The position numbers and the translations under genes were made by a program. Below the pieces are notes generated by a model. It was not told where the DNA came from, did no database searches, and was given only the letters and a program-made list of their open reading frames with translations. A DNA stretch of 63,237 bases, the filler included, from Collodictyon triciliatum (lineage: Eukaryota): the NCBI GenBank assembly GCA_043381765.1. It is 11 parts of 11 records of this genome, joined end to end, with 100 filler letters (N's around TTAATTAATTAA, not from the genome) between each part and the next. Parts side by side here need not be neighbours in the genome. Positions count along the whole stretch, not along the records: positions 5,974 to 11,844 come from JBHJMP010004876.1; 10 more parts are not named here. One strand, written 5' to 3'. Each line of letters starts with the position of its first letter. Positions within the stretch are counted from its first letter, which is position 1. Shown here piece after piece: positions 1 through 63,237 of the stretch.

Positions 1-6
1 AAAAAA

Positions 7-87
<81 letters not shown>

Positions 88-702
88 GTCATGCGATTTT
101 TCTCCGCTTCGCAGTTTGGAGGGAATGTATCCGGCGCGTTGACACCATGCGAAATTTTCAGACACCGATTGTCCGGTATGTAGCCATCCAGCCCTTCTGG
201 GGCTTGTGTGACAAACATGCGGCGGCTCCCATGAGCCTTGTCAATTATTATTATTTACGATGTTGTTGCTATGATAACAGTTATAAAGACTCAAAGTGTC
301 TACACTAGTGCACTGCATAGAGCTGGGGATATGTTTGTTTCATGTTTCTTTTCTTTTTTCTCCTCCGACTAGCCAGATACTTTATTACATCATTCTAAGC
401 ATATCCAAACCAGTATCCAATCTTTATTTAAGCCTTGGCAAGGGACAGGGTTTCTTCATAGTTGAGATGTAGGGAGGAGGAGGAGAAAGAGGAAAAAAGG
501 CAGTAGTTTGGGTTATAAATCGAGAAGAGAGTAAATAATGGCTCAACACGGCAAACCCAACAATTAAGTTGCTGTGCAGCCTGGGGTTTGCGTGTTGAGA
601 TGTGAGAAAAAAATGAAAAGAAAAAGAAAAAGAAAAAATTGAAATGCAAGGAAGGCACAAACGATGCAAAGGACCGTGACTAATGAATCCTGGCAAACTA
701 TC

Positions 703-2315
703 CTATGAATGCATAAAGGATTTTCTGCGAAGCTCCCATATCTCTTGTCTGAGCTCCAAAATGGTCTTTTCCATCTCCTGGATGCGCTTGTCGGCAGAAT
801 CGCATCGTTGACAGCCTGCTTTGTCTTGGGTATTGGCATGCACATGAGTCTCAGGATGTGTCGCGTTTGGGCCGGGTATATGTTGGGAGGCAGAGGATAC
901 CGGGGACATTGCGTGTGTCGGGTGGTTCATCAGGACGGGGCTGTAAAGCGACATGCCGTTGGGAATGTGCTTGAAGATTGGCGGGGTTGCCAGGAGTTGA
1001 TGCAGGGAAGGAATGCTGAGTGGGCGGCCCATGGATTGCAGGGCAGACTCCTTTATTGCAGCCATCATGGGATTGTCGGCTGGGCTGCCTGAGCCGAAAA
1101 GATCAGAGTTTGGCTGGGAGGGCAAAACAAGGTGAGACAAGTCTGAGCCAGACGACGAGTCATGCCATGAATGGTTATCCGAGTCGTCCGAGCTTCCGTG
1201 TTGAGCAAAGACCTGCGTTTGCGTTTGCGTTTGCGTTTGCGTTTGCGTTTGCGTTTGCGTTTGCGTTTGATGGAGGCTACGGTGGTGGGTGTTTGTGTTG
1301 GCCTTTGTGCTAGAATGTTGGCGATGTAAATGAGGTGATTGGCTCAACAGCGAGGGTTCCGAGTGGGAAGGAATCGAGAGATTGGGCAACATAGGGTCAG
1401 AAACGCCACTTCCATGGGCTGGCAGATTGCCGTCGTTCGCGGGTACTACAGGGCGCGGCTGAGGCGATTTGAAAGGAGTAGTTTGCATAACAAGGCCGAT
1501 AGATGGTGCAATCGCGATAGAAAGAGGGGCGTTTCCACCGGGATTGATTGTGTGAGTGTTGCTAGGTGATGCAATCAAAGGATGAGCATATGCCGTGGCC
1601 AAGGCCTGCTCGAGACGAGGGCGTTTGTGTGCGCTGGCATTGAGCTCGACCTGCTGGCGCTTAAAAAACTTTTGTGCGTGGCTGGCCACCTGAGACGGGG
1701 AGCGATTCGGCACAAAGAAGCGAGAGATGCTTTTCCAGTCACCTTTGCCGAACTTCTCCAGTCCTTGTAGAAACTTCTGGTGCTCTTCCGGTGTCCATGA
1801 TAGCCCTATTGAAGGAAAGTAGTCGAATGCAACTGTGAGTTAAAAAGTATGTGAGTCAATCAGATACTACAGACACGATATCAGAGCGTTGACCTAATAA
1901 AAGAAAAATGAAATGCATACCTTTTGATTGCTGATAGCGAAGTTTTCTGTCAGAGACAGAGAAAGCTACAGCATGGTCAATAAGAGACATTAGATCAGGT
2001 ATATTTTTTTTCTATTCTCTTTCTTACTTTCATGGATTTTATGTTTCAGTTATTTTATTTCATGGCATTCAGTCCACGTAGCTTTTTTTTTTTAAAAAAA
2101 AAAGTCCTTTATGCACTCAATATACAACGTAAAAAGGAAACATACCGACAATGGCGCCTCCGTTGCTCTTGACAAACTTGTTGTGGAATGTGAGAGATTT
2201 TTCTTCCGGCAAAGCGCTGAGTTCCATCCGAGTCAGTGAACGATCGTATCACTCCGTATTCTTCCTGGGGTGACTCTTTTCTGCTGGTGTCGTGGATATC
2301 AGATCGTCTGGGAGG
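703..2315 (-). CDS. SHAQKYF-class single-repeat Myb transcription factor (spliced; 5' end uncertain)
   Basis: Exon from acceptor at 1805 reads [50 protein letters not shown] followed by a long S/P/Q/H-rich tail and a C-terminal coiled coil. Upstream exons at ~1921-1965 and ~2146-2315 have GT-AG borders. Confidence 0.9.
1213..1268. repeat. (GCGTTT)n hexamer microsatellite encoding a poly-(QT) tract in the Myb protein
   Basis: Tandem gcgttt units; translated QTQTQT... on the minus strand. Confidence 0.95.
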
Positions 2316-3623
2316 CTATAAGTCTATTGTCAAAGTATGTTCAAAGGTATGCTACGCATAGTCGAAATATTATACACCCTCTGATATCAGCCTTTGGTCG
2401 TCCTTTGACTGCATAGAAGATCAAGGCTTTCATGACGCTTCTTTGCCCAAAGACCTTCGAGTGCCATGACAGGATCAAGAGGATTGTTATAGTTTGTTTG
2501 ATTTTCGCCCAGAGATGAGTGCGTTCTCACCTCACACAATCCTTTCAGAACTTGCCAATCAGTGACGCTGTTCCGTATCACAGGGAAAAACAAATAAAAA
2601 AATAAAAAAATAAAAAAATAAAAAAATAAAAAAATAAAAAATAAAAAATAAAAAATAAAAAACAAATAAGAACCAAAATAAAATAAAAAACGCAGTTAAA
2701 GAATTGGAAAAAGACAAGAAACAAAGGAATACAAAAGTATAAACAATACAAATTAAATACAATAAAAAAAGGGATAATTAGAAGAAATACTAAGGAGGAC
2801 GGAAAGGACTGAATCAAAATAAAAGAATCATAGAAAAAGAAGTGTCGAGTGGGTGACTTTCACCCTGGCACGATCGCGGCACTCAACATCGCGCATACTT
2901 GCAATCGCCCGCCTGCTAAGACGAAACAAACGTAGCAGATTCAGTTTATCCAAGCAGAGCGGCCCAGATTCTTTCGGATAACTTAGCGGGTTGCGCGCAT
3001 GCGTCACTCGCAACTTTCGGTGAAAATAAGACCAATAAGGATATCTCGACTTTATTGGAAAACTGTGGTGGTTCGACCAAACCGGCCTGGGCATTCGACT
3101 CTACCATCTGTGGAATTTTTGATGTCGAAAAATATCCTTATATAGGACAATAGCGCAAATTTTACAAATTCGAAAATTACACACACCCCAGGGGCGAAGG
3201 CCGCTGGCTGCTTCGTTCAAGATTTACTGTGCGGCGCTCAACAGGCTTCGATTTTTCTGCCACTGCTTTCTCGCTGCAGCTTTGCGTGGCATGTAAATAT
3301 GCTCCTGATTTATTTTATTTGCCTCCAGAAAGGCGAGCACAGTAATCATCTTACTGTCAACAAGAGCTTAGATGAAGGTACTCTTTCTGCCCAGAAATAA
3401 AAATAAAAAAAAAACGGATTCTAGTGCGATTCCGTTCTGGGCTCACAAGGAGAAGGCAAAGGAGCATGCAATTGAAATTGAAGATGAAGATAAAGCGAAA
3501 AAAAGAGTGTCACATAAATAAGATGACAGGGGGAGATACTTTTCATAGCATTTTCTTTTTTCTTTCTTTAGAAAAAAAAACCCTTAACGCACCCATATTG
3601 TTTTCCTTACAAGGAGTCAAGTG

Positions 3624-5283
3624 TTATGAGACGCCCGCACCAGCGCCGATAAATCGGATGGCCTCTGAAACCCCCAGGCTTGCAAACATCTTACCTCTAG
3701 CTACTATTCGACTTTGGAATGCTTTCTGCTCATATCTCATCACATATTTTGCAACCCATGGGTGGGTCAATAGTAGCTTTCGAGAAAGTCGCAGCTTTGG
3801 GTTGGTCCGCATCAAGTTTTGTATGAACGTGGTTGCATCTGTATATAAAAATATATTATCACAGCTTCTATATCCAAGTCAGCGAAAATTAACTCCGTGT
3901 TTCCCCTAGTGGGTCAGTCGAAGTATATAACTCGGTGTGGCCATATGTAAATATAAGGAAATATAGTGATGTCATTCTTGTGTCATGAATGAATTAATCG
4001 ACTAAATATAAGAGATGAGCATAAAATATACATAGACATTAGATGAAATTACCATGGGAGAGCCCATCAGGAAACCTGAGGGTCGGATCTCGTTGTGTTT
4101 GGATTAGTAGTTCATATTCATCTATCCAATTTTCGCCAAAGGGAATGAGCTTCGTAAACATAGAAAAGGTGAGGCATCCAAGGCCCCAATAGTCACTAGA
4201 GTAGTCGTATGTTGGTGCGAAAACAACCTTTTTGTTGTGTTTTTTTAGAAAGAAAGAAAAGAAAGGATAATGACGTATATGATTGAACTATTTCAGACAA
4301 ATGGGTATTGTTCGATGTTTTTTTTTAATGTAATCTTATATTGACTAATACATAGAGGTAATGAGATTTAAAGCTAAATATTTCGCTATCGTTTCTTTAC
4401 TTTTTTTTTATCATTATTGTTATCATCACTACTGCTATTGTTATGGTTAACTCATGTATATTTCGAATATGAGAAATTTACTTCTGGAGCGATATATCCA
4501 GGTGACCCACAAACAAATTGGTATTCCGCTTTAACTGTATAGCAACTGCAACACAGTCCAAAATCACAAAGCTTGACAATACCAGTTTCTTGAACTAAAA
4601 TATTTTCGGGTTTCAGGTCGCGGTGAATAACCCCGTTCTCATGACAATAGTTTAGAGCAAGAATGATCTGAGAAATAATCTTCTTTCCGTCTCGTTCATC
4701 CATGCGCGGGAACGAGTTAATATAAGACAAAAGATCTTCTCCTTGGACAAGCTCCATTACGATATATGTAAAGTCACGGATAGGATCTTCTACGAGCTGG
4801 ATGAGTGTTATGCGTATATGTTTGTATGAGGCCAGAATGAAATGATACGAAGAAGAGGAGAAATATGAACAAGTAGTATTAAATAAGTCTAGGAGGCATC
4901 AGTGATGATATAATTAATCATAGAAAAATGAGAAAATTCAAAATTATTCAACCTCGATGAGCTGGACAATATTTGGGTGATGAAGTCGAGATATTGTATT
5001 GACCTCACGAAGAACATTAATTCGGTCATGAGATTCTAAATGTTCAACATTCCAATCAATCACTTTTGCAGCTACCTAAAAACATGTGCGACAAGTCAGA
5101 TTATTATTATTAATATCATTATTACTATTATCAAACAAGTGAGGGGTTTCTGTTGCTTCTCTTCTGTAATTTATGAATCAGCTCGTATCTTTACCAATAT
5201 TTTTGATGTTTTACTGAAGCACTTCCATACAGTCCCTGTCGATCCATACCCAATAACCTTTAAGAAAACATACTCGTTGATAC
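3624..5283 (-). CDS. Ser/Thr protein kinase, CAMK/AMPK-like (multi-exon; start exon not resolved)
   Basis: Spliced motifs IGYGSTGTVWK, VAAKVID, LHHPNIVQL, IHRDLKPEN, DFG, GSPGYIAPE, SDYWGLG, and RLS...THPWV before the stop at 3624. Confidence 0.9.
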
Positions 5284-5775
5284 CTGTATTAAAACGTCAC
5301 TAAGGTGTGTATTCATGGTGGTTTTTTTTTTAATACCGATAGCAGACACATTCTAGAACGCTATTATGATGGCTGAGATAGAAACATAAGTATTCAATCA
5401 AATGAATATGAAAATGTGACATTTTAGTGAAATAGTACCAGAAATAAGCTGTTGTGGAGGACGAGCAAAGTTGAAGACAGACGTATCGTCTATGATGATG
5501 AAAAATTGGGGGAAAATTAATGTCGTAATATAGCAACCCTATCGAGACACTAAACCCCAAAGTAAAATAGCTATCACAAATACAAACAGAAATGTTGTAG
5601 AACTCATTCATATTCAGCAAAAGTAAAACACGTCCTACATAACGCGAGGAAAAACAGCCTGAAAGAGACTGTGTGTGTGTGTGTGTGTGTGTGGAAAAAG
5701 CGAGACTGTCTTATTATAAGTCATGATAATATTTTTTAAAAAGAAGCCTCTTGTTGCCCCGGATAGTTGACGAAT

Positions 5776-5872
<97 letters not shown>

Positions 5873-5873
5873 C
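5776..5873. repeat. (AAC)n microsatellite at scaffold end
   Basis: Perfect aac run abutting the gap. Confidence 0.95.
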
Positions 5874-5973
5874 NNNNNNNNNNNNNNNNNNNNNNNNNNN
5901 NNNNNNNNNNNNNNNNNTTAATTAATTAANNNNNNNNNNNNNNNNNNNNNNNNNNNNNNNNNNNNNNNNNNNN
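5874..5973. other. Artificial scaffold spacer (44N-TTAATTAATTAA-44N); also at 11845, 17813, 23778, 29743, 35707, 41670, 47630, 53590, 59547
   Basis: Ten identical 100-nt spacers with stops in all six frames; intervening scaffold lengths decrease 5873, 5871, 5868, 5865, 5865, 5864, 5863, 5860, 5860, 5857. Confidence 0.99.
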
Positions 5974-8900
5974 AAAAGTGTTGAGAAATTCGAATACCTG
6001 TATCAATATAAAAAAGACAAAGTAGAGAATAGCTGGTGAGGTGTAGGGAACTACGAAGGCAGTAAACCCAAACACGATTGCTTGTAGGACCCGAACTACA
6101 ACCCACCAGTCATAGTCCTTGAATAAATGTCGTATAGCCATAATAAATTAAAAAATTAAACTATGTCAAACAGGTTTTCTCCTCTTTATTTGATTCGAAT
6201 AGTATGCATAACAGAACGAATACTAAATTACCTCCTCGTAAATAGAATACAGTCGGCCTATCTGAATCTGGCAGACGAGATCAAAGATAGACACGGATAA
6301 ATCTAATCCGCTACTTTTTATGGCGCACTTACTATGAGAAGGCTTCGTTTCTTGTGATTCGCACCCTGATTTTTCTGTCTCCGTCTTTTCGTCCTTTCGA
6401 CTGGGATTTTCTTGTTGAACCTCATTCTGAATTTCAATAAAATGCATGCCTCGTAGCTCATTCATTTCAATATTAACGGGTTCTTCAATATTTTGTACCT
6501 TTAGCTCCTAATCAATTCAAAGTCTCTGTTATTTTTTGCACAAGTATTTATAATTAGAGAAAAATTCAAAGTACGAAAAAATAAACTAGAGCAAAAGAAC
6601 AAATTTATCGATTGAGAGAATGAATGAATATTTTTTTGAACCTTGTAGGTACTATACTCTTCGTGTCTCATCGACCTTGATCTCTTGACAATCAACCAAA
6701 GTGTCATGGGATACGAGAAGAGATATATTAAACCCGGCACAACCGACCCTAACATGATTGCATAATTCTCTGTCATAGGGTTACACTGTATCCACGGGTA
6801 AGTATTGAGAAACCATGATTCCAGCCCTTTATCGTGGAGAGTGCACCCCAGTTTACTCATTACATCTTGAACAACAGAAAAGTAAGTCCCTTCCAAGAAT
6901 ATAAACATCACTGCAACAACTTATTATATTTAATCAAAAATATTAATAGCCTACAGGTGATCGTTATGAAGTTCCAATTACTTAATTTTCGTTACCTTCT
7001 CGACTTTTCTCTTATCCTTCTTTCTAACAAACCTCCTGAGAGCTACATATACTATAATAACTATCGCAGGAATACGCGCAAGATTCATCAATGAGGTAAT
7101 ATGAGGGTGATTTCCCACAAAGCATTCAAGGGTTGGTAATTTGAGTGATACTGCGTTTCCAACAAACTTCCCGGCCACATTAACATCAGGCAATGAAACT
7201 ATGCTCCCCAGTACTTGAAGTATTTGAGTGTAGAACAAAAATATGTCTAATGACGCTATTATTGAAAATAATTCAATTAAGTTAGCATGAAGAAAATTCA
7301 AGAAATGAGTTTCTATTCTAAGAACTTGTTCACGATATGAATATTTAATAAGCTGATAACCTGAATCTTTTTCCTCTTCTTCATTTTCTTTTCCTTCATC
7401 CTCCTGTGTACTTTCTCCAAACCAAGCTGATCCAATTTGCCATATGACTCCAAAGAACAAAATTACAACAAATGCAACAATTTTTGAAATGGAGTAATCT
7501 GATGAACATTCATTGCACTCCCCAGCATCGAAAAGATACCCTTCTTCACATTTTTGACACCCCCTACCAGAGTAGCCCTCCTGGCAAGGGAACACGTAGG
7601 TTCCGTCCTTGATAGACATTCTGTCCTCCATCGAGTTTCCAACATAGAACACGCATGAATCAGGATTCATACACGGAACAATATCACGTATCGTCACAAT
7701 GTTCGGGGTGAAGTAACATTTTTTTAAAGACACACCATCATCGCAATCACATGTCTTTGGGCATTTAATACAATCATTCCCGTAGCCAAAGTATCCAGGT
7801 AAGCATTTGCAAAGCCCATATTCGTGATAGTTTGGATTGATGGAAACTTTCATTTCAGTAAACGCAACCTTTGCTAACACAGATGGGCATATGTATTTAT
7901 CGAAAAAATTACTTAGACTAAAAGGGTTGGTAAAATTCATGAAATTTGGCAAAAATCTGGCCTCATTATGGCTCATGGACGTGTTTTCTAGGCCTAAATA
8001 CTCTAGCTCTGTTAGTCTGCTATACGATTCTGGAATACTCCCAACAATCGGATTTCCAGATAAATCGAGGTAATTCCATCGAGCAAATCTAGTCAGGTCT
8101 CCGAGCTTTGTTATTTCGTTATTTTTCAAGCTTAATTTTTTCACATTTTTGACAAAATCGAATATGCTCCCATCTAATCTTCCATGCAGTTTGTTATCAT
8201 CCATTAAAAGGGTGTGATAAACGTAATCATAGGAGCCTGTTGCCGGTGAAATAAATGAACCAACCTCCCCAGAGAAGAGATTTGCCCTTAAATCAATGAA
8301 CACTAGTGACTCTGAATTCCAAAACAAGTCCGGCATGCTCCCAACAAATTTGTTATTTGATATGGTAAAAGACCTCAAGTATTTCAAATTCTCGAAATTT
8401 TTGGGGATTACTCCACTGAGTTCGTTTCTGGAAAGATCAAGAGCTTCAATCAAGGGGATGTACCAATCAAAGGGAATCGATCCTTTGAGCTTGTTGTTTG
8501 CAACATCCAGTTTGGTCAGCTTAGGGAGATAAATGGATGAAAATGTGTTATTAAGGTTGTTTTTAAAAACAAAGATTTCCTCAATGCCCAAGCAATTGTT
8601 GAAACTTGGTATTCCTCCATGAAGCTCATTTTCATATGCAGAGAATTTGTTCAACACAGGAAGGTTAGAAAATTGTGGAATGGTGCCTATTATTAAAAGA
8701 TACTAAGATTTCTTTGGGAGTGGCAATAGGAAAAATAAATTAATATAAGCGAATGTCTAAAAATGATATACAACAAGATTGAAAATAAAAAGGAGTTAGA
8801 AAATACCCGTTAGAGTGTTAGATGCCAGTTCTAAGAACTTTAATGACGCCAAATTTATGAAGTCAGGGATACTACCTAAGTAAAAAAATCAACCATCCAG

Positions 8901-11241
8901 ATCTTTAATATTCTTTAACTAAATGACAACAACAGGTGGTTTTCATTATTATGTCCCAAATTATTCCAAAAAAAAAAAAACAATCTATCTAAACCTGTTA
9001 ATTTATTATTCGTCATGTAAAGATAGTATAATTTCGGTAAATTACTGAAATTGGGAATCGATCCTGAAATAAGTGACTTTGAGTTCAAATGTGTCCATAC
9101 CATTTTTATAATTACAGACCGAATGTAATACAAAACCCCTTACCTTGAATCTAACAAAGGAAAAGACATATCGAATATATTTATGCTGGTGTATTTGGGT
9201 TCCTACCGATTAATTTATTTCCAGACACATTAATCCCTTCAACCTTCGGGATGTTTGTAAAATCAGGTACGGTTCCTATGGATTGGTGTTAAAAAAATTT
9301 TAAATAAGTATACTTATCTCGATGGTCGAGTATGCAAGACATTAGGATATTGTTGATGATATCGCAACCAATCTCACCGATAAGTTTGTTGCTGTAAATA
9401 GATATCCACTCCAAATTACTCATGAAACGAAAATCAGGTATTGTTCCTTTATATGTTGGTGCTTTAGCAACATGATTTTATACAGATTTTTTTTTTAAAA
9501 AAAAAGAATTAATAACACTTTTGTAATATAATATTCTTAAAAAATGATTTTGGTACCACTCAACCGATTTCCATAAAGATACATCTCCTTCATGAAAGGT
9601 AAGCTATCAAAATCTGGTATCGTCCCTAGTAATTGAAAAGGCTTCGATTTTGGACGAAAATACAATAACAGAAAATTTAATTATAAAGAATTTTTATAAT
9701 TTTACCAGTTAACTGGTTACTAAAAAGAGCCAAGTATTCGATTTTTTTGCAGCCAGTAAAGTTCGGTATGGTTCCTGATTTTAGGTTTTGATTCAGTAAA
9801 ATGATGACAGTTGCACGTTCCCATACAGAATAATATATGTACAGATGAATTTTTGAATGACGAGTGGAATAAAACGGAAAAAAAAATCTACAGAAAATTT
9901 TTTAAATGAGAAATACGTACCATCCAACTCGTTCTCACTCAAATATAATCTCTTTATTTGTGGTATGTCCTTGAAATCAGGTATTGTACCTTAACAAACG
10001 GTTGTAAGCAAAGAGGAAAGAACAAAGAAATATCGATCTTCAGCAGTCTTTGAGTGGGATTATTGCAAATAAAATGGAAGCTATCGATTCGTTTCTATAC
10101 CATTGAAATTATTGTCGCTAAGATACATGTATACGACGCTGCTGATAGAACTGAATTCGGTTAATGTGCCTGTATTGATTGTTATTGAAATTTTTATGGA
10201 TGAAACCAAATCTTATCTAAATTAAAATTTTAATTAAAACGATCACAAAAATCTATTGGTAAAGTCTCGACGCCTTCATATTCGAACTAATTGGATAGTT
10301 ATCAATTTCAGTGACTTAGGAATTAGGTACCATGAAGTTGATTAGAACTCAGGTGAATTAAAACTGTGTCCTTAATGCTCTGAAAATTCGGAATCGTCCC
10401 TAAAATTTAGTATAATTTGTTATCAAAAGGTTTATCTGGTTAAAGAGGATTTTTCTCGCCGAATGACTATGTTAAACTGAATATGTCCTGCTCAATTTAT
10501 TGGCAAATAATGACAAATATATGAGACTTGGTAAGTTACTAAAATCGGGTATTGGTCCTGGAATACATATAATGGTATATTGTGATGAGTGATTGTGTTA
10601 TTTCGATAGTATCTAGATAATCACACCAGATATCTATGATGCTGTTGCATTGTGTTGTTGTGCTTACCGCTCATTTGGTTTCTGCTTATGGCCAGTTCTT
10701 GTAGATTCTGTATACCTTGGAAATCGGGCACCGTGCCTGCGATTCATATAATAATTTTGAGCGTTTATCCACACCATTTGACTAGATTATTTCCTGTGAT
10801 GAAGCCTATTCATTTTGAACTGAGTCATTATACCGCTTAATTGGTTGTTGAAGAGGAAAGAATTGCAAGATTTGGTAAGTTGCTGAAATTTGGTATCCAT
10901 CCCAGAAGCGAAATCATTTTATAGTGTGCCATGTGATTGAATGGTGTTGATAGCAATTGAGTAAGAGGACCAAATAATAAAGGGAAAATATATCAGGGCT
11001 TGTGCTTACCACTCATTTGATTTCTTCCAAATCCCAATGTATTCACACTCGGTATGCCTTGAAAATCAGGTATTGTACCTATAATGGGGACATATATTTT
11101 ATTGATGAAATGCATTATGGTATTAATCTATTTCCGATGATGATAGCTTTTATTAATTAATGTAATATGTACCGCTTAATTGATTGTCATAGAGGTACAA
11201 TACTGTGAGTATTGGTAAGTTGCTGAAATCAGGAACTTGAC
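5974..11241 (-). CDS. Cell-surface receptor: plant-type LRR ectodomain + Cys-rich/EGF-like region + multi-pass TM domain (partial at both ends)
   Basis: 14 one-LRR micro-exons (8807-11241). A large exon from 8686 carries more GxIP...LxLxxN repeats, CKCLPGYFG and CQEGYSGRGCQKCEEGY, then hydrophobic helices continuing through exons near 6645-6920, 6232-6498 and ~5990-6118 (LYSIYEE|DYDWWVVV). Confidence 0.85.
8807..11241 (-). repeat. Array of 14 phase-1/phase-1 LRR micro-exons (69 nt, 23 aa each; one 68 nt)
   Basis: Exons at 11173-11241, 11010-11078, 10834-10901, 10668-10736, 10489-10557, 10331-10399, 10101-10169, 9921-9989, 9706-9774, 9557-9625, 9378-9446, 9207-9275, 8995-9063, 8807-8875; consensus G-x-[IV]-P-[DN]-F-xx-[LI]-xx-[LIV]-xx-[LI]-x-[LI]-xx-N-x-[LM]-x. 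Confidence 0.92.
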
Positions 11242-11944
11242 CTGAATCAAAACGACACATAACCAGTAGTCAGACGCCAGAATAAATCCTTTGGTTATTT
11301 ATGCGACCATTCTATCGATATCATACTTTTTTATGATTCCTTTCAATTTTGTGCAAGATGGTGAAGATGTTGGCTTCGGCTCGCTATCCATCATTTGCAT
11401 GGACGCAATTTGGTGGACAGGTGGCGGAGAAGTAGTCGGTAATCAGGAACGAGGACTTTGAGGGATATTTTGGCTGCTTTAAGCATTCGAGTACCTACGA
11501 AGATACTGCAATAAAAGAAGATGTTTATGAAGATGTTGCCAACCAGCAGTCTGCGGATAATGCATTTAGCAGCGAAACAATGTAAGTTTTTTTTGTTATT
11601 AAAAGGTTGATTAAAAATATTTGTACTTCACTTTATAAAAATATTGGCGGGGAAAGCTTATGACGAGTTCGACAAAGAAATCACGTGACTCATACGGACC
11701 TAATTCTTCATTTCGTATTCAGTTGACATGGTCTCTGCATATCAAAGGCCATTATTGACATTAAAACTTCATATATTTTCATTTCTCATCCATCTTCTTT
11801 CTTGTCCTTTTCTTTTCTTTTCTTTTCTTTTCTTTTCTTTTCTTNNNNNNNNNNNNNNNNNNNNNNNNNNNNNNNNNNNNNNNNNNNNTTAATTAATTAA
11901 NNNNNNNNNNNNNNNNNNNNNNNNNNNNNNNNNNNNNNNNNNNN

Positions 11945-12146
11945 GTTATGTTATGTTATGTTATGTTATGTTATGTTATGTTATGTTATGTTATGTTATG
12001 TTATGTTATGTTATGTTATGTTATGTTATGTTATGTTATGGTTTGTTTTGTTTTGCTTTGTTTTGCTTTGTTCTGTTTTGTTCTGTTTTGTTCTGTTTTG
12101 TTCTGTTTTGTTCTGTTTTGTTCTGTTTTGTTCTGTTTTGTTCTGT
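11945..12146. repeat. (GTTAT)n followed by (GTTCT/GTTTT)n pentamer microsatellites
   Basis: Direct tandem repeats at scaffold start. Confidence 0.95.
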
Positions 12147-12298
12147 CTTTGATTGGACTCTAGTCCTCGATAATTTCATTTTCCATCCTTATATATGCAT
12201 GAGATACTGTCTCTTCTCCAGAATTATGTGTCTATGCTTTGTTATCGTGTCTCATATCAAAAAATTTATAATATTTGAGCGAAAATGAACTACATTAG

Positions 12299-14130
12299 CT
12301 TAATCCTCCAAAGTCATTTTCGACTGGCATGCCAAAAGTATGTATTACACTTTTATAAAACCACTTTATCCAAAAATTGAGTGCAATTCGAAAAATGAAA
12401 TAATTATTATATCATAAATTGTCAATGATGTGATATATTAATGCACAGTTGTGTGCTTGTAATGCAATAAACATAACTAGTCGTATCCTTTTCTTAATAG
12501 AACATCATATTGGATGGCGAAATATGGGCCGGCCGCAGTCGCATGTATCTATGTCTTCAAGTGATGAAGTATTTAAAAGGATATTTATCTAACTATCATT
12601 TTATCAATCTCATTTTATATAAGTAAATAAATAAATGTGAACCCACAAGCAGTATATGTATTCCTGTCGTGTGTACTCATAGCTGATAGATTTGATTCAA
12701 ACAATCCAGACCGCCCACTACGACCGACCCAGACCTAGAAGTAGACAAATGGAAGCACCTTACGTTCCATGTATGTGATTGAATGCTATCAGACCAAACA
12801 GAAGGGGGCAAAACAGTAACATCAACAAGAAGTTTGAACAAGATGATTCTGTTGATAACCACTCCAAACATGTCTTTCGAAAAGGTCTTTGACGCTCCGT
12901 TAATCGAGAAGCCTTTTGAGGGCAGGCTCCAAGAAGCCAGTAGATCAATTAGTCGTCATACAGGTAAGTCCATGCTAAAACGATTCAACATTTTATTCGA
13001 GAAGCGTTACGAAATTCCGTAGAATACCTCAATTTAAAACTTGGCACAGGAAGGTCATACTCAGATCCGTTTTTGCCGAAGGAAATCCTCCCATTAGCTC
13101 CCGACAATCCTTCCAAGGCAGGCTCCATTTGCCAAGTGGTGCCTCACACAAAGATAGCAGACCAGTAAATTTTCCATAATCAAACATTCATGGTTTGCAT
13201 CTACAGAAATTATGCTATTCAATTGTGGCGGTACGCTTCAGGCGATGACATAAAGTGATTATGAAATAGTAAACCTTTTTTAACACATAAAGTGGTTAAG
13301 ATATGTTTGCTTGATATACAATCAGTGAGCTTTCCTTCAATAGTCTGGTAAAGCAGAAACCCCCCAATTTCTATCGTATTTTAGAGTGCACTTGAACACC
13401 ATCATGGACACAATCAACCAGCATGGAGGAGAAGGTGTAATGCTCCGTAAAGCATCATCTCGATATCATTATTCTCAAAGAACAACAGATGTATGTAAGC
13501 TTAAATCATTCCACGAAGAGGAGGCTCTTGTCATCGGATATAAGGCCGGAAAGGTTTTGTTCCATTCATAAATTGGATTCATGGTCCATGATGTTGGTAC
13601 TTTATATGACTGTATTTATCAGAACATTCAAATTGGATATATGATATAACTGTGTGATAAAAAAAAATTGCATAATTTGGCGTGCAATAGGGGAGGTTTG
13701 AGGGTTCTCTTGGCGGATTAGTTGTGAGGTCGCCCGACAATCGGGAATTTTCCATCGGCGCTGGATTTAACGCAGATATTCGAAGCAATCCCCCGCCGCT
13801 GGGGTCAATAATCCAGTACAAGTATCATACAACTACGACAAATAAAATACCTAGGTTTCCCTCGTATAAGGGTGTTAGGGTATCAATCTTTACACATAAT
13901 ATAAATACATCTCATTTAGTTTGTTTTTGGTTTTTTTTTTTTATGGTTTTTATGATATATTTTGGCTCATTTGTTGAACACAATAATATCTGACCAATTT
14001 ATCTATTTTTAGTAATATTTCATGCTCATGGATTTTCATTTATTAGCACGACTTAACATGGGAACAAGTTTGCGCAAATTACATTCCCTCGGAAAGAGAC
14101 GGTATGAAAATTATCAGAAATTGTGATTGA
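12299..14130 (+). CDS. Minimal ATP-dependent DNA ligase (adenylation + OB domain; LigE/Chlorella-virus/kDNA-ligase-like); 5' part with KxDG missing
   Basis: Spliced: NIILDGEIWAGR (motif III), FH|VFDAP (IIIa), GGEGVMLRK (IV), RTTDVCKLK (V), GK|GRFEGSLGGL, FSIGAGF, PPPLGSIIQYKY, PRFPSYKGVR (VI); stop TGA at 14128-14130. Confidence 0.88.
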
Positions 14131-14804
14131 CGAAATTATTTAAGTTTATAATTTAAAAACTATAACTAAAAAACATGTAATATTGACCCTAAAAAATAAT
14201 GTAGAAAACTAGTCCATTTCTCTGTCATCTTCCTTGACCTGTTGATTAAGAAACCTTCGATATGTTATTAAAATAAATGCTGAGAATTAGACACCGCCTC
14301 GGCATTAAACTGAAAAATACGTGTCGATAAGACTTTTTTTTCAACTTTTCATCTCAGAGCCTGGAGTTCTGATTGTTCTTTTTTTTCCTTTTTTTCCTTT
14401 TTTTCCTTTTTTTCCTTTTTTTGCTTTTTTGCTTTTTTGCTTTTTTGCTTTTTTGCTTTTTTCTTTCTTTTTTCTTTTTTTCCTTTTTTTCTTTTTTCTT
14501 TTTTCTTTTTTCTTTTTTCTTTTTTCTTTTTTCTTTTTTCTTTTTTCTTTTTTCTTTTTTCTTTTTTCTTTTTTCTTTTTTCTTTTGAGAAATATCGAAT
14601 GAAGTCGCAAGGTTGATAGAACTCTCATTTGATAAAGACATTAGAAGTCAGAATGAATATTCAGGATTTCTGCCGCGCTTTGGAACAACCGTAGCACAGA
14701 CAAGTAAACCGCATGAAAAGAGCAAGGAAACAAAAACTTTATAATGAATTTCGAGTATACTAGTTGAAATGCCTCTTTATTATGATTCATCACCGAGGAA
14801 AGCA

Positions 14805-17518
14805 TCATTCGTTCAACCCAAACATCATATTTCCGGCAGAGGGCAAGTAGACAACTTCGCGCGCACGGGTGAGCATCTTTGCGATTTCTGTTGAAATTCC
14901 TATTGATAACCAAAAGATGTAATTAAAACGGAGTCAACAAAGACTTTATCGTGAACCTTCTATTACTTGATTTGGTCGGTCTCCTCTTAAATAGGCACTT
15001 AAAATTAGATATAATCTTTCGAAAATATTTGTGCGAAATCAAACTTAGTCTTTGGAAGGTAACATATTCAGAACCGTGATTTCCCATCGCCTGGATAATC
15101 TAAGGATACCATTTTATTGTTATTTTTGTTTTGGGTTTTTTTGGGTTTTTTTGGGTTTTTTTGGGTTTTTTTGGGTTTTTTTGGGTTTTTTTGGGTTTTT
15201 TTGGGTTTTGGTTTTTTTGGTTTTTTTGGTTTTTTAAGAAAAATAAATTTTGCTGTCAGGAGAGCTCAGATGTCACCAACAAGTAGCCATTAAGAAATGA
15301 AAGTGTATATTAATTTGAGCTGAAAATGGATAGATATCTGTATTTGATAAATACGATCTTTGCTGCTTCGCTTTGTCCTTCAGCACGAATGATTTTTGCC
15401 TTCTGCTCCTGTTCATTCTACAATATATATAATTGACTTTTGGTAATCCGAGAGAACGAAAATATAATGGATGCAACCAAGAAAAAACAGACGCAAGTGT
15501 ACTTCCGATACTGCTTGATAAACACATTAATTATATTTACATATTTCAAAGAATATTGCTGTTACTTTCTACTGAGCAATATCAAAATCTCTGTAGAGGG
15601 TTAGAACATACCTTGGTAACGACGTATTTTAATCTTTCTGCATTTTGTTGTTCTATTTCCCATCAAAGAAAAAATGTTTTATTAAGTGCACAAAGCTAGC
15701 GAATGAAAATTGAATGCAAAAGATGTCTGTATTTTGAGGAAAGGCGTAATCGTAAACATTTGTCAATTATTAATATGTTTCACAATCCCGGTGTTGGCCA
15801 TCATGAGAAGCTCGAACACATGTTGATAAAAGTTTGATTATACCCACCAACTTGTTTGCGTTCCACTGCAGATGCAAAATCAGGTCCAAACTTGAGGTTT
15901 ACCTTGAATTGATTTTTATTTATTAAAAAAAAAATTCAATATCAAAGGTGGAAATGTAATATTATGGGTTTTTAAATCCAAACATATTTATTCGGTTCTG
16001 AGAAAAAGGGAATGTTTTATTTTGAGTTATTTATCATATTTAAATGCAATCGTGAGGAATTATGATTAGAATAAGAAATGATATCTTGTTTGTTTGTTTG
16101 TTTGTTTGTTTGTTTGTTTGTTTGTTTGTTTGTTTGTTTGTTTGTTTGTTTGTTTGTTTGTTTGTTTGTTTGTTTGTTTGTTTGCTTGCTTGCTTGCTTG
16201 CTTGTTTTTACTCGCTAGATAACATTCTGGAAATTTTGTAATTGGAACTTCATGTTATGTTTTTGTAAAAGGGTTACAATGGAAATATCGTCAAAAACGA
16301 GATTGAAGTCTGCAGCACGGCTCGCGAGGTTTTCTCGAATCTGACGAGACACCTGTTCCCTTTGTGTAATTAGCTCTCCTGCGTCATATTGGGCCACAAT
16401 CATCTTGATAACCTCATTCCCTATGGAGGGAATGATTTTCTCCTGGTAGTCAGGACCGAACTCCTGATGAAGCTTAGGGATTTTAGACAGCTGCGGCCTG
16501 AAAAGGATTCTGACTCCGATGGATATGTTTTGGAGATCTAAAATTGTGATGAGGTTTGTCTTTGTTTTCATGCATTTTTTTTGGTTTTTTTAAAAGAAAA
16601 GTTATACAATTAAGAGTGCAGTTAAGAATCAAGTTGCTAGAAATACATCGTTCAGGGGGAAATATTCAAGTTTATCAATTTGGTGAATATTGTAGAAGAT
16701 GGGTGTTTTTCAAGTATGAATTTGCACATATTTAGGGGAGAATATATAAAAAATAAGTAAGGGAAACACATCGTTTTATCAGCACATATCATCTATATGG
16801 GGTACTTATCTCAACTGGAAAGCAACTTATCTTTTTCTAAAAATAAAATACACTCCATGTTATTTGGAAAAACTGTAACGTTGGGAAGTTACCTTTGCTT
16901 CCTGTTTTTGTATCTATCAAATAAGGGCGAGTTCGGACATCGTATGAGTAGTATTTGTGCAACCATGGAATTCGGGCATTAAGACCTTCTTGGCGAATCT
17001 TATCTTGAATACCTCCGTATCTGCTGAATATAACTCCACGATAACCCGGCTCCACTATAATTATCAACCACGTGCATAGATGTGAGAGGATAATTCAAAA
17101 GCAGGAAAGAGTCCACCGGAAAAAAATTTATAGTATGTGATAAACATGAATAGTAATTTTCATTCCTTCATATATTTGTATTCATACTGCAGCTATGAAA
17201 TATGGGTGAGGATTTAATAAAATGAAAAGAAAAGAACAGGCTTTATAATATCATTAAGAGATAGGGGAATGAGATGACCATTTAAAAAAAAAACAGAAAA
17301 AGGACTGTTGTATCGACGTTTTAAACACACAAATATTCCAGCGTTGCTTCACAAAATAAAATAAAAAAGGATTATGTAAACAAACTCTTGTCTGAAGACA
17401 AAGAGAGGACTTTAAAAAGGAAACCAAACTAACCTATGAAGAGACTCCCTTGTGCCAAGGACAGCGCTGTTCCGCTCACAAAGACGATTTGCGACAGACG
17501 AAGGAGGATCTGCTCCAT
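14805..17518 (-). CDS. PHB1: Prohibitin (SPFH/band-7), PHB1-like
   Basis: Exons give MEQILLRL..., VEPGYRGVIFSRYGG, DLQNISIGVRILFRP, IIPSIGNEVIKMIVAQYDAGELITQRE, AVERKQV, IIRAEGQSEAAK, EVVYLPSAGNMMFGLNE*. Confidence 0.9.
16086..16204. repeat. (TTTG)n/(CTTG)n intronic microsatellite
   Basis: Tandem tetramer inside a prohibitin intron. Confidence 0.95.
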
Positions 17519-17912
17519 CTAGAGAAGGTGACCACTTTGTGAGTAAGAGAGCCCACAAGTTTGGGTCTGGCTCAGCCACGCAAAAGTGATGAACAAGACC
17601 ACAATCAAAAATAGAAAGACTATGCCTGAGCAGGCCTCGATGTCGTCTTCTCTCTTTTTCTCTCTTTTTCTCTCTTTTTCTCTCTTTTTCTCTCTTTTTC
17701 TCTCTTTTTCTCTCTTGTTTTTCTTGTTTTTCTTGTTTTTCTTGTTTTTCTTGTTTTTCTTGTTTTTCTTGTTTTTCTTGTTTTTCTTGTTTTTCTTGTT
17801 TTTCTTGTTTTTNNNNNNNNNNNNNNNNNNNNNNNNNNNNNNNNNNNNNNNNNNNNTTAATTAATTAANNNNNNNNNNNNNNNNNNNNNNNNNNNNNNNN
17901 NNNNNNNNNNNN

Positions 17913-17971
<59 letters not shown>

Positions 17972-18040
17972 AAAAAAAAAAAAAACAAAACGACGACAAA
18001 CAATGACAAACAAAGACACCCCCTCAGGCATCGATCTTCC

Positions 18041-19500
18041 GTGCAACAATACAGCATCCCTCTCATGATTCACTCGCCTAAGCGGGACTCGGTTGAGCAG
18101 ATCTCCCAGAAAAGAGCGAGCTCCACAACCCCAAAGAAGGAGCACCTGACTCCGACCGATGGCCAAACAAACCTTCAGAGCCCCATACAAGACGAGCCCA
18201 TCACAGAAGATCCTCCCTCAAGCTTTACTCACCCGCATAGCTACAACTACGGACCAGACATAGGTTACAATCCCGAGCAGTATTTTTCATTCTCAAAGTT
18301 TCCGGCCCTAGGGCGATTCCGTTTCACGTTTATGTTGGTTGCTTTGCACATGTTCTCTGGACTGCAACTAGCTGTCGGGATTGTCATGGCTTTCCTTCTT
18401 GTGCCGCTCCACTATGAATTCCAACCCCCTTTAACTCTGCTTGCGTTGGTCCCTGCGTTGCGGCTGTTGGGTCACGCCATGATTGTCCCATTCGTGCTGC
18501 GCTTACTTCAGCCTCGGGCGCAAAACAAACGTGAGCCCCAATCATCCTCGTCAGAGAAGAGAGTCTCTGTGGACGGGACGGCCAAGGAGGAGTTTTCCTC
18601 AACCTACACGGGAAGCTTTTCGTTGAAGTCTCTTCGCTCCATCAGAGGGTTTGTGAGTATGGGCATTCGTTGGGGCTCGCTTGGGAACGACGGCTATGCT
18701 TCAGACCCCTCTGTGTCGGAATCGGCATCATGCCTATTCACGGGCTGCAAGTTCAAATGGTTGAGAGACAACATGGGCGTCCCTCTCCTTATCATATCTT
18801 CGCTCATGTCCCTCACGCTGATAGCCCTTGGTCTGACACAACATTTTTTGGTAGCAGCCTTCTCCACTGCGGTGGCTGGATTGCTTTCTGGGGCTCTGCT
18901 CTCCTTCAGCAGACACATTTTGGCCGAATTTGCACCGCTTGACATGCGACTTTCGGATCGTATCAATCTTGTTGTGGTGCTCTTGGGTGCTTCGTTCTTT
19001 GGTGTCATTCTTGGGCATTTGACGTTCTCTACAGCTTCGAACGAAGCGTTCATAATCTCAGCACTAGGGTTGCAGCCATATCGATATGTTTGTTATTTGT
19101 TGGCGGTCATAAATGTGGTCTTTGGAGTTATTTTGTGTATTCTATTGAGAAACCTCGGGCCTGACCCCAATCGTATCGTGGCATCTACTCGAATTCGGTT
19201 GTCTGCTTCGGATATTGATGACTCTATGTCATCAGCTCGCCCAGCGATTCCTTGTGATCCCCATTGGTTCCAACTTGTTCTTTCTCCTCGCTCCCCTTTG
19301 GTGCATTCGTCTCTGGCAACATGGTTATTTAACTCCAAATCTCCGAATCCACAATCTCTCATGAAAAGCGAACTTCCAGTCACTCCATTATCTTCGAGTC
19401 TGGCATTAGGGTCGAATTCGGGATCCTTGCATTACAAATCGGCTGGCTATTTGATGGAGCCTACGTTTTTGCTTGCTATTTTCATGGTGAAACTAATCCC

Positions 19501-19534
<34 letters not shown>

Positions 19535-20885
19535 ATCTTTTCATGCTGAATGATCATATTACTTGCGATTCAGTCGAGGACTTACCAATACCATATTTTT
19601 GGGTGTTCTTTATTACTCTTTTTCACTTTTCATTTTCATTTTCATTTTCATTTTCATTTTATTATAGCTCTTATGGTTTCTTATTATTTATTATTATTTT
19701 TTTCTTGTCAAATGAAGTTTCTGACTGGCTTCTTGCCTTTATTATCAAACCTTTTGATTTCTAAATTGATTTTGTGCATTTTTTTCTATGCAGGGTTCGA
19801 TGGGTTGCATCGCATATGAATCAATGGTTTTCTTTCCGATGTGCCTAAAATACGCAGATGTTGATAAGAATATCATAGGCGTGACTGTAGGCATATTTTT
19901 TGCAGCTGGGTCTATAGGTGGAGTTCTTGGCCGCCTTTTGGTTTCTATTGTGTACAAAGAGACAGCTAGAACGCGTATGCTATTATTATTTGGTTTATTT
20001 CTCTTGGTTGGGATGGTTCCCATGAGCTACTTCAACGTGATTTACCTTCCAAATACTGGCCTTTCAACAATTTGGATTTTACCAATATCGTCATTTTTGG
20101 TTGCGTTAACGTACAACGCCTTTCTTGAGGCTATTGTTCTCCTTTCCATATGCGTTTCTGTGCAGATGAAGGTAATTTCCTCGCAACAGAATATCCATGG
20201 TGTGATGATTGATTACTGGTATGAAGCGAACTTTTATTTAGTGTATTCCCAGTAAGTTCGGAATTTCTAATATTATAACTTTTGCTATCCTTGAATATTT
20301 ACCCTCAAAGTATGTTGATGAAGCAGCGTTTTGGGATGCCACAATAGAGGGTGTGATGAGTTCTATGGGTCCGATATCTGTCGGGATTTTAACCGAATAC
20401 TGGGTTTGTACAAAGATACGTTATTTTTTCTTAGTGTACATCAGTCAGCCAGTGTTCTGTGTTATGCGTATACGAGCGTCACCTTATCCTTTTTTTTTCT
20501 TACTGTATGTTATGATATACATTCTCCTATTTTCGGTTAACAGTTTGGTTTTGTGGACGATGTCAATCCTTTGGATGACGGACAAGATAGCCGCTTAGAA
20601 GAAGTAAACACCAATAAAGATGCTTTATTATATAGATATAAGACCGAACATGTCTATTTTTTTTTCTTGTCTCACTTCTATTTAAATTCTTGTATAAGCC
20701 ATGGAGTAAAGTATGATACTCGCTTATTCACTAGCTGATTAACCTTGCAGAACAAAGAATCTCTACAGAAGGGCATATTCTGGGTTACGACAATATGTTG
20801 GTCTCTGGCATCCATTGCAGGCTTGATGCTGTGCTTCTCCAAAAAATTTCGTCCTATATTATCCACTAATGAATGGGTTTTATAA
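18041..20885 (+). CDS. Major facilitator superfamily transporter (spliced)
   Basis: Many hydrophobic helices in the 502-aa first exon and later exons (AGSIGGVLGRLL, SMGPISVGILTEYW, SLQKGIFWVTTICWSLASIAGL...WVL*). Confidence 0.7.
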
Positions 20886-21214
20886 CAATCACATTTACGC
20901 CTATGCTTTCTGATTATTTTTTTTTGGGAAATACCTCTTGTCCTCTCATGCATTAAAGGTTGATGTCGTGTTGCTCCCATGAACATTGGCTGTCATTTTG
21001 TTTTAAAGGAAATTAGCCACCAGCATAGGATACGATCTTTTAATATCCTTTCATGCTAACAGACATATATTCCATTTTATCTTGGTTGAAAATTTTATCG
21101 TACTGAGGCTTTCTATTAAGAGGCATGGATATTAAATTAAGTAAAAACATGAATTGTTGTTTTAGGGTATGACATAATTTCAATATTTGGTTCAGATCTA
21201 TTATTTTTATTTTG

Positions 21215-21691
21215 NNNNNNNNNNNNNNNNNNNNNNNNNNNNNNNNNNNNNNNNNNNNNNNNNNNNNNNNNNNNNNNNNNNNNNNNNNNNNNNNNNNNNN
21301 NNNNNNNNNNNNNNNNNNNNNNNNNNNNNNNNNNNNNNNNNNNNNNNNNNNNNNNNNNNNNNNNNNNNNNNNNNNNNNNNNNNNNNNNNNNNNNNNNNNN
21401 NNNNNNNNNNNNNNNNNNNNNNNNNNNNNNNNNNNNNNNNNNNNNNNNNNNNNNNNNNNNNNNNNNNNNNNNNNNNNNNNNNNNNNNNNNNNNNNNNNNN
21501 NNNNNNNNNNNNNNNNNNNNNNNNNNNNNNNNNNNNNNNNNNNNNNNNNNNNNNNNNNNNNNNNNNNNNNNNNNNNNNNNNNNNNNNNNNNNNNNNNNNN
21601 NNNNNNNNNNNNNNNNNNNNNNNNNNNNNNNNNNNNNNNNNNNNNNNNNNNNNNNNNNNNNNNNNNNNNNNNNNNNNNNNNNNNNNNNNNN
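21215..21691. other. Internal scaffold gap (N run)
   Basis: 477 N. Confidence 0.99.
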
Positions 21692-21950
21692 TCATCACAT
21701 CGAGCATTCAAAGTTTCTGTGTTGGGCAGGGCGAATGAATCACTTGAAGCAAACATAAGGCAAGCTTTTGCACATACCCGAGTCGCGTGTTAAATAATTG
21801 AATCCCAAATATCGTTCCATATAATGGAATGGGAGCCCAGCCTTCTTTATAGTACCGAAAGAACGAGAGAAAAAGATACGGTCCGATGAGTTTTTGTATT
21901 GATTTGTGATTTTATTAGAGCTGTTCTCGATCTGTGGACTGGGCATTAAA

Positions 21951-23564
21951 TCAGTACCCACTTGTCGCAGTCATATTTTGGATGATTGCAACACCTGAAC
22001 TCGTCCCTGTGTAAAGATAATTATACTATGATTTTGCGGAAATGATGAAACAGAGCGGAGAATTAAATAATTAGAAAATTACCAATTCGGGATGCCCCAT
22101 TCTCAACCATCAACATAACATCAGCCAAAGTCCGAACCTGTATTGATATAACTTAGAAAGAACCCTCACACTTGGGTTTTATTGTGTAATATGTTTGTTT
22201 TCAAATTAATTCTCTTCACTTGAGTAAACAATATTACGAGATGATAGGATGGGAATTACCCCGCCGGATGCTTTGACGAGTGCCTTGTCGCCAACCGTCA
22301 TCTTCATTAGATGAATAATGTCTGCTTTGGCGCCTGCAAACCCCCCAAATCCCGTGGATGTCTTAACAAATTGAGCTCCGGCGAGGACAGACACGATTGA
22401 TAGGTCAACTACCTCCTCGCTTTTGAAAATTCGTGGAGGGATATTGAGTGTTTTGGCTAGCATACAAATACATCACCAGGCCATGAAATCCATTCGCAAT
22501 ATGTAATTTGTACGATGCATGGCGATAATATAAACACAAATTGAGCGAAATGTGTATCCAGAAAGTATTTTTCTCTTTTTCGCCTTCCTCCTTCTCTTTT
22601 GCAGAATAATCTACCTTGAATGCAGGCCTGTCTCAAAAATAACCTTAACTATGGCTGGTCTGGCTTGTCCGATTTGCGCAGCTTGCACGACAGCACGAAT
22701 ATCGGCGAGAACTGCCCGGTAATCTTTCTACAAGAATTTAAAGTTGTTATGTATTTGACAGGAGTAAAGACTAGCTTCAATGGAGAATTTTAGCCAGAAA
22801 ATAAGGAGTATGCCACCTAATTTATCAATTATTCTTATTCTTATTTTTACTATGTTGAATAGAAAAATGTAAGAGAGTTCATACAAAGATATAAATTGGA
22901 TTCGTTTACATCTTTTAACCATCCAACATTAATGACCATGTCGATTTCATGAACTCCAGACTCAACCAATTCCTTAGTCTCGAATGCTTTGGAGGCTGTA
23001 GTCATTGCTCCAAGTGGAAATCCTATCACAGCAGCAACTTTCACCTTGTCTGAGGCATTTAGATCCCTAAGATACTTCATCGCCTGGATTTTTTTTTAAA
23101 AAAAGAAAAAAGGAAAGGAAAGGGTCGTTAATATTTGAATAGAGTGACATAAAAAAAAAAAAAGGAAACTGCAGTCTTTTTATTTGGTTTGGTATCAGAT
23201 GAGAAGAGTCTGCATGATTTGGTGAGGTAAATATGGTTTAAGTGCACAAAGTCAATTGAAAAGATACCAGTGTTGCTCGTGAACCATTGATACAAACAGC
23301 GACAAACTCATGCGATGCAGCTTCTTTGCATATCTTTTGAATGTCAGCTGCAGTCGCATCAGGCTTCAGCACGGTGTGGTCCACCAAAGTGTGAACAGGG
23401 TCGGTAAGTGGTGTAATACTGAATGGCGAGGAGTCCGGGTCATTTCGTAAATGTGGGAGTGCCCTGTAGATGTCCTCTGTTTCTATTTGAAGGGCACAGG
23501 CGACAGGTTCCACTCGGGAGGCGATGAGTTGGCGCACAGATAATTCTAAATTGTGTCGGTTCAT
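21951..23564 (-). CDS. deoC: 2-deoxyribose-5-phosphate aldolase (DERA)
   Basis: [66 protein letters not shown] across GT-AG exons. Confidence 0.93.
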
Positions 23565-23900
23565 TTGATGTTGTTACGACGCTCAAACCGCCTCCCTTTT
23601 GTTTTTGTTTTTGTTTTGATTTTTTGTTTTTGTTTTTATTTTTATTATTTTTTATTTTTGTTTTAATGTTTGTTTGTTTTTGTTTTTTTTTTGTCTGTTT
23701 GTTTGTCTGTTTGTTTGTCTGTTTGTTTGTTTTGTTTTGTTTTGTTTTGTTTTGTTTTGTTTTGTTTTGTTTTGTTTNNNNNNNNNNNNNNNNNNNNNNN
23801 NNNNNNNNNNNNNNNNNNNNNTTAATTAATTAANNNNNNNNNNNNNNNNNNNNNNNNNNNNNNNNNNNNNNNNNNNNAAAAAAAATAAGATTTAAAACAC

Positions 23901-23932
<32 letters not shown>

Positions 23933-24001
23933 AAAGGAAAAAAAAAAAAAGAAAAGAAAAGAGAAAGAAAAAAACCAAGAAACGAAAAGAAAAGAACTAA
24001 C

Positions 24002-27000
24002 CTATCCATCTTATGGCTACTAAGCGAGCGTAAGCGGTCTTTAGCAGCTTTATAACCGCCCTTCAATGACAACTCGAAGTAGTAAGTAGCCATGGTTGGA
24101 TTCACTTCCACAAAAACTCCCTCGTCATAAGACAACCCAACCAAATAAGCCGCCCTCGGGTGTTTCGGCTTACTCACAATCAAGTCATCAGCAAGTTCGC
24201 GCAGAACCTGCAGTGCCCCCTGATTTCCCGCTTTCACTCCATCCCATAGGCGAGTGTGTGGCTCCTCGGCTTCCGGGTTGGCCATTATGGCCCATCTGTA
24301 CGCCTTCAACTTGTCTACAGGCTTTGTCCAGCCATTCTCGTAGCATTCCGACATTAACTTTGCTGCGGCAGGGTATCTAATCTTATCAAATCTCTTCAAC
24401 TTGGATAGATTTTCAAGCTCTTCGAACGCATCTACACTCCCCTTTTGAAGCATTTCCCGCAACTCATCAAAAAGACTGATATTTTTGCCCTCGTGTATCA
24501 TGGACACTAGTGTCATGAGGTATTGTTTGGATGATGTTGTTGATGGTGATGAGGATGCATGGGTGGTAGAGGTGTCTTTTGGTGGCTCTTTGAGTAATTC
24601 TGATAGAGACTTTGCGGCCGATGGATTGATGGCCTGATTGAAATCTGTCTTTGTTGCAAAACTAATTGCTAGGCTGATTGCTTCCTTGTGTCCGCTCTTT
24701 GCCATACTCACAATATCTTCCATAGATTCTTTCAATCCAAGTTCCACTGATTTTTCCAATAGACTCAGAGCCTCAGCAGGATTGGCTGGTGAATAAAGTC
24801 CTTTGTAGCGACAGTAGGATATTTCCCGAAGAGCACGCCTTTGGATTTTCGGTTTATCTGCATTTCTGGATGCATGCAAAATCAAATTATAAACGTCCTC
24901 ATCCAAGGCTTCCAATGTCTTTCGAATGTATATCCAGAGCTCGCTGGACTCTGGTTCTGCGATACACCGAATCTTGATGGTATTTGTTAGAGACTTTTCT
25001 GTACCCCAGCCATTCTCATAGCATCGTGCAAGTGTTATCAAAGCTAACCTCTGGAATTCATTTGGCTCGGTGCGACCCTGATGCGCCACAGCGAAGATGA
25101 TACCAAAAGCTTCAGACTTGCCTGCTTTTGCTTCGGCCTCGGCTTCCTCTAATCCAAGAGAGTTTTGATTTTGTACGAGCGACCGAATTCTCTGCATTTT
25201 TGTAAAGTTTGAGCTATTCATCCCCACAAAAAATCCATTTTGTTCTATGGTTCCCAACCGAGTTTCGATATCAGGCTCAATATAACAGTAGTGATTTGTG
25301 CCTACAACTTCTTTCAAGTAGAATGCAGACAGTTGAAACCCTTTCCTGAGCAATGCCGAAAGGAAACGAACAGCCTCTGGAGATCCCATGACCGCAGCTC
25401 TTCCGAAGTAATGGGTGGCCTCTTCTAAATCCACAATACCGATCCAGCCTTCATAGTATCCTCTTCCTAACTCCAACTGCAATTGTCGAGATATTGTTGT
25501 TTCTAGCTTCTTCTCACCAGAGAGGCTAAGCAATCTGTCCAATGCAGTTTTATTTCCCTCTTGGCAGAGTTGCACCAGCTCCCCAAGTGCATGTAGCGAC
25601 CCTCTCTTTACAAACTCGCTCAGTTTCCTCACTCCCTCGTCAACGTTTTTTTGAACAAACCAACCTTTAAAATAGCATTTGCACAGTAAAATTTCTGCAA
25701 GATATATATGGGATGTTGTTGATGTCGACCTGGAAAGTACATCACGAATTGCAGAGTACGCTCCTCTATTTTGGTTCTCCAAGAGTTCGGATAATATAGT
25801 AATACCAAATCCATCATCACTTTCTATAAGGCTCTTACCCACTACAACCCAATCTGAGTCGCTAAGAATCGCCTCCTGTTTAAACGCCGGGTCTGAGGCA
25901 ATAGACTTACATAGTGATAGATATTTAAGTCGGCCGTTTTTTTCTTTCACCGAAATTACTCTTTTCAGTATCTGAATTGCACTTTCTTCATGACACATGG
26001 TGCGCTCCACGAGGTTTTCCCATGCGCCCTTTTGATTTTTTGCAAGTATCATCTCAAAGTATGTTGTGGCTTTTACAAAGTCAGGAGAAGTTCCTATTCC
26101 CTGTTCAAATATAGTCATCAACATTTCCGCCAAATCGATATATTTGTAGTCCTCACAAGAGTATCTCTGATTCACGTAATACTCTAAAAACTCAACAACG
26201 TAAAATCTGCCTTCCTCCACATATTTTTTGAATACCTCTTTAAGATTTTGACTATGTATTGGAATTTGAGATAAAAATAAAGCAGCTTTTTCCAAACTTT
26301 CTGGAGTAGGTGATGTGCCCATCAAAGCTTCCAACATCATCCACAAACTCTCTTCTAGAGTATTCTGATGTTTCATTAGATTATATAGGACCGCTCTTTT
26401 TAGTATCCTCACCACACATTCTTCTTTTTTCTTCATTAATCTTTTTAAATTAGGAAAGAAGACACTATCCTCTTTAGAAAGATATTCGTAAATTGACGCA
26501 GCAATATCCAAGTTCTGAGTTACACCGACTCCATACTCGTACATTTCAGCCAAGTACGGAAGAATCGGCGAATTGGATGAATCCTTCTTCCACATCTCTA
26601 AAAATTCAATTTTGTCTTTGTTCATTATATTTGCGATTGGGTTTGGGGTAAGAGGGTGCCTTTTAAGCCCTCTACTACATTCTAAAAGCAAACCTGCACG
26701 GACTAAGTTCTGTAAAATGCTATTCCACTTGAAACGCTTCGCTGATCTATCATTTCTTGTATAGAAAAGCGTCATATTTGAAAATATGTCTGCTAGATTA
26801 TGTCGTATTGGTCCTGAGCTGATTTCATAGAAATGTTCATCAATTGCACACCCTCCTTGATTCTTGATAAACTTGACATCATCTTCACTTTTGAACGTGC
26901 AATCAAAAAATGATGATTCGGAGAAGCAATTATGACGTTGCCGTGGTCGATGAAGCCCGTCCAGGGTTATATTTGGGGTGCTATCCTCAAATTTTTTGCA

Positions 27001-29540
27001 ATCTTCATCAGAGGTAAAAATTGCTACGAGTTCGGTACCATTGTATAGGTTATTTTCCTTCAAATAGAGATAGTTTCTTCTTATTGGGTTAGAGAAGCGC
27101 CCAGTCGTCGACGAGCATATTGATATAGAACAGTCTGAGAGTATAAAGAGTAAACTTGGGTCGCGATTCGATGATTTGCAATAGATGACAGATACTATCT
27201 CGCATGCAGATTGAAATACTCCTACAGTTGCCTCTGTCAATGGATTCCATACGTAAATTGTTCCCTCGGTTGTGTGAATCACTTGGCAATTGATATTATC
27301 CTTTATGTATTCAACAAGGAAAATTGTGTTTGTTGAACGAGGTGTCGTTCTCCACACCATATCGCCACCCCATTCACCATAGAAAAATGGATGACCAATC
27401 TCATACCTCGGTAGGTTCCCAATGTAGCTTGACTCCATGTCGCACTTGAAAAAGAAGCAATCACCGAAATCAGCACCAATCATAAAACAATTCTTGAAAG
27501 TACAATTGAAGAATTTAATGTGTCGTAAACTTCCGTTTGAGATTATGGAATTCTCGAAAACAACTTGATGAAACTCTTGATGGTCTATAGTCGAACCAGA
27601 TAAGCATAAGATAGATAGAGCATTACCTGCAGCCACGGACATTGAGGGACAATTTTCAGCAGTTGTTATGATTTCAAGAATTTTTTCTTTTGAAGTCTTA
27701 CAATTTAACACCTTATTTGCTATCTTGTCGATTTGGTATTTTTCTAGTGGTTCAGATATGAACTTTAGCAAATTTTCGCTTTGTGCGCTTGTAGAAGATT
27801 TTCTCATCATCGCTAGATTGTATTTTGGATCTGTAATGTGTTTGAAATCTAGGAGGTTTTTTTCATCAGGGGTAGCGTTTTTCTTGGATGAAAGTAAGCG
27901 AGCATGTTTGCCAATGCGATAGGTACCCCCTCTAAATAAGTGTGTTCCATTAGAGTTTGCCTGGCTGAGAATTGAAACGGTGCCTTTCCATAGATCACCA
28001 GGGGTAAATTTTGCTGATTGGATTAACTCATTCAAAATATCTACAAGAAGGGGGCTCAAGTCTATCTTTTTCACATGCATATCCAATCTTCTAAGTATGT
28101 TATCTAAGAACTCAATTGCTGATGCAAAGAGTTCTTCGCTATGTTTTCTTCGTAAGATTTCGATCCGAAAGAGCTCTGAAGCCCACACAATTGGAGGATA
28201 TTCTGCATCAGAATCGATAAGCTTGATAAAATACTCTTCGAAATCCATAAATAATCCGTTCGTCAATAAAATGTGTGCATCAATTAGTTGATAGACCCAC
28301 GCTGGACTTTCCACAGGACATCTGGACAGGGTGTTTCTCATATTATTAAGAAGAATGAAAACGGACCGCTCGAAAGAAAAGTTCTCTAACAGCATCAAAC
28401 CCAATGTTAACTCTTGGCTAGCATCGTACGTGTCATGATCGATTTCTTGGTTTCCCATTCTACGAAGGGCATATATCTGAATTTGTAGTAAAGAATTTGA
28501 GAAAGGGTCTAGAGTCATCTCAAGTTCCCTACTTAGCGAGTCAGACAATTGAATTGCTCGCTTCGATATGTGAAAAGGGAATTTAATGCACGAAAAAGCT
28601 CCCAATAAAAATATCTTTGCCATGGGAAACATGTAATGCTTGTTAGTAAGATGCCATCTTGGTGGGTTTTGGTTTCCAAAATCGATAACTTTTTCAATGA
28701 CACTACTTAGGTTACAAATCGTGCACTGCTTGCGTATAAACTTTGGTAAAATACTTGAAAGATTTTGAAGTGTTTTGTGCTCAAATAGCACACTCTCACA
28801 TTGTTTCACAATTGCACCCATAAAGTCTGTGGCGTGTATTGGATTTTCAACAAAATCTACACACATCAACAAATCAATGGACTTTGTGTCTACACCCAAT
28901 TTTTGTTCTGTTGTCATTCTTTTCGTCCTAATTTCATTGGATATGCGTAAAAGTTCGACAGGATCACTGGGCATGATCAATTGAGCTACACTCGCAACTA
29001 CATTGCGTCTGAAATGCCTGCTACTTGTGGGTGGATAATATAGATTTGTCAAGACTGCTTGCGGTGCGTTGTGGAAAACATGATTCATGAAAGCAATGAT
29101 AGTTGGGGTAGAATCTTCGTCGACAATAGGATCTCTCTGGTCAAACTTGAGTGAGTTCAAAACGTCTTTTACATCGCCTTCATTATTACCGTCTTCATTT
29201 ATCATGAAATCGGGTGGTTCATGAACCGCAGCAGGTAATCGGATTAGTCGGCCATGGCATTCTCCCTCGTTTTGTTCTCCAAAATCAATATGAAGCTCAA
29301 AATTAGTCGATATATATTCTGATATTGCTTCATAGCTCATCTCATACCAATGCCGGTCTAAAGGAGGCTCAATTGGCTCGGTTAACACAATATCCCAGGA
29401 CTCAAAAGTCTCATTAAAATAATATAGCGTAATTTCATCGTCATTTAGGACAAAAGCGATATGCCTGGTTGTATTGGTGCGTATTGGGACTTCATACATT
29501 CGGAAAAGGTATATCAGCGAATCAGTTTGCAAACCGATTT
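24002..29540 (-). CDS. Very large protein (single ~5.5-kb exon) with helical/TPR-like region, pentapeptide repeats, beta-rich segment and multiple Sel1-like repeats; partial
   Basis: AAGNALSILCLSG...FENSIISNGSLRHIKFFNCTFKNCFMIGADFGDCFF (pentapeptide); LAEMYEYGVGVTQN, LGRGYYEGW, LARCYENGWGTEKS, VGLSYDEGVFVEVNPTMATYYFELS (Sel1). Confidence 0.8.
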
Positions 29541-32500
29541 CTAAGTAAATAATGATAAATAAGAATAAGAATAAAACCGAATTGAATTGAATTGAATTAT
29601 GACTTAGTATGCGGAAAACTCTAATATCAGGGTTAATCTCAAGTATGTGTTTTATGTGTTTTATGTGTTTTATGTGTTTTATGTGTTTTATGTGTTTTAT
29701 GTGTTTTATGTGTTTTATGTGTTTTATGTGTTTTATGTGTTTNNNNNNNNNNNNNNNNNNNNNNNNNNNNNNNNNNNNNNNNNNNNTTAATTAATTAANN
29801 NNNNNNNNNNNNNNNNNNNNNNNNNNNNNNNNNNNNNNNNNNACTCATATATTTTAATATTTTCACTTTATTACAAATTTATTTCAATTTTTTGATTTCT
29901 TCAGCACCACACCCATGGCACAAACCTCTCAAGTTTTGCTACGAGAAAGAGATTGGGATGTGAGCTTTCCTCCCTTTGTAAATCCTCGACAATCATAAAT
30001 AAAGACTCAAACCGTAACTTCTTTCCTTTTAGGTATGCATCGAATACCCATGACAGGTTTGGTTGAGACTATCTCAACGATTAGGAGTGTATTTGGCCGA
30101 GTGAAATTGTAGGGTTTTTTTTCATCTAAATGTGTTCGTTGAACTAATAGCATTAAAAATAAATATGAAAAGTATATATTTAGTGTATTCTCTTTACTTC
30201 CATGCAAATCAGTGGCCTTTTTTATTATCAAAAACCAATATAATGTTAAATTTGTACTCTTGATTTAGTTCATGCGGATGCACTGCGCATGTGTCTGGAC
30301 TTTCTCAATAGATATCATCCAATCGGTCGAAGCGATGATTTTTGATAATCAGGGCGAACTCCTATGCAAAGTGTGTGTTCACGATGTAAATTCATCAGCA
30401 GCCAAAAAAGTCTGCAAAGCGTGTTTTCTGCTCGATAGCCTTATCGCGTGCCTCCAAAACTTGCCGTTGGAAAGACTAAGAAATGGGTTTGCCTTTCCCA
30501 TTTTCTTTTGTTGTAAATAAGTGGCACTTTCATTTCTTCGCTTTTACTGTCATTTTTTTCCGATCAGAACTTATTTGACACCAAATACTATCAGCAGTAT
30601 TCTGAGCAATATATTTCTCCTTTTTCCGAGTCGCAAGGATTGGCGCATCTGTCGTTTTTTAATTACATCAGAACAGTCATTTACCGAGTACAGTGCAGAG
30701 TCATCAATGAAGAGGCTCGATGCCAAACACAAGATAAACATCAAGTTTTTAGAATGTAGATTAGAACTTTAAAACCCCCGATATCAAACGAATAATTACT
30801 TTTTCGAATGATTTTGATTCTATTATCCTTGAACTTCGATATTTACTCGCAAGAGGAGATGATTATTTTTTTTATTTGCTTGGCTAATCTATATTAGTGA
30901 TGCTTTGAGTTCATTGATCGATTGATAGACGCTGCAATATTCGGTCGCAGCGATGAGCAACCGTTTCACAAAGAAACACAACATAATCCTAGCAACTGGA
31001 AACATGTATCGCATATCCGCATTCAGTCGACGTCATAAGCTGCGAAAGGTGGCGAGAAATAGGCACTTGTGCATCGGGGATTGCGCTCCGAGACAAGAAA
31101 GAATGAGAAAAATAAAATATTTATCTTGCATGAAAGGTATAAGAAAACAGAAAAATTGTATTCTCTTGCACATCGACGATGAATGATGTGCGGCAGATTG
31201 GATTTTGGACGATGCACTTTTCTCACTTTCATGGCAGAGAAACTTTTGCAAGATGCACCTGGCCATGCAAACAACATGCGGATGAGGCTGGAAAATATCA
31301 TCTAATCCAGTGCTTGGAAAAAAAAATTAGCTCGATGGAATCAAAGAGGCGTCTTGTATGGATATAATTGCCGAGTATATGACAAAACAGTTGGGCACTT
31401 GGAGATGAATAAATATCGACAGTTCAATTAAGCTTCCGATTCTGATTGTAACATATAAATATATATTGGTAACAACTGCAGACTTACTTTGATTTTTAGA
31501 GGGCTCTGACGGCGATGGCGCTGTATGGGTCGGGCGTGTATCCTTATCGGCGTGTATGTTACTATTATTTGAACAAGAAAGATGGTTTCATTCTTTTCCT
31601 GATTGTTTTTAAGTCATTTACACACAAAGCACCCAAACAATGGCTTCGAAGTTATGTTTTTCTGGTCCAAACGAGAATATGTATATCTCTTCATGCGCTT
31701 TATTTAAAGGTAGGTTGTATATAGTGTTCGTACATGAAGGAATAATCAAAAGAGTTCAATTATATACGATTACATTAGAAGGTGTCCCTCTTATTCGGCT
31801 AGAGGACGAAAAATGTGCTGCAGATGGTGTGGTGGACATTTACTTCAATGTAAATCGCTTCTCCACTAGTTAAGCATGCGACCGATTGGGTAGGAATGCC
31901 TTTTTGGATGATTTCCTTGTTGTACTGACCATCACCTCCGCTAAATATGAATAAAGAAGGATCGTTTTCATATTTGCTTGTTTTCAAAACATGTTCTCAC
32001 AAACTTATACTGACAGCGACCTTAAATATAGAAGAGAATATACCTTACAGTTTTATTATTTAGCAGCAGTATACATAAAAGAAAATAAATTACGCTTCAC
32101 AACAACTAATATCATGCATCCGATATTGTAGAGCGCTGGATATCAAGCAAAAGCTCATGGTTACTTGTAGCCGAATTGTGTTTAACAATCTCTAGAGGTT
32201 TTTTTTTTCAATATTTACTCATTTCAGTCTGAAAAAAATATTGAAACAGGAATTATGACCATGTTAGTCTCTTTTTCAAGTTCAGATTGTCTGATTTTTT
32301 CTATTTGTCAAATTTTCCTAATTACCTGGGCGATGATTTCATTTTCATTCGTGTATGAAAAAATCATGATTGGTAGTCTATTGAATGAGCAAACTAACCC
32401 ACTGCATCATTTCCTATTTCTCCACTGGAAACAATAAAGGCAACTCGTTGAAGCTTTTCCCACTGTATGACAGCATCTCGATTCAGTGCGCAAAATATAT

Positions 32501-34180
32501 AATTTCTTATCATACATCATCTACATCTATGGTTCTTTTGTGGATGTTGATATCTCTTCAAAAAAGTGTGCGTGGCTTCCTTTCGGATTCTCCTATTTTA
32601 TCTCACTTTATATCCGAGTGTTTTTTTTTTTTTGATATTTTTCATTAAACGAAATAAATATAAAAGAAACCTGTGTTCCACGACTCTTATTTGTTTAGAA
32701 TATAGCAACAGATGCTAAAACTTGAATAGTAACGATGTTATTATTAAGTAATTAAACGGATGAGCTTATTGGTGGGGTTTCAAAATATTCGAAAGAAACC
32801 CACCTGGCAGTAAGGATAGGCGTAATTGGCAATCTAGCTCACTGCTCTATCGCAGTTGAATGTGTTGATTGCGCACAAAAATTACTCTCGTTTGAATTTA
32901 TTTGTTGTCCATCCAGTGTGTGTCAAAAAAAAAAAAAAACAATTATGTCATTCATCATTTTTGGTTTGTCATTTCTCCTTTATTTACCATTTTGATGTGC
33001 CTTTACGAGAAATAAAATATCTGAAGGCAAGAGATTTTAAAAATAAGAATCAAAAAAATATTTTAAAAAAGAAAACAATTGAAATTATCAATAAAACCAG
33101 GAACTGCTTACGAACTACTCATCATATTGTCAAAATTTGTCACTGAAGAGTGCCTCACTGACGGAAACAAGAGAATTGTACCCTACCAGTCTGTGAGTAT
33201 GAAAACTTTAAATAGTTGAATACTATAGAGAATAAAAATGATACAAAAGTATTTGTTTAAACCATTTGGGAATAATTACACAAGAGTGAGATAGGCAGCG
33301 TAATTTCCAATCAAAATAGTTGTATCTTGTCATCTGGAACTCTTGCTGTAGACCGATGTGGTTATTTATTGGAAAAAGAATGACGCATTCAACTCTGCTT
33401 CTTCCATTAAGCGTACTCATAGCAGCGCTGCCTGATTATAGTTGGGTAGATTCCATGGAATTAGCAGGAATCCTTTCATAAAACTACATTGTACAAAAAG
33501 TGCACTCATATTTCCTATTCAAACAATCAATTAACTTTTATATATCCAGAAGTTGCAATCACTATGGTCATGTCTTCCGAGTTGTTATGTAGAAATTATT
33601 CCTATTCTCCCAAAAAAATGCATCGACAAATTCTTTAATGTTTCTCATAACCAACACAGATTAACAAGACTACTTGATAATATCAATATTAGATATCATT
33701 GAGGTATGTTTTCTTTGGATAAATCTCCGAGTTATATGACTGAAGACCTTGAAAGATAACGTAGGACTTATTCATGATAATCAAACTGTGTACGAGAAAG
33801 ATATGCTATTCACCAAGGAAGCTAGAAATGGGTTTGCATATGATAATTGAGGTTCCTCAAAGCTGAACTTATATTCACAATCCCACCATGAAACATTTCT
33901 GCTACATGAAAGCTGCACTCCAAAGCCCTTCCTTTTTTTGCTCGAAATAATTCATCGGAATAACTGACTCGGTTCCAAAACAAAGCCTGAATTCAACTGC
34001 GATTTGGCGTAGTGCAGAGTTTGATAACTTGTACTCAGATACAACCTTGCTCGCAACCTTTCTTAAAGAGAGAAATGTTTATCGATTTATAAATATGTTT
34101 GGCAAGTTATATGATACCTTCATTTGTTTGTTTAACCACCTTACTTTATGAATGAAAAACTTGATATTTATTTCATGATT

Positions 34181-34296
<116 letters not shown>

Positions 34297-34399
34297 TTTA
34301 ATGATTCGGATGTTGATATCAATGCGCGAGCCTATATCGAAGCCGATAAAGTGAATATTAATCTGCAAGTAAAAGGGAAATAAAGACAATAACCTCTCC

Positions 34400-35706
34400 C
34401 GACCAAAAACCTTAACGCATAGTGCCTTGAATGAAAGACGAGCCCACCCAACAAAGTCTCCCAGCGTCAAGGTTAGGATTTTCTCAGGCACATATAGCCC
34501 GCAGTCTACTGTGTAAATCCAGTGAACACAAATTCAAACAAAAGCTAACGCCTACCGTGTGAAAAAATACTCGACTTTACTCATTCTTCTCCACAAATAC
34601 TCGACAAGGAGTCTTTTTTGAACATTCATGGACACATAAGCTTTTCGCACTTGATGGGAAATACAGGCAAAGATGAAGGAGCTTGGCACATGTAGAGACC
34701 CGCTCAATAGTGTCGCAATCCAGAACACCTGTGCAAGGAAGGCTGTCTGCAAGTCTGTCTGAGCGAACGGTATTTTTGCACGGGGTTGAGCAAGTAGTAT
34801 ACAACAATTTGTTTTTGAAACCAAAAAAGCACGTGCAAAAATCGAATAGCCCCAGAGAAGCAAACTTCAGCAACGACTCGCTCTATCTCTCACCTGAGTC
34901 CCAAGAGACAGGGACTGCATCAGGAACACCCCAGAGCAGCGTCAGCTTCACACCGCAATTCCCAAGATTCGAGGGCGCCCCTAACAAAGCAAACTACCAG
35001 CATCCTGTAACTCCCATGCGTATTGCTCGCGCAAGCCCTAGCCCAAAAAGAGCGAGCACAGAGCTGACAGCCTCGCCGGAAAACACACAACTTCCCACCG
35101 CAGAGGCAGTAGCGTCACCCGCACAACACAGAATGAAACTATCAACGCCAAAATCCCGAAGGATGCGTGCTGGGGTTCCAATAATAACTTCCGAAACAAA
35201 TACAACAACCATAGCCACAGAAACACTCACAACCACCACGACCGAGTCAACACAGATATCCGCAAACACAACTGAACACAACGAGAGCGCTGCTGCTCTC
35301 ACGGAGGGTTTCCCTCCACCCAGTAATAACAGACTATGCGTTTCGGCGTTCTGTCATGGAACGCTAGGGGATTAACGACCCCCACAGGCGGAAATAGGTT
35401 TACAAGACAGCTCTTTTCACCCACGCGGATATCATCTGTCATTAAGAGACGTGACAGAGCCCTGAGACCCAATCTACTGACTTCGGGTGGAAGGGCCCTC
35501 AGCTATGGTCACCATCATTATCACCATCACAACACAAACATGCCGGCGTAGCAATCCTGTGCAAAAGGTGGATTGCTAAGCTAAAGCCCATCTTCAAAGT
35601 CATTATTCCCGGCCGCGCCATAAGCATGGATATCCAGATGGATGGGAAAACAACAAGGATAATCACTTGCTATATGTCACTCCAAACGGCTGGCCTCCAA
35701 ACAAGA
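34400..35706 (+). mobile_element. Decayed non-LTR retrotransposon (L1/Tx1-like): ORF1 remnant overlapping the start of ORF2 with an APE endonuclease
   Basis: ORF2 from 35336 MRFGVLSWNARGL, then after a frameshift ADIICH*ET*...WKGPQLWS...HAGVAIL...IIPGRAISMDI...IITCY (APE motifs SWNxRGL, DIIxLQET, GVAIL, GR). Higher GC, intronless, truncated by scaffold end; 5' boundary approximate. Confidence 0.8.
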
Positions 35707-36646
35707 NNNNNNNNNNNNNNNNNNNNNNNNNNNNNNNNNNNNNNNNNNNNTTAATTAATTAANNNNNNNNNNNNNNNNNNNNNNNNNNNNNNNNNNNNNN
35801 NNNNNNTTCTTCTTTTTTCTTCTTTTTTCTTCTTTTTTCTTCTTTTTTCTTCTTTTTTCTTCTTTTTTCTTCTTTTTTCTTCTTTTTTCTTCTTTTTTCT
35901 TCTTTTCTTATTTTTCTTCTTTTTCTTTTTCTTCGGTCTCATTCAGCCTGTAAATCGATAAACTTCATTACAAAGGCTGTGGCGAACTTGGTTTTATCCC
36001 TTTCAAGACATAACAATTTTTATACAACAAAAGTGTGCACATTTATAGCAGTTTATTACACAGGAAACCATCGAATTAAATCTGGATTGACGAAAGCAAG
36101 AGCTTTGATGAATCCAAGAAGCAACTTGAATAATATAATAGTATGATTGGTATATAATGAGGTTAAAAAATATTTAATAATATCAATCTATTCACGTAAT
36201 CAATTTATATTTTATTTTCCATTCTGTAATATTAATTCAAAAATTCAAGATTACAAACAAGCCCTTTCCTTGGCCCAGACAGAACCCAACCTATCATCAT
36301 GCCACCAAACATTCATTTCAAAAAAGCATACTATCCACACTTGCGGCGGTAATCATGTTGTTTGGGGCCGATATGATGATTTTCAGTCGCAATGGCTATA
36401 CGGCCGTCATTTCAAACTCGCCGAATCGGCTCTCAGGGATTAGTCTCAAATCACTTATAAAAAAAAACTTGGTGTGTTTGTTTGCCACAATGCGCACATT
36501 TTGAAAGTCTCGGTAGATGCTTAATTTTACATAAATTGATTTTATGTAGTTTTTTTTTTTTATTACATCGACTGATTGTTTAAAATTTTATTAAAATTGA
36601 AAACTCGGTAGTTTACTATAGGAAAAAGTAAAACAAAGACTTTCAG

Positions 36647-38470
36647 ATGAGGAAAAGAAAACGTCTCGAGTCTGAGAATCTAAAGTCGATTGTAAAGAAT
36701 GCGGATGACTATGACAAAATGAACGATATGGTTCTATTGTGTCATAATTTGGTTACCGACACTTATCTGTTTGCAACATGTTACATATTAAAAGCACAGC
36801 AACACCCAACAATCGATAAAAAGTTTTTTTTTTTTTTTTTTTTACGCTTTAAAGACAGTCGGAATAGTTTCACAAGGTATCCGCAAGATTAAAAAAAAAA
36901 ACCAGATATATGAGTAAAGACATGATGACTTTTTTATCTCTATGATTTTCGATTCCTTTTGTCTCGAGAAGAAAGCTTTCCGTTGGTTGGACTGTCTCAT
37001 GTACTACCGTACTTGGCAAAGCAAATGTTAACAGCTTATCAATATAACATTAAGGAACATTTTGTAAAGAGGTTACTGCGCTTTATAAATCAAACAGTTC
37101 CTAAAGATGAGAATATTACGGAAGCAATTGAAAAGGCAGAGTTACGAAAGTTAAAAAGACTATCTCAAAGAATCTCAAAATACCAGAACAATATAAACAA
37201 TTGGGCTACAACGCATTTGCATCGTATCATTCCCAGCAATATTGTGAAAGGTATCGAATATGACGCCAAAGTCAATCCAAATAAGTACATTCCATGTCTG
37301 ATTTACATGTATCGCATTTTTGAGGACATTGGAGCCAAACTGTTTGAATCAATCTCTATAAGAACTAACAATATAACATGTCATATTACTCTAGATACTG
37401 CATGTTTGATAGATATATTAGTATCAAGTGGAAAAACATCATTAATGAAGAATATATCAGGATGCAAAGAGACCCTATGAGATGATTTTGAAATGAAGAA
37501 GAGTGTCTTTCATCGAAGAGACTATAATTTTTAATACATGATACAAACAGACGGCTTAGCAGTGTCATTATTGTTCGAAAAGAAAGGTATTCCAAACTCA
37601 AGATTCCAATTTAATCAAAAAAAAACCCCCCCAAGAATATGTTTATATAGATGAACTTTCCGAAGGGCAGTTATCTTTATTAGCGAAAAAAATATAATAG
37701 TTTAATGGATGCACGCAACTTTAATTTGGTTTGCATGGTGGATGAGACGGTAAGAAATTACATTACACGGCACACCAAAGAGGACATGATAGCAAATCTC
37801 TTAAAAATCACAAAATACTCTTGTGCGAGAAAAAAAAAGAAAAGTACAATTCTTCAGGGATATACATGGTAACAGATTTACGAAGTGCTGTTTCTTTTGG
37901 TCGCATGACTTTTGAAGAGAATCAGTTGTTTGAGACATCAAGAGTATCTTTAATCGATTTAGAGACAGAACTAAGTAAACATAATTCATCCACGGTCGAT
38001 TATGAAAAAAATTCTAAAATATGTATCTATGAAATCAAAATACCAGATAGAATTATCCAGATTTTATGAACAAGTAACTTTTCGAAAGATGGGATGGAGA
38101 CAGTATGTTAATACAAAAAGGAAGTGAACAGTTGATTATGGACCGAATCGAAAAGACATTTGGCAAGGATGTTGTACTTGCGTATGGAGACTGGAGCAGA
38201 AATTGTCAGATGAAACATTTTATGGCAACAATCGGAAGAGGATTACGAAAAATACTATCCAAACGCGTTGAGATATTTAGTGTGAATGAATTTAGAACCT
38301 CCAAGATGTGTTGCAATTGCGAAAAGGAACTGGAATACATGCAACTGAAAGGAAATTCAAAAAAAAGGTGTATAAATGTCTCATGTGAGAAGAATGCAAT
38401 CGTTCAGAAAGCAAACAAAGTGCATTTTCGATAAGGAACTTTAACAGCGCTAAAATATACTCAAGAAAGT
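36647..38470 (+). pseudogene. Fanzor1 (eukaryotic TnpB-like RuvC nuclease), disrupted by frameshifts and stops
   Basis: Intronless fragments: LPYLAKQMLTAYQYNIKEHFVKRLLRFIN, YDAKVNP..., HITLDTACL, YMIQTDGLAVSLLF (~37537), RuvC-I-like MDARNFNLVCMVD (~37705), FRKMGWRQY, VLAYGDWS, VNEFRTSKMCCNC (RuvC-II + Zn finger), CLM*EEC, RNFNSAK (RuvC-III, D>N). Confidence 0.88.
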
Positions 38471-38522
38471 TCTTTTAATCCTTCAAAAACTGCATACACC
38501 TTCCTCTAAAAAACATACTTTT

Positions 38523-38636
38523 GGGTCTTTCCTGGAAGCCTTCACCACTACACAACCTTTTTGTGAAAAATGTGGTGAGACCTTGGATACTAGCACACCA
38601 GTCTCGCCAGTCGAAAGATTGGTTTACCCCTTCTAG
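38523..38636 (+). ncRNA. Putative Fanzor omega-RNA scaffold / element right end
   Basis: Nested stems just 3' of the Fanzor ORF: TCACCAC(38542)/GTGGTGA(38572) enclosing CACAA/TTGTG; GAGAC able to pair with GTCTC(38601) or GTCTT(38525); CCAGTC-GAAA-GATTGG(38607-38622); GGGT/ACCC closing. Confidence 0.45.
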
Positions 38637-38812
38637 AAAACAAAATATATTTGCACCAAACATGAGTGCAGCAGAAAGTCTAAACAGTTTAACAAACTAC
38701 AAAGTAGTTCCGGCCTTGTTTTATTCTTTCCTCCTCCCTCCTTCTCTCCTTCCTCACGAGACAAAAGCACAGCCCGACCCAAAGACCAACGAGCCACCCG
38801 CAGACACGGCCC

Positions 38813-39433
38813 ATGAGCGACCCGCAACTGATCAAAGGCTCCCTGCGCCCCGACGGTTCTGTGCGGAAGGACATCCGCGTGCGAGCAGGTTACGTGCCTC
38901 CAGACGAAGTCCAGCGCTACGAAAGCAAAGGCAAGCAGCACGCACGCATTCTCGAGCAGTTCCGCCACACGCCCGTTGGCTATCCCGTCCAGGACGACTC
39001 CACGGGCCCGCGCGCCCCTCAGCCAAAGACCAATGCCGATGTGAAGCGCGAAGCCGCAAAAGCCGCAAAAGCCGCAAAAGCCCAGCCCGGCCCTTGTGCG
39101 CAGTCGCCGAGTCAAAGCCACGAAGCGGAGTCGAAGCCAAAGCCGAAGCCGAAGCCAAAGCCAACGCCAACGTCCAGTCCTGCTTCGAACCCCACCCAAA
39201 AGCCGGCTCCGGTCCAGGCGGGGGAAAGCAAAGAGGAGGCCCACGAAGACAGGGAACTAGACCCGGCGAAGCGAGCCCGTGCGCTCAAGAAGAAGCTTCG
39301 GCAGATTGAAGGCCTGGAGCAACTGCAGGAAAAGGGCACGGCTCTGGATGCGGCCCAGGCCGAGAAGCTTGCGAGGAAGCGGGATGTGGAGCTGGAGCTG
39401 GAGAAGCTCAGTCTTGAAGAAGGCGGCGTTTAG
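38813..39433 (+). CDS. PYM1: Partner of Y14 and Mago (PYM/WIBG), EJC disassembly factor
   Basis: N-terminal Mago-binding motif IKGSLRPDGSVRKDIRVRAGYVPPDEVQRY; C-terminal KRARALKKKLRQIEGL...QAEKLARK. Confidence 0.93.
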   Translation: MSDPQLIKGSLRPDGSVRKDIRVRAGYVPPDEVQRYESKGKQHARILEQFRHTPVGYPVQDDSTGPRAPQPKTNADVKREAAKAAKAAKAQPGPCAQSPSQSHEAESKPKPKPKPKPTPTSSPASNPTQKPAPVQAGESKEEAHEDRELDPAKRARALKKKLRQIEGLEQLQEKGTALDAAQAEKLARKRDVELELEKLSLEEGGV

Positions 39434-39727
39434 ATAATGGCTTTTGCTTCTGCGCCGTTTCAATAAATACAGAAATGCATAAAGGATATATAAGACCCGG
39501 ATGATGTCACCTCGTCGGTTTGTGTGGTTTTGTTTATAAAGTAGGTTTTGGGAGGTGAAAGCAGTGCTTGTAGCTTGTAAATGGCACTGGGTTTTGTTAA
39601 GGGTGTGTGTGGTTGTAATTCTTGTGGGAAGGGGGGAGAGGAACTGTAAGAAAAGGAGTTGGGGAGGTGATGAGATGGGTGAGTCATGGTTTTGATCTTG
39701 GATAGTTGTGCTAAAAAGCAATGCTGA

Positions 39728-40758
39728 TTAGAACTCCACAGTAATAAGGTCGGATGGACATTCCTTCGTCTCGATGAACTCGGCATATTTGGCACAGCCC
39801 AAATACCAGACATAAGCAGCACCAACTACGCAGACGTGCCACCACTGATGGCTATGGAACTATAGAAAGTACAACGAGAAAAACAAAGTAAAAAGGAAGA
39901 AGAAAAAGGAGAAAGAATAGAAAAAAAAATGGTAGGAGGGATTTGTAAATGAAAAAAAATGTGAAATCATATTTTGGATTCACTTTACTTATCTACAAAG
40001 GTCAAACTCACCCAGATGTCAAATCGGCCAGGAATCCAGCACTCTGGGAACGCTGTCAGGTAAAAGAACAGGCCGATGCCGTACAACACAAACATCCCGA
40101 TAACATATCCCAGAAACATATCGCGCTCCTGGGCAGGCGCCAGCATGAGCCAATGGACAGACGGAATGATGCCCGAGAGAGTCATGGATATGTATATCAT
40201 TTGGCGATAGCGCTCGTTTTCAGGACGATGCATAAACTCGAGATAAGCCGCCAGAATACTGGCTCCAGCGAAGATGCAGATGCCTACAAGATAAGTCCAG
40301 ACCCAGTGGGTGTAGCAGTAGAAGCCGAGGTAGATAACCGGGAAGAATGAGGCGCAGATCTGAGCGGAAATCCCACACATGTCCAGCTTGAGAAAGCGGA
40401 AGAAAGCATGGTACGAGTGGCAGTTGAGGAGATGGTAGAGAACGGAAAAGCACATGCAGAGTTGCACCCCGCCAAGGTACAGCATCAAGATGTAGTTTTG
40501 CGCACCCGAGTCATAAAATCCGGTCCATATCACACGCCCAAGTGCAAACAGATTCAGCACCGTGAAGAGTCCGAGACCCGCAAGGTGAGTCCAGCAGTTT
40601 CCTGTCTCGTTGTGGACTCGAAACAGACTCTGGAAGCAGCGGTCGAACGAATAATACAGGCGGTATCCGTGTAAGATGTACGGACGGCGCCAGAGTTCTG
40701 GGATGGACCCGGCCGAAAGCAGCGGGAAAAGCTCTTCGTGCGGCATTGGATTGTTCAT
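39728..40758 (-). CDS. PAQR/AdipoR (HlyIII family) membrane protein; N-terminus probably extends upstream
   Basis: YILHGYR, SLFRVHNETGNCWTH, SVLYHLLNCHS, LDMCGIS, PECWIPGRFDIW | FHSHQWWHVCV (second exon ~39728-39859). Confidence 0.93.
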
Positions 40759-41596
40759 GGGATTGCAGTCTGCATCGCAGGTTCCGAAGGCGCTCGTTGG
40801 GTGGCATTCCTCGGCGACTGCTTGGTCCTCAAGAGGTGGCTGTTGGCGTCCGCTCGGCCTCGCTGGGTTTGGGGTGCGCCGCTTCTGTTGCTTTTGGGTG
40901 CGGATTACTCGATTTTGTGAGTATTTTTGGAATCTTTATATTTGGTTTAAGTTTTTATTGAGTTTTTCTGTGGGTATTTTTGAGGTCTTTATGTTGGTTT
41001 TGTCTTCTTTTCTTTTTTTTTTTAATAATAAATGAACTAGAAATCCTTTAGGTAATCGGCTACCTTGACCCGAAGTCGTACTGACCCAACCATTTCCTCT
41101 CTGCTTTTCAATTTTTAGGGGGTAGCTTTGCATTAAATAAGTTTTTCTCTTTTTTTCTTCTTCTCTTTTCTCTTTTTCTCTCTTTTTCTCTCTTTTTCTC
41201 TCTTTTTCTCTCTTTTTCTCTCTTTTTCTCTCTTTTTCTCTCTTTTTCTCTCTTTTTCTCTCTTTTTCTCCCTTTTTCTCTCTTATTTCTTCTTTTCTTC
41301 TTTTCTTCTTCTTCTTTTCTCTCTCTCTCTCTCTCCTTTTTTTTTCTTTTTTTCTTTTTTTCTTTTTTTCTTTTTTTCTTTTTTCCTCTTCTCAGAAGTC
41401 TTTGGAACACGAGCAGATGCGTTTGTTGGGTTTGACAGTTCGACTGATTTCCCCGTTGGATTTCCAATTTTTGTGGTTGTTAATATAACCCATAACATCG
41501 ACATTAATTTTCTATTTATGGATGAGGTTGAAACATACTAGAATTATCAAAATTCATTTTTGTGGAAAATAGAGCAAAGCCTGAAAACTGTTTTGA

Positions 41597-41669
<73 letters not shown>

Positions 41670-41769
41670 NNNNNNNNNNNNNNNNNNNNNNNNNNNNNNN
41701 NNNNNNNNNNNNNTTAATTAATTAANNNNNNNNNNNNNNNNNNNNNNNNNNNNNNNNNNNNNNNNNNNN

Positions 41770-42334
41770 GTGTGTGCGTATACTGTGCCGAGTCACTTTC
41801 ACGCCATTCAAAAGGCACTCAGCCTGGTTTGGAGAATATGAAGGTCATTCTGGAGACTGGCAGATAGTCTCTTGCAAATGCTGTCAAAACCGCTGTCGTT
41901 CTCCGTGAAACGAAAGACTTTGCAGTGATTAACAAAATCCCGTTCCATATATAATCATTCACTGGATAGATTATTGACACATGCCATCATCAGAAAAGCT
42001 TGAATCCAAATCTCATTCTTTGCAGTCTTTTCATGTATGTCATTTATCTCGTATAGCCTATCTGATACCTTATTATTTTTCTACCGATGTATCTTGTGTT
42101 CTTGGCAATCAGGAGATAGCAAAAACTTTACACAGCATAAAACTGCCATTCCTAATCTTCATCAAGAAACCTCCCGCCCACGCCTGTTACGCAGCCGTCG
42201 GCCTTCCTCGTGATGCCCATGTTGATATGGAATGCATCGCCGTCCTCAATCCCAAGGAAACACGATCGCATCGACCAATGGAGAGCCAGCAAACACTCAT
42301 ATATAAACCAGGATTAAAAGAAAAAGAAATGTAA
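41770..42334 (+). pseudogene. RidA/YjgF/UK114 family fragment, probably inactive
   Basis: LENMKVILETGR*SLANAVKTAVVL..KDFAVINKI and KPPAHACYAAVGLPRDAHVDMECIAV; in-frame TAG, and the canonical PAR Arg appears as His. Confidence 0.7.
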
Positions 42335-44356
42335 AAGATTTAGTGGCGTTGCAGATGTACTTCCACCCTTAGTTAACGAATCTCAATTCACCGAATAGGC
42401 TGTATTTCCATGAATCTTCAGTCTTTCCAGATCAAACGGATTTCTTCGATCAAGCAGAATCACAACAATCAACAGGAAATCGCAGCAACTCACAAAGCAG
42501 GAAAGCCAGAGATGAAGCAGACTGAAACGTTGCATATCGCTTTCAAGACGAGCGTGTTGTGAAGAGCCCCAAATAACAGCAGCATAAATACTGTCTTTAC
42601 TGCGCGGTGAAATACGCTGGAGAAGAAACTGATGTCGACTGCGTGTCCAACCTCGGGCTTTCCTAGCAACTGTTCGAGCCGATCGCTGGCAGCACACCGT
42701 GTCCTTTGAGGATCTCGTCGAAATCAGGGAAAAGAGTAAGAATTGAATATTTTCTTTTCCTTCTCCTTTTTCTTTATTTGTTTCCTTTATTTGTTTTCGT
42801 TTTCGTTTTCGTTTTCGTTTTACCTTTCCTTTTACTTTTTTGTTTTCCTTTTTCCATTTTATTTTTCGTTTTTTCGTTTTTCGTTTTTTTTTCGCTTCTC
42901 CTTTTCGTTTCTTTTTCTTTTTTGTTTTCCTTTTCCTTTTACTTTTCCTCTTCCTTTTTTCCTTTTCGTTTTTTATTAGTTTACTTTATTTTTTTCGTTT
43001 TCTTTGTGTTTCTTTTCATTATTCTTTCATCTTTCGGTTTGGTTGTCTTTTCCTTTCGTTTTTCTCTTCATTTTCGGTTCCTTCTTTTTTTTCTTCCTTA
43101 TCTTTTCTATTTATACGCAAAAAGCGTCGCTCCTTTCTTGCTTCATTGTTAGTATGTTTATTGTCAAAGAGCGACTATCTAAACCAGAGGAGTCATTTTA
43201 CACACCCACACGTCACATATCAGCTGTACTTGGGTTATCGCGTTGGTCTCCGCACATTTTTCTCAACTTGTGTATGAATCTTAATTCGTTGCTGCCACTA
43301 AAGCATCATGTCTGATGGAGGATACATATGAATTATACAAAACTCGTGACATTCTCGTATCCGATTATATCAAAACACAAGCATACAAAAGCTCAGTTAT
43401 TATGAATATCCGAAAAAATTGCCATATAAAAGAAAGCGGAAAATCAAGGAATGTCCATGACTGCAGAAGCTCACTTATTGAAATTCACGACAAATGGATG
43501 ACAACCGAGGCGATAATATACCCTCACTCAAACACGCCTATCACCACAACGATGATGGATTGCAAGAAGATTGAACCAGGACTGGGTAAAACTGCGTGTG
43601 CAGTTGGTAATTGTGCAAAGCCATGTAGAAGAAATCGAAAAAATAGAAAAAAAACATGCAAAATCAACTGAACAAAAACATAATTTGAACAAAGTTTCCA
43701 TGTGCTGGTAACGCTGCTCGTTTGTAATGATTCATACATTAGCGGGCTTCTTGGCTACGAGATGGAACGATTTACGATGGGCCTGCATGCAAGGTTCTCT
43801 GTTTGCCATTTCCTCAACTTGTTTTATTTTCTATTTCTACAAGGTGGTCGAGTTTTTATCCTCGGTTTTCTAACCTTTGCTCATATGGGCACTCACTGGC
43901 ACCCGATTGGTGAAGTAGTTGGTGATCAGGAATTGCATCTCACGGTTTGGTCTGTGGCCTGTGTCTTGTGACTGCATGAGAGGTAAAGCGAGGTTTAATT
44001 TCTTTTTTTCAGTCTCTTTCCACATGTCTCTTCTCACAGGGTCTGAGTATCGAAGAATGGACTAGACAAGCTTTTAAGGAAAGAAATAAAATAAACAACC
44101 ATATGAACTAAATAGTGAAAAAAAAATATTATGTTTGTGTCAGATTATGTTATTTCGTGACACTGAAATCATTCATGAAAATATGCTGGTAATTTGCACT
44201 TTGCTAAATATTGACATAAGTCTTGACGTACTTATGGTTTCTCGTTTTATTATCAGTATTTAATTATTTTTAACTCCTCCATCTATTGTTTATTTAACAT
44301 ATGCTTATATTTCCCAAAAAAATGCAATTGTTTATCATTACGTGTTTTCTGCTGTG

Positions 44357-44452
44357 TGTGTATGTATGTATGTATGTATGTATGTATGTATGTATGTATG
44401 TATGTATGTATGTATGTATGTATGTATGTATGTATGTATGTATGTATGTATG
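44357..44452. repeat. (TATG)n microsatellite
   Basis: Perfect tetramer run. Confidence 0.95.
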
Positions 44453-45973
44453 TTGTCTCGAAATATTTGTCCAAGTGCTCTTAAAATAAGTAAAAACAAA
44501 CCATACATAAAAAAACGACCGGTATTTGTGGCGGGGAAGCATCCCATTCTTAACGCTACTTGCTTGGTACAAACATGATTAGTTGACAGCGCGAGCTTTT
44601 TCTTCTTGTTTATTTACCAACCCTCTCAATCGCAATAGAGCATCTTCGAGAACCAGTTTAGGCACAGAAAGTGCTGCAGGTATTCCTCGAGAGTGGTAGG
44701 ATGCCCGAACCACGGAAGAGATCTTTGCAGTCGAGAGTGTTGTTCTCCAGCTTCGGATAATTGCGAACCCAACGGAAACCAGAGAACGGATGAAGTCTTG
44801 GACAAAAATATCAGGTTGAAAAAACCAAATGACAGATTTTATCCACATTTGCATAAAAGATTTTATATGAAAAATATACGAAAATGGAAATGAATTCAAA
44901 AGGAATTATACGAATGTGGGATATATATCATGCATCCTTTCTAACCGCTTTGATACAGTATAAGTTTCATACAGATGATGCAATTAATGTACTTACACAA
45001 TTTCCACCCAATTCAATTATATCTCAGTCTTAACAGAATAAACCCAGTAGCTCTAGTGGGTAAGATGCAGCGGACGAATTATTTCGCCTGCGTCGACCTT
45101 TCCTTTTTCGGCAACTCGTTTCTCTGTTATTGTGTCACCTCGAACTCTAAAGCAAATAATATACTGAACAGCCTCCGGCACACAACACACACACGCGAAG
45201 AAAAAACCCCAATAAACAAACCCTTAAAACCCACCCACGCACACAGAATCTGCAGCCACGCCCACCCTCCGGTCCGACGGCTCTGTGCTATCCTCCGCTT
45301 CTGCTTCTGCTTCGCTTATCTGTCCCGCCTGAGAATGCGCTGCTGCTGTGCAACTTAACATGTCCTTTCCGATGGGTAGGTGCAGTGGCCTTTTCCTTTT
45401 CCTTTTCCTTTTCCTTTTCCTTTTCCTTTTCCTTTTCCTTTCCCTTTCCCTTTTCCTTTTCCTTTTCCTTTCCCTTTTCCTTTTCCTTTTCCTTTTCCTT
45501 TTCCTTTTCCATTTCCATTTCCATTTCCTTTTCCTTTTCCTTTTCTTTAGTTTTTCTTCTTTTCTTCTTTTCTTCTTGTTCTTCTTTTTCTTCTTTTTCT
45601 TCTTTTTCTTCTTTTTCTTCTTTTTCTTCTTTTTCTTCTTTTTCTTCTTTTTCTTCTTTTTCTTCTTTTTCTTCTTTTTTTCCTTTTCTATTTTCCTCTT
45701 TCTCTTTCGCTTTTCTCTTTCGTTTTTCTTTTTTATTCAATTTTCCTTTTATTATTTGTTCGTCATCATCTCATAACCATTTTTTTTGTTGTCCTTTTGT
45801 ACTTCTAACCAGCTTAATCAAGCTTCTGCATTGATATCTAAATTACATGAAATTATTCATATTTATGCTTTCCTTTCTGCATGTCGATCAATCTCGTCAA
45901 TAAAATACAATTTCAGAAGTTTCATACTGTTGTTGTGATTAACACCGAATCGCTCATACGCATGCAATCTTAG

Positions 45974-47470
45974 CCTGTCACTTTATTAACTGCGCATCAA
46001 CGCCCACTCGACGCTTTATGCTTCAATTTTGCCCCACATTTTCTCGGATTCAGGAATCGATAATCCCGTTAGACAATATCAAAAACATATAAACCAGTAT
46101 ATATCATCAATTATCTACAATTTATAATTAATTATCTGTAATTCAAACGCTTAGTCATAGAAGTTGTTTTATTTGGATTATGATTAGTTGTTTCAAATGT
46201 GTGCTGTTATAAAGGACGTAATGCTGTTTCGTGATATTCTCCGAACCCCAGATACACGTTTGTTATGCTTGATTATGTTATGTTATCTTATGAACATTTT
46301 CCCATTTTCTTATGTTCATTTAGAGTTAACTCATAAAAAATACAGTATCATCCAACGATTTGATATCTCTTCTATCATTATTATTGGTATTGTTTTTATT
46401 GTTTACAAAGCTGATGCACAATTGCATACCATTTCACGGGACTATGTTGATGCATTCTTCATAACATGCGACCCAACCGGAACCTTTGTCGGACTGGCCG
46501 CTGATAATACATATGACATCTTTCAAGTTTCGGTACACCTTTCTTGTAAATTTTTTTTTAAAAAAAATTGAATTATTTATCCGTCAGAAAATTCTTTTTT
46601 TTATTGGCTAATTGAATTCCTTGTTATATGTTTCTTAATTAAAAACTCAGGGAGTGAAAAGTCTTTATCTGTCTATATCTCGATACAAATCAATCTGATT
46701 CATATTTTTAGACAAACAAGCATATTATCCCTCTCGAAGGGTCATGAACGAATAATCACATGTGCTGTTTTTGGCGGCAAAAAGGACGAGTTTCTAGTGA
46801 CCTGCAGCGAAGATAGAAGCTTCAAAGTATGGAATCTCCTTCAGAAACAGCTTGTTTACCAAAGTGGTATTCTGTCCACATCGCCGTTGTTGTCCTTGGC
46901 TATTTACGCAGACAATGAGCGATTTGTGGTGGGCTCTGCTGACGGAAAGGTTTCATATATACTGAGTTTTTCTGTTTGTTCTGTTATGCTTCTTTGAGAC
47001 TTGATTAATAATAATAATAATCCACTATCGATCTCCACTCATAGCTCTTTTATGTTTCATACTTCTCTCTCTTTGGAGGAAATATCAATCAACTTAACCA
47101 CAATCATGCTATAGAACACAATTTTGTCAATATTCAAGTCGTTGCTATGGAGAATTCATAATGAGGGACTTTTATTTTGTGCATCTAGCTCAGATGCTAC
47201 AAGCTAGACCCCAGCAATGGTCATGGAGGTCGCTGTCTCCGTGAATTGAACTTACATGCATAGGTTTCAGCCAGGCTTTCCAAAGAAATCGATGGCCAAG
47301 CGGACTCTGAACCTGTCGTGATATCGAGCGTTTCTCCTTGGAAACAAAATGGCATAATCAATTCCTGCAGAGGAATATTTTCCCCCCAAACCACAAGGTG
47401 GACTGTTCCATTCTTTCCCTTCATTTATTTCCTTTCGCTGCAGACCAAACACCACACCATAACGGCGAAG
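45974..47470 (+). pseudogene. WDR27: WDR27-like WD40 protein, intron-retaining, with inactivating lesions
   Basis: LEGHER...LVTCSEDRSFKVWNLLQKQLVYQSGILSTSPLLSLAI...FVVGSADGK|LRCYKL resembles WDR27; in-frame TAG at 47261, probable TAA at 46061 and a probable +1 frameshift at ~46739. Confidence 0.6.
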
Positions 47471-47748
47471 ACGAAAGTATATTTGATATTGACCAGACTT
47501 TGTAATGTTCATATATATATGTTCATATTTGAACTGGTCACAAATTCACTATACGCATAAATGTTGTGTTCATTATTCCATCAAAATGCCACTTTCTTTC
47601 TCGTCTCTTTTTTAATGGAGTTTACTTCANNNNNNNNNNNNNNNNNNNNNNNNNNNNNNNNNNNNNNNNNNNNTTAATTAATTAANNNNNNNNNNNNNNN
47701 NNNNNNNNNNNNNNNNNNNNNNNNNNNNNGGCTATATTCTATGATCAT

Positions 47749-47862
<114 letters not shown>

Positions 47863-47990
47863 CGTCAATAGATGTGTCAATCAACCTGACTTACTATATA
47901 TCCCAATGTAAAACTTATGTTATCTAAGAAAGGAAAAAACAATCAAGTCGCATGATATGTATTTATCTATATTTTATCTTGAATGTATAG

Positions 47991-49599
47991 AACCGATGAA
48001 TATCATAGACCTGATTGCGATACTGCCCTTCTATTTGGAGCTGATATTTTCAGCAGTAATATCACAAAATAACCATTTATTATCCACTTCAATGATATAT
48101 ACCTGCCAAAGCCTTTCCTTTTTTCTTTTATTTCGCTTTGCAAACATTACCTTACTTTTTTTTAAATAGGGATTCTCTGGTTTGAGAGTTCTTCGGACGA
48201 TTCGATTGGTTCGTGTATTTCGAGTTCTCCGTCTAGGAAAATACTCTAAAGGATTTCAGGTATATATCAGAAACCTGGTGCGTTACTTAGTACACGTAAA
48301 TTTACATTTTTACCTCCTAAAAAATGGGTGATAAGAAGAAGAGGAGAAGAAAACGTAATAAACTATAATTGATGAATTTTCTTGATTTCATAAACTTCTA
48401 GATTGTCATCAGGACACTGATAAAGTCAAGGTCTCCGCTCTTTCTGCTCATATTTATTTTGGGCTTCTTCATGGTCATATTTTCATCCATGATATACTAT
48501 ATCGAACGTGGAACTTTCAATGATGGAAGATTCTGCAGAACACTGATAGATGGTGTCTGTGAGCCAAGGTTATAATATGTATTGCGTAAAAGAAAGCATA
48601 ATTACATAAATCGATGTAGACATGGCGTATGAAGCATCAAAACTGCGGCCCTTTTTTGACTCTATACTAACTTTTTTTAATTATAAAACAAGTCCGTTTG
48701 ATAGCATAATTGCCAGTTTATGGTGGTCGATCATCACTCTGACTACAATTGGTTATGGTGATAGCAAACCATTCATGCGACTATATATCCTGCCCATTTG
48801 TTTTTTTATTTTAAAAAAAAGTGATATCACATCCATATTGGTCGATAATTATAACTTTAACAATCACACAGGTGATATCTACCCTACTACAAATGCAGGA
48901 AAGTTTGTATCATGTGTAACTGCGATATGTGGAGTCGTGGTATGTTTTATTTGATTTAAATATATAATTGCATATTTTTGTGTATCATCTTTTTCATATC
49001 CATATGTTCAATTACTTGTGTTTCTATTTTAAACAAATCCACATAACTAGTTGTCACATTATTTTCAATATTTCTGTACTTATCGCTATACACGCAACAC
49101 ATGAGAAAATAATTGATGTTCAACCATACTAGGCACTTGCTTTTCCGATAACAATATTGGGTAAAGTTAGGCATATCATTTTGCTTATAATTAACATTAC
49201 GAAGCTATTTCCTGTTATAGCAAGAACTATAAGATGAATCCCTGACATCGTTGATTTTTATTTAAGGGAATAATTTTGCTGAAGAATGGAGTCAGAGCTA
49301 TCCCCAGAAACCCAGAAACTCGATAATACCAGCGAATTCTGTATATTTTTTCTACGCGTATTCGAACAAAGTATCTTGTGAATTCTAACGCCATATTCAC
49401 GGGTGACTAGAGCGTACCGACAGACGAGGCCGACTTGAATGGCGACCGAAAATCTATTCGAGACAAGATATTTCGACTTTTTGAATACCCTGATTCTTCA
49501 ACTCCTGTGAGTATTATTAATCTTGACCAGTTCGCAATTCATTAATCGTACGTCATTTTATCATATAATTTATTTGATGTACGAGTGGTCTGATTTTCC

Positions 49600-49674
<75 letters not shown>

Positions 49675-52600
49675 NNNNNNNNNNNNNNNNNNNNNNNNNN
49701 NNNNNNNNNNNNNNNNNNNNNNNNNNNNNNNNNNNNNNNNNNNNNNNNNNNNNNNNNNNNNNNNNNNNNNNNNNNNNNNNNNNNNNNNNNNNNNNNNNNN
49801 NNNNNNNNNNNNNNNNNNNNNNNNNNNNNNNNNNNNNNNNNNNNNNNNNNNNNNNNNNNNNNNNNNNNNNNNNNNNNNNNNNNNNNNNNNNNNNNNNNNN
49901 NNNNNNNNNNNNNNNNNNNNNNNNNNNNNNNNNNNNNNNNNNNNNNNNNNNNNNNNNNNNNNNNNNNNNNNNNNNNNNNNNNNNNNNNNNNNNNNNNNNN
50001 NNNNNNNNNNNNNNNNNNNNNNNNNNNNNNNNNNNNNNNNNNNNNNNNNNNNNNNNNNNNNNNNNNNNNNNNNNNNNNNNNNNNNNNNNNNNNNNNNNNN
50101 NNNNNNNNNNNNNNNNNNNNNNNNNNNNNNNNNNNNNNNNNNNNNNNNNNNNNNNNNNNNNNNNNNNNNNNNNNNNNNNNNNNNNNNNNNNNNNNNNNNN
50201 NNNNNNNNNNNNNNNNNNNNNNNNNNNNNNNNNNNNNNNNNNNNNNNNNNNNNNNNNNNNNNNNNNNNNNNNNNNNNNNNNNNNNNNNNNNNNNNNNNNN
50301 NNNNNNNNNNNNNNNNNNNNNNNNNNNNNNNNNNNNNNNNNNNNNNNNNNNNNNNNNNNNNNNNNNNNNNNNNNNNNNNNNNNNNNNNNNNNNNNNNNNN
50401 NNNNNNNNNNNNNNNNNNNNNNNNNNNNNNNNNNNNNNNNNNNNNNNNNNNNNNNNNNNNNNNNNNNNNNNNNNNNNNNNNNNNNNNNNNNNNNNNNNNN
50501 NNNNNNNNNNNNNNNNNNNNNNNNNNNNNNNNNNNNNNNNNNNNNNNNNNNNNNNNNNNNNNTAATAATAATGATAATGATAATAATAATGATAATAATA
50601 ATGATAATAATAATGATAATAATAATGATAATAATAATGATAATAATAATGATAATGATAATGATAATAATAATGATAATAATAATAATAATGATAATGA
50701 TAATAATAATAATGATAATGATAATAATAATAATGATAATGATGATGATGCTCAACAAAATGAAATTGGATACAGGCTTTTTTCATCTGCTCATTTTACT
50801 TCGCTTTGATTATCGCATCAATCGTATTACTTTGCTATGATAGCACTCTTGGCGGGGATAATGAAAAATTGTTAGTATAAATTATGATATACACAACAAT
50901 TTTTTTTGAAGCTTACAATAACTTCTGTACGCAAACTCTATATCGAATTAAGTAAAAAAAAAATAATAATTACATGCGCACACATTATTTTTATTTTTCT
51001 TCTGGCATCTGCCAATATTTGTTTTATTTTGATCCAAAGCATATACAACCCTTACTTTTTGTTGCTAAATGTGGATTAACACATCATGAACTAATGGGTT
51101 AGTTTTTGGGCTGAAACAACCTTTGCGGTATTCTTTACAATCGATTTATTTGCCCGTGTCTTTTGTGCTCCGAATCCAAAGAAGTATATACTGTGTAAGT
51201 AAAATTGATCCAATTATTTGTCATGCTATCTCCAAACCGATAGCTTATTTTCGATAATAAATGAGTTTTTCAGGTGAACTTATATTTACATTTTGTCATG
51301 TATAATACCAATAATACCAATAATAATAAATGTGGGTGATTGTAGCATTCTTTGTGTTAATCGATCTTGCGTCCATTCTTCCGTTCTACATGGATTTTTT
51401 CCTTTCAAATGTAAGAGTATTACGCATAGCTCTCTTATACGAAGATATTTTACAAAAAAATAATATAAAATAAATAATCCTATGATTTGAACCCTTTTCA
51501 GTCGTATGCCAAGTCGATTAACTCGCACCTTTCTTGATTATTTTCTTTTGAATATTATGTCTTGTAGGATATTAAGGTTTTGCTTATTCTTCGTGTGGCT
51601 CGCCTTGTTCGAATATTCCGTATCATCAAGCTGTCCAAATTCTACTCTAGTTTTTTGGTTTGTATTACGTATTTTTATTGAACATTAATGATATTCAATC
51701 CTAATAATTTTGTAAATTTCTCTATCAGGGCTTTGGTAGGGCTACAAACATTTTTCCGAAATTCATGAATAAAAAATAATGCAATTATATTTACATACAC
51801 CAGGCTGTTATCAATACTGTCCAAAAGTGCATCGATTCACTCTATTTGCTCTTGTTTCTACTCTTCATCGAAGTAATTCTTTTCTCGTCCATCCTTTATT
51901 ATGTGGAACGTGGTGAATTTGAAAATGGGGAATGGATAATGGATGGTCGCAGGTAAAAAAAACAACAACTGATTATATATACCTGAAATAAATTAAAATG
52001 AACATATCATGAAATATGATCGGTCATACCCAAACTTATCATCGTAATACACATCACCAAATGAACTATATTGAAATTTTTCTGTCGCACATTTTCTATA
52101 TTTATGACCACTTCTCCGGCTTCCATTATGAAAACAACTTATCCCATAGTATCCCCCCTTCTTAGCACAATTCTAATCATTGAAAAAAATAATTAGGAGT
52201 GAGTTTCAAAGTATTCCTGACACCGCATGGTGGGCGATTGTGACTTTTACAACGGTGGGATATGGTAAACTCAAAATCGTAAATAAGTTACCTTCATTAG
52301 CTGCTTATATCCTTTGTATATTCTTATCACAGGTGATAAATATCCCGTAACAGCACTCGGGAAAGTGGTCGTTGGAATAGCATCAATTTTCGGTGTTATG
52401 GCAAGCATTTGGCTTTCTACACTAATATATATATAGCTTTGGGACTCTCGATCAATATGCGTTCTCAGCAAACTATCTTTCTTTATCTTTCCGTCTCATG
52501 AAATTGTAAAGCATTATATTTAACCTGCGGTTTTGGTTTAGTGTCATTTTTTTTAACAATAAATCACCATGTAACAGAGTGTTGCATTTCCCATCACAAT

Positions 52601-53408
52601 TATCAGCAATACATTTTCGGATGAGTGGAAAAGCACTGTCGGAATGAAGTCGATGCTGGTAGCCATTGAAAAAAAGCAAAAGAAATCGAGCATAAATATC
52701 ATATAAATATGACGCACAAGTTGTTTTCTTGAATAATGTGAAATTCATAATATATTTATCGTTCTCAAAAATATGATTGTATACAAACAGACAACGACAA
52801 GATTCAACTTTTCTTTCCTCTCTGTAAGTCTGTGGATAATTAATTAATTCATTTATTATTACGACGATTCAAAAGCCTTTTGTTATTTCTTCAAGTATTA
52901 AATATCCTGCATTATCATACGAACTATTTGCGTTCATTTATATGGTTTTATACATCAATCAGTTCACATTTGATTAAAAATTTATTTACTTATTTAAACA
53001 AACTAGCCAACGATAGTACCAATATCCACAGATTCTCCGTTGAAGAAAAAAGTGAGAGCAATTCTCAATTCTCCCAAGACACCAAAGGTTATTCATTGCC
53101 AGAGCCAAAGTGGCGCCTATCTACCATAAAATACCTTAAACACAAATATATAAACTCCACACTGATGATTCGCCATTTCACGTTTTATTCATTCTTTGTT
53201 TCTTTGTTTCTATGTTTCTATGTTTCTATGTTTATGTTTCCTATTATTGCATGAATTATAAGACACCCTATTACATCATACCTGACCATTCAAACTTTTC
53301 ATCCAACTTCAGGAGAAAATGTGCAACCTGTTTATTCAATTGCTCGCACTGGGCTCTGTTATACTCGCTGTTATATCGACTCTCGATTATTACCAGAACC
53401 GCGGGGAT
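47991..53408 (+). CDS. Multi-domain voltage-gated K+ channel (Shaker/Kv-like): partial domain A, complete domain B, start of domain C in one reading frame; partial at both ends
   Basis: [147 protein letters not shown]. Confidence 0.88.
49675..50561. other. Internal scaffold gap flanked by (AAT)n/(ATG)n repeats, inside a K+ channel intron
   Basis: 887 N between microsatellites. Confidence 0.99.
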
Positions 53409-53864
53409 GTAGTCTCCACGTATATTGCGCTATATTATACCCCTAGCTCCTATACTCAAGCATCAATTTGTTTCCTTGGCTACATATATCATTGATCAGT
53501 GAAAAATAAAAGCCCCCCCACCATCCCACACACAAACCCACACACACACACACAAACCTCCACACAAACACCCACACACACACACACACNNNNNNNNNNN
53601 NNNNNNNNNNNNNNNNNNNNNNNNNNNNNNNNNTTAATTAATTAANNNNNNNNNNNNNNNNNNNNNNNNNNNNNNNNNNNNNNNNNNNNTTCTTTTTTTA
53701 TTCTTTTTTTATTCTTTTTTTATTCTTTTTTTATTCTTTTTTTATTCTTTTTTTATTCTTTTTTTATTCTTTTTTTATTCTTTTTTTACTGCTCACGAGG
53801 GTTTGAACGCACTCATTCCGGTTGACTATGTGCTAAATCAAATTTTTAATTTTGCTGCCAATAG

Positions 53865-54338
53865 GATTGCAAAGAAGAATGGCAGTTTATCTTCAACAAC
53901 AACAACCAGAAAAGTTTAATCCTCTTTCCTTCTTTGCTGACCGAGAAGCTGTAATCGTCTCAACGGATGCATTTCTGGACTATTAGTTAGTTAACTTGTC
54001 TTAGTTTTTATCCCGGCTTATTGAATACTGCCTTGCATTTATTGTAGTTAAGATTGATGAAACTCACTATTTTGCTGCAGCCGAATCACGAATTCTCTGG
54101 CGTCGATGATTGGACCGAAACGAGTCTTTGGAAACCTTCACCCAGATGCAAATCCGTCGGATACGGAAAACATTGTATCGGTTGAGGTTTGCCTTCGTCA
54201 GCGCTTTTTCTCCTTGTCTGGTTGGATTAGCCTGTTACCAAATTGATACTGCCTGATCTAAATTTTATCGAAGAAATTACGTTTATCAATTCATTTCTTT
54301 TTTTCACTGTTTATTTGTTTATTCAATATTTTGATTGC

Positions 54339-54403
<65 letters not shown>

Positions 54404-55393
54404 CTTTTATTTAGCCAAACGTTTCGCAACCATCACGGCTGAACTTTCGAACAAACGAGGGTTCTATAGCCACACGGAGTGACAAGAGTCCGATTCCGTT
54501 TCAGCAGGTTTCCTCCCATGTTTAAAACAACCACAACTTCACATCCTTTAATCAAATAAAAAATGAGAATTATCGAAACGGGCAATTTTAAACGCTTCGT
54601 AAGAATCTAAGTTCAGTATACATCTCCCAGACTTATTCAATCAATTCCACCTCGCAACAATCCAATAGGCGTACTTGTCTTAACCGAAATAAAAATCAAA
54701 TTATATTAGCTTTCTTTATTGCAAATGTCTGTCGAAGAGGACGAGCTACTCAAGTCATTGGCTGTCCCTCTTCGCCAGTTTCTGCTTGACACAGTTTTGC
54801 CTGTCCTCGCCGATTCTTTGATTGAAATCAGTCAAGAGCGGCCGAAATATCCCATCCGGACCCTTGTATGTCCTCTACTTCAAATACGAAAACAAAAAGG
54901 AATTGAACAAAATGGTCAAAATAAAAATTAATGGAGAAAGGAAAATGCGGTTTTATTATTATCATCATTATCATTATCATTATCATTATCATTATGGATT
55001 TGAAAATTGGCCTCAATTCTCATGGTTATAACCGGCGTGAATACAGGCCAACATGATTCTTCGAGCCAGAAGGCGTAGAGAACACAATCAGAGAGAAAGC
55101 TACGCTGATAAGGATTACGATGATGATGCTTCGGTGCACTCCAGGTTTATTCATGCAACTAATTCACTAATCGGTATCATCTATGAAGTATTTGAAAGAC
55201 CCGTGTTTCGCGGGATAGCGTAACAGCATTTCTACTAGAGACTCAATCGTTTAAGGGTACCATTCATATGCACTAACCGGCCTGGCGTGGTGATAACTTT
55301 TTCTTTAGGGACCCGATGGATGAAAATACATCCGACCTTGAACCAGATCAGTTGGTGGATGAACAGGTCGAAGAACGCCGATGTATGGAATAA
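53865..55393 (+). CDS. AK7: Adenylate kinase 7-like 3' end with Dpy-30 motif
   Basis: RLQRRMAVY...LSFFADRE, MIGPKRVFG, EDELLKSLAVPLRQFLLDTVLPVLADSLIEISQERPKYPIRTL|ANMIL (Dpy-30); stop TAA at 55391. Confidence 0.65.
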
Positions 55394-55857
55394 AATTTCA
55401 ACCGCATAGGTAAATGAAATCAATTCTTTCATAGCCAGTATAAGCAAAAAAATAATATGGGAACCATGCAAGAAGTACTGGTGTGGGCTCATTCTTTCTT
55501 TCTATCTTTTTCTATCTTTTTTTTTTTTTTCATTTAAAGTCGTTCATAGTACACTCGTTCCCTTTGGATTTAAGGTATTTTATGAAGCGGGAGAAGTCCA
55601 TGATTACATCAATGCAACAACTGAGAAAAAGTCAGACTAAAAGACAAATGGATGAATTAAAAAAATGCTATCAGGTCATCAAGTCATCTAGCTTTGTGAT
55701 ACTGGCTGGTGATAAAGTTTTCTGTATTCAAAAAGTAATCACTAAATGAGGTTGAGGTTGAGAACAAACGACGAATGAAGCAGGAGAGAACCTAGCAGTA
55801 ACTGCATCACTGGTACAAGGACGCGCAAAGTACACACACTTACACACAGGAACCAGC

Positions 55858-58800
55858 CTAATCAAAGTGCCTTTCGATGCGGACTCTCTTTGGCTCTTGC
55901 GACGTGTAGATGGAAGGAAAACACTGCTGGAAAGGCGGACGCATTCGTGCAATGGGCGTTTGCGGATGCGAATGGGATGGATACCCACCAAGCGTCTCGA
56001 AAGGACACAAAGTGCGTCCTTTCCTACTCCTGCGAGCCTTTCTCTCCTCGGCCAAACCAAAGGCAAGCAGCCTTGAGCCGACTCTATCACTTGCATAAGA
56101 CTTAGAGTCCATCAGTTCCGAGCCGTGCTGCGTCTCATCCACTTGGTGCGATGCATCTGGACATGAATGTTTCAAGTAGAACGAGACTGCCACATCCGCA
56201 TTTACTTCAGAGTCTGCGTGGGGCTTCGGGAGTGTGTGTGGAGCGTGCTCCGCCACTAATGGGGCAAGGAAGAGCTCCTGAAAAAGCTGCGATGGCGACT
56301 TAAGCGGGTTGAAAGACTCGAAGGGAGAAGGGGCGGAGATACTCAGGGGTGGAGGTTTCGTGTCCTTGCGTGCGGGCAAAACAGGGCTGCGAGTTGGCTC
56401 TGGGCTTCCGCTTTGCTGGGACTGCGGTGGTTCGTCTTTGACTTCTGCTCGTCTTCTGTATCGAAGTTCTCGCTGCTGTCTTTGGTGGTTTCGTTGCTAA
56501 TCGTGATAATACAAATGTGTTTGTTCATTGATTTGACATTTACTTCACAATCCAACAGGTGAAAAGAAGGAGGAAAAATAAAAATAAAAAGTGAAAAGAA
56601 AATAGGATTGAAATTGGAAAATTATGAAAGTTGATACAAAGAAAAGTGAAATAATTGTGTGCTTGGTTGTTTGCGAAACCGTCATACAATCTTTGTCAAC
56701 TCCCGCTCTTGTGCCAGCCTCTCGCGTTCCGAATTGTATTCGTGGATGCCCTTATCTCCTTCACCATCTTTTGGTTGCGTGGCTGCTAAATTATCATCGA
56801 TGCTTTCGTCCTCTGTTTGCCTGAAAACACCATCCTCTTTATCTTGGGGAGTGATTACGGAAAGTGTGCGTTGCTTTCTAAGGTTTTTCATGCGTCTATT
56901 TTCCTCAGCAACCCGGTTTTCGTTTTCGATTCGCTCTTGTTCTTTTTGCAATTCTTGGAGAAACTGGAGAGTAAAAAAAATAATATTCGTTTGATTACAA
57001 GGACGAAGTAGCCCCAAAATTAGCATGTTTGACATGCCGAAAATATGGTCGTGAACCATCGAGAGTGCAACCTTGGACTCTAAGCGCGTTGACTTGCGAG
57101 AAGGTGTTGATAATAGTTGAAGCTTTCTATCCACCTTTGCTTTGACCTATAATTTGGAAAAACACAATATCACCTTATATGTATATGTCCCTCATAAACG
57201 TGTCATACCTTTGAATAATACATATAGTGAAAGTATTGATTAAAATGGTTGCTACTTGGAACGCCTCTTCTGCCTCTTGTTCAATATTGCAGAGTGCTCG
57301 GTATAGTCGGACGTCTTCAGGAAACGTAGCCTTTTTGAGAGATTCCATAAATGAGCTCCATTCCTCTCTGGTCTCGCATACCTACACAGATTCATACGAG
57401 GCAGAAAACGTAATGGATCCCCTGGTGTGGAATCTAAGTGACATTCTTGTTCTTGGAGAGGAAATGAATGTATAATTTACGCATTCTATGGTCATATATT
57501 TGAGTATTGTTTATTACTATTTCCCATTTGGACGGGCCGCTAGACAGTCCCATGAGTCGTGTGGTTGTTGCTGGGAGTTTTTCTGTTCGGTTCACATACA
57601 GGCGATTGTCTTGTATTTAACGTAGGACATATCAGGAGAATGTTAAGATGACAACCATTTATCAACAAGAAAAATCATTATTTCACGCCATGTGACTTGT
57701 TGGTTACAGTAGCTTTTTTTTTAAAAAAAAAAAAAGGGGGTGAAAAATACCTTGGAAATACCAAAACTGGTCGCCTTCGTAGTTAGTCCCTACTGGTGTA
57801 AATCTCTAAAGGTGCATTTTATTTACGTATAAGAAAACGACGAATAAAATGTATTGGCTTTCAGTAGAAAAACGCGAGGAAATTAAGAATCCATCCACGT
57901 CTTCTGTCATCCCCACGCACACTTTGTAAGTCATAAAATATTCGTATTTAAAGACACACAGATTAAATAAATAAATAGAAAAAATAAATAAATAGAAAAA
58001 AGTTGACATTTGAGGTTGCTGCTGTTTATAAGTACCCAGAAACCAGGAACTGTGTCTCGGATGTGTTCACATATTGTTTCATCCTCATCGCATCTCCAAT
58101 ATATTATACTCAACATTATATTCACCTGATTTACAGTAACAGACACAAAAGAACCAAGATTATTGAAATATATTCAAATGATAAATCTTTCCATAATTAC
58201 GGTCTTTTTAGGAAAATATTAGTGGGCAAACCTGAGTTTCTACGGGGAGATCGACAAACAAAACATCACTGGGAAATGGATTATCGGGGAAGTACTCCAT
58301 AAACCGTGATTTGCATATATCTTTCAAGCTTAATTCCCAACTATGTGCACTATCCATAAATAAAGATAATCATTTGGCACTTCATCCAAATAGTTCGTAT
58401 GCCATATGCGTTGAAATTTTACATCCTTATCAGAGTCCCAGACTTTAGAGAAAATGGTTCTCTAAAAGAAAAAATAAGAAGATATGGAGGGAAAAAAAAA
58501 CCTTACGAATAAACAGAGTCCGTCTCCACGTTTTTCATCCCACTGACTAACGCACCGCAAATGCTCTCTACCAAGTCATCCTTGTTTAGAAAGTTGGACC
58601 GAATCGCCTGCAATAAACTGGGCGTCAGCGAAACAGAACTGCTGCCAGAATCCCTGTCATGGAAGGCTGCCTTGACCATGGTCTCTTGTTCTTGACGTTC
58701 CTTGGCGCGCATGGCGAGTGCGGTTTCAAGTTCCTATCGAAAACAAATCACGAATTGAATATCTTTTTCTGGTGCTCGTTTTCTTTTTTTAATCGTAAAA

Positions 58801-59344
58801 TGCTAATAATAAGTTCATGTATGAATGAGAGAATGTATTGGATGTTAGTATAGAGCGTGTTGGTTTTTTTCAGATGATTTCATTTAAACCGAAGGAAATA
58901 AAATATGCTTATCGACTCGGTGATGTTGGTACCTCTATATGAAAGTCGGGTATTTTCAGCACTGAGTGAAGGCCTTTTAAAGCGTTGCATATGGAGGCCA
59001 TTTGCCACATTCTGCGAACTGAGTAAATATATATATGTATGTATGTATAAGCGGTGTTCGTTTGATTCTAATTTCAAGTATTATGCGCATACAATAATAT
59101 ATTAATCATTTATCCTCCTTGTGTAGAATAAGCTTATGTGTTATTTAATGGCCTCAATTTTCCGATTAACAGTGCCGTAATACGATGGAGCATAGAGAGG
59201 TAACAAAGAGGAAGTAAAATAGAGACAAAAAAGAGGAGGGGTGGACATAAACGAAAAGAATAAGCGACGTCCAGACTGAAGGAAAAATGAAAGCCCAATC
59301 TTTATCCACTTACGCTGGATCCTTGTTTCTTCGTAGATGTCCAT
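55858..59344 (-). CDS. Uncharacterised multi-exon protein with coiled coils and a possible PH-like segment
   Basis: GT-AG-bounded open exons (e.g. LQELQKEQERIENENRVAEENRRMKNLRK, VCETREEWSSFMESLKK, terminal exon to TAG at 55858); no family recognised. Confidence 0.5.
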
Positions 59345-59445
59345 CTCCCTGTCAAACTTATTGCGAAGGAAAAACACCTACGCGGAGAGAAAAGTGTTAT
59401 AAAACTTGGGTTCCGTTTTCATCTTTCGAGAAACAGCTGTCAATA

Positions 59446-59546
59446 GAAAAAGGAAAAGGAAAAGGAAAAGGAAAAGGAAAAGGAAAAGGAAAAGGAAAAG
59501 GAAAAGGAAAAGGAAAAGGAAAAGGAAAAGGAAAAGGAAAAGGAAA
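59446..59546. repeat. (GGAAAA)n microsatellite
   Basis: Tandem hexamer at scaffold end. Confidence 0.95.
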
Positions 59547-59793
59547 NNNNNNNNNNNNNNNNNNNNNNNNNNNNNNNNNNNNNNNNNNNNTTAATTAATT
59601 AANNNNNNNNNNNNNNNNNNNNNNNNNNNNNNNNNNNNNNNNNNNNCATATTTTTTTTTTTTTTTGTTTTTTTAATTTTTTTTTTTTTTTTTTTTTTCCC
59701 CCCAATATTTTTTTTTTTTTTTTTTTTTTTTTTTGTAAAATATTCAAATATATTTGACACTGAAAAAAACACCTTTGTATTTTGACTGCCTAG

Positions 59794-60412
59794 GCTGAAA
59801 GATGAATCCGATGGGATTGCATATGACACAGAATCATCATCAATCATCAAACTAAACAATGAAACCATCCTCTACCTGCGGGAAGTGAACAAGTAATTCG
59901 AAAGCCATTTTACAATGCAGCCGCGTTCTTTGTTGTTTTCATATCAGCGATTACGTTTAGGTACTTGGCTCTTGTTTGCTTGCTGCGCGAGGAGAACTAC
60001 GAGAAGCATGGGCTCTTTCTTTACAACTTCCAGGTTTTGTTAAAAAGAAGAGAAAAGAAAATAAGAAAATAAGAAAGGAAAAAAGAAAATAAGAAAGAAA
60101 AAAAGAAAAAAGGAAAAAAAGAAAAAAGATAAAGGGAAAAGAGAAAAAAAGAAAAAAAGAAAAAAGAAAAAGAAAAAAGAAAAAAGAAAAAAGAAAAAAA
60201 AGAAAAAGATAAAGGGTCTTTCATTTAATCGTTATAGTATGATTTAATGTAGCGTAGCGTCCAACACATCGATTCATATGGGCACATTTCATTCTTTTCT
60301 CTTTGAAAACTTTCGCTTACTCGAAGTAATTGTTAAAATGTAGTGCTTCAAGAAAGCCATCGGTGAAGTCTTCGACTTTGCTTCTGGCCAAAAGCGCGCA
60401 GGACGAGCTTAA
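59794..60412 (+). CDS. RRAGC: Rag GTPase RagC/D (Gtr2) C-terminal roadblock domain, 3' exons
   Basis: AYDTESSSIIKLNNETILYLREVNK|YLALVCLLREENYEKHGLFLYNFQ|CFKKAIGEVF. Confidence 0.9.
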
Positions 60413-60841
60413 TGGAGCGAAAAAACGCCGCCAACAAACAATGGAGAATCCACACCATAAATGACTACACAAATCAGTAAAATTATGGATATGCTACCCT
60501 TTTTCTTCTTTTTATTTTGTTAAATACACACGAGGCTGCGTCTATCATACAAAGGATTTTGGGTGGGTAAATGGGTCGAACAGTGTTTGTGAAACCCTCA
60601 GTATCATCTCTATGCCTCTTTGATGCATGATGAATCACAATAATCATATAATCGATACATTTTTCTTATTATAATCCACAGTTTTGTTTGTCGCATTCAT
60701 ATCTATACTTCTTTTCCTCTTCGTCTCTCCTCCATCACCCCCAAGTAAATGTTCTTTCATTTTCGTGGACACACACGATTGCATTCATGCGAGGATGTTT
60801 GAAAAATGGCCGGGCGCTTTCGGATGTTGCACACAAACTCA

Positions 60842-61520
60842 GCTACTCTACCTTCTCGCTCAATTCGCTTTCTTCGATTGCTTTCGGCTCGATTCCCTTT
60901 CTTCTTTTTCTCTTTTCAAAGAACAATGGCGTTGGCGGATAAAAACACTAGGAATCTGAAAAACCCTTGACAAAATCATTCCATTAGAATCCTGAAGCGA
61001 CGAAACCGAGAAGAGTTTGTTGCTTGGTGAGTGACGACCCCCGCAGACTCTGATGGTCTGATTGATATCAGATTTAGTTGTTTGATGGCCTTATTGAGCC
61101 GCGGCTGGGTTTGCTCCATTTCCTAGGACGACAAACGCAAAGGAGTGAGATATAGAAAGGTCTGTGAGGTGTATGAAGCAATTAACGTGGTATTTTAGAT
61201 GGCATCATCAAGAACAACCTTCTTTCTTTCCATTCCTATTAAAACATGGGTGAACAAATAGCAAAGCCAGCAACCACACTATGCGAACTTCAGAAACGAA
61301 TCTCGGGGTTGAAACAAATTTGTTATCTAGAATCCTCCAAAACAAACCAGTGTAACAAAACGCAATTGTAGGCTGGGCCTTCCTTGCATGCAATCTTTCA
61401 TACGTGCTAAATTGCTTAAGCATACTGAAGACCATCGTAAAATAAATAATGTTGATGAAAACTGTGTCATGATTTGCTGAAAATGAGCAAGGGAATGTTC
61501 TGGCGCCCAATCAAGAAAGA

Positions 61521-61596
<76 letters not shown>

Positions 61597-61745
61597 AAAA
61601 AAATAAAAAAAAAAAAAAAAAGATTACACAATGCAAAAGTATTCATACACAAGAAGGGGAACCTGGAGCAAAGCGAAAAGAGAATCACTTTGCCTGAATC
61701 AAGATGAAAGTCGGGAGTATAATCAATCGTTGCATCGCGCTTTCT
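60842..61745 (-). CDS. Possible small spliced gene of unknown function
   Basis: Short open, AG-preceded segments (KRDATIDYTPDFHLDSGK; YERLHARKAQPTIAFCYTGLFWRILDNK; IPSVFIRQRH...EKVE*); model not closed. Confidence 0.25.
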
Positions 61746-61815
61746 GTAAAATGTCAAAAAAAAGGGGGTTGATTTTTCTTATGTTCTGTTTGTTTATAGT
61801 CTTGGGATGCTGTGT

Positions 61816-62998
61816 TTAAGGAAGAACATCTCCAGCAAGGCGGATATATTGTTGAATATCACCATTTTCGTTCAATCGTATCACACGTGCTCCTCGGGGA
61901 AAACTACATTCAGAAGAGAGAAAAATTAATAGAAGGACAATTGTAAGCTCCCTGATTTCAATACTTTTTTGTTCGATTATCATGTTTCTTTACTACAATA
62001 AACTTTATTATGCTGTCGTCCCTTCTTTTTTTTCTAAACATTTGACATCACCCTTGCTTTCCATAAGTAGTGTAGCCGGTCGCTCTTCCATAGCACAACT
62101 GGATTCCATAGAAGTTGCCACAGTAATCTATCCAATTGTCACGAAGATAGGGAATTAAATGGTCAATACATTACAATTAAAGTTAACCCGGGAGATGGGA
62201 TAATTTTATCTATCTATTTATTATTCTATTATATCTCCAGTGCATGAAGGCTCAGGAGCTTCTAAAGTCCCACCATTGATGTGGTCGTGTCCCACAAACA
62301 TAGCCCGGACATCTCCTTGGTCAAGGGCGGCCGTGTAGAAGCCCGAGTTCACATTTGGGGCGTACACACCTTCGTATTTATTACCGGAGCATTCGTGGTT
62401 GTCACAATTATTCCACACGTCGTTGTATTCCAACAAGGGGCTACACATTCGTATATTTATTTATCTTTGCACAGCAGAGGTCTATATTTATAAAGTAATG
62501 CTGATTGTCGTTCTTTCATATAAATTTTAATAAAACTAGAATCATGAAAAATATTTGTAAGCACATTTTTTTTTGGGGAAAAGAATCTTCGTTAGCCAAA
62601 GAAGGAAAAGAAAGAAAGAGGGGAAGGGATTGTAAAAAAAGTCATCCATACATGTGGAAGAATGCCAAGGCAGGCAGAGTCTTTTGATAAAGAGCCTTGA
62701 ATTCATTTGATAGCGCTATGAAAGTTAATATTCGAAATAAACGAATTAGCACGAACGTAATGGAACTGGTTGGCGAAAATTATTGTCCTCATTATTATTT
62801 TATAACAATAATTGGCATTTTAAACAGTAATATTATGATGCGTACATTGGTACCAAGCAATCTGGTCAGTATGTATCCAATCATAACCACCAATCCCAGC
62901 ACCAGACGAGTCATAAGCGTTAGAATCAAGGAAATAAAGCAAATACCCAATATCACGAGAACCAGATTTTTCAATTGTCAGAGCAAAGTTCGAAACAC
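61816..62998 (-). CDS. Calcineurin-like metallophosphoesterase (DCR2/PAP-like), 3' part
   Basis: GVSNFAL, LYFLDSNAY, GYDWIHTDQIAWY, LAFFH(I)PL, NSGFY, FVGHDHIN|DYCG, LCYGRATGYTTYG, PRGARVI. Confidence 0.88.
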
Positions 62999-63237
62999 CT
63001 GTTTTATCATTTGGTTGAATAATTAGCACAAACAAAGAATATATGAAAAGTCTATATTTGAATGATTGCATACCACAACCTCATTCTTTTTAAGGAGACC
63101 AGCTTTTAAATATTGCTCAAAAAAAGAAAAAGAAAAAGAAAAAAGAAAAAGAAAAAGAAAAAGAAAAAAGAAAAAAGAAAAAAGAAAAAAGAAAAAAGAA
63201 AAAAGAAAAAAGAAAAAAGAAAAAAGAAAAAAGAAAA

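Follow-up and report, generated by a model that had tools for sequence, protein, structure and literature searches.

Repeated modules that can in principle be combined are found in the exon arrays of Dscam and in the cassettes of lamprey VLRs, and in plants the LRR has a period of 24 residues. The closest precedent for the locus described here is the set of LRR exons in brown-algal ROCO genes, a precedent that the original prediction had named and that is real: in the portions of two reports drawn on here, ROCO genes of Ectocarpus and Saccharina carry one LRR per symmetric exon (PMC3341825, PMC11378527), these exons being 72 bp long and in phase 2; two Ectocarpus ROCO genes produce splice variants with differing LRR content (PMC11378527); and 'highly dynamic exon shuffling' is proposed for Ectocarpus, where non-coding copies of LRR/TPR exons are described (PMC3341825).

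The present locus lies on the minus strand of a 5.9-kb contig (JBHJMP010004876.1) within the analysed window, a stretch of 63,237 nucleotides joined from 11 parts of the Collodictyon triciliatum assembly GCA_043381765.1. It is probably an expressed, intron-rich and constitutively spliced gene for a protein with LRRs, a stalk and a multi-pass domain, whose exon array evolves slowly by exon gain and loss. Both ends of the gene are cut by contig ends, the gene start and the family's final ~100 residues falling outside the contig, and no start exon or signal peptide was identified in the 603 nt upstream of the array. The features, in gene order, are as follows.

11242..11844, minus strand: upstream stretch to the contig end, 603 nt
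11173..11241, minus strand: E1, single-LRR exon (GQVPDFSNLPILTVLYLYDNQLS), phase 1 at both ends (scan, profile)
11010..11078, minus strand: E2, single-LRR exon (scan, profile)
10834..10901, minus strand: relic unit A in intron 2, 68 nt, frameshift (profile and sequence)
10668..10736, minus strand: E3, single-LRR exon (scan, profile)
10489..10557, minus strand: relic unit B in intron 3, open frame (profile and sequence)
10331..10399, minus strand: E4, single-LRR exon (scan, profile)
10101..10169, minus strand: E5, single-LRR exon (scan, profile)
9921..9989, minus strand: E6, single-LRR exon (scan, profile)
9706..9774, minus strand: E7, single-LRR exon (scan, profile)
9557..9625, minus strand: E8, single-LRR exon (scan, profile)
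9378..9446, minus strand: E9, single-LRR exon (scan, profile)
9207..9275, minus strand: E10, single-LRR exon (scan, profile)
8995..9063, minus strand: E11, single-LRR exon (scan; final 13 bases joined to E12 in an RNA contig)
8807..8875, minus strand: E12, single-LRR exon (scan; joined to E13 in an RNA contig)
7361..8686, minus strand: E13, 1326 nt, LRRs, stalk and first membrane helix (open frame, RNA contig)
7256..7360, minus strand: intron after E13, 105 nt, GT-AG, phase 1 (spliced out in an RNA contig)
6996..7255, minus strand: E14, membrane helices 2-3 (homologue tblastn; 3′ boundary tentative)
6642..6920, minus strand: E15, ends approximate, helix 4, outer loop and helix 5 (homologue tblastn)
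6232..6507, minus strand: E16, donor at 6232, poorly conserved loop (homologue tblastn; 5′ end approximate)
5974..6117, minus strand: E17, helices 6-7, cut by the contig end (homologue tblastn)

The array was delimited by a mechanical scan that required AG, then 69 nt open in the Gly-split frame with G as the final base, then GT. Over the whole window and both strands this rule gave 33 matches, 12 of them between 11241 and 8807 on the minus strand and 21 elsewhere, none of the latter being LRR-like by eye; with 12 of 33 mechanical matches inside 2.4 kb, the array is strongly enriched. All 12 exons encode 23 aa, that is one LRR each, with AG/GT sites and phase 1 on both sides, and a Gly codon is split G|GN at every array exon border, in agreement with the original prediction, whose three quoted peptides are those of E1, E2 and E7. 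The conserved LRR residues G1, F6 and N20 are present in all 12 exons and P4 in 11. A DNA profile made from the 12 exons scored them at E 5e-16 to 6e-11 and detected two more units, A (E 1.4e-10) and B (E 5.2e-07). Fourteen one-repeat exons had been claimed; 12 are intact, and the other two prove to be these defective units. The introns of the array measure 80-161 nt except for introns 2 (273 nt) and 3 (268 nt), which are the sites of the two relics.

Unit A (10901-10834) has lost one base and is preceded by GG in place of the AG acceptor. Unit B (10557-10489) keeps its AG acceptor, but its terminal base is A, followed by GG, as against the G|GT of the intact exons. The two units record slow in-frame exon loss during evolution. 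A metagenome contig of run X2 (rec14, 151 nt, 7 differences, ~95% identical) covers unit B and, read on the gene strand, has G at 10489 and T at 10487, restoring the canonical G|GT donor; it is a single contig of depth 2.1 and could be a paralogue. Exon content thus seems to differ between close relatives, as far as the intact unit B donor of this contig indicates. In E13, other metagenome contigs at 90-95% identity show 10 changes, 5 non-synonymous and 5 synonymous, one stop included, and therefore some of these contigs may be from paralogues or pseudogenes.

The array resembles the brown-algal one, as portrayed in the portions of the reports drawn on, in its uniform exon length and phase, in the defective copies within introns and in its candidate recognition role, and differs from it in having exons of 69 nt and phase 1 rather than 72 bp and phase 2. 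A ROC-COR GTPase was absent from the ORFs of the gene, whose ends lie off the contig, the Pfam matches being to LRR families only (LRR_8, LRR_1 and LRR_4); its homologues instead have a stalk and a membrane domain. The LRRs would be extracellular on a multi-pass protein. The exons here are also old and diverged, with no opposite-strand copies and no splice variants differing by whole LRRs seen in the E11-E13 RNA or among homologue isoforms. In contrast to Dscam and the VLRs, the 5.9-kb contig holds no near-identical alternative exon blocks, intron selector elements or cassette store.

Transcription was evident from two metatranscriptome contigs of run X3, both spliced and at least 99% identical to the window. 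The first joins 8685|8806 (E13/E12) and continues with 13 bases that agree in full (13/13) with the end of E11, while the second joins 7255|7361, with the downstream intron removed. Of the 13 array-related joints, 3 have RNA support: E12/E13, E11/E12 through 13 bases, and the intron downstream. E1-E10 lie outside the coverage. The first contig also runs unbroken over 8515-8685 within the 442 codons of E13 (8686-7361), bearing out the original statement of a single large exon for the downstream LRRs. E13 contains at least 7 further LRRs, a Cys-rich stalk that is DUF7630-like and has ~16 conserved Cys, the first membrane helix and an acidic loop; the outer loop of E15 is conserved and Cys-containing (GCTLHDKG..WFLN..PWIQC).

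The best LRR matches of E13 were plant RLPs and RLKs (EIX, RLP12, GSO1 etc.), at 23-35% identity over 25-52% of E13. With these the gene shares the repeat motif L..L.L..N.L(S/T)G.IP, and 9 of 33 family members carry the plant-type N-cap LRRNT_2. The likeness is confined to the LRR part: the repeat is 23 aa long, there is no kinase, and a Cys-rich stalk with ~9-10 helices replaces the single-pass anchor. The non-LRR part gave 96 matches at E<=1e-3, and the 29 that were looked up comprised 20 from D. rotans, 2 from Rigifila, 1 each from Planoprotostelium and Rhodelphis, and 5 from metagenomes. As relatives the gene has some 30 or more transcripts of Diphylleia rotans, the best two at 45-48% identity, which makes a freshwater diphylleid (CRuMs) its probable source. 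This D. rotans LRR/Cys-rich/multi-pass family (EukProt EP00002), known from transcripts alone and so without gene structure, has the same stalk and membrane domain and G-T-I-P-x-F repeats, and its members bear varied N-terminal modules (NIDO in 3/33, FG-GAP in 4/33) that this contig does not show. For a PAQR gene at another place in the window, the single match came from D. rotans at 59%.

A GPCR-like body, as originally proposed, finds no support in the homologues. In the AF2 model of homologue P0122 (pLDDT 80.5, pTM 0.78) about 9-10 membrane helices can be counted, and neither Foldseek nor the VIA wide search matched it significantly to a solved fold: among the Foldseek rows the best GPCR had E 0.65 and prob 0.13, and the top VIA Z of 8.6 on 118 residues is in the noise range for helical models. 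The sole family link, a weak one, connects the membrane domain by sequence to Pfam TRP (PF06011), a family of fungal and protist Flc/Pkd2-like 'TRP' membrane proteins in which a multi-pass membrane domain likewise follows a large outer one. At E<=0.01 this profile matched 2 of 33 family members: P0156, which is Planoprotostelium PRP84213.1, lay above the cut-off of 28.5 with 30.1 bits, and the D. rotans member P0139 had 19.1 bits (E = 6.5e-4). In one Atlas neighbour cluster, 12% of the members bear PF06011. Against a closer kinship, the Pfam search gave no PF06011 match on the window's own ORFs, and no solved structure resembles the model.

The original prediction saw in the layout a combinatorial system diversified by splicing or recombination. 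As to splicing, 12 cassette exons would be skipped in differing subsets to yield many receptor variants, as proposed for ROCO, and we consider this unlikely. The prerequisite holds, as had been predicted: every exon is a symmetric 69-nt, phase 1-1 unit with one LRR, so any exon, and any subset, can be dropped in frame. The Ectocarpus ROCO genes, with 72-bp symmetric exons and LRR-varying splice forms in the portion of the report drawn on (PMC11378527), offer a parallel, and since the RNA shows just three joints, most of the array lies outside that evidence. However, the sole RNA contig over the array has E11, E12 and E13 joined in order. The introns are short, with canonical sites on all 12 exons, and comparison of the spacers revealed no conserved intron elements common to several of them. 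If retained, each of the 12 introns brings in an in-frame stop, and intron retention would therefore be unproductive. In addition, among 33 pairs of Trinity isoforms from Diphylleia homologues, none showed a clean indel of whole repeats (n x 23 aa) within the LRRs, the differences being end truncations or membrane-domain changes; this comparison concerns de novo contigs of another species in 90%-identity clusters and could miss cassette variants.

The gene may also be damaged or yield a truncated product, given an E14/E15 junction at which no frame-keeping GT/GC-AG intron was found; a decaying gene giving at most a shortened protein of LRRs, stalk and three membrane helices is nevertheless quite improbable. 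Unspliced, the E14 frame meets a stop at 6978-6980, five codons past the expected donor, and a DNA contig of run X1 (6834-7077, 0 differences) repeats the junction letters. Short D. rotans transcripts of three genes (P0147/P0236, P0135/P0230 and P0134/P0256) end at the equivalent junction, and the array itself contains two dead exons. On the other side, E1-E13 form 12 x 23 + 442 codons free of stops in AT-rich DNA, the downstream exons are still open, with stalk and membrane domain ~41% identical to homologues by tblastn, and RNA shows the gene to be transcribed, with correct splicing at three joints; for E14/E15, a slip of one base in the assembly is an equally good explanation.

Diversification in the DNA itself, with LRR exons undergoing shuffling, conversion or somatic assembly from cassettes, as in lamprey VLRs or Ectocarpus shuffling, is most improbable. 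The intronic relics do resemble the non-coding LRR/TPR exon copies of Ectocarpus (PMC3341825, as far as the portion drawn on goes), and an X1 DNA metagenome contig joins 9552 to 10219, which would remove E5-E8, but its shorter side is 21 letters and such a joint often comes from other organisms or repeats. The array exons are only 44-69% identical in nucleotides and their spacers cannot be aligned, with 17 as the best local score, so that no recent duplication or conversion is indicated. At E < 1 the profile found LRR units neither on the opposite strand nor in the rest of the window, and all 1182 tblastn matches of family proteins P0122-P0248 fall between 5900 and 11300, on the minus strand.

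The exon layout is genuine and the gene is expressed, but it has the look of an ancient gene rich in introns, not of one that actively generates diversity. Its product would be a large protein of the cell surface, made up of a plant-type LRR ectodomain, a Cys-rich stalk and a multi-pass domain of ~9-10 predicted helices. The N-terminal part of the LRR solenoid would have grown through tandem duplications, long ago, of a 69-nt exon that is symmetric and in phase 1, the exon cut falling inside the Gly of the G-T/S-I-P-D/N-F turn, and the 12 intact exons are most likely constitutive and would give one main mRNA. The modular layout would then work on an evolutionary time scale: repeats can be lost by splice-site decay with the frame kept, a loss seen in the two decayed exons, now silent within introns, and whole repeats could be gained by duplication without a break of frame. 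The LRR arc may bind a ligand outside the cell (prey, microbe or mate) and pass the signal on to the membrane domain, possibly a channel.

A bolder reading, and a doubtful one, takes the one-repeat exons as the substrate of a lineage-specific diphylleid-predator recognition, with dozens of LRR-stalk-channel-like genes, repeat variation among strains and mRNAs, and a regulated TM3/TM4 stop giving short anchor-only forms. As to strains, exon B would be alive in one and dead in another, with E5-E8 possibly missing in a third. If true, this would be a strategy for receptor diversity beyond plants, animals and brown algae, built on a new kind of multi-pass membrane protein gated by LRRs. The locus in any case flags an uncharacterised receptor family that is expanded in Diphylleia and whose membrane domain has no solved relative. 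One-LRR-per-exon arrays have served as an argument for immune-type receptor diversification in brown algae; the same layout, with relic exons, in a CRuMs protist, on another protein (extracellular LRRs on a multi-pass body) and with another phase and length, indicates that it arises independently wherever duplicated exons lengthen an LRR solenoid.

A mechanical scan for AG followed by 69 nt open in the Gly-completing frame, with G as the final base and then GT, returned 12 exons on the minus strand from 11241 down to 8807 (E1-E12). Their peptides follow the consensus G-(T/S)-(I/V)-P-(D/N)-F-x-x-(L/I)-x-x-(L/V)-x-x-L-x-L-x-x-N-x-L-x, in which G1, F6 and N20 are invariant in 12/12 exons and P4 is kept in 11/12. 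As a control, the same rule was applied to both strands of the full window and gave 33 matches, 12 of them within the 2.4-kb array, and the LRR motif was absent by eye from the remaining 21. A DNA profile built from the 12 exons plus their splice flanks scored these source exons at E 5e-16 to 6e-11 and picked up two additional units (E 1.4e-10 and 5.2e-07), named A and B:

10901-10834, minus strand: unit A, 68 nt, with GG in place of the acceptor AG
10557-10489, minus strand: unit B, open in frame and preceded by an AG acceptor, but with last base A then GG, not G then GT

Unit A is one base short, so the latter half of its repeat is out of frame; in unit B the nearest downstream GT lies 11 nt on, and its use would shift the frame. 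The introns holding these relics are the only two long ones (273 and 268 nt), while the nine remaining array introns span 80-161 nt and the intron preceding E13 spans 120 nt; every intron, when retained, brings in an in-frame stop. The original prediction had counted 14 one-LRR exons, of which 12 stand as intact exons by the scan, whereas the other two, A and B, are unusable owing to their splice-site and frame defects. Its description of one LRR per exon, split within a Gly codon, was borne out, since all 12 exons are 69 nt long and in the Gly-split frame.

Public sequencing runs held small shares of the gene only. Four runs were compared with the window, of which X3, a freshwater metatranscriptome, is the sole RNA run. 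X3 yielded two contigs that agree with the window at 99% or better, and each of them is spliced. In the first, 7255 is linked directly to 7361, confirming a 105-nt intron; in the second, 8685 meets 8806, as the sequence had predicted for the E12/E13 joint. This second contig carries 11 extra letters that, together with the preceding two, reproduce the 3′ end of E11 without a mismatch (13/13); the 13-letter string is unique in the window, the runner-up exon end matching at 11/13. Since these contigs are spliced, transcription of the gene does take place in nature; splicing uses the predicted phase-1 boundaries at both observed joints, and the RNA connects E11 to E12 and E12 to E13. X3 has no cover of E1-E10, and gene parts lacking RNA cover are neutral on both expression and exon skipping.

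Beyond the array, the gene contains the following features:

8686-7361, minus strand: E13, 442 codons, with at least seven further LRRs, a Cys-rich region and one membrane helix
7360-7256, minus strand: intron inside a long ORF, 105 nt, in frame with the ORF, its removal seen in RNA
6232/6117, minus strand: E16/E17 junction, canonical, 114 nt

With its LRRs, E13 agrees with the earlier claim that the downstream repeats occupy one large exon. Using tblastn with two Diphylleia homologues, the gene was found to run on through more exons as far as 5974, where the contig stops, with ~41% identity across the stalk and membrane domain, and by comparison with these homologues its final ~100 residues lie off the contig. 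At the E14/E15 junction (6921-6995, minus strand) a frame-keeping GT/GC-AG pair was not found. Joining these exons in the manner of the homologues requires GT..AA or TA..AG, the mRNA being identical either way, and an identical 244-nt X1 DNA contig reads the same letters there; the anomaly may reflect an assembly error of one base, a genuine defect or an unusual splice site. In Diphylleia rotans, short transcripts of three genes (P0147/P0236, P0135/P0230 and P0134/P0256) stop exactly at this same TM3/TM4 junction, which may be a commonly retained intron yielding truncated receptors. P0130, a metagenome ORF of 456 aa on a 1790-nt contig, belongs to a relative whose long ORF begins 8 residues ahead of the GTIPSF repeat aligned with the E13 start, and this suggests that the relative shares the intron position at that point.

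The start of the gene was not located in the 603 nt upstream of E1. Within 11242-11844, a hydrophobic frame that closes with ...SIFV G/GT near 11497 was considered as the first exon or a signal peptide but set aside, having no start codon. Immediately upstream of E1, at 11336-11500, DNA-metagenome depth leaps to 171 in run X1 and 38 in run X5; the contigs giving this peak carry 4-8 differences, and no Rfam family lies there, the Rfam search of the whole contig returning a single sub-threshold miRNA-like match (24.9 bits vs 111). The peak may stem from a repeat or from an element conserved in other organisms.

Comparison of the exons with one another gave nucleotide identities of 44-69%, the highest of which link E1, A, B and E11, with E2, E3 and E6 as a second group, and the spacers between exons were not alignable (top local score 17). 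The sequences hint that a two-exon block (E1-E2, A-E3, B-E4) was duplicated long ago, and on the same comparison the array has undergone no recent duplication, conversion or homogenisation of exons. LRR units on the opposite strand or elsewhere in the window were found neither with the DNA profile nor with tblastn.

From the DNA metagenome runs came short contigs that match portions of the gene at 90-99% identity. One of these, rec14 from run X2, covers 10424-10574 (151 nt) at depth 2.1 with 7 differences; those at 10489 and 10487 make unit B end in G then GT on the gene strand, a canonical boundary. Unit B therefore goes back to a working exon, which a paralogue or close relative appears to retain intact. 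An X1 DNA contig joins 9552 to 10219, skipping 666, with a shorter side of only 21 letters, and a deletion of E5-E8 by this joint is treated as a lead only. The 10 metagenome differences within E13 fall into 5 synonymous and 5 non-synonymous, including one stop; they are too few to weigh, and with such a split some contigs may be paralogues or pseudogenes.

The original prediction had further proposed combinatorial diversification of the repeats by splicing or recombination. We aligned 33 Trinity isoform pairs from D. rotans clusters (24 + 9), and a clean internal gain or loss of a whole 23/24-aa repeat was seen in 0/33; the pairs differed by truncated ends, by small indels of 5-12 aa or within the membrane domain, and messy partial-ORF pairs (P0124/P0220, P0238/P0153, P0222/P0125, P0264/P0140 and P0243/P0128) were counted neither way. 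This negative is a weak one, as repeats are not assembled reliably from short reads and the clusters fall short of full isoform sets. A system of the proposed kind may operate at E1-E10, but with RNA covering E11-E13 and these homologue pairs, nothing found speaks for it.

The LRR part of the protein matched Pfam LRR_8, LRR_1 and LRR_4, and its top database matches, confined to the LRRs, were receptor-like proteins and kinases of plants. Of 8000 proteins scored in this search, 1901 reached E<=0.001, with 23-35% identity over 25-52% of the query among the 120 matches listed. When the non-LRR part alone was searched against 1.84 billion representatives, 96 matches were obtained at E<=1e-3, 39 at <=1e-10 and 7 at <=1e-30, the two closest having 48% and 45% identity. 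Taxa were looked up for 29 of them: 20 are D. rotans transcripts, 2 come from Rigifila ramosa, 1 each from Planoprotostelium fungivorum and Rhodelphis marinus, and 5 are metagenome proteins with no taxon. A diphylleid relative is the most likely source of the gene. GTIP.F repeats are also present in family members, which carry LRRNT_2 plant-type N-caps (9/33), DUF7630 in the stalk (15/33) and the variable N-terminal modules NIDO (3/33) and FG-GAP (4/33). A single-protein scan of metagenome contigs for related loci matched 579 stretches, none confirmed, and eight metagenome loci from alignment A2 (24 Cys-motif residues each, 63%, E 2e-4 to 4e-4) were not counted as relatives. Literature searches found nothing on an LRR/stalk/multi-pass family under CRuMs and leucine-rich repeat, and nothing joining PF06011 with leucine-rich; PMC13091385, in the portion available, is about LRR-RLKs.

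An AlphaFold2 model of the stalk and membrane domain of the homologue P0122, made from a 33-row alignment (pLDDT 80.5, pTM 0.78), has ~9-10 long helices, plus a small outer loop that contains Cys and is beta-structured. Foldseek against the PDB gave 0/406 rows at E<=0.001, and in a VIA wide search the highest Z was 8.6 on 118 residues, with 2 chains at Z>=8, within helical-model noise; the missing GPCR or TRP match in these fold searches is no evidence against either fold. A PDB sequence search with P0122 returned short matches to designed propeller proteins only. PF06011 (TRP) is above cut-off in the Planoprotostelium member (30.1 vs 28.5 bits) and reaches E = 6.5e-4 in one D. rotans member, being found at E<=0.01 in 2/33 members overall, and is borne by 12% of members in one Atlas neighbour cluster. 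A distant kinship with TRP/Flc-like channels is thus a lead and not a result, and given the helix count, the fold-search outcome and this weak PF06011 link, the description of the receptor as GPCR-like is unsupported.

The window is made up of 11 separate pieces of ~5.86 kb each, sorted from longest to shortest and joined by 100-nt linkers of the form N44-TTAATTAATTAA-N44, and the LRR gene as seen here lies on the piece at 5974-11844. Features elsewhere are:

5874-5973, 11845-11944, 17813-17912, 23778-23877, 29743-29842, 35707-35806, 41670-41769, 47630-47729, 53590-53689 and 59547-59646: linkers
4039-4898, minus strand: protein kinase domain in at least two ORFs (Pkinase E 4.4e-33)
703-1839: MYB-like ORF

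Since the pieces are separate contigs, the kinase and the MYB-like ORF cannot be assumed to neighbour the LRR gene, synteny is not to be presumed across linkers, and the kinase, being on a different contig, lies outside the gene. Microsatellites, (GTT)n, (TTCTT)n, (GTTAT)n and (GTTCT)n, stand at contig ends (e.g., 5700-5873, 11780-11844 and 11945-12140) and probably explain the assembly breaks. On another piece, an intron-less PAQR/haemolysin-III type ORF of 316 aa (39985-40935, minus strand) had a single database match, a D. rotans transcript with 59% identity and PF03006, and served as a taxon marker. A 1986-codon open frame (23830-29790, minus strand) nearly fills its contig, and a search with its residues 300-1300 found no relative among 7995 candidates scored.

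A layout of one LRR per exon has been ascribed to ERECTA. The available part of one report (PMC5902711) states no more than that ER genes contain numerous exons. The closest parallel comes from the ROCO family of brown algae, for which the accessible portions of two papers describe each LRR as one 72-bp phase-2 exon, defective exon copies within introns, and splice variants differing in LRR content (PMC3341825; PMC11378527). The present gene resembles that family in having one LRR per exon and defective copies within introns, and differs from it in exon length, phase, the protein served and exon age; in contrast to ROCO, splice variants are so far unseen here, with RNA over E11-E13 only, as are opposite-strand LRR exons in the window searched. 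With its 12 live exons and 2 fossils, the array is genuine and expressed, and its design is neatly modular. The best reading of it is that exon duplication built it long ago, in a form that lets repeats be gained and lost slowly and in frame.

What the first reader, a model, noticed from the sequence alone, without database searches (positions are those of the whole stretch)
36647..38470. Near-full-length Fanzor1 fossil (eukaryotic RNA-guided nuclease)
Seen: ~1.8 kb, intronless, with colinear Fanzor1 motifs from N-terminus to RuvC-III: NIKEHF, IQTDGLAVSLLF, D-ARN in place of DPG, YGDWS, EFRTSKMCCNC, CLM*EEC (TGA at 38386), RNFNSAK (Asp>Asn at 38437). Several frameshifts fall at homopolymer runs. 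Established: Fanzors are TnpB-derived OMEGA nucleases carried by eukaryotic transposons and giant viruses. Inference: this copy is dead, but it marks a family whose intact members or reconstructed consensus could be a new programmable nuclease; my recollection of the motif style suggests giant-virus Fanzor1 relatives.
Basis: partly seen in the sequence, partly recalled or inferred. Interest (0 to 1): 0.72.

Follow-up and report, generated by a model that had tools for sequence, protein, structure and literature searches.

The report
Dead Fanzor1 nuclease gene relic
This is a broken, non-functional copy of a Fanzor1 RNA-guided nuclease gene left by a jumping gene of a type common in giant viruses; it is a real but ordinary relic.

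Summary
Window 36647-38633 (+) is one intronless stretch colinear with an intact 648-aa metagenomic protein, P0002 (58% identity, 364 of 625 aligned residues). Its pieces match solved Fanzor1 structures.

It is dead. It has about 12 frameshifts, 3 in-frame stops and a 14-codon N-terminal deletion. One stop replaces a zinc-finger Cys, the DPG motif reads DAR, and the RuvC-III Asp is Asn.

A guide-RNA-scaffold-like remnant probably follows at 38511-38642. That support is weak: 13.8 bits, against a 12.3-bit hit elsewhere in the window.

No transposase, terminal inverted repeats or second copy occur in the window. The flanking genes are cellular.

Relatives lie in 3.3-kb TIR-bounded elements with a DDE_3 (Tc1/mariner-IS630-type) transposase on giant-virus-like contigs and giant-virus MAGs.

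Contigs of two coded organisms hold many diverged copies. Every contig covering the broken catalytic codon reads Asp there.

Verdict: a pseudogene of a known kind. Mariner-borne Fanzor1 has been described since 2013, and this scan has met it before in giant-virus genomes.

The parts
36647..38633 (+). Fanzor1 pseudogene. It runs from the ATG (MRKRKR..., a basic N-terminus) to the last sense codon before the stop at 38634-38636. About 12 frameshifts, 3 in-frame stops and a 14-codon N-terminal deletion. GC 34%.
   Evidence: tblastn and frameshift-aware alignment to P0002; matches to solved Fanzor1 structures; composition
36929..37480 (+). Longest open stretch (183 aa), the N-terminal half of Fanzor1 including NIKEHF. 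It hides a compensated pair of frameshifts at about 37151 and 37195.
   Evidence: Match to Guillardia Fanzor1 9cer, E 4.3e-7; 475 library representatives; relative P0010 follows the other frame between the two shifts
37705..37731 (+). RuvC-I motif MDARNFNLV. The Asp codon GAT at 37708-37710 is kept. Pro-Gly-Lys of the family reads Ala-Arg-Asn.
   Evidence: Alignment to P0002; D364 and P365 are invariant in 18 relatives; all contigs covering 37714 and 37719 in runs X2, X7 and X10 read another letter
38078..38434 (+). Open 118-aa stretch with YGDWS, the RuvC-II Glu (GAA at 38288-38290 in NEFRTSK) and the first CxxC of the zinc finger.
   Evidence: Match to Parasitella Fanzor1 9cf0, E 4.6e-10, and Spizellomyces Fanzor1 8gkh, E 5e-5; weak Pfam Cas12f1-like_TNB, E 0.0074, below the cut-off
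37478..37480 (+). In-frame TGA, aligned to the Trp that is invariant in the family (W288 of P0002).
37532..37534 (+). In-frame TAA, aligned to Asn 307 of P0002.
38386..38388 (+). In-frame TGA, aligned to a zinc-finger Cys (CLICKEC in P0002, CLM*EEC here).
38437..38439 (+). AAC (Asn) codon at the RuvC-III catalytic Asp position (RNFNSA here, RDFNSA in relatives).
   Evidence: D604 is invariant in 18 relatives; all 9 contigs of X7 and all 5 of X10 that cover 38437 read G there
38511..38642 (+). Probable decayed guide-RNA (omegaRNA) scaffold and right end of the element. It overlaps the end of the frame.
   Evidence: A covariance model built from the 3' ends of 7 relatives hits here over its full length: 13.8 bits, E 0.0013 in 7 kb, E 0.012 in the whole window. 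The fold z-score is -2.36. Weak: a 12.3-bit hit also lies at 26430-26565.
36824..36843 (+). Run of 20 T inside the frame. It reads FFFFFF where relatives have FFL or FIL.
   Evidence: contigs seem cut there

Best explanation
Window 36647-38642 is the decayed remnant of a Fanzor1-carrying DNA transposon. It lies in the AT-rich spacer about 170 bp upstream of a cellular gene that encodes a Mago-binding (PYM-like) protein.

The ancestral element (inferred from relatives) encoded a nuclease of about 630-650 aa. That nuclease has a basic N-terminus, a split RuvC D-E-D site and a zinc finger. Its guide RNA is transcribed from the 3' end of the gene and the right transposon end. In characterised Fanzor1 proteins this RNA directs double-strand DNA cleavage. 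Many relatives also carry a divergently oriented DDE_3 (Tc1/mariner-IS630-type) transposase, enclosed by inverted repeats of about 32 nt.

Shown for the window copy: the frame is broken about 12 times, three stops interrupt it, one zinc-finger Cys and the third catalytic Asp are lost, and no transposase or left end remains. The copy can make neither a nuclease nor move by itself. It is junk DNA that records a past invasion by a transposon lineage otherwise seen mostly in giant viruses.
For: - Colinearity with intact P0002 from residue 1 to 642 of 648, 58% identity (364 of 625).
- Pieces match solved Fanzor1 structures: E 4.6e-10, 5e-5 and 4.3e-7. P0002 as a whole matches Guillardia, Parasitella and Spizellomyces Fanzor1 at 2e-28, 3e-24 and 4e-23.
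- Lesions: 12 frameshifts and 3 stops, with codon detail. D364, E555 and D604 are invariant in 18 relatives. The window keeps the first two and reads Asn at the third.
- Relatives' context: 26 of 60 fetched loci have a divergent DDE_3 transposase within 2.5 kb upstream, 12 of 27 metagenome loci and 14 of 33 IMG/VR giant-virus loci. L002, L003 and L004 are about 3.3-kb units bounded by 32-38-nt inverted repeats, 92-100% complementary. L003 and L004 are flanked by a capping enzyme fused to an N7-methyltransferase, ribonucleotide reductase small chain, HSP70 and SNF2 helicases.
- Guide-RNA scaffold in relatives: 44 pairs, 92.5% of cells paired, 21 pairs with changes on both sides, 0 of 500 shuffles as good, and 41-49% paired when slid.
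- The window's best model hit lies exactly at the 3' end of the fossil.
- Flanking window genes are cellular: Mago-bind, HlyIII, Myb, LRR and Sel1.
- Multi-copy family: 332 contig pieces of run X7 and 336 of X10 lie on 36600-38600 at 80-99% likeness. At the places listed in the table of differences, mostly 4-19 contigs of X7 or X10 carry the other letter.
Against: - Seven of the 12 frameshifts lie at homopolymer runs, where assemblies err, so the true number of lesions may be lower. No reads of the source organism could be laid. One search lists only small shares (0.10 or less).
- The guide-RNA remnant is weakly supported. It scores 13.8 bits, while a 12.3-bit hit inside an unrelated Sel1-repeat frame (26430-26565) shows what chance gives in this window. 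The protein-level likeness of the tail to relatives was not significant.
- The element type is inferred from relatives at 41-47% identity. The closest intact relative (P0002) lies on a 2.6-kb contig whose DNA could not be fetched.
- An assembly gap (35706-35807) lies 840 bp upstream and could hide a left end or a transposase.
- The local Pfam copy gives no significant hit to the pieces or to P0002.
Confidence: 0.9

Rival explanations
1. The stretch is a leftover of integrated giant-virus DNA (an endogenous viral element). The Fanzor1 gene arrived with a viral genome fragment and did not spread as a transposon in the host.
For: - The nearest Atlas clusters are 92-100% viral, with Nucleocytoviricota the commonest phylum.
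- Relatives lie on giant-virus MAG contigs and on giant-virus-like contigs.
- The fossil has 34% GC against 63% in the neighbouring host gene.
- Bao and Jurka describe Fanzor elements in host contigs that are really integrated virus (PMC3627910, passages read).
Against: - No viral gene was found beside it. The scanned frames are cellular (Mago-bind, HlyIII, Myb, LRR, Sel1) or have no hit.
- The AT-rich composition equals that of the host's own spacers: 31% GC upstream, and 20-46% GC across the 2-kb bins of the window.
- Hundreds of diverged contig pieces in two organisms fit a dispersed repeat family.
Confidence: 0.1
2. The gene is alive. The breaks are assembly errors at homopolymers, or the organism reads stops or frameshifts through.
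For: - Seven of the 12 frameshifts lie at homopolymers.
- One TGA aligns with Trp, as in codes that read TGA as Trp.
Against: - Five frameshifts are not at runs of 5 or more.
- The other TGA aligns with Cys and the TAA with Asn, so no single recoding fits.
- A 14-codon deletion, DPG reading DAR and Asp reading Asn are substitutions or deletions, not homopolymer slips.
- The window's branch in the tree is long.
Confidence: 0.03
3. The relic has been put to use by the host, for example as part of the promoter of the PYM-like gene 170 bp downstream or as a source of a small RNA.
For: It lies close to the gene start at 38815. A folded region lies at 38505-38650, z-score -2.36.
Against: There is no conservation or expression evidence. 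No listed run is on record as RNA. The fold score is modest, with 4 of 200 shuffles as good.
Confidence: 0.03

Closest known systems
Mariner-type Fanzor1 elements of giant viruses and protists (PGv-1, PUl-1, and the Fanzor-only PUl-4); Bao and Jurka 2013, PMC3627910 (passages read)
   Same: Fanzor1 travels with a Tc1/mariner-type DDE transposase inside TIR-bounded units, and transposase-less derivatives exist. Relatives here show the same plan. Viruses were already proposed there as spreaders.
   Different: The window copy has no transposase, TIR or TA duplication left. Sequence likeness to PGv-1 itself was not tested, because its sequence is not held here.
Characterised Fanzor1 nucleases with solved structures: Spizellomyces punctatus (8gkh), Guillardia theta (9cer), Parasitella parasitica (9cf0)
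   Same: Significant sequence matches over the N-terminal half and over RuvC-II plus the zinc finger. The guide RNA lies at the 3' end of the gene (PMC10432273 and PMC10530073, passages read).
   Different: These are distant (E 1e-23 to 1e-28 for the intact relative P0002). The window copy is broken. P0002 and the window share an extra stretch of about 33 aa between RuvC-I and RuvC-II that P0003, P0004 and P0012 lack.
Fanzor1c clade of Jiang et al. [quoted passage not shown]
   Same: Mariner/Tc1 association of the relatives; a compact size of about 600-650 aa; a basic N-terminus like the reported nuclear localization signals.
   Different: Clade assignment was not tested.
Bacterial TnpB of IS200/IS605 and IS607 with omegaRNA
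   Same: Split RuvC plus zinc finger, and a guide RNA from the transposon's 3' end.
   Different: The eukaryote- and virus-type N-terminal half (PF26935, DUF8286), the DDE transposase partner and the TIRs differ from TnpA-type elements.

Membership tests
Fanzor1 (by descent) | Significant sequence similarity to experimentally characterised Fanzor1 proteins along the whole length | tested here: met
   Pieces match 9cf0 at 4.6e-10, 8gkh at 5e-5 and 9cer at 4.3e-7. The stretch is colinear with P0002, which matches the three Fanzor1 structures at 2e-28 to 4e-23.
Fanzor1 (as a working nuclease) | Uninterrupted reading frame | tested here: not met
   About 12 frameshifts and 3 in-frame stops.
Fanzor1 (as a working nuclease) | RuvC catalytic triad Asp-Glu-Asp | tested here: not met
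   Asp (37708-37710) and Glu (38288-38290) are kept. The third position reads Asn (38437-38439). D364, E555 and D604 are invariant in 18 relatives.
Fanzor1 (as a working nuclease) | Zinc finger (two Cys pairs) between RuvC-II and RuvC-III | tested here: not met
   The first pair, CCNC, is kept. In the second, a Cys position is TGA at 38386-38388.
Fanzor1 (as a working nuclease) | Guide RNA scaffold encoded at the 3' end of the gene and the transposon end | tested here: inconclusive
   Relatives have a covarying structure. The window hit at 38511-38642 scores 13.8 bits, E 0.012 over the whole window, with a 12.3-bit hit elsewhere.
Fanzor1 (as a working nuclease) | RNA-guided DNA cleavage | not testable with these tools
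   This needs biochemistry. It is not expected from a broken gene.
Fanzor1 | N-terminal domain PF26935 (DUF8286) of this branch | tested here: inconclusive
   Seven of the 9 relatives carry it by precomputed annotation, and 74-95% of members do in the four nearest Atlas clusters. The local Pfam copy gave no hit for P0002, P0003 or P0007.
Tc1/mariner-IS630-type Fanzor1 transposon | DDE_3 transposase gene beside Fanzor1 | tested here: not met
   tblastn of two relatives' transposases against the window gave nothing below E 2.3. tblastx of the 840 bp upstream against the 60 loci gave nothing. In relatives, 26 of 60 loci have it.
Tc1/mariner-IS630-type Fanzor1 transposon | Terminal inverted repeats and TA target duplication | tested here: not met
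   No inverted repeat brackets the fossil. The relatives' TIR is absent from the window. The putative right end has no inverted copy in the window. An assembly gap at 35706-35807 limits the test.
Endogenous giant-virus element | Neighbouring genes of viral type | tested here: not met
   Of 10 window frames scanned, 6 hit cellular families (Myb, LRR, Sel1, Mago-bind, HlyIII) and 4 had no hit.

The most novel reading that the evidence does not exclude
The fossil is one of many diverged copies of a giant-virus-type mariner/Fanzor1 lineage. On this reading the lineage crossed from Nucleocytoviricota into a freshwater unicellular eukaryote and multiplied in its chromosomes. Its still-intact close relatives (the 648-aa P0002 type, with an extra stretch of about 33 aa between RuvC-I and RuvC-II) form an untested compact subfamily of RNA-guided nucleases.
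Probability: 0.4. Interest if true: 0.4.

Novelty: new member of a known kind. Interest (0 to 1): 0.25.

Why it matters
It matters little by itself, since a dead transposon gene does nothing. Its value is as a marker.

- It shows that a Fanzor1 lineage otherwise seen mainly in giant viruses also sits, decayed, among ordinary cellular genes of a eukaryote, and is multi-copy in two related sequencing runs. This fits the long-standing idea that viruses carry Fanzor between eukaryotes (PMC3627910).
- Intact natural relatives exist, but the family is already catalogued. The prospect of a new genome-editing tool is therefore no greater than for hundreds of other Fanzor1 genes.

Tried and rejected
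- Whole-genome search for other copies: no genome is held for this window.
- Giant-virus loci with P0002 alone: none found.
- The 18-sequence alignment was too diverse for locus search. Smaller alignments worked.
- Rfam on 35800-39000: no match.
- Local Pfam: only a sub-threshold Cas12f1-like_TNB hit for the C-terminal piece, and no hit for intact relatives.
- Transposase remnant: none.
- TIR search: two AT-rich 14-17-nt matches were judged chance. The relatives' TIR is absent. No inverted copy of the putative right end was found.
- TIRs of transposase-less relatives L009, L011, L012 and L013: none clear.
- Protein-level likeness of the window's tail (EKCGETLDTS against EKVGQSVDFT, seen by eye) was not significant by BLASTP.
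- Sequencing runs: all 12 holders have small shares (0.10 or less), and no RNA holder is listed. Nothing can therefore be said on expression. Runs X7 and X10 are only guessed to be RNA.
- Freshwater metagenome runs X1 and X2 each hold one short contig identical to the window (211 and 176 nt). That is too little to name a habitat.
- Cluster look-up gave no organism names.
- Earlier scan notes by place and by sequence: nothing.
- A TGA=Trp code was considered and rejected, because the second TGA aligns with Cys.

Full report
**What is there**

A search with the 118-aa open stretch 38078-38434 found 9 longer relatives among 97 candidates. Among them was an intact 648-aa metagenomic protein, P0002.

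tblastn of P0002 against the whole window gives four colinear matches over 36647-38451 in three frames, with a joint E of 4e-136. The 8 other matches have E of 0.1 or worse, so the window holds a single copy.

A frameshift-aware alignment gives these figures:
- It covers P0002 to residue 642 of 648, with 364 of 625 aligned residues identical (58%).
- There are 12 frame changes, at about 36797, 36906, 36934, 37151, 37195, 37610, 37695, 37747, 38010, 38122, 38366 and 38452.
- There are three in-frame stops: TGA at 37478, TAA at 37532 and TGA at 38386.
- 14 codons are missing near the N-terminus.

The shifts at 37151 and 37195 compensate each other, which is why 36929-37480 stays open. The close partial relative P0010 (73% identical) follows the other frame between them.

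Seven of the 12 shifts lie at homopolymer runs of 5-11 bases.

**Family**

The open pieces match solved Fanzor1 proteins:
- Parasitella parasitica (9cf0), E 4.6e-10, and Spizellomyces punctatus (8gkh), E 5e-5, for the RuvC-II and zinc-finger piece.
- Guillardia theta (9cer), E 4.3e-7, for the N-terminal piece.

P0002 as a whole matches the three at 2e-28, 3e-24 and 4e-23. The local Pfam copy gives only a sub-threshold Cas12f1-like_TNB hit (E 0.0074) and nothing for intact relatives. Seven of the 9 relatives carry PF26935 by precomputed annotation.

A full scan of 1.84 billion representatives with the 183-aa piece found 475 proteins at E <= 1e-3, 91 at <= 1e-10 and 2 at <= 1e-30. Most full-length ones are 600-800 aa. 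In an alignment of 18 of them, D364, E555 and D604 (P0002 numbering) are invariant.

The window compares as follows:
- It keeps the first Asp (GAT at 37708-37710), but DPGK reads DARN.
- It keeps the Glu (GAA at 38288-38290).
- It reads Asn (AAC at 38437-38439) at the third catalytic position.
- It has TGA where the zinc finger has a Cys.

The stretch therefore descends from Fanzor1 but fails every test of a working one.

**Relatives and their context**

Locus searches fetched 27 metagenome loci at 31-54% identity to P0002 in the best segment, 41-47% for the 17 best. They also fetched 33 loci on IMG/VR contigs, most of them named as giant-virus MAGs, for a more distant branch.

On L003 (a 254-kb contig) and L004 (173 kb), a 634-aa Fanzor1 gene is preceded by a divergent 343-346-aa DDE_3 transposase. 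The L004 transposase also has an HTH_28 domain. The L004 unit lies among a capping enzyme fused to an N7-methyltransferase and SNF2-type helicases, and the L003 unit among ribonucleotide reductase small chain and HSP70. This gene set and gene density are typical of giant viruses.

In L002, L003 and L004 the pair is enclosed by inverted repeats of 38, 32 and 33 nt, 92-100% complementary and about 3.25 kb apart.

Across all loci, 26 of 60 have such a transposase within 2.5 kb upstream on the other strand: 12 of 27 metagenome loci and 14 of 33 viral loci. Fifteen loci have under 1.2 kb upstream and mostly cannot be judged. Several with enough flank lack the transposase, so transposase-less forms exist.

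The Atlas places P0002 next to four clusters (score 0.99) whose members with a record are 92-100% viral, with Nucleocytoviricota the commonest phylum.

In a FastTree of 123 sequences over 611 columns, the window groups with P0001, P0002 and P0011 (support 1.0), on a long branch. That group lies inside a 29-leaf clade (support 0.967) that holds 14 tree leaves of metagenome loci, L002-L004 among them. Nineteen of the 21 IMG/VR sequences lie elsewhere in the tree.

Rows left out of the tree:
- Representatives shorter than 560 aa or longer than 900 aa.
- Partial loci L019-L024, L026, L027, L043, L045, L048, L049, L051-L053 and L057-L060.
- L016 and L054, which have no open frame.

The tree is midpoint-rooted and most leaves carry no label, so it gives no direction of transfer.

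**Guide RNA**

The 3' ends of 7 relatives fold into a shared structure that spans the end of the gene and the right inverted repeat. It has 44 pairs, with 92.5% of cells paired and 21 pairs changed on both sides. None of 500 shuffles does as well, and 41-49% of cells pair when the partners are slid. This agrees with what is in print for Fanzor guide RNAs (PMC10432273 and PMC10530073, passages read).

A covariance model of this structure hits the window over its full length at 38511-38642 (+). The score is 13.8 bits, with E 0.0013 in 7 kb and 0.012 in the whole window. That is exactly where the scaffold should lie.

A 12.3-bit hit inside an unrelated Sel1-repeat frame (26430-26565, minus strand) shows that such scores occur by chance here. 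The fold of 38505-38650 is only modestly better than shuffles (z -2.36, 4 of 200 as good). BLASTP does not support the tail likeness seen by eye. I rate the remnant as probable, not shown.

**What is missing in the window**

- No transposase remnant.
- No inverted repeats around the fossil.
- No copy of the relatives' repeat.
- No inverted copy of the putative right end.
- No Rfam match.

An assembly gap at 35706-35807 lies 840 bp upstream and limits these tests.

The surroundings are cellular. A Mago-binding (PYM-like) gene starts at 38815 and has 63% GC against 34% for the fossil. The window also holds HlyIII, Myb, LRR and Sel1-repeat genes.

**Other copies**

No run holds more than a tenth of the stretch's sampled words. 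Laying four runs showed 332 contig pieces of run X7 and 336 of X10 on 36600-38600.
- By likeness, X7 has 22, 63, 146 and 101 pieces at 99+, 95-99, 90-95 and under 90. X10 has 17, 78, 132 and 109.
- At the places listed in the table of differences, mostly 4-19 contigs of X7 or X10 carry the other letter. The family is therefore multi-copy and diverged in those two coded organisms.
- All 9 contigs of X7 and all 5 of X10 that cover 38437 read G, which gives an Asp codon.
- All contigs that cover 37714 and 37719 differ from the window in the DARN codons.
- Many contigs lack one base at 36930, 38005 and 38120, or have one more at 37748, beside four of the window's frameshifts.
- Several contigs carry 30-39 extra bases at 36679-36688, where the window lacks 14 codons.

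These lesions are thus private to this copy or to a subset of copies. The close protein fragment P0015 (85% identical) begins with an out-of-frame reading of the same N-terminus, so it too comes from a decayed copy.

**Comparison with what is known**

Fanzor1 genes in mariner elements of giant viruses and protists, Fanzor-only derivatives and virus-mediated spread were described in 2013 (PMC3627910, passages read). RNA-guided cleavage, N-terminal nuclear localization signals and a Mariner/Tc1 association of clade Fanzor1c were reported in 2023 (PMC10432273 and PMC10530073, passages read). Yoon et al. describe the rearranged RuvC-II glutamate next to the zinc finger (PMC10711439, one passage read).

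Earlier notes of this scan describe the same kind of element several times in giant-virus genomes. None concerns this genome or this sequence.

**Verdict**

This is a real, well-delimited Fanzor1 pseudogene of a known kind. What remains open is whether the source genome still holds live copies and whether the lineage came from a virus. Neither can be settled without the assembly.

Noticed in passing
window 35330-35703 (+): Two short frames (WNARGL..., GVAIL...GR...) look by eye like the endonuclease domain of a LINE retrotransposon. They stop at the assembly gap 35706-35807. Pfam gave no hit at E <= 0.001. The resemblance is recalled, not tested further.
   Followed up: partly
window 26430-26565 (-): Second-best hit of the guide-RNA model (12.3 bits, E 0.033), inside the long Sel1-repeat frame. 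Taken as chance.
   Followed up: no
window 23830-29790 (-): Uninterrupted 1986-codon frame encoding a Sel1-repeat protein (Pfam Sel1, E 3.8e-20). That is unusually long for an intronless gene in this genome.
   Followed up: no
window 38815-39433 (+): GC-rich (63%) gene for a Mago-binding, PYM-like protein. It starts about 170 bp after the end of the fossil.
   Followed up: partly
window 17412-17900, 21137-21700, 35706-35807, 49670-50560: Runs of N (assembly gaps) flanked by long microsatellites and Lys/Glu-rich low-complexity frames. The assembly is fragmentary around repeats.
   Followed up: no
L002 6588-9912; L003 8637-11952; L004 8627-11949: Complete units of about 3.3 kb, with a DDE_3 transposase and a 634-aa Fanzor1 between 32-38-nt inverted repeats. 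The Fanzor1 stop lies about 15 nt before the right repeat.
   Followed up: yes
L025 6422-7441 and 12618-13628; L002 1085-2035: Further DDE_3 transposase copies near the Fanzor1 gene: two flank it in L025, and a 35%-identical one lies 5 kb upstream in L002.
   Followed up: no
P0002 residues about 409-441; window about 37850-37950: P0002 and the window share a stretch of about 33 aa between RuvC-I and RuvC-II that P0003, P0004 and P0012 lack.
   Followed up: no
runs X1 and X2 on window 38088-38298 and 37097-37272: Two freshwater-metagenome runs each hold one short contig identical to the window copy (211 and 176 nt, no differences).
   Followed up: no

Follow-up and report, generated by a model that had tools for sequence, protein, structure and literature searches.

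The channel locus and its exons

The window analysed here is a stretch of 63,237 nucleotides, filler included, from Collodictyon triciliatum (GCA_043381765.1), in which scaffolds of ~5.86 kb are joined by N44-TTAATTAATTAA-N44 spacers. The scaffold at 47730-53589 (5.86 kb) carries, on the + strand, a fragment of an ion channel gene that, once spliced, reads as a single open frame. We rebuilt its splicing independently of the first-pass annotation and arrived at 19 exons, which encode S3 to S6 of one repeat (A), a 53-aa linker, S1 to S6 of a second repeat (B), a 52-aa linker and S1 of a third (C). The scaffold ends 181 bases past this last S1 exon (53313-53408). In the list that follows, the repeats also bear the numbers II, III and IV, taken from the comparison with relatives described below.

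47991..48055, + strand: exon, end of S3 of repeat II (A); AG acceptor, GT donor, open frame; aligns to P0151 repeat II
48170..48259, + strand: exon, repeat II S4 with a basic residue at every third position, 7 in all; weak PF00520 match (profile 91-114)
48402..48568, + strand: exon, end of S4-S5 linker, S5 and 40-aa two-Cys turret of repeat II; PF00520 E 7.1e-5 (profile 118-156)
48693..48757, + strand: exon, repeat II pore helix with the T-I-G-Y that opens the filter; GYG is interrupted by a phase-1 intron; phmmer query region
48872..48939, + strand: exon, repeat II: G-D closing the filter, then the first half of S6; splice model
49133..49160, + strand: exon, second half of S6, repeat II; splice model
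49267..49340, + strand: exon, post-S6 segment and II-III linker, part one; splice model, homologue alignment, linker length
49411..49506, + strand: exon lacking Met, II-III linker, part two, and pre-S1 motif; aligned to P0151, P0152 and P0157
49507..50775, + strand: 1269-base intron with the 888-N gap and (AAT)n and (AAT/GAT)n microsatellites; frame kept, no gap relative to homologues
50776..50870, + strand: exon, S1 of repeat III (B); splice model, homologue alignment
51103..51194, + strand: exon, S2 of repeat III; splice model, homologue alignment
51346..51410, + strand: exon, S3 of repeat III, with the repeat's first in-frame Met; splice model
51568..51657, + strand: exon, repeat III S4 with a basic residue at every third position, 6 in all; splice model
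51804..51952, + strand: exon, S5 and 35-aa turret without Cys, repeat III; PF00520 E 0.0014
52197..52264, + strand: exon, pore helix and filter start T-V-G-Y of repeat III; phase-1 intron placed as in repeat II; splice model
52333..52400, + strand: exon, repeat III: G-D closing the filter, then the first half of S6; its donor is the GC one; splice model
52578..52658, + strand: exon, rest of the repeat III S6 (second half) and beginning of the III-IV linker; splice model, homologue alignment
52791..52823, + strand: 33-base linker micro-exon, phase 0-0; linker length relative to P0151, 1 gap in 52 columns
53007..53087, + strand: exon lacking Met, III-IV linker and pre-S1 segment, after an in-frame stop; homologue alignment
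53313..53408, + strand: exon, S1 of repeat IV (C); the scaffold stops in the next intron; aligned to repeat IV S1 of P0151, P0152 and P0157

Read from 47993, the spliced exons give 523 codons with no stop or frameshift. All 18 introns have an AG acceptor; the donor is GT in 17 and GC in one (at 52401, intron 52401-52577), and acceptors and donors are usable at 18/18 junctions. Where repeats II and III can be compared, their introns agree in place and phase at 5/5 positions. The first-pass annotation had followed S6 of repeat A into repeat B, and S6 of B into a third S1, without meeting a stop, and had put the linkers at about 50 aa. Our model agrees on each point, the first passage running through exons 49267-49340, 49411-49506 and 50776-50870 and the second through exons 52578-52658, 52791-52823, 53007-53087 and 53313-53408. 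The four linker exons are bordered by consensus, phase-compatible splice sites. If the donors at 49341 and 52659 were left unused, the frame would meet stops at 49386-49388 and 52704-52706, so that shorter isoform products are conceivable.

The scaffold contains one internal gap, 888 N at 49675-50562 (the end had been given as 50561, one base short), with (AAT)n runs on both sides. The frame is preserved over the join 49506->50776 that spans it, which would happen one time in three by chance alone, and the join lacks no residue relative to P0151, P0152 and P0157. A stop or mis-join within the gap had been named as grounds for rejecting a single chain; neither is borne out. Outside 47991-53408, a tblastn search of the window with the spliced model returned only 4 chance-level matches (E 3.4-6.3). 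Four DNA metagenome runs yielded contigs of only 151-228 bases, with 0-4 differences, that cover 51493-51653 and 52790-53359, along with low-complexity matches at 53188-53233; none of the contigs from these runs holds an informative exon joint.

Both visible pores keep the TxGYGD motif, as first described (T-I-G-Y-G-D in repeat II, T-V-G-Y-G-D in repeat III), and the description of both S4 helices as Arg-rich likewise stands, given the 7 and 6 basic residues. Between repeats A and B the identity is 45.5% (76/167), a divergence that rules out a recent assembly duplication. When single exons were scanned with Pfam, PF00520 was matched in 3/8, in the part of the profile that was expected for each but always under the 25-bit cut-off, and 5/8 had no match. 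The 6TM Ion_trans core is supported by the colinear orthologue P0151, which scores 496 bits for PF00520 over four stretches.

Diphylleia rotans orthologues and repeat identity

A phmmer search of 1.84e9 proteins with the repeat-II pore region had multi-repeat proteins as its top matches; a word-based search of longer proteins with the pore frame of repeat II gave 84 candidates, 0 of them at E <= 0.001. The nearest relatives in the database, P0005, P0002 and P0006, are ORFs from Trinity transcripts of the flagellate Diphylleia rotans (EukProt EP00002, derived from de novo transcript assembly). The spliced frame aligns colinearly through both linkers with P0005 (61.6% identity over 406 aa, E 1e-159), and through the linkers with P0002 (42.8%, 484 aa) and P0006 (40.8%, 534 aa). 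Against the full-length isoform P0151, 294/520 columns are identical (56.5%). The E value of 1e-159, together with the identity between A and B, places the finding far beyond chance. P0005 diverges from P0151 exactly at the repeat III pore exon (52197..52264).

P0151, P0152 and P0157 (1148-1169 aa) each contain exactly four PF00520 and four PF07885 stretches. A Pfam scan of the three found no cNMP_binding (PF00027) and no BTB_2 (PF02214) domain, and the only other families above cut-off were IRK overlaps. This agrees with the first-pass view that the channel has neither T1 nor CNBD, as do the window's own linkers of 53 and 52 aa; the N-terminus of the window's protein lies beyond the scaffold. 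A search of protist transcriptomes for multi-GYGD chains had been suggested; the D. rotans ORFs are four-repeat chains from such a source, and P0281 is a further, more distant example; no published description of these ORFs was found in the literature searched. An unrelated PAQR gene in the window shares only 59% identity with its D. rotans counterpart, which indicates that the two are different organisms.

To place the repeats, we used a tree of 20 repeats, rooted on those of P0159 from Lotharella globosa, with the P0001 family and P0281 left out. Repeats I-IV of the three D. rotans paralogues form one clade per position. The window's repeat A falls inside the repeat-II clade (96/95) and its repeat B inside the repeat-III clade (100/97), so the fragment corresponds to II-S3 to IV-S1 of a predicted 4x6TM gene. 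As to the order of duplication, repeats II and III group with support of 84/76, repeat IV lies on a long branch, and no clear pattern of I/III versus II/IV emerges. P0003 and D. rotans repeats do not sort together by position.

Several features are specific to particular repeats. A 40-aa turret with two Cys is confined to repeat II, both in the window and in each of the three D. rotans paralogues. In the orthologues, 3-4 basic residues occur in the repeat IV S4 versus 5-7 in the other repeats, and two repeats have E following GYG. Conservation of the linkers is weak (15/51 and 13/51 residues identical to P0151), and the borders of the linker exons therefore rest mainly on splice signals and length.

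A PDB sequence search with P0151 ranked Kv2.1 first (3.2e-55), followed by Shaker, Kv1.3, Kv3.1, Kv1.2 and Kv4.2, and only Kv and KCNQ channels appear among the best 60 listed. Structure prediction, another check suggested at the outset, was run on P0151 and returned a model that matches Cav/Nav/NALCN chains along its full length. The AlphaFold2 model has a mean pLDDT of 81.9 and a pTM of 0.82, from an alignment 6 sequences deep over repeats I and IV; confidence drops only at the N-terminus and in the three linkers. When the model was compared with the PDB by Foldseek, all of its best 50 matches were single-chain Cav, Nav, Nax or NALCN (1199-1339 columns aligned, TM 0.60-0.67, identity 12-16%). 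The predicted 24-TM fold is that of the orthologue rather than of the window's partial protein.

A putative four-repeat K+ channel and the alternatives

We think it very probable that the scaffold carries the middle (II-S3 to IV-S1) of one gene for a single-chain 4x6TM, 24-TM Shaker-type K+ channel. A natural concatemer, possibly 4x6TM, had been proposed from the window alone, and the colinear four-repeat D. rotans ORFs lend it support. The scaffold does not reach repeat I, helices S1-S2 of repeat II or helices S2-S6 of repeat IV. Four repeats are therefore counted by orthology, and we infer that repeat I and the rest of repeat IV are present in C. triciliatum. K+ selectivity and voltage gating are likewise predictions from the protein sequence.

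In such a channel, one chain would fold in a Nav/Cav-like manner, setting four non-identical T-x-G-Y-G-D/E loops round one K+-selective pore, with four domain-swapped voltage sensors. Repeats I-III would sense voltage through S4 helices of 5-7 basic residues, and repeat IV, a weakened sensor judging by the 3-4 basic residues of its orthologues, may have a modulatory role. Fusion would fix both the order and the stoichiometry of the repeats, which could make a T1 assembly domain dispensable and leave each repeat free to specialise.

The most serious alternative accepts a four-repeat channel and questions its function: it may be hyperpolarisation-activated, weakly selective, voltage-insensitive or organellar. 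The filter motif alone cannot tell selectivity, as noted in the available text of a paper on Kv-like diversity (PMC7576140), and the E after GYG in two orthologue repeats and the charge-poor repeat IV sensor point the same way. Yet all visible filters read T-x-G-Y-G-D, S4 carries 7 basic residues in repeat II and 6 in repeat III, and the closest solved sequences belong to depolarisation-activated channels of the Shaker family. We regard such altered function as unlikely, though well ahead of the two readings below.

It is also conceivable that the locus holds tandem, separate 6TM Kv genes whose products assemble as ordinary tetramers, the linker exons being chance-open intergenic or UTR sequence. 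The stops met soon after each S6 on reading past 49340 and 52658 would suit this, as would the poor conservation of the linkers and the Met in the S1 exon of the third repeat (53313-53408), where a start is possible in principle. Repeat III, however, has no in-frame Met before S3; its pre-S1 exon (49411-49506) directly follows an in-frame TAG, and the 70-base intron upstream of it holds no ATG. Moreover, both linkers match single ORFs of three D. rotans families in length and partly in sequence, the four linker exons have phase-compatible consensus splice sites, and the repeats sort by position into clades II and III and are not interchangeable copies. Separate tandem genes, which the first-pass annotation had listed as a way of being wrong, are thus a poor fit and very improbable. 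An assembly artefact (two loci misjoined at the N gap) or a decaying pseudogene of a four-repeat channel is equally hard to credit: the scaffold is short (5.86 kb), the 888-N gap lies between microsatellites and one donor is non-canonical, but the III-IV junction, on unbroken sequence, shows concatenation by itself, the gap flanks are repeat II and then III in orthologue order, in frame and with no residue lost, the 523 codons and 18/18 splice sites are sound, and parts of the locus recur, with 0-4 differences, on short metagenome contigs that come from other samples.

Significance and comparison with known channels

Kv subunits are normally separate proteins, and four-repeat chains are otherwise described for Na+ and Ca2+ channels and for CNGK. 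The four-domain Nav/Cav channels are thought to have arisen by two rounds of duplication of a 6TM gene, a step that is ancient and unobservable. Returning to the single-chain four-repeat reading, we lean, with some reserve, towards the view that a heterotrophic flagellate lineage, that of Diphylleia and C. triciliatum, independently made a Shaker-type asymmetric 24-TM pseudo-tetramer, with specialised repeats, a disulfide-type repeat II turret and a charge-depleted repeat IV sensor. This would be the K+-selective counterpart of the Nav/Cav-producing step, with single-repeat relatives still near in sequence. If so, a Shaker-type, CNBD-less, asymmetric four-repeat K+ channel would represent a second, younger case of a Nav/Cav-like transition. 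It would then be possible to test what covalent linkage confers (a fixed order, the loss of T1, or a sharing of tasks among voltage sensors), how a GYG pore tolerates four different walls, and whether a sensor such as that of repeat IV acquires a role of its own, like that of domain IV in Nav channels. The channel would also be a natural counterpart of the concatemers built by hand in electrophysiology.

Judging by the model of the orthologue, Cav, Nav and NALCN chains appear to share with this channel a 24-TM single-chain fold with specialised repeats. Identity to Nav/Cav is only 12-16%, and the window repeats use the K+ signature GYG, whereas Nav/Cav pores select by single-residue selectivity rings. 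The closest likeness is to D. rotans P0151, P0152 and P0157, which have the same repeat order, linker lengths and repeat-specific features; the orthologues are seen with their full four repeats and the window gene only from II-S3 to IV-S1. Within that span, the Diphylleia-type features (II-III-IV order, short linkers, two-Cys II turret, position-specific clades) are all present.

Kv1-Kv4 channels (Kv2.1 8sd3, Shaker 9zs7, Kv1.2 2a79; E 3e-55 to 1e-34) share the 6TM core, the T-V/I-G-Y-G-D filter and the Arg-rich S4. They have one repeat per chain and four chains, whereas the window gene has three repeats in one frame; and they carry an N-terminal T1 domain (PF02214, found in all Kv2-type database matches), which is absent from the window linkers and from the orthologues. 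The two-repeat Kv-like channels, such as P0159 of Lotharella globosa, likewise have fused repeats without CNBD and in position-specific clades, according to the part of the Kv-like diversity paper available (PMC7576140). Those channels presumably dimerise; the window frame holds three repeats, with a fourth predicted.

Two uninterrupted four-repeat ORFs without CNBD lie on unrelated genomic or metagenomic contigs: P0003 is 1748 aa long and its contig 9215 bases, P0001 is 1493 aa long and its contig 6164 bases. Of the other long multi-pore matches scanned, 15/17 carry PF00027. The available text of the Kv-like diversity paper reports four repeats only for CNGK (PMC7576140), which is also the only 4x6TM K+ channel named in the review material at hand, with repeats that stay nearly symmetrical (PMC6259924). 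CNGK, or tetraKCNG, of animals and choanoflagellates places four 6TM GYG repeats in one chain (PMC6259924, PMC7576140), as the window gene, with three repeats visible, is predicted to do. As described in the accessible text, it has a CNBD after each of its nearly identical repeats (PMC6259924); in the window gene, by contrast, linkers of 52-53 aa are too short for a CNBD, the repeats are asymmetric, and the orthologues are without PF00027.

Gene structure of the channel fragment

The 63-kb window comprises eleven pieces, separated by spacers of the form N44-TTAATTAATTAA-N44, and covers more than one locus. The pieces are arranged by falling length: ten scaffolds of about 5.86 kb are followed by a final 3.6 kb piece that reaches the window end. 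Because they are sorted and spacer-joined in this way, neighbours in the window are not genomic neighbours. The channel fragment is confined to one scaffold (47730-53589), which has (ACT)n at its start and (CA)n at its end and contains a single internal gap of 888 N (49675-50562) with (AAT)n-type microsatellites on both flanks. The long microsatellites at the scaffold ends and flanking the gap probably explain why the assembly breaks at these places:

47740-47862, (ACT)n, scaffold start
49600-49674, (AAT)n, 5′ side of the gap
50563-50750, (AAT/GAT)n, 3′ side of the gap
53540-53589, (CA)n, scaffold end

Splicing was rebuilt from the six-frame ORF list and exact splice borders. The resulting model (47991-53408, plus strand) contains 19 exons of 28 to 167 bases. 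AG occurs at each of the 18 acceptors and GT at 17 of the donors, the remaining donor (at 52401) being GC. Introns measure 68-244 bases, apart from one of 1269 bases that contains the N gap. Joined and read from 47993, the exons yield 523 codons with no stop. Their product carries, in this order, S3, S4, S5, pore and S6 of an initial repeat, a 53-aa linker, a full S1-S6 repeat, a 52-aa linker and the S1 of a third repeat. Both visible repeats carry the pore motif T-x-G-Y-G-D, and basic residues occupy every third S4 position, seven in the first repeat and six in the second. This independent rebuild bears out the first-pass annotation, which had described a spliced multi-repeat frame with TxGYGD in both pores, Arg-rich S4 helices and linkers of about 50 aa. 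Its splicing stands, with the GC donor as an exception; its gap end (50561) is one base off.

The first and second visible repeats are 45.5% identical (76/167), so the duplication is neither recent nor artefactual. All five comparable introns fall at the same place and in the same phase in the two repeats, including a phase-1 intron within the GYG codons.

Other genes are recognizable elsewhere in the window:

703-1836, minus strand, Myb-domain protein with a long low-complexity tail and (TQ)n repeats
4452-4895, minus strand, protein-kinase domain exon
6978-8699, minus strand, 573-aa open frame with leucine-rich repeats (LRR_8, E 5e-16), then a Cys-rich stretch and a hydrophobic tail
23887-29739, minus strand, 1951-codon frame with Sel1 repeats (E 3.7e-20), open across its whole scaffold and at both ends
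39985-40932, minus strand, PAQR / haemolysin-III family protein (PF03006 in its relatives)

From its sequence, the leucine-rich repeat protein looks like a receptor-like surface protein. The Sel1 frame is apparently intronless, whereas the channel gene is intron-rich.

Relatives in Diphylleia and the identity of the repeats

A word-based protein search found no relatives. We then used the pore region of the first visible repeat, unspliced and read through its intron, as the query in an exhaustive phmmer search of 1.84 billion representatives. This gave 200 matches at E <= 0.001, with multi-repeat proteins at the top. The best relatives are Trinity transcript ORFs in EukProt from the freshwater flagellate Diphylleia rotans, and the spliced model is colinear with them, linkers included: P0005 (61.6% identity over 406 aa, E 1e-159), P0002 (42.8% over 484 aa) and P0006 (40.8% over 534 aa). 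Full-length isoforms, P0151 (1148 aa), P0152 (1160 aa) and P0157 (1169 aa), each have a Met start, four pore signatures, and four PF00520 and four PF07885 stretches; the Pfam scan finds neither cNMP_binding nor BTB_2 in them.

In a MAFFT alignment, the spliced model is 56.5% identical to its orthologue P0151 over 520 columns. Identity is 117/164 in the core of repeat II, 139/222 in repeat III, 15/51 in linker II-III and 13/51 in linker III-IV, with linker lengths conserved. Where the model bridges the N gap, no residue is inserted or missing relative to P0151, P0152 or P0157, which places the gap within an intron; the hidden stop or mis-join that the first-pass annotation had named as a way to refute its reading is thus not borne out. 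Isoform P0005 diverges from P0151 exactly past the repeat-III GYG, the site of the phase-1 intron in the window, as would be expected if an intron at a conserved position had been retained.

The PAQR protein, which lies on another scaffold and is unrelated to the channel, also has its best match in a D. rotans transcript ORF (59% identity; next best 30-32%). As this identity is only 59%, the source is a relative of Diphylleia and not D. rotans itself. Freshwater metagenomes contain short DNA contigs that match the channel scaffold with 0-4 differences.

To place the repeats, we computed a maximum-likelihood tree from 20 individual repeats: two from the window, four each from P0151, P0152, P0157 and the ORF P0003, and, as outgroup, two from the two-repeat Lotharella protein P0159. 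The tree does not include P0281 or the P0001 family. The three D. rotans paralogues form separate clades for repeats I (97/94), II (96/95), III (100/97) and IV (100/99). The first window repeat falls in the repeat-II clade and the second in the repeat-III clade, both next to P0151. The scaffold therefore covers II-S3 to IV-S1 of a P0151-type four-repeat gene. As judged from these sequences, the four-repeat layout predates the D. rotans paralogues.

One fused chain or separate genes

Might each repeat instead be a gene of its own? If the donors after 49340 and 52658 are read through, the frames stop shortly past each S6, and the S1 exon of the third repeat contains a Met. The second repeat, however, needs upstream splicing. 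An in-frame TAG lies directly 5′ of exon 49411-49506, which encodes its pre-S1 segment, the preceding 70-base intron contains no ATG, and the earliest in-frame Met lies within S3; this repeat is therefore not translatable as a 6TM protein unless spliced upstream. Upstream, the closest phase-compatible exon encodes the post-S6 segment of the first repeat. The TAG, the ATG-less intron and the late Met argue against separate genes. Truncated isoforms produced by donor read-through are conceivable. We regard the fused single-chain architecture as very probable.

Such a chain would by itself line a GYG pore on all four sides and provide four voltage sensors. A T1 domain would be unnecessary because assembly is covalent, and with stoichiometry and order fixed, the repeats would be free to diverge. 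In the window, as in all three D. rotans paralogues, a longer turret with two cysteines is peculiar to repeat II (40 aa versus 35-37); in the paralogues, repeat IV has 3-4 basic S4 positions versus 5-7 in repeats I-III. These differences imply that the repeats are specialised. It seems reasonably likely that the GYG pore of one chain carries a K+-selective, depolarisation-activated current and that the sensor of repeat IV is weak or modulatory.

Comparison with known channels

Among the other long database matches with at least three pores, 15 of 17 carry cNMP_binding. Four-repeat ORFs lacking a CNBD also occur in a distant fourth D. rotans gene (P0281) and on two contigs of other sources (P0003; P0001 with P0004 and P0008). 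The type is rare in the database but not unique. A full-text search on four-repeat K+/Kv, tandem Kv-like, CNGK in protists and Diphylleia found one relevant study, PMC7576140. It covers 302 sequences, listed in its supplementary tables; those tables aside, it makes no mention of Diphylleia or other CRuMs, the group to which Diphylleia belongs. Sequences of the class are already public, but it seems not to have been described in the literature searched, again aside from those tables.

Five database proteins from outside the window (P0013, P0045, P0055, P0106, P0137; 350-450 aa) have four pore signatures spaced by about 95 aa and four PF07885 stretches, but lack a voltage sensor. Their layout suggests K+ channels with four pores in a single chain, made from 2TM units. 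The source name of P0013 is the dinoflagellate Durusdinium trenchii.

Among K+ channels, the review PMC6259924 cites CNGK as representing the 4x6TM type; the specialised repeats seen here differ from its account of CNGK. The broader comparison used P0151 in place of the incomplete window protein. Its nearest solved sequences belong to the Shaker family (Kv2.1 at 3.2e-55, then Shaker, Kv1.3, Kv3.1, Kv1.2 and Kv4.2), with KCNQ far weaker, near 1e-20. An AlphaFold2 model of P0151, computed from an alignment of 28 sequences (depth only 6 over repeats I and IV), reaches a mean pLDDT of 81.9 and a pTM of 0.82; confidence is low only in residues 1-35 and in the three linkers. All of the best 50 Foldseek matches of this model in the PDB are 24-TM channels made of a single chain, including Cav2.2, Cav1.2, Nav1.7, Nax, NavPaS and NALCN (1199-1339 columns aligned, TM 0.60-0.67, identity 12-16%). 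The orthologue thus resembles Kv channels in sequence, whereas its predicted chain architecture resembles that of Nav/Cav channels.
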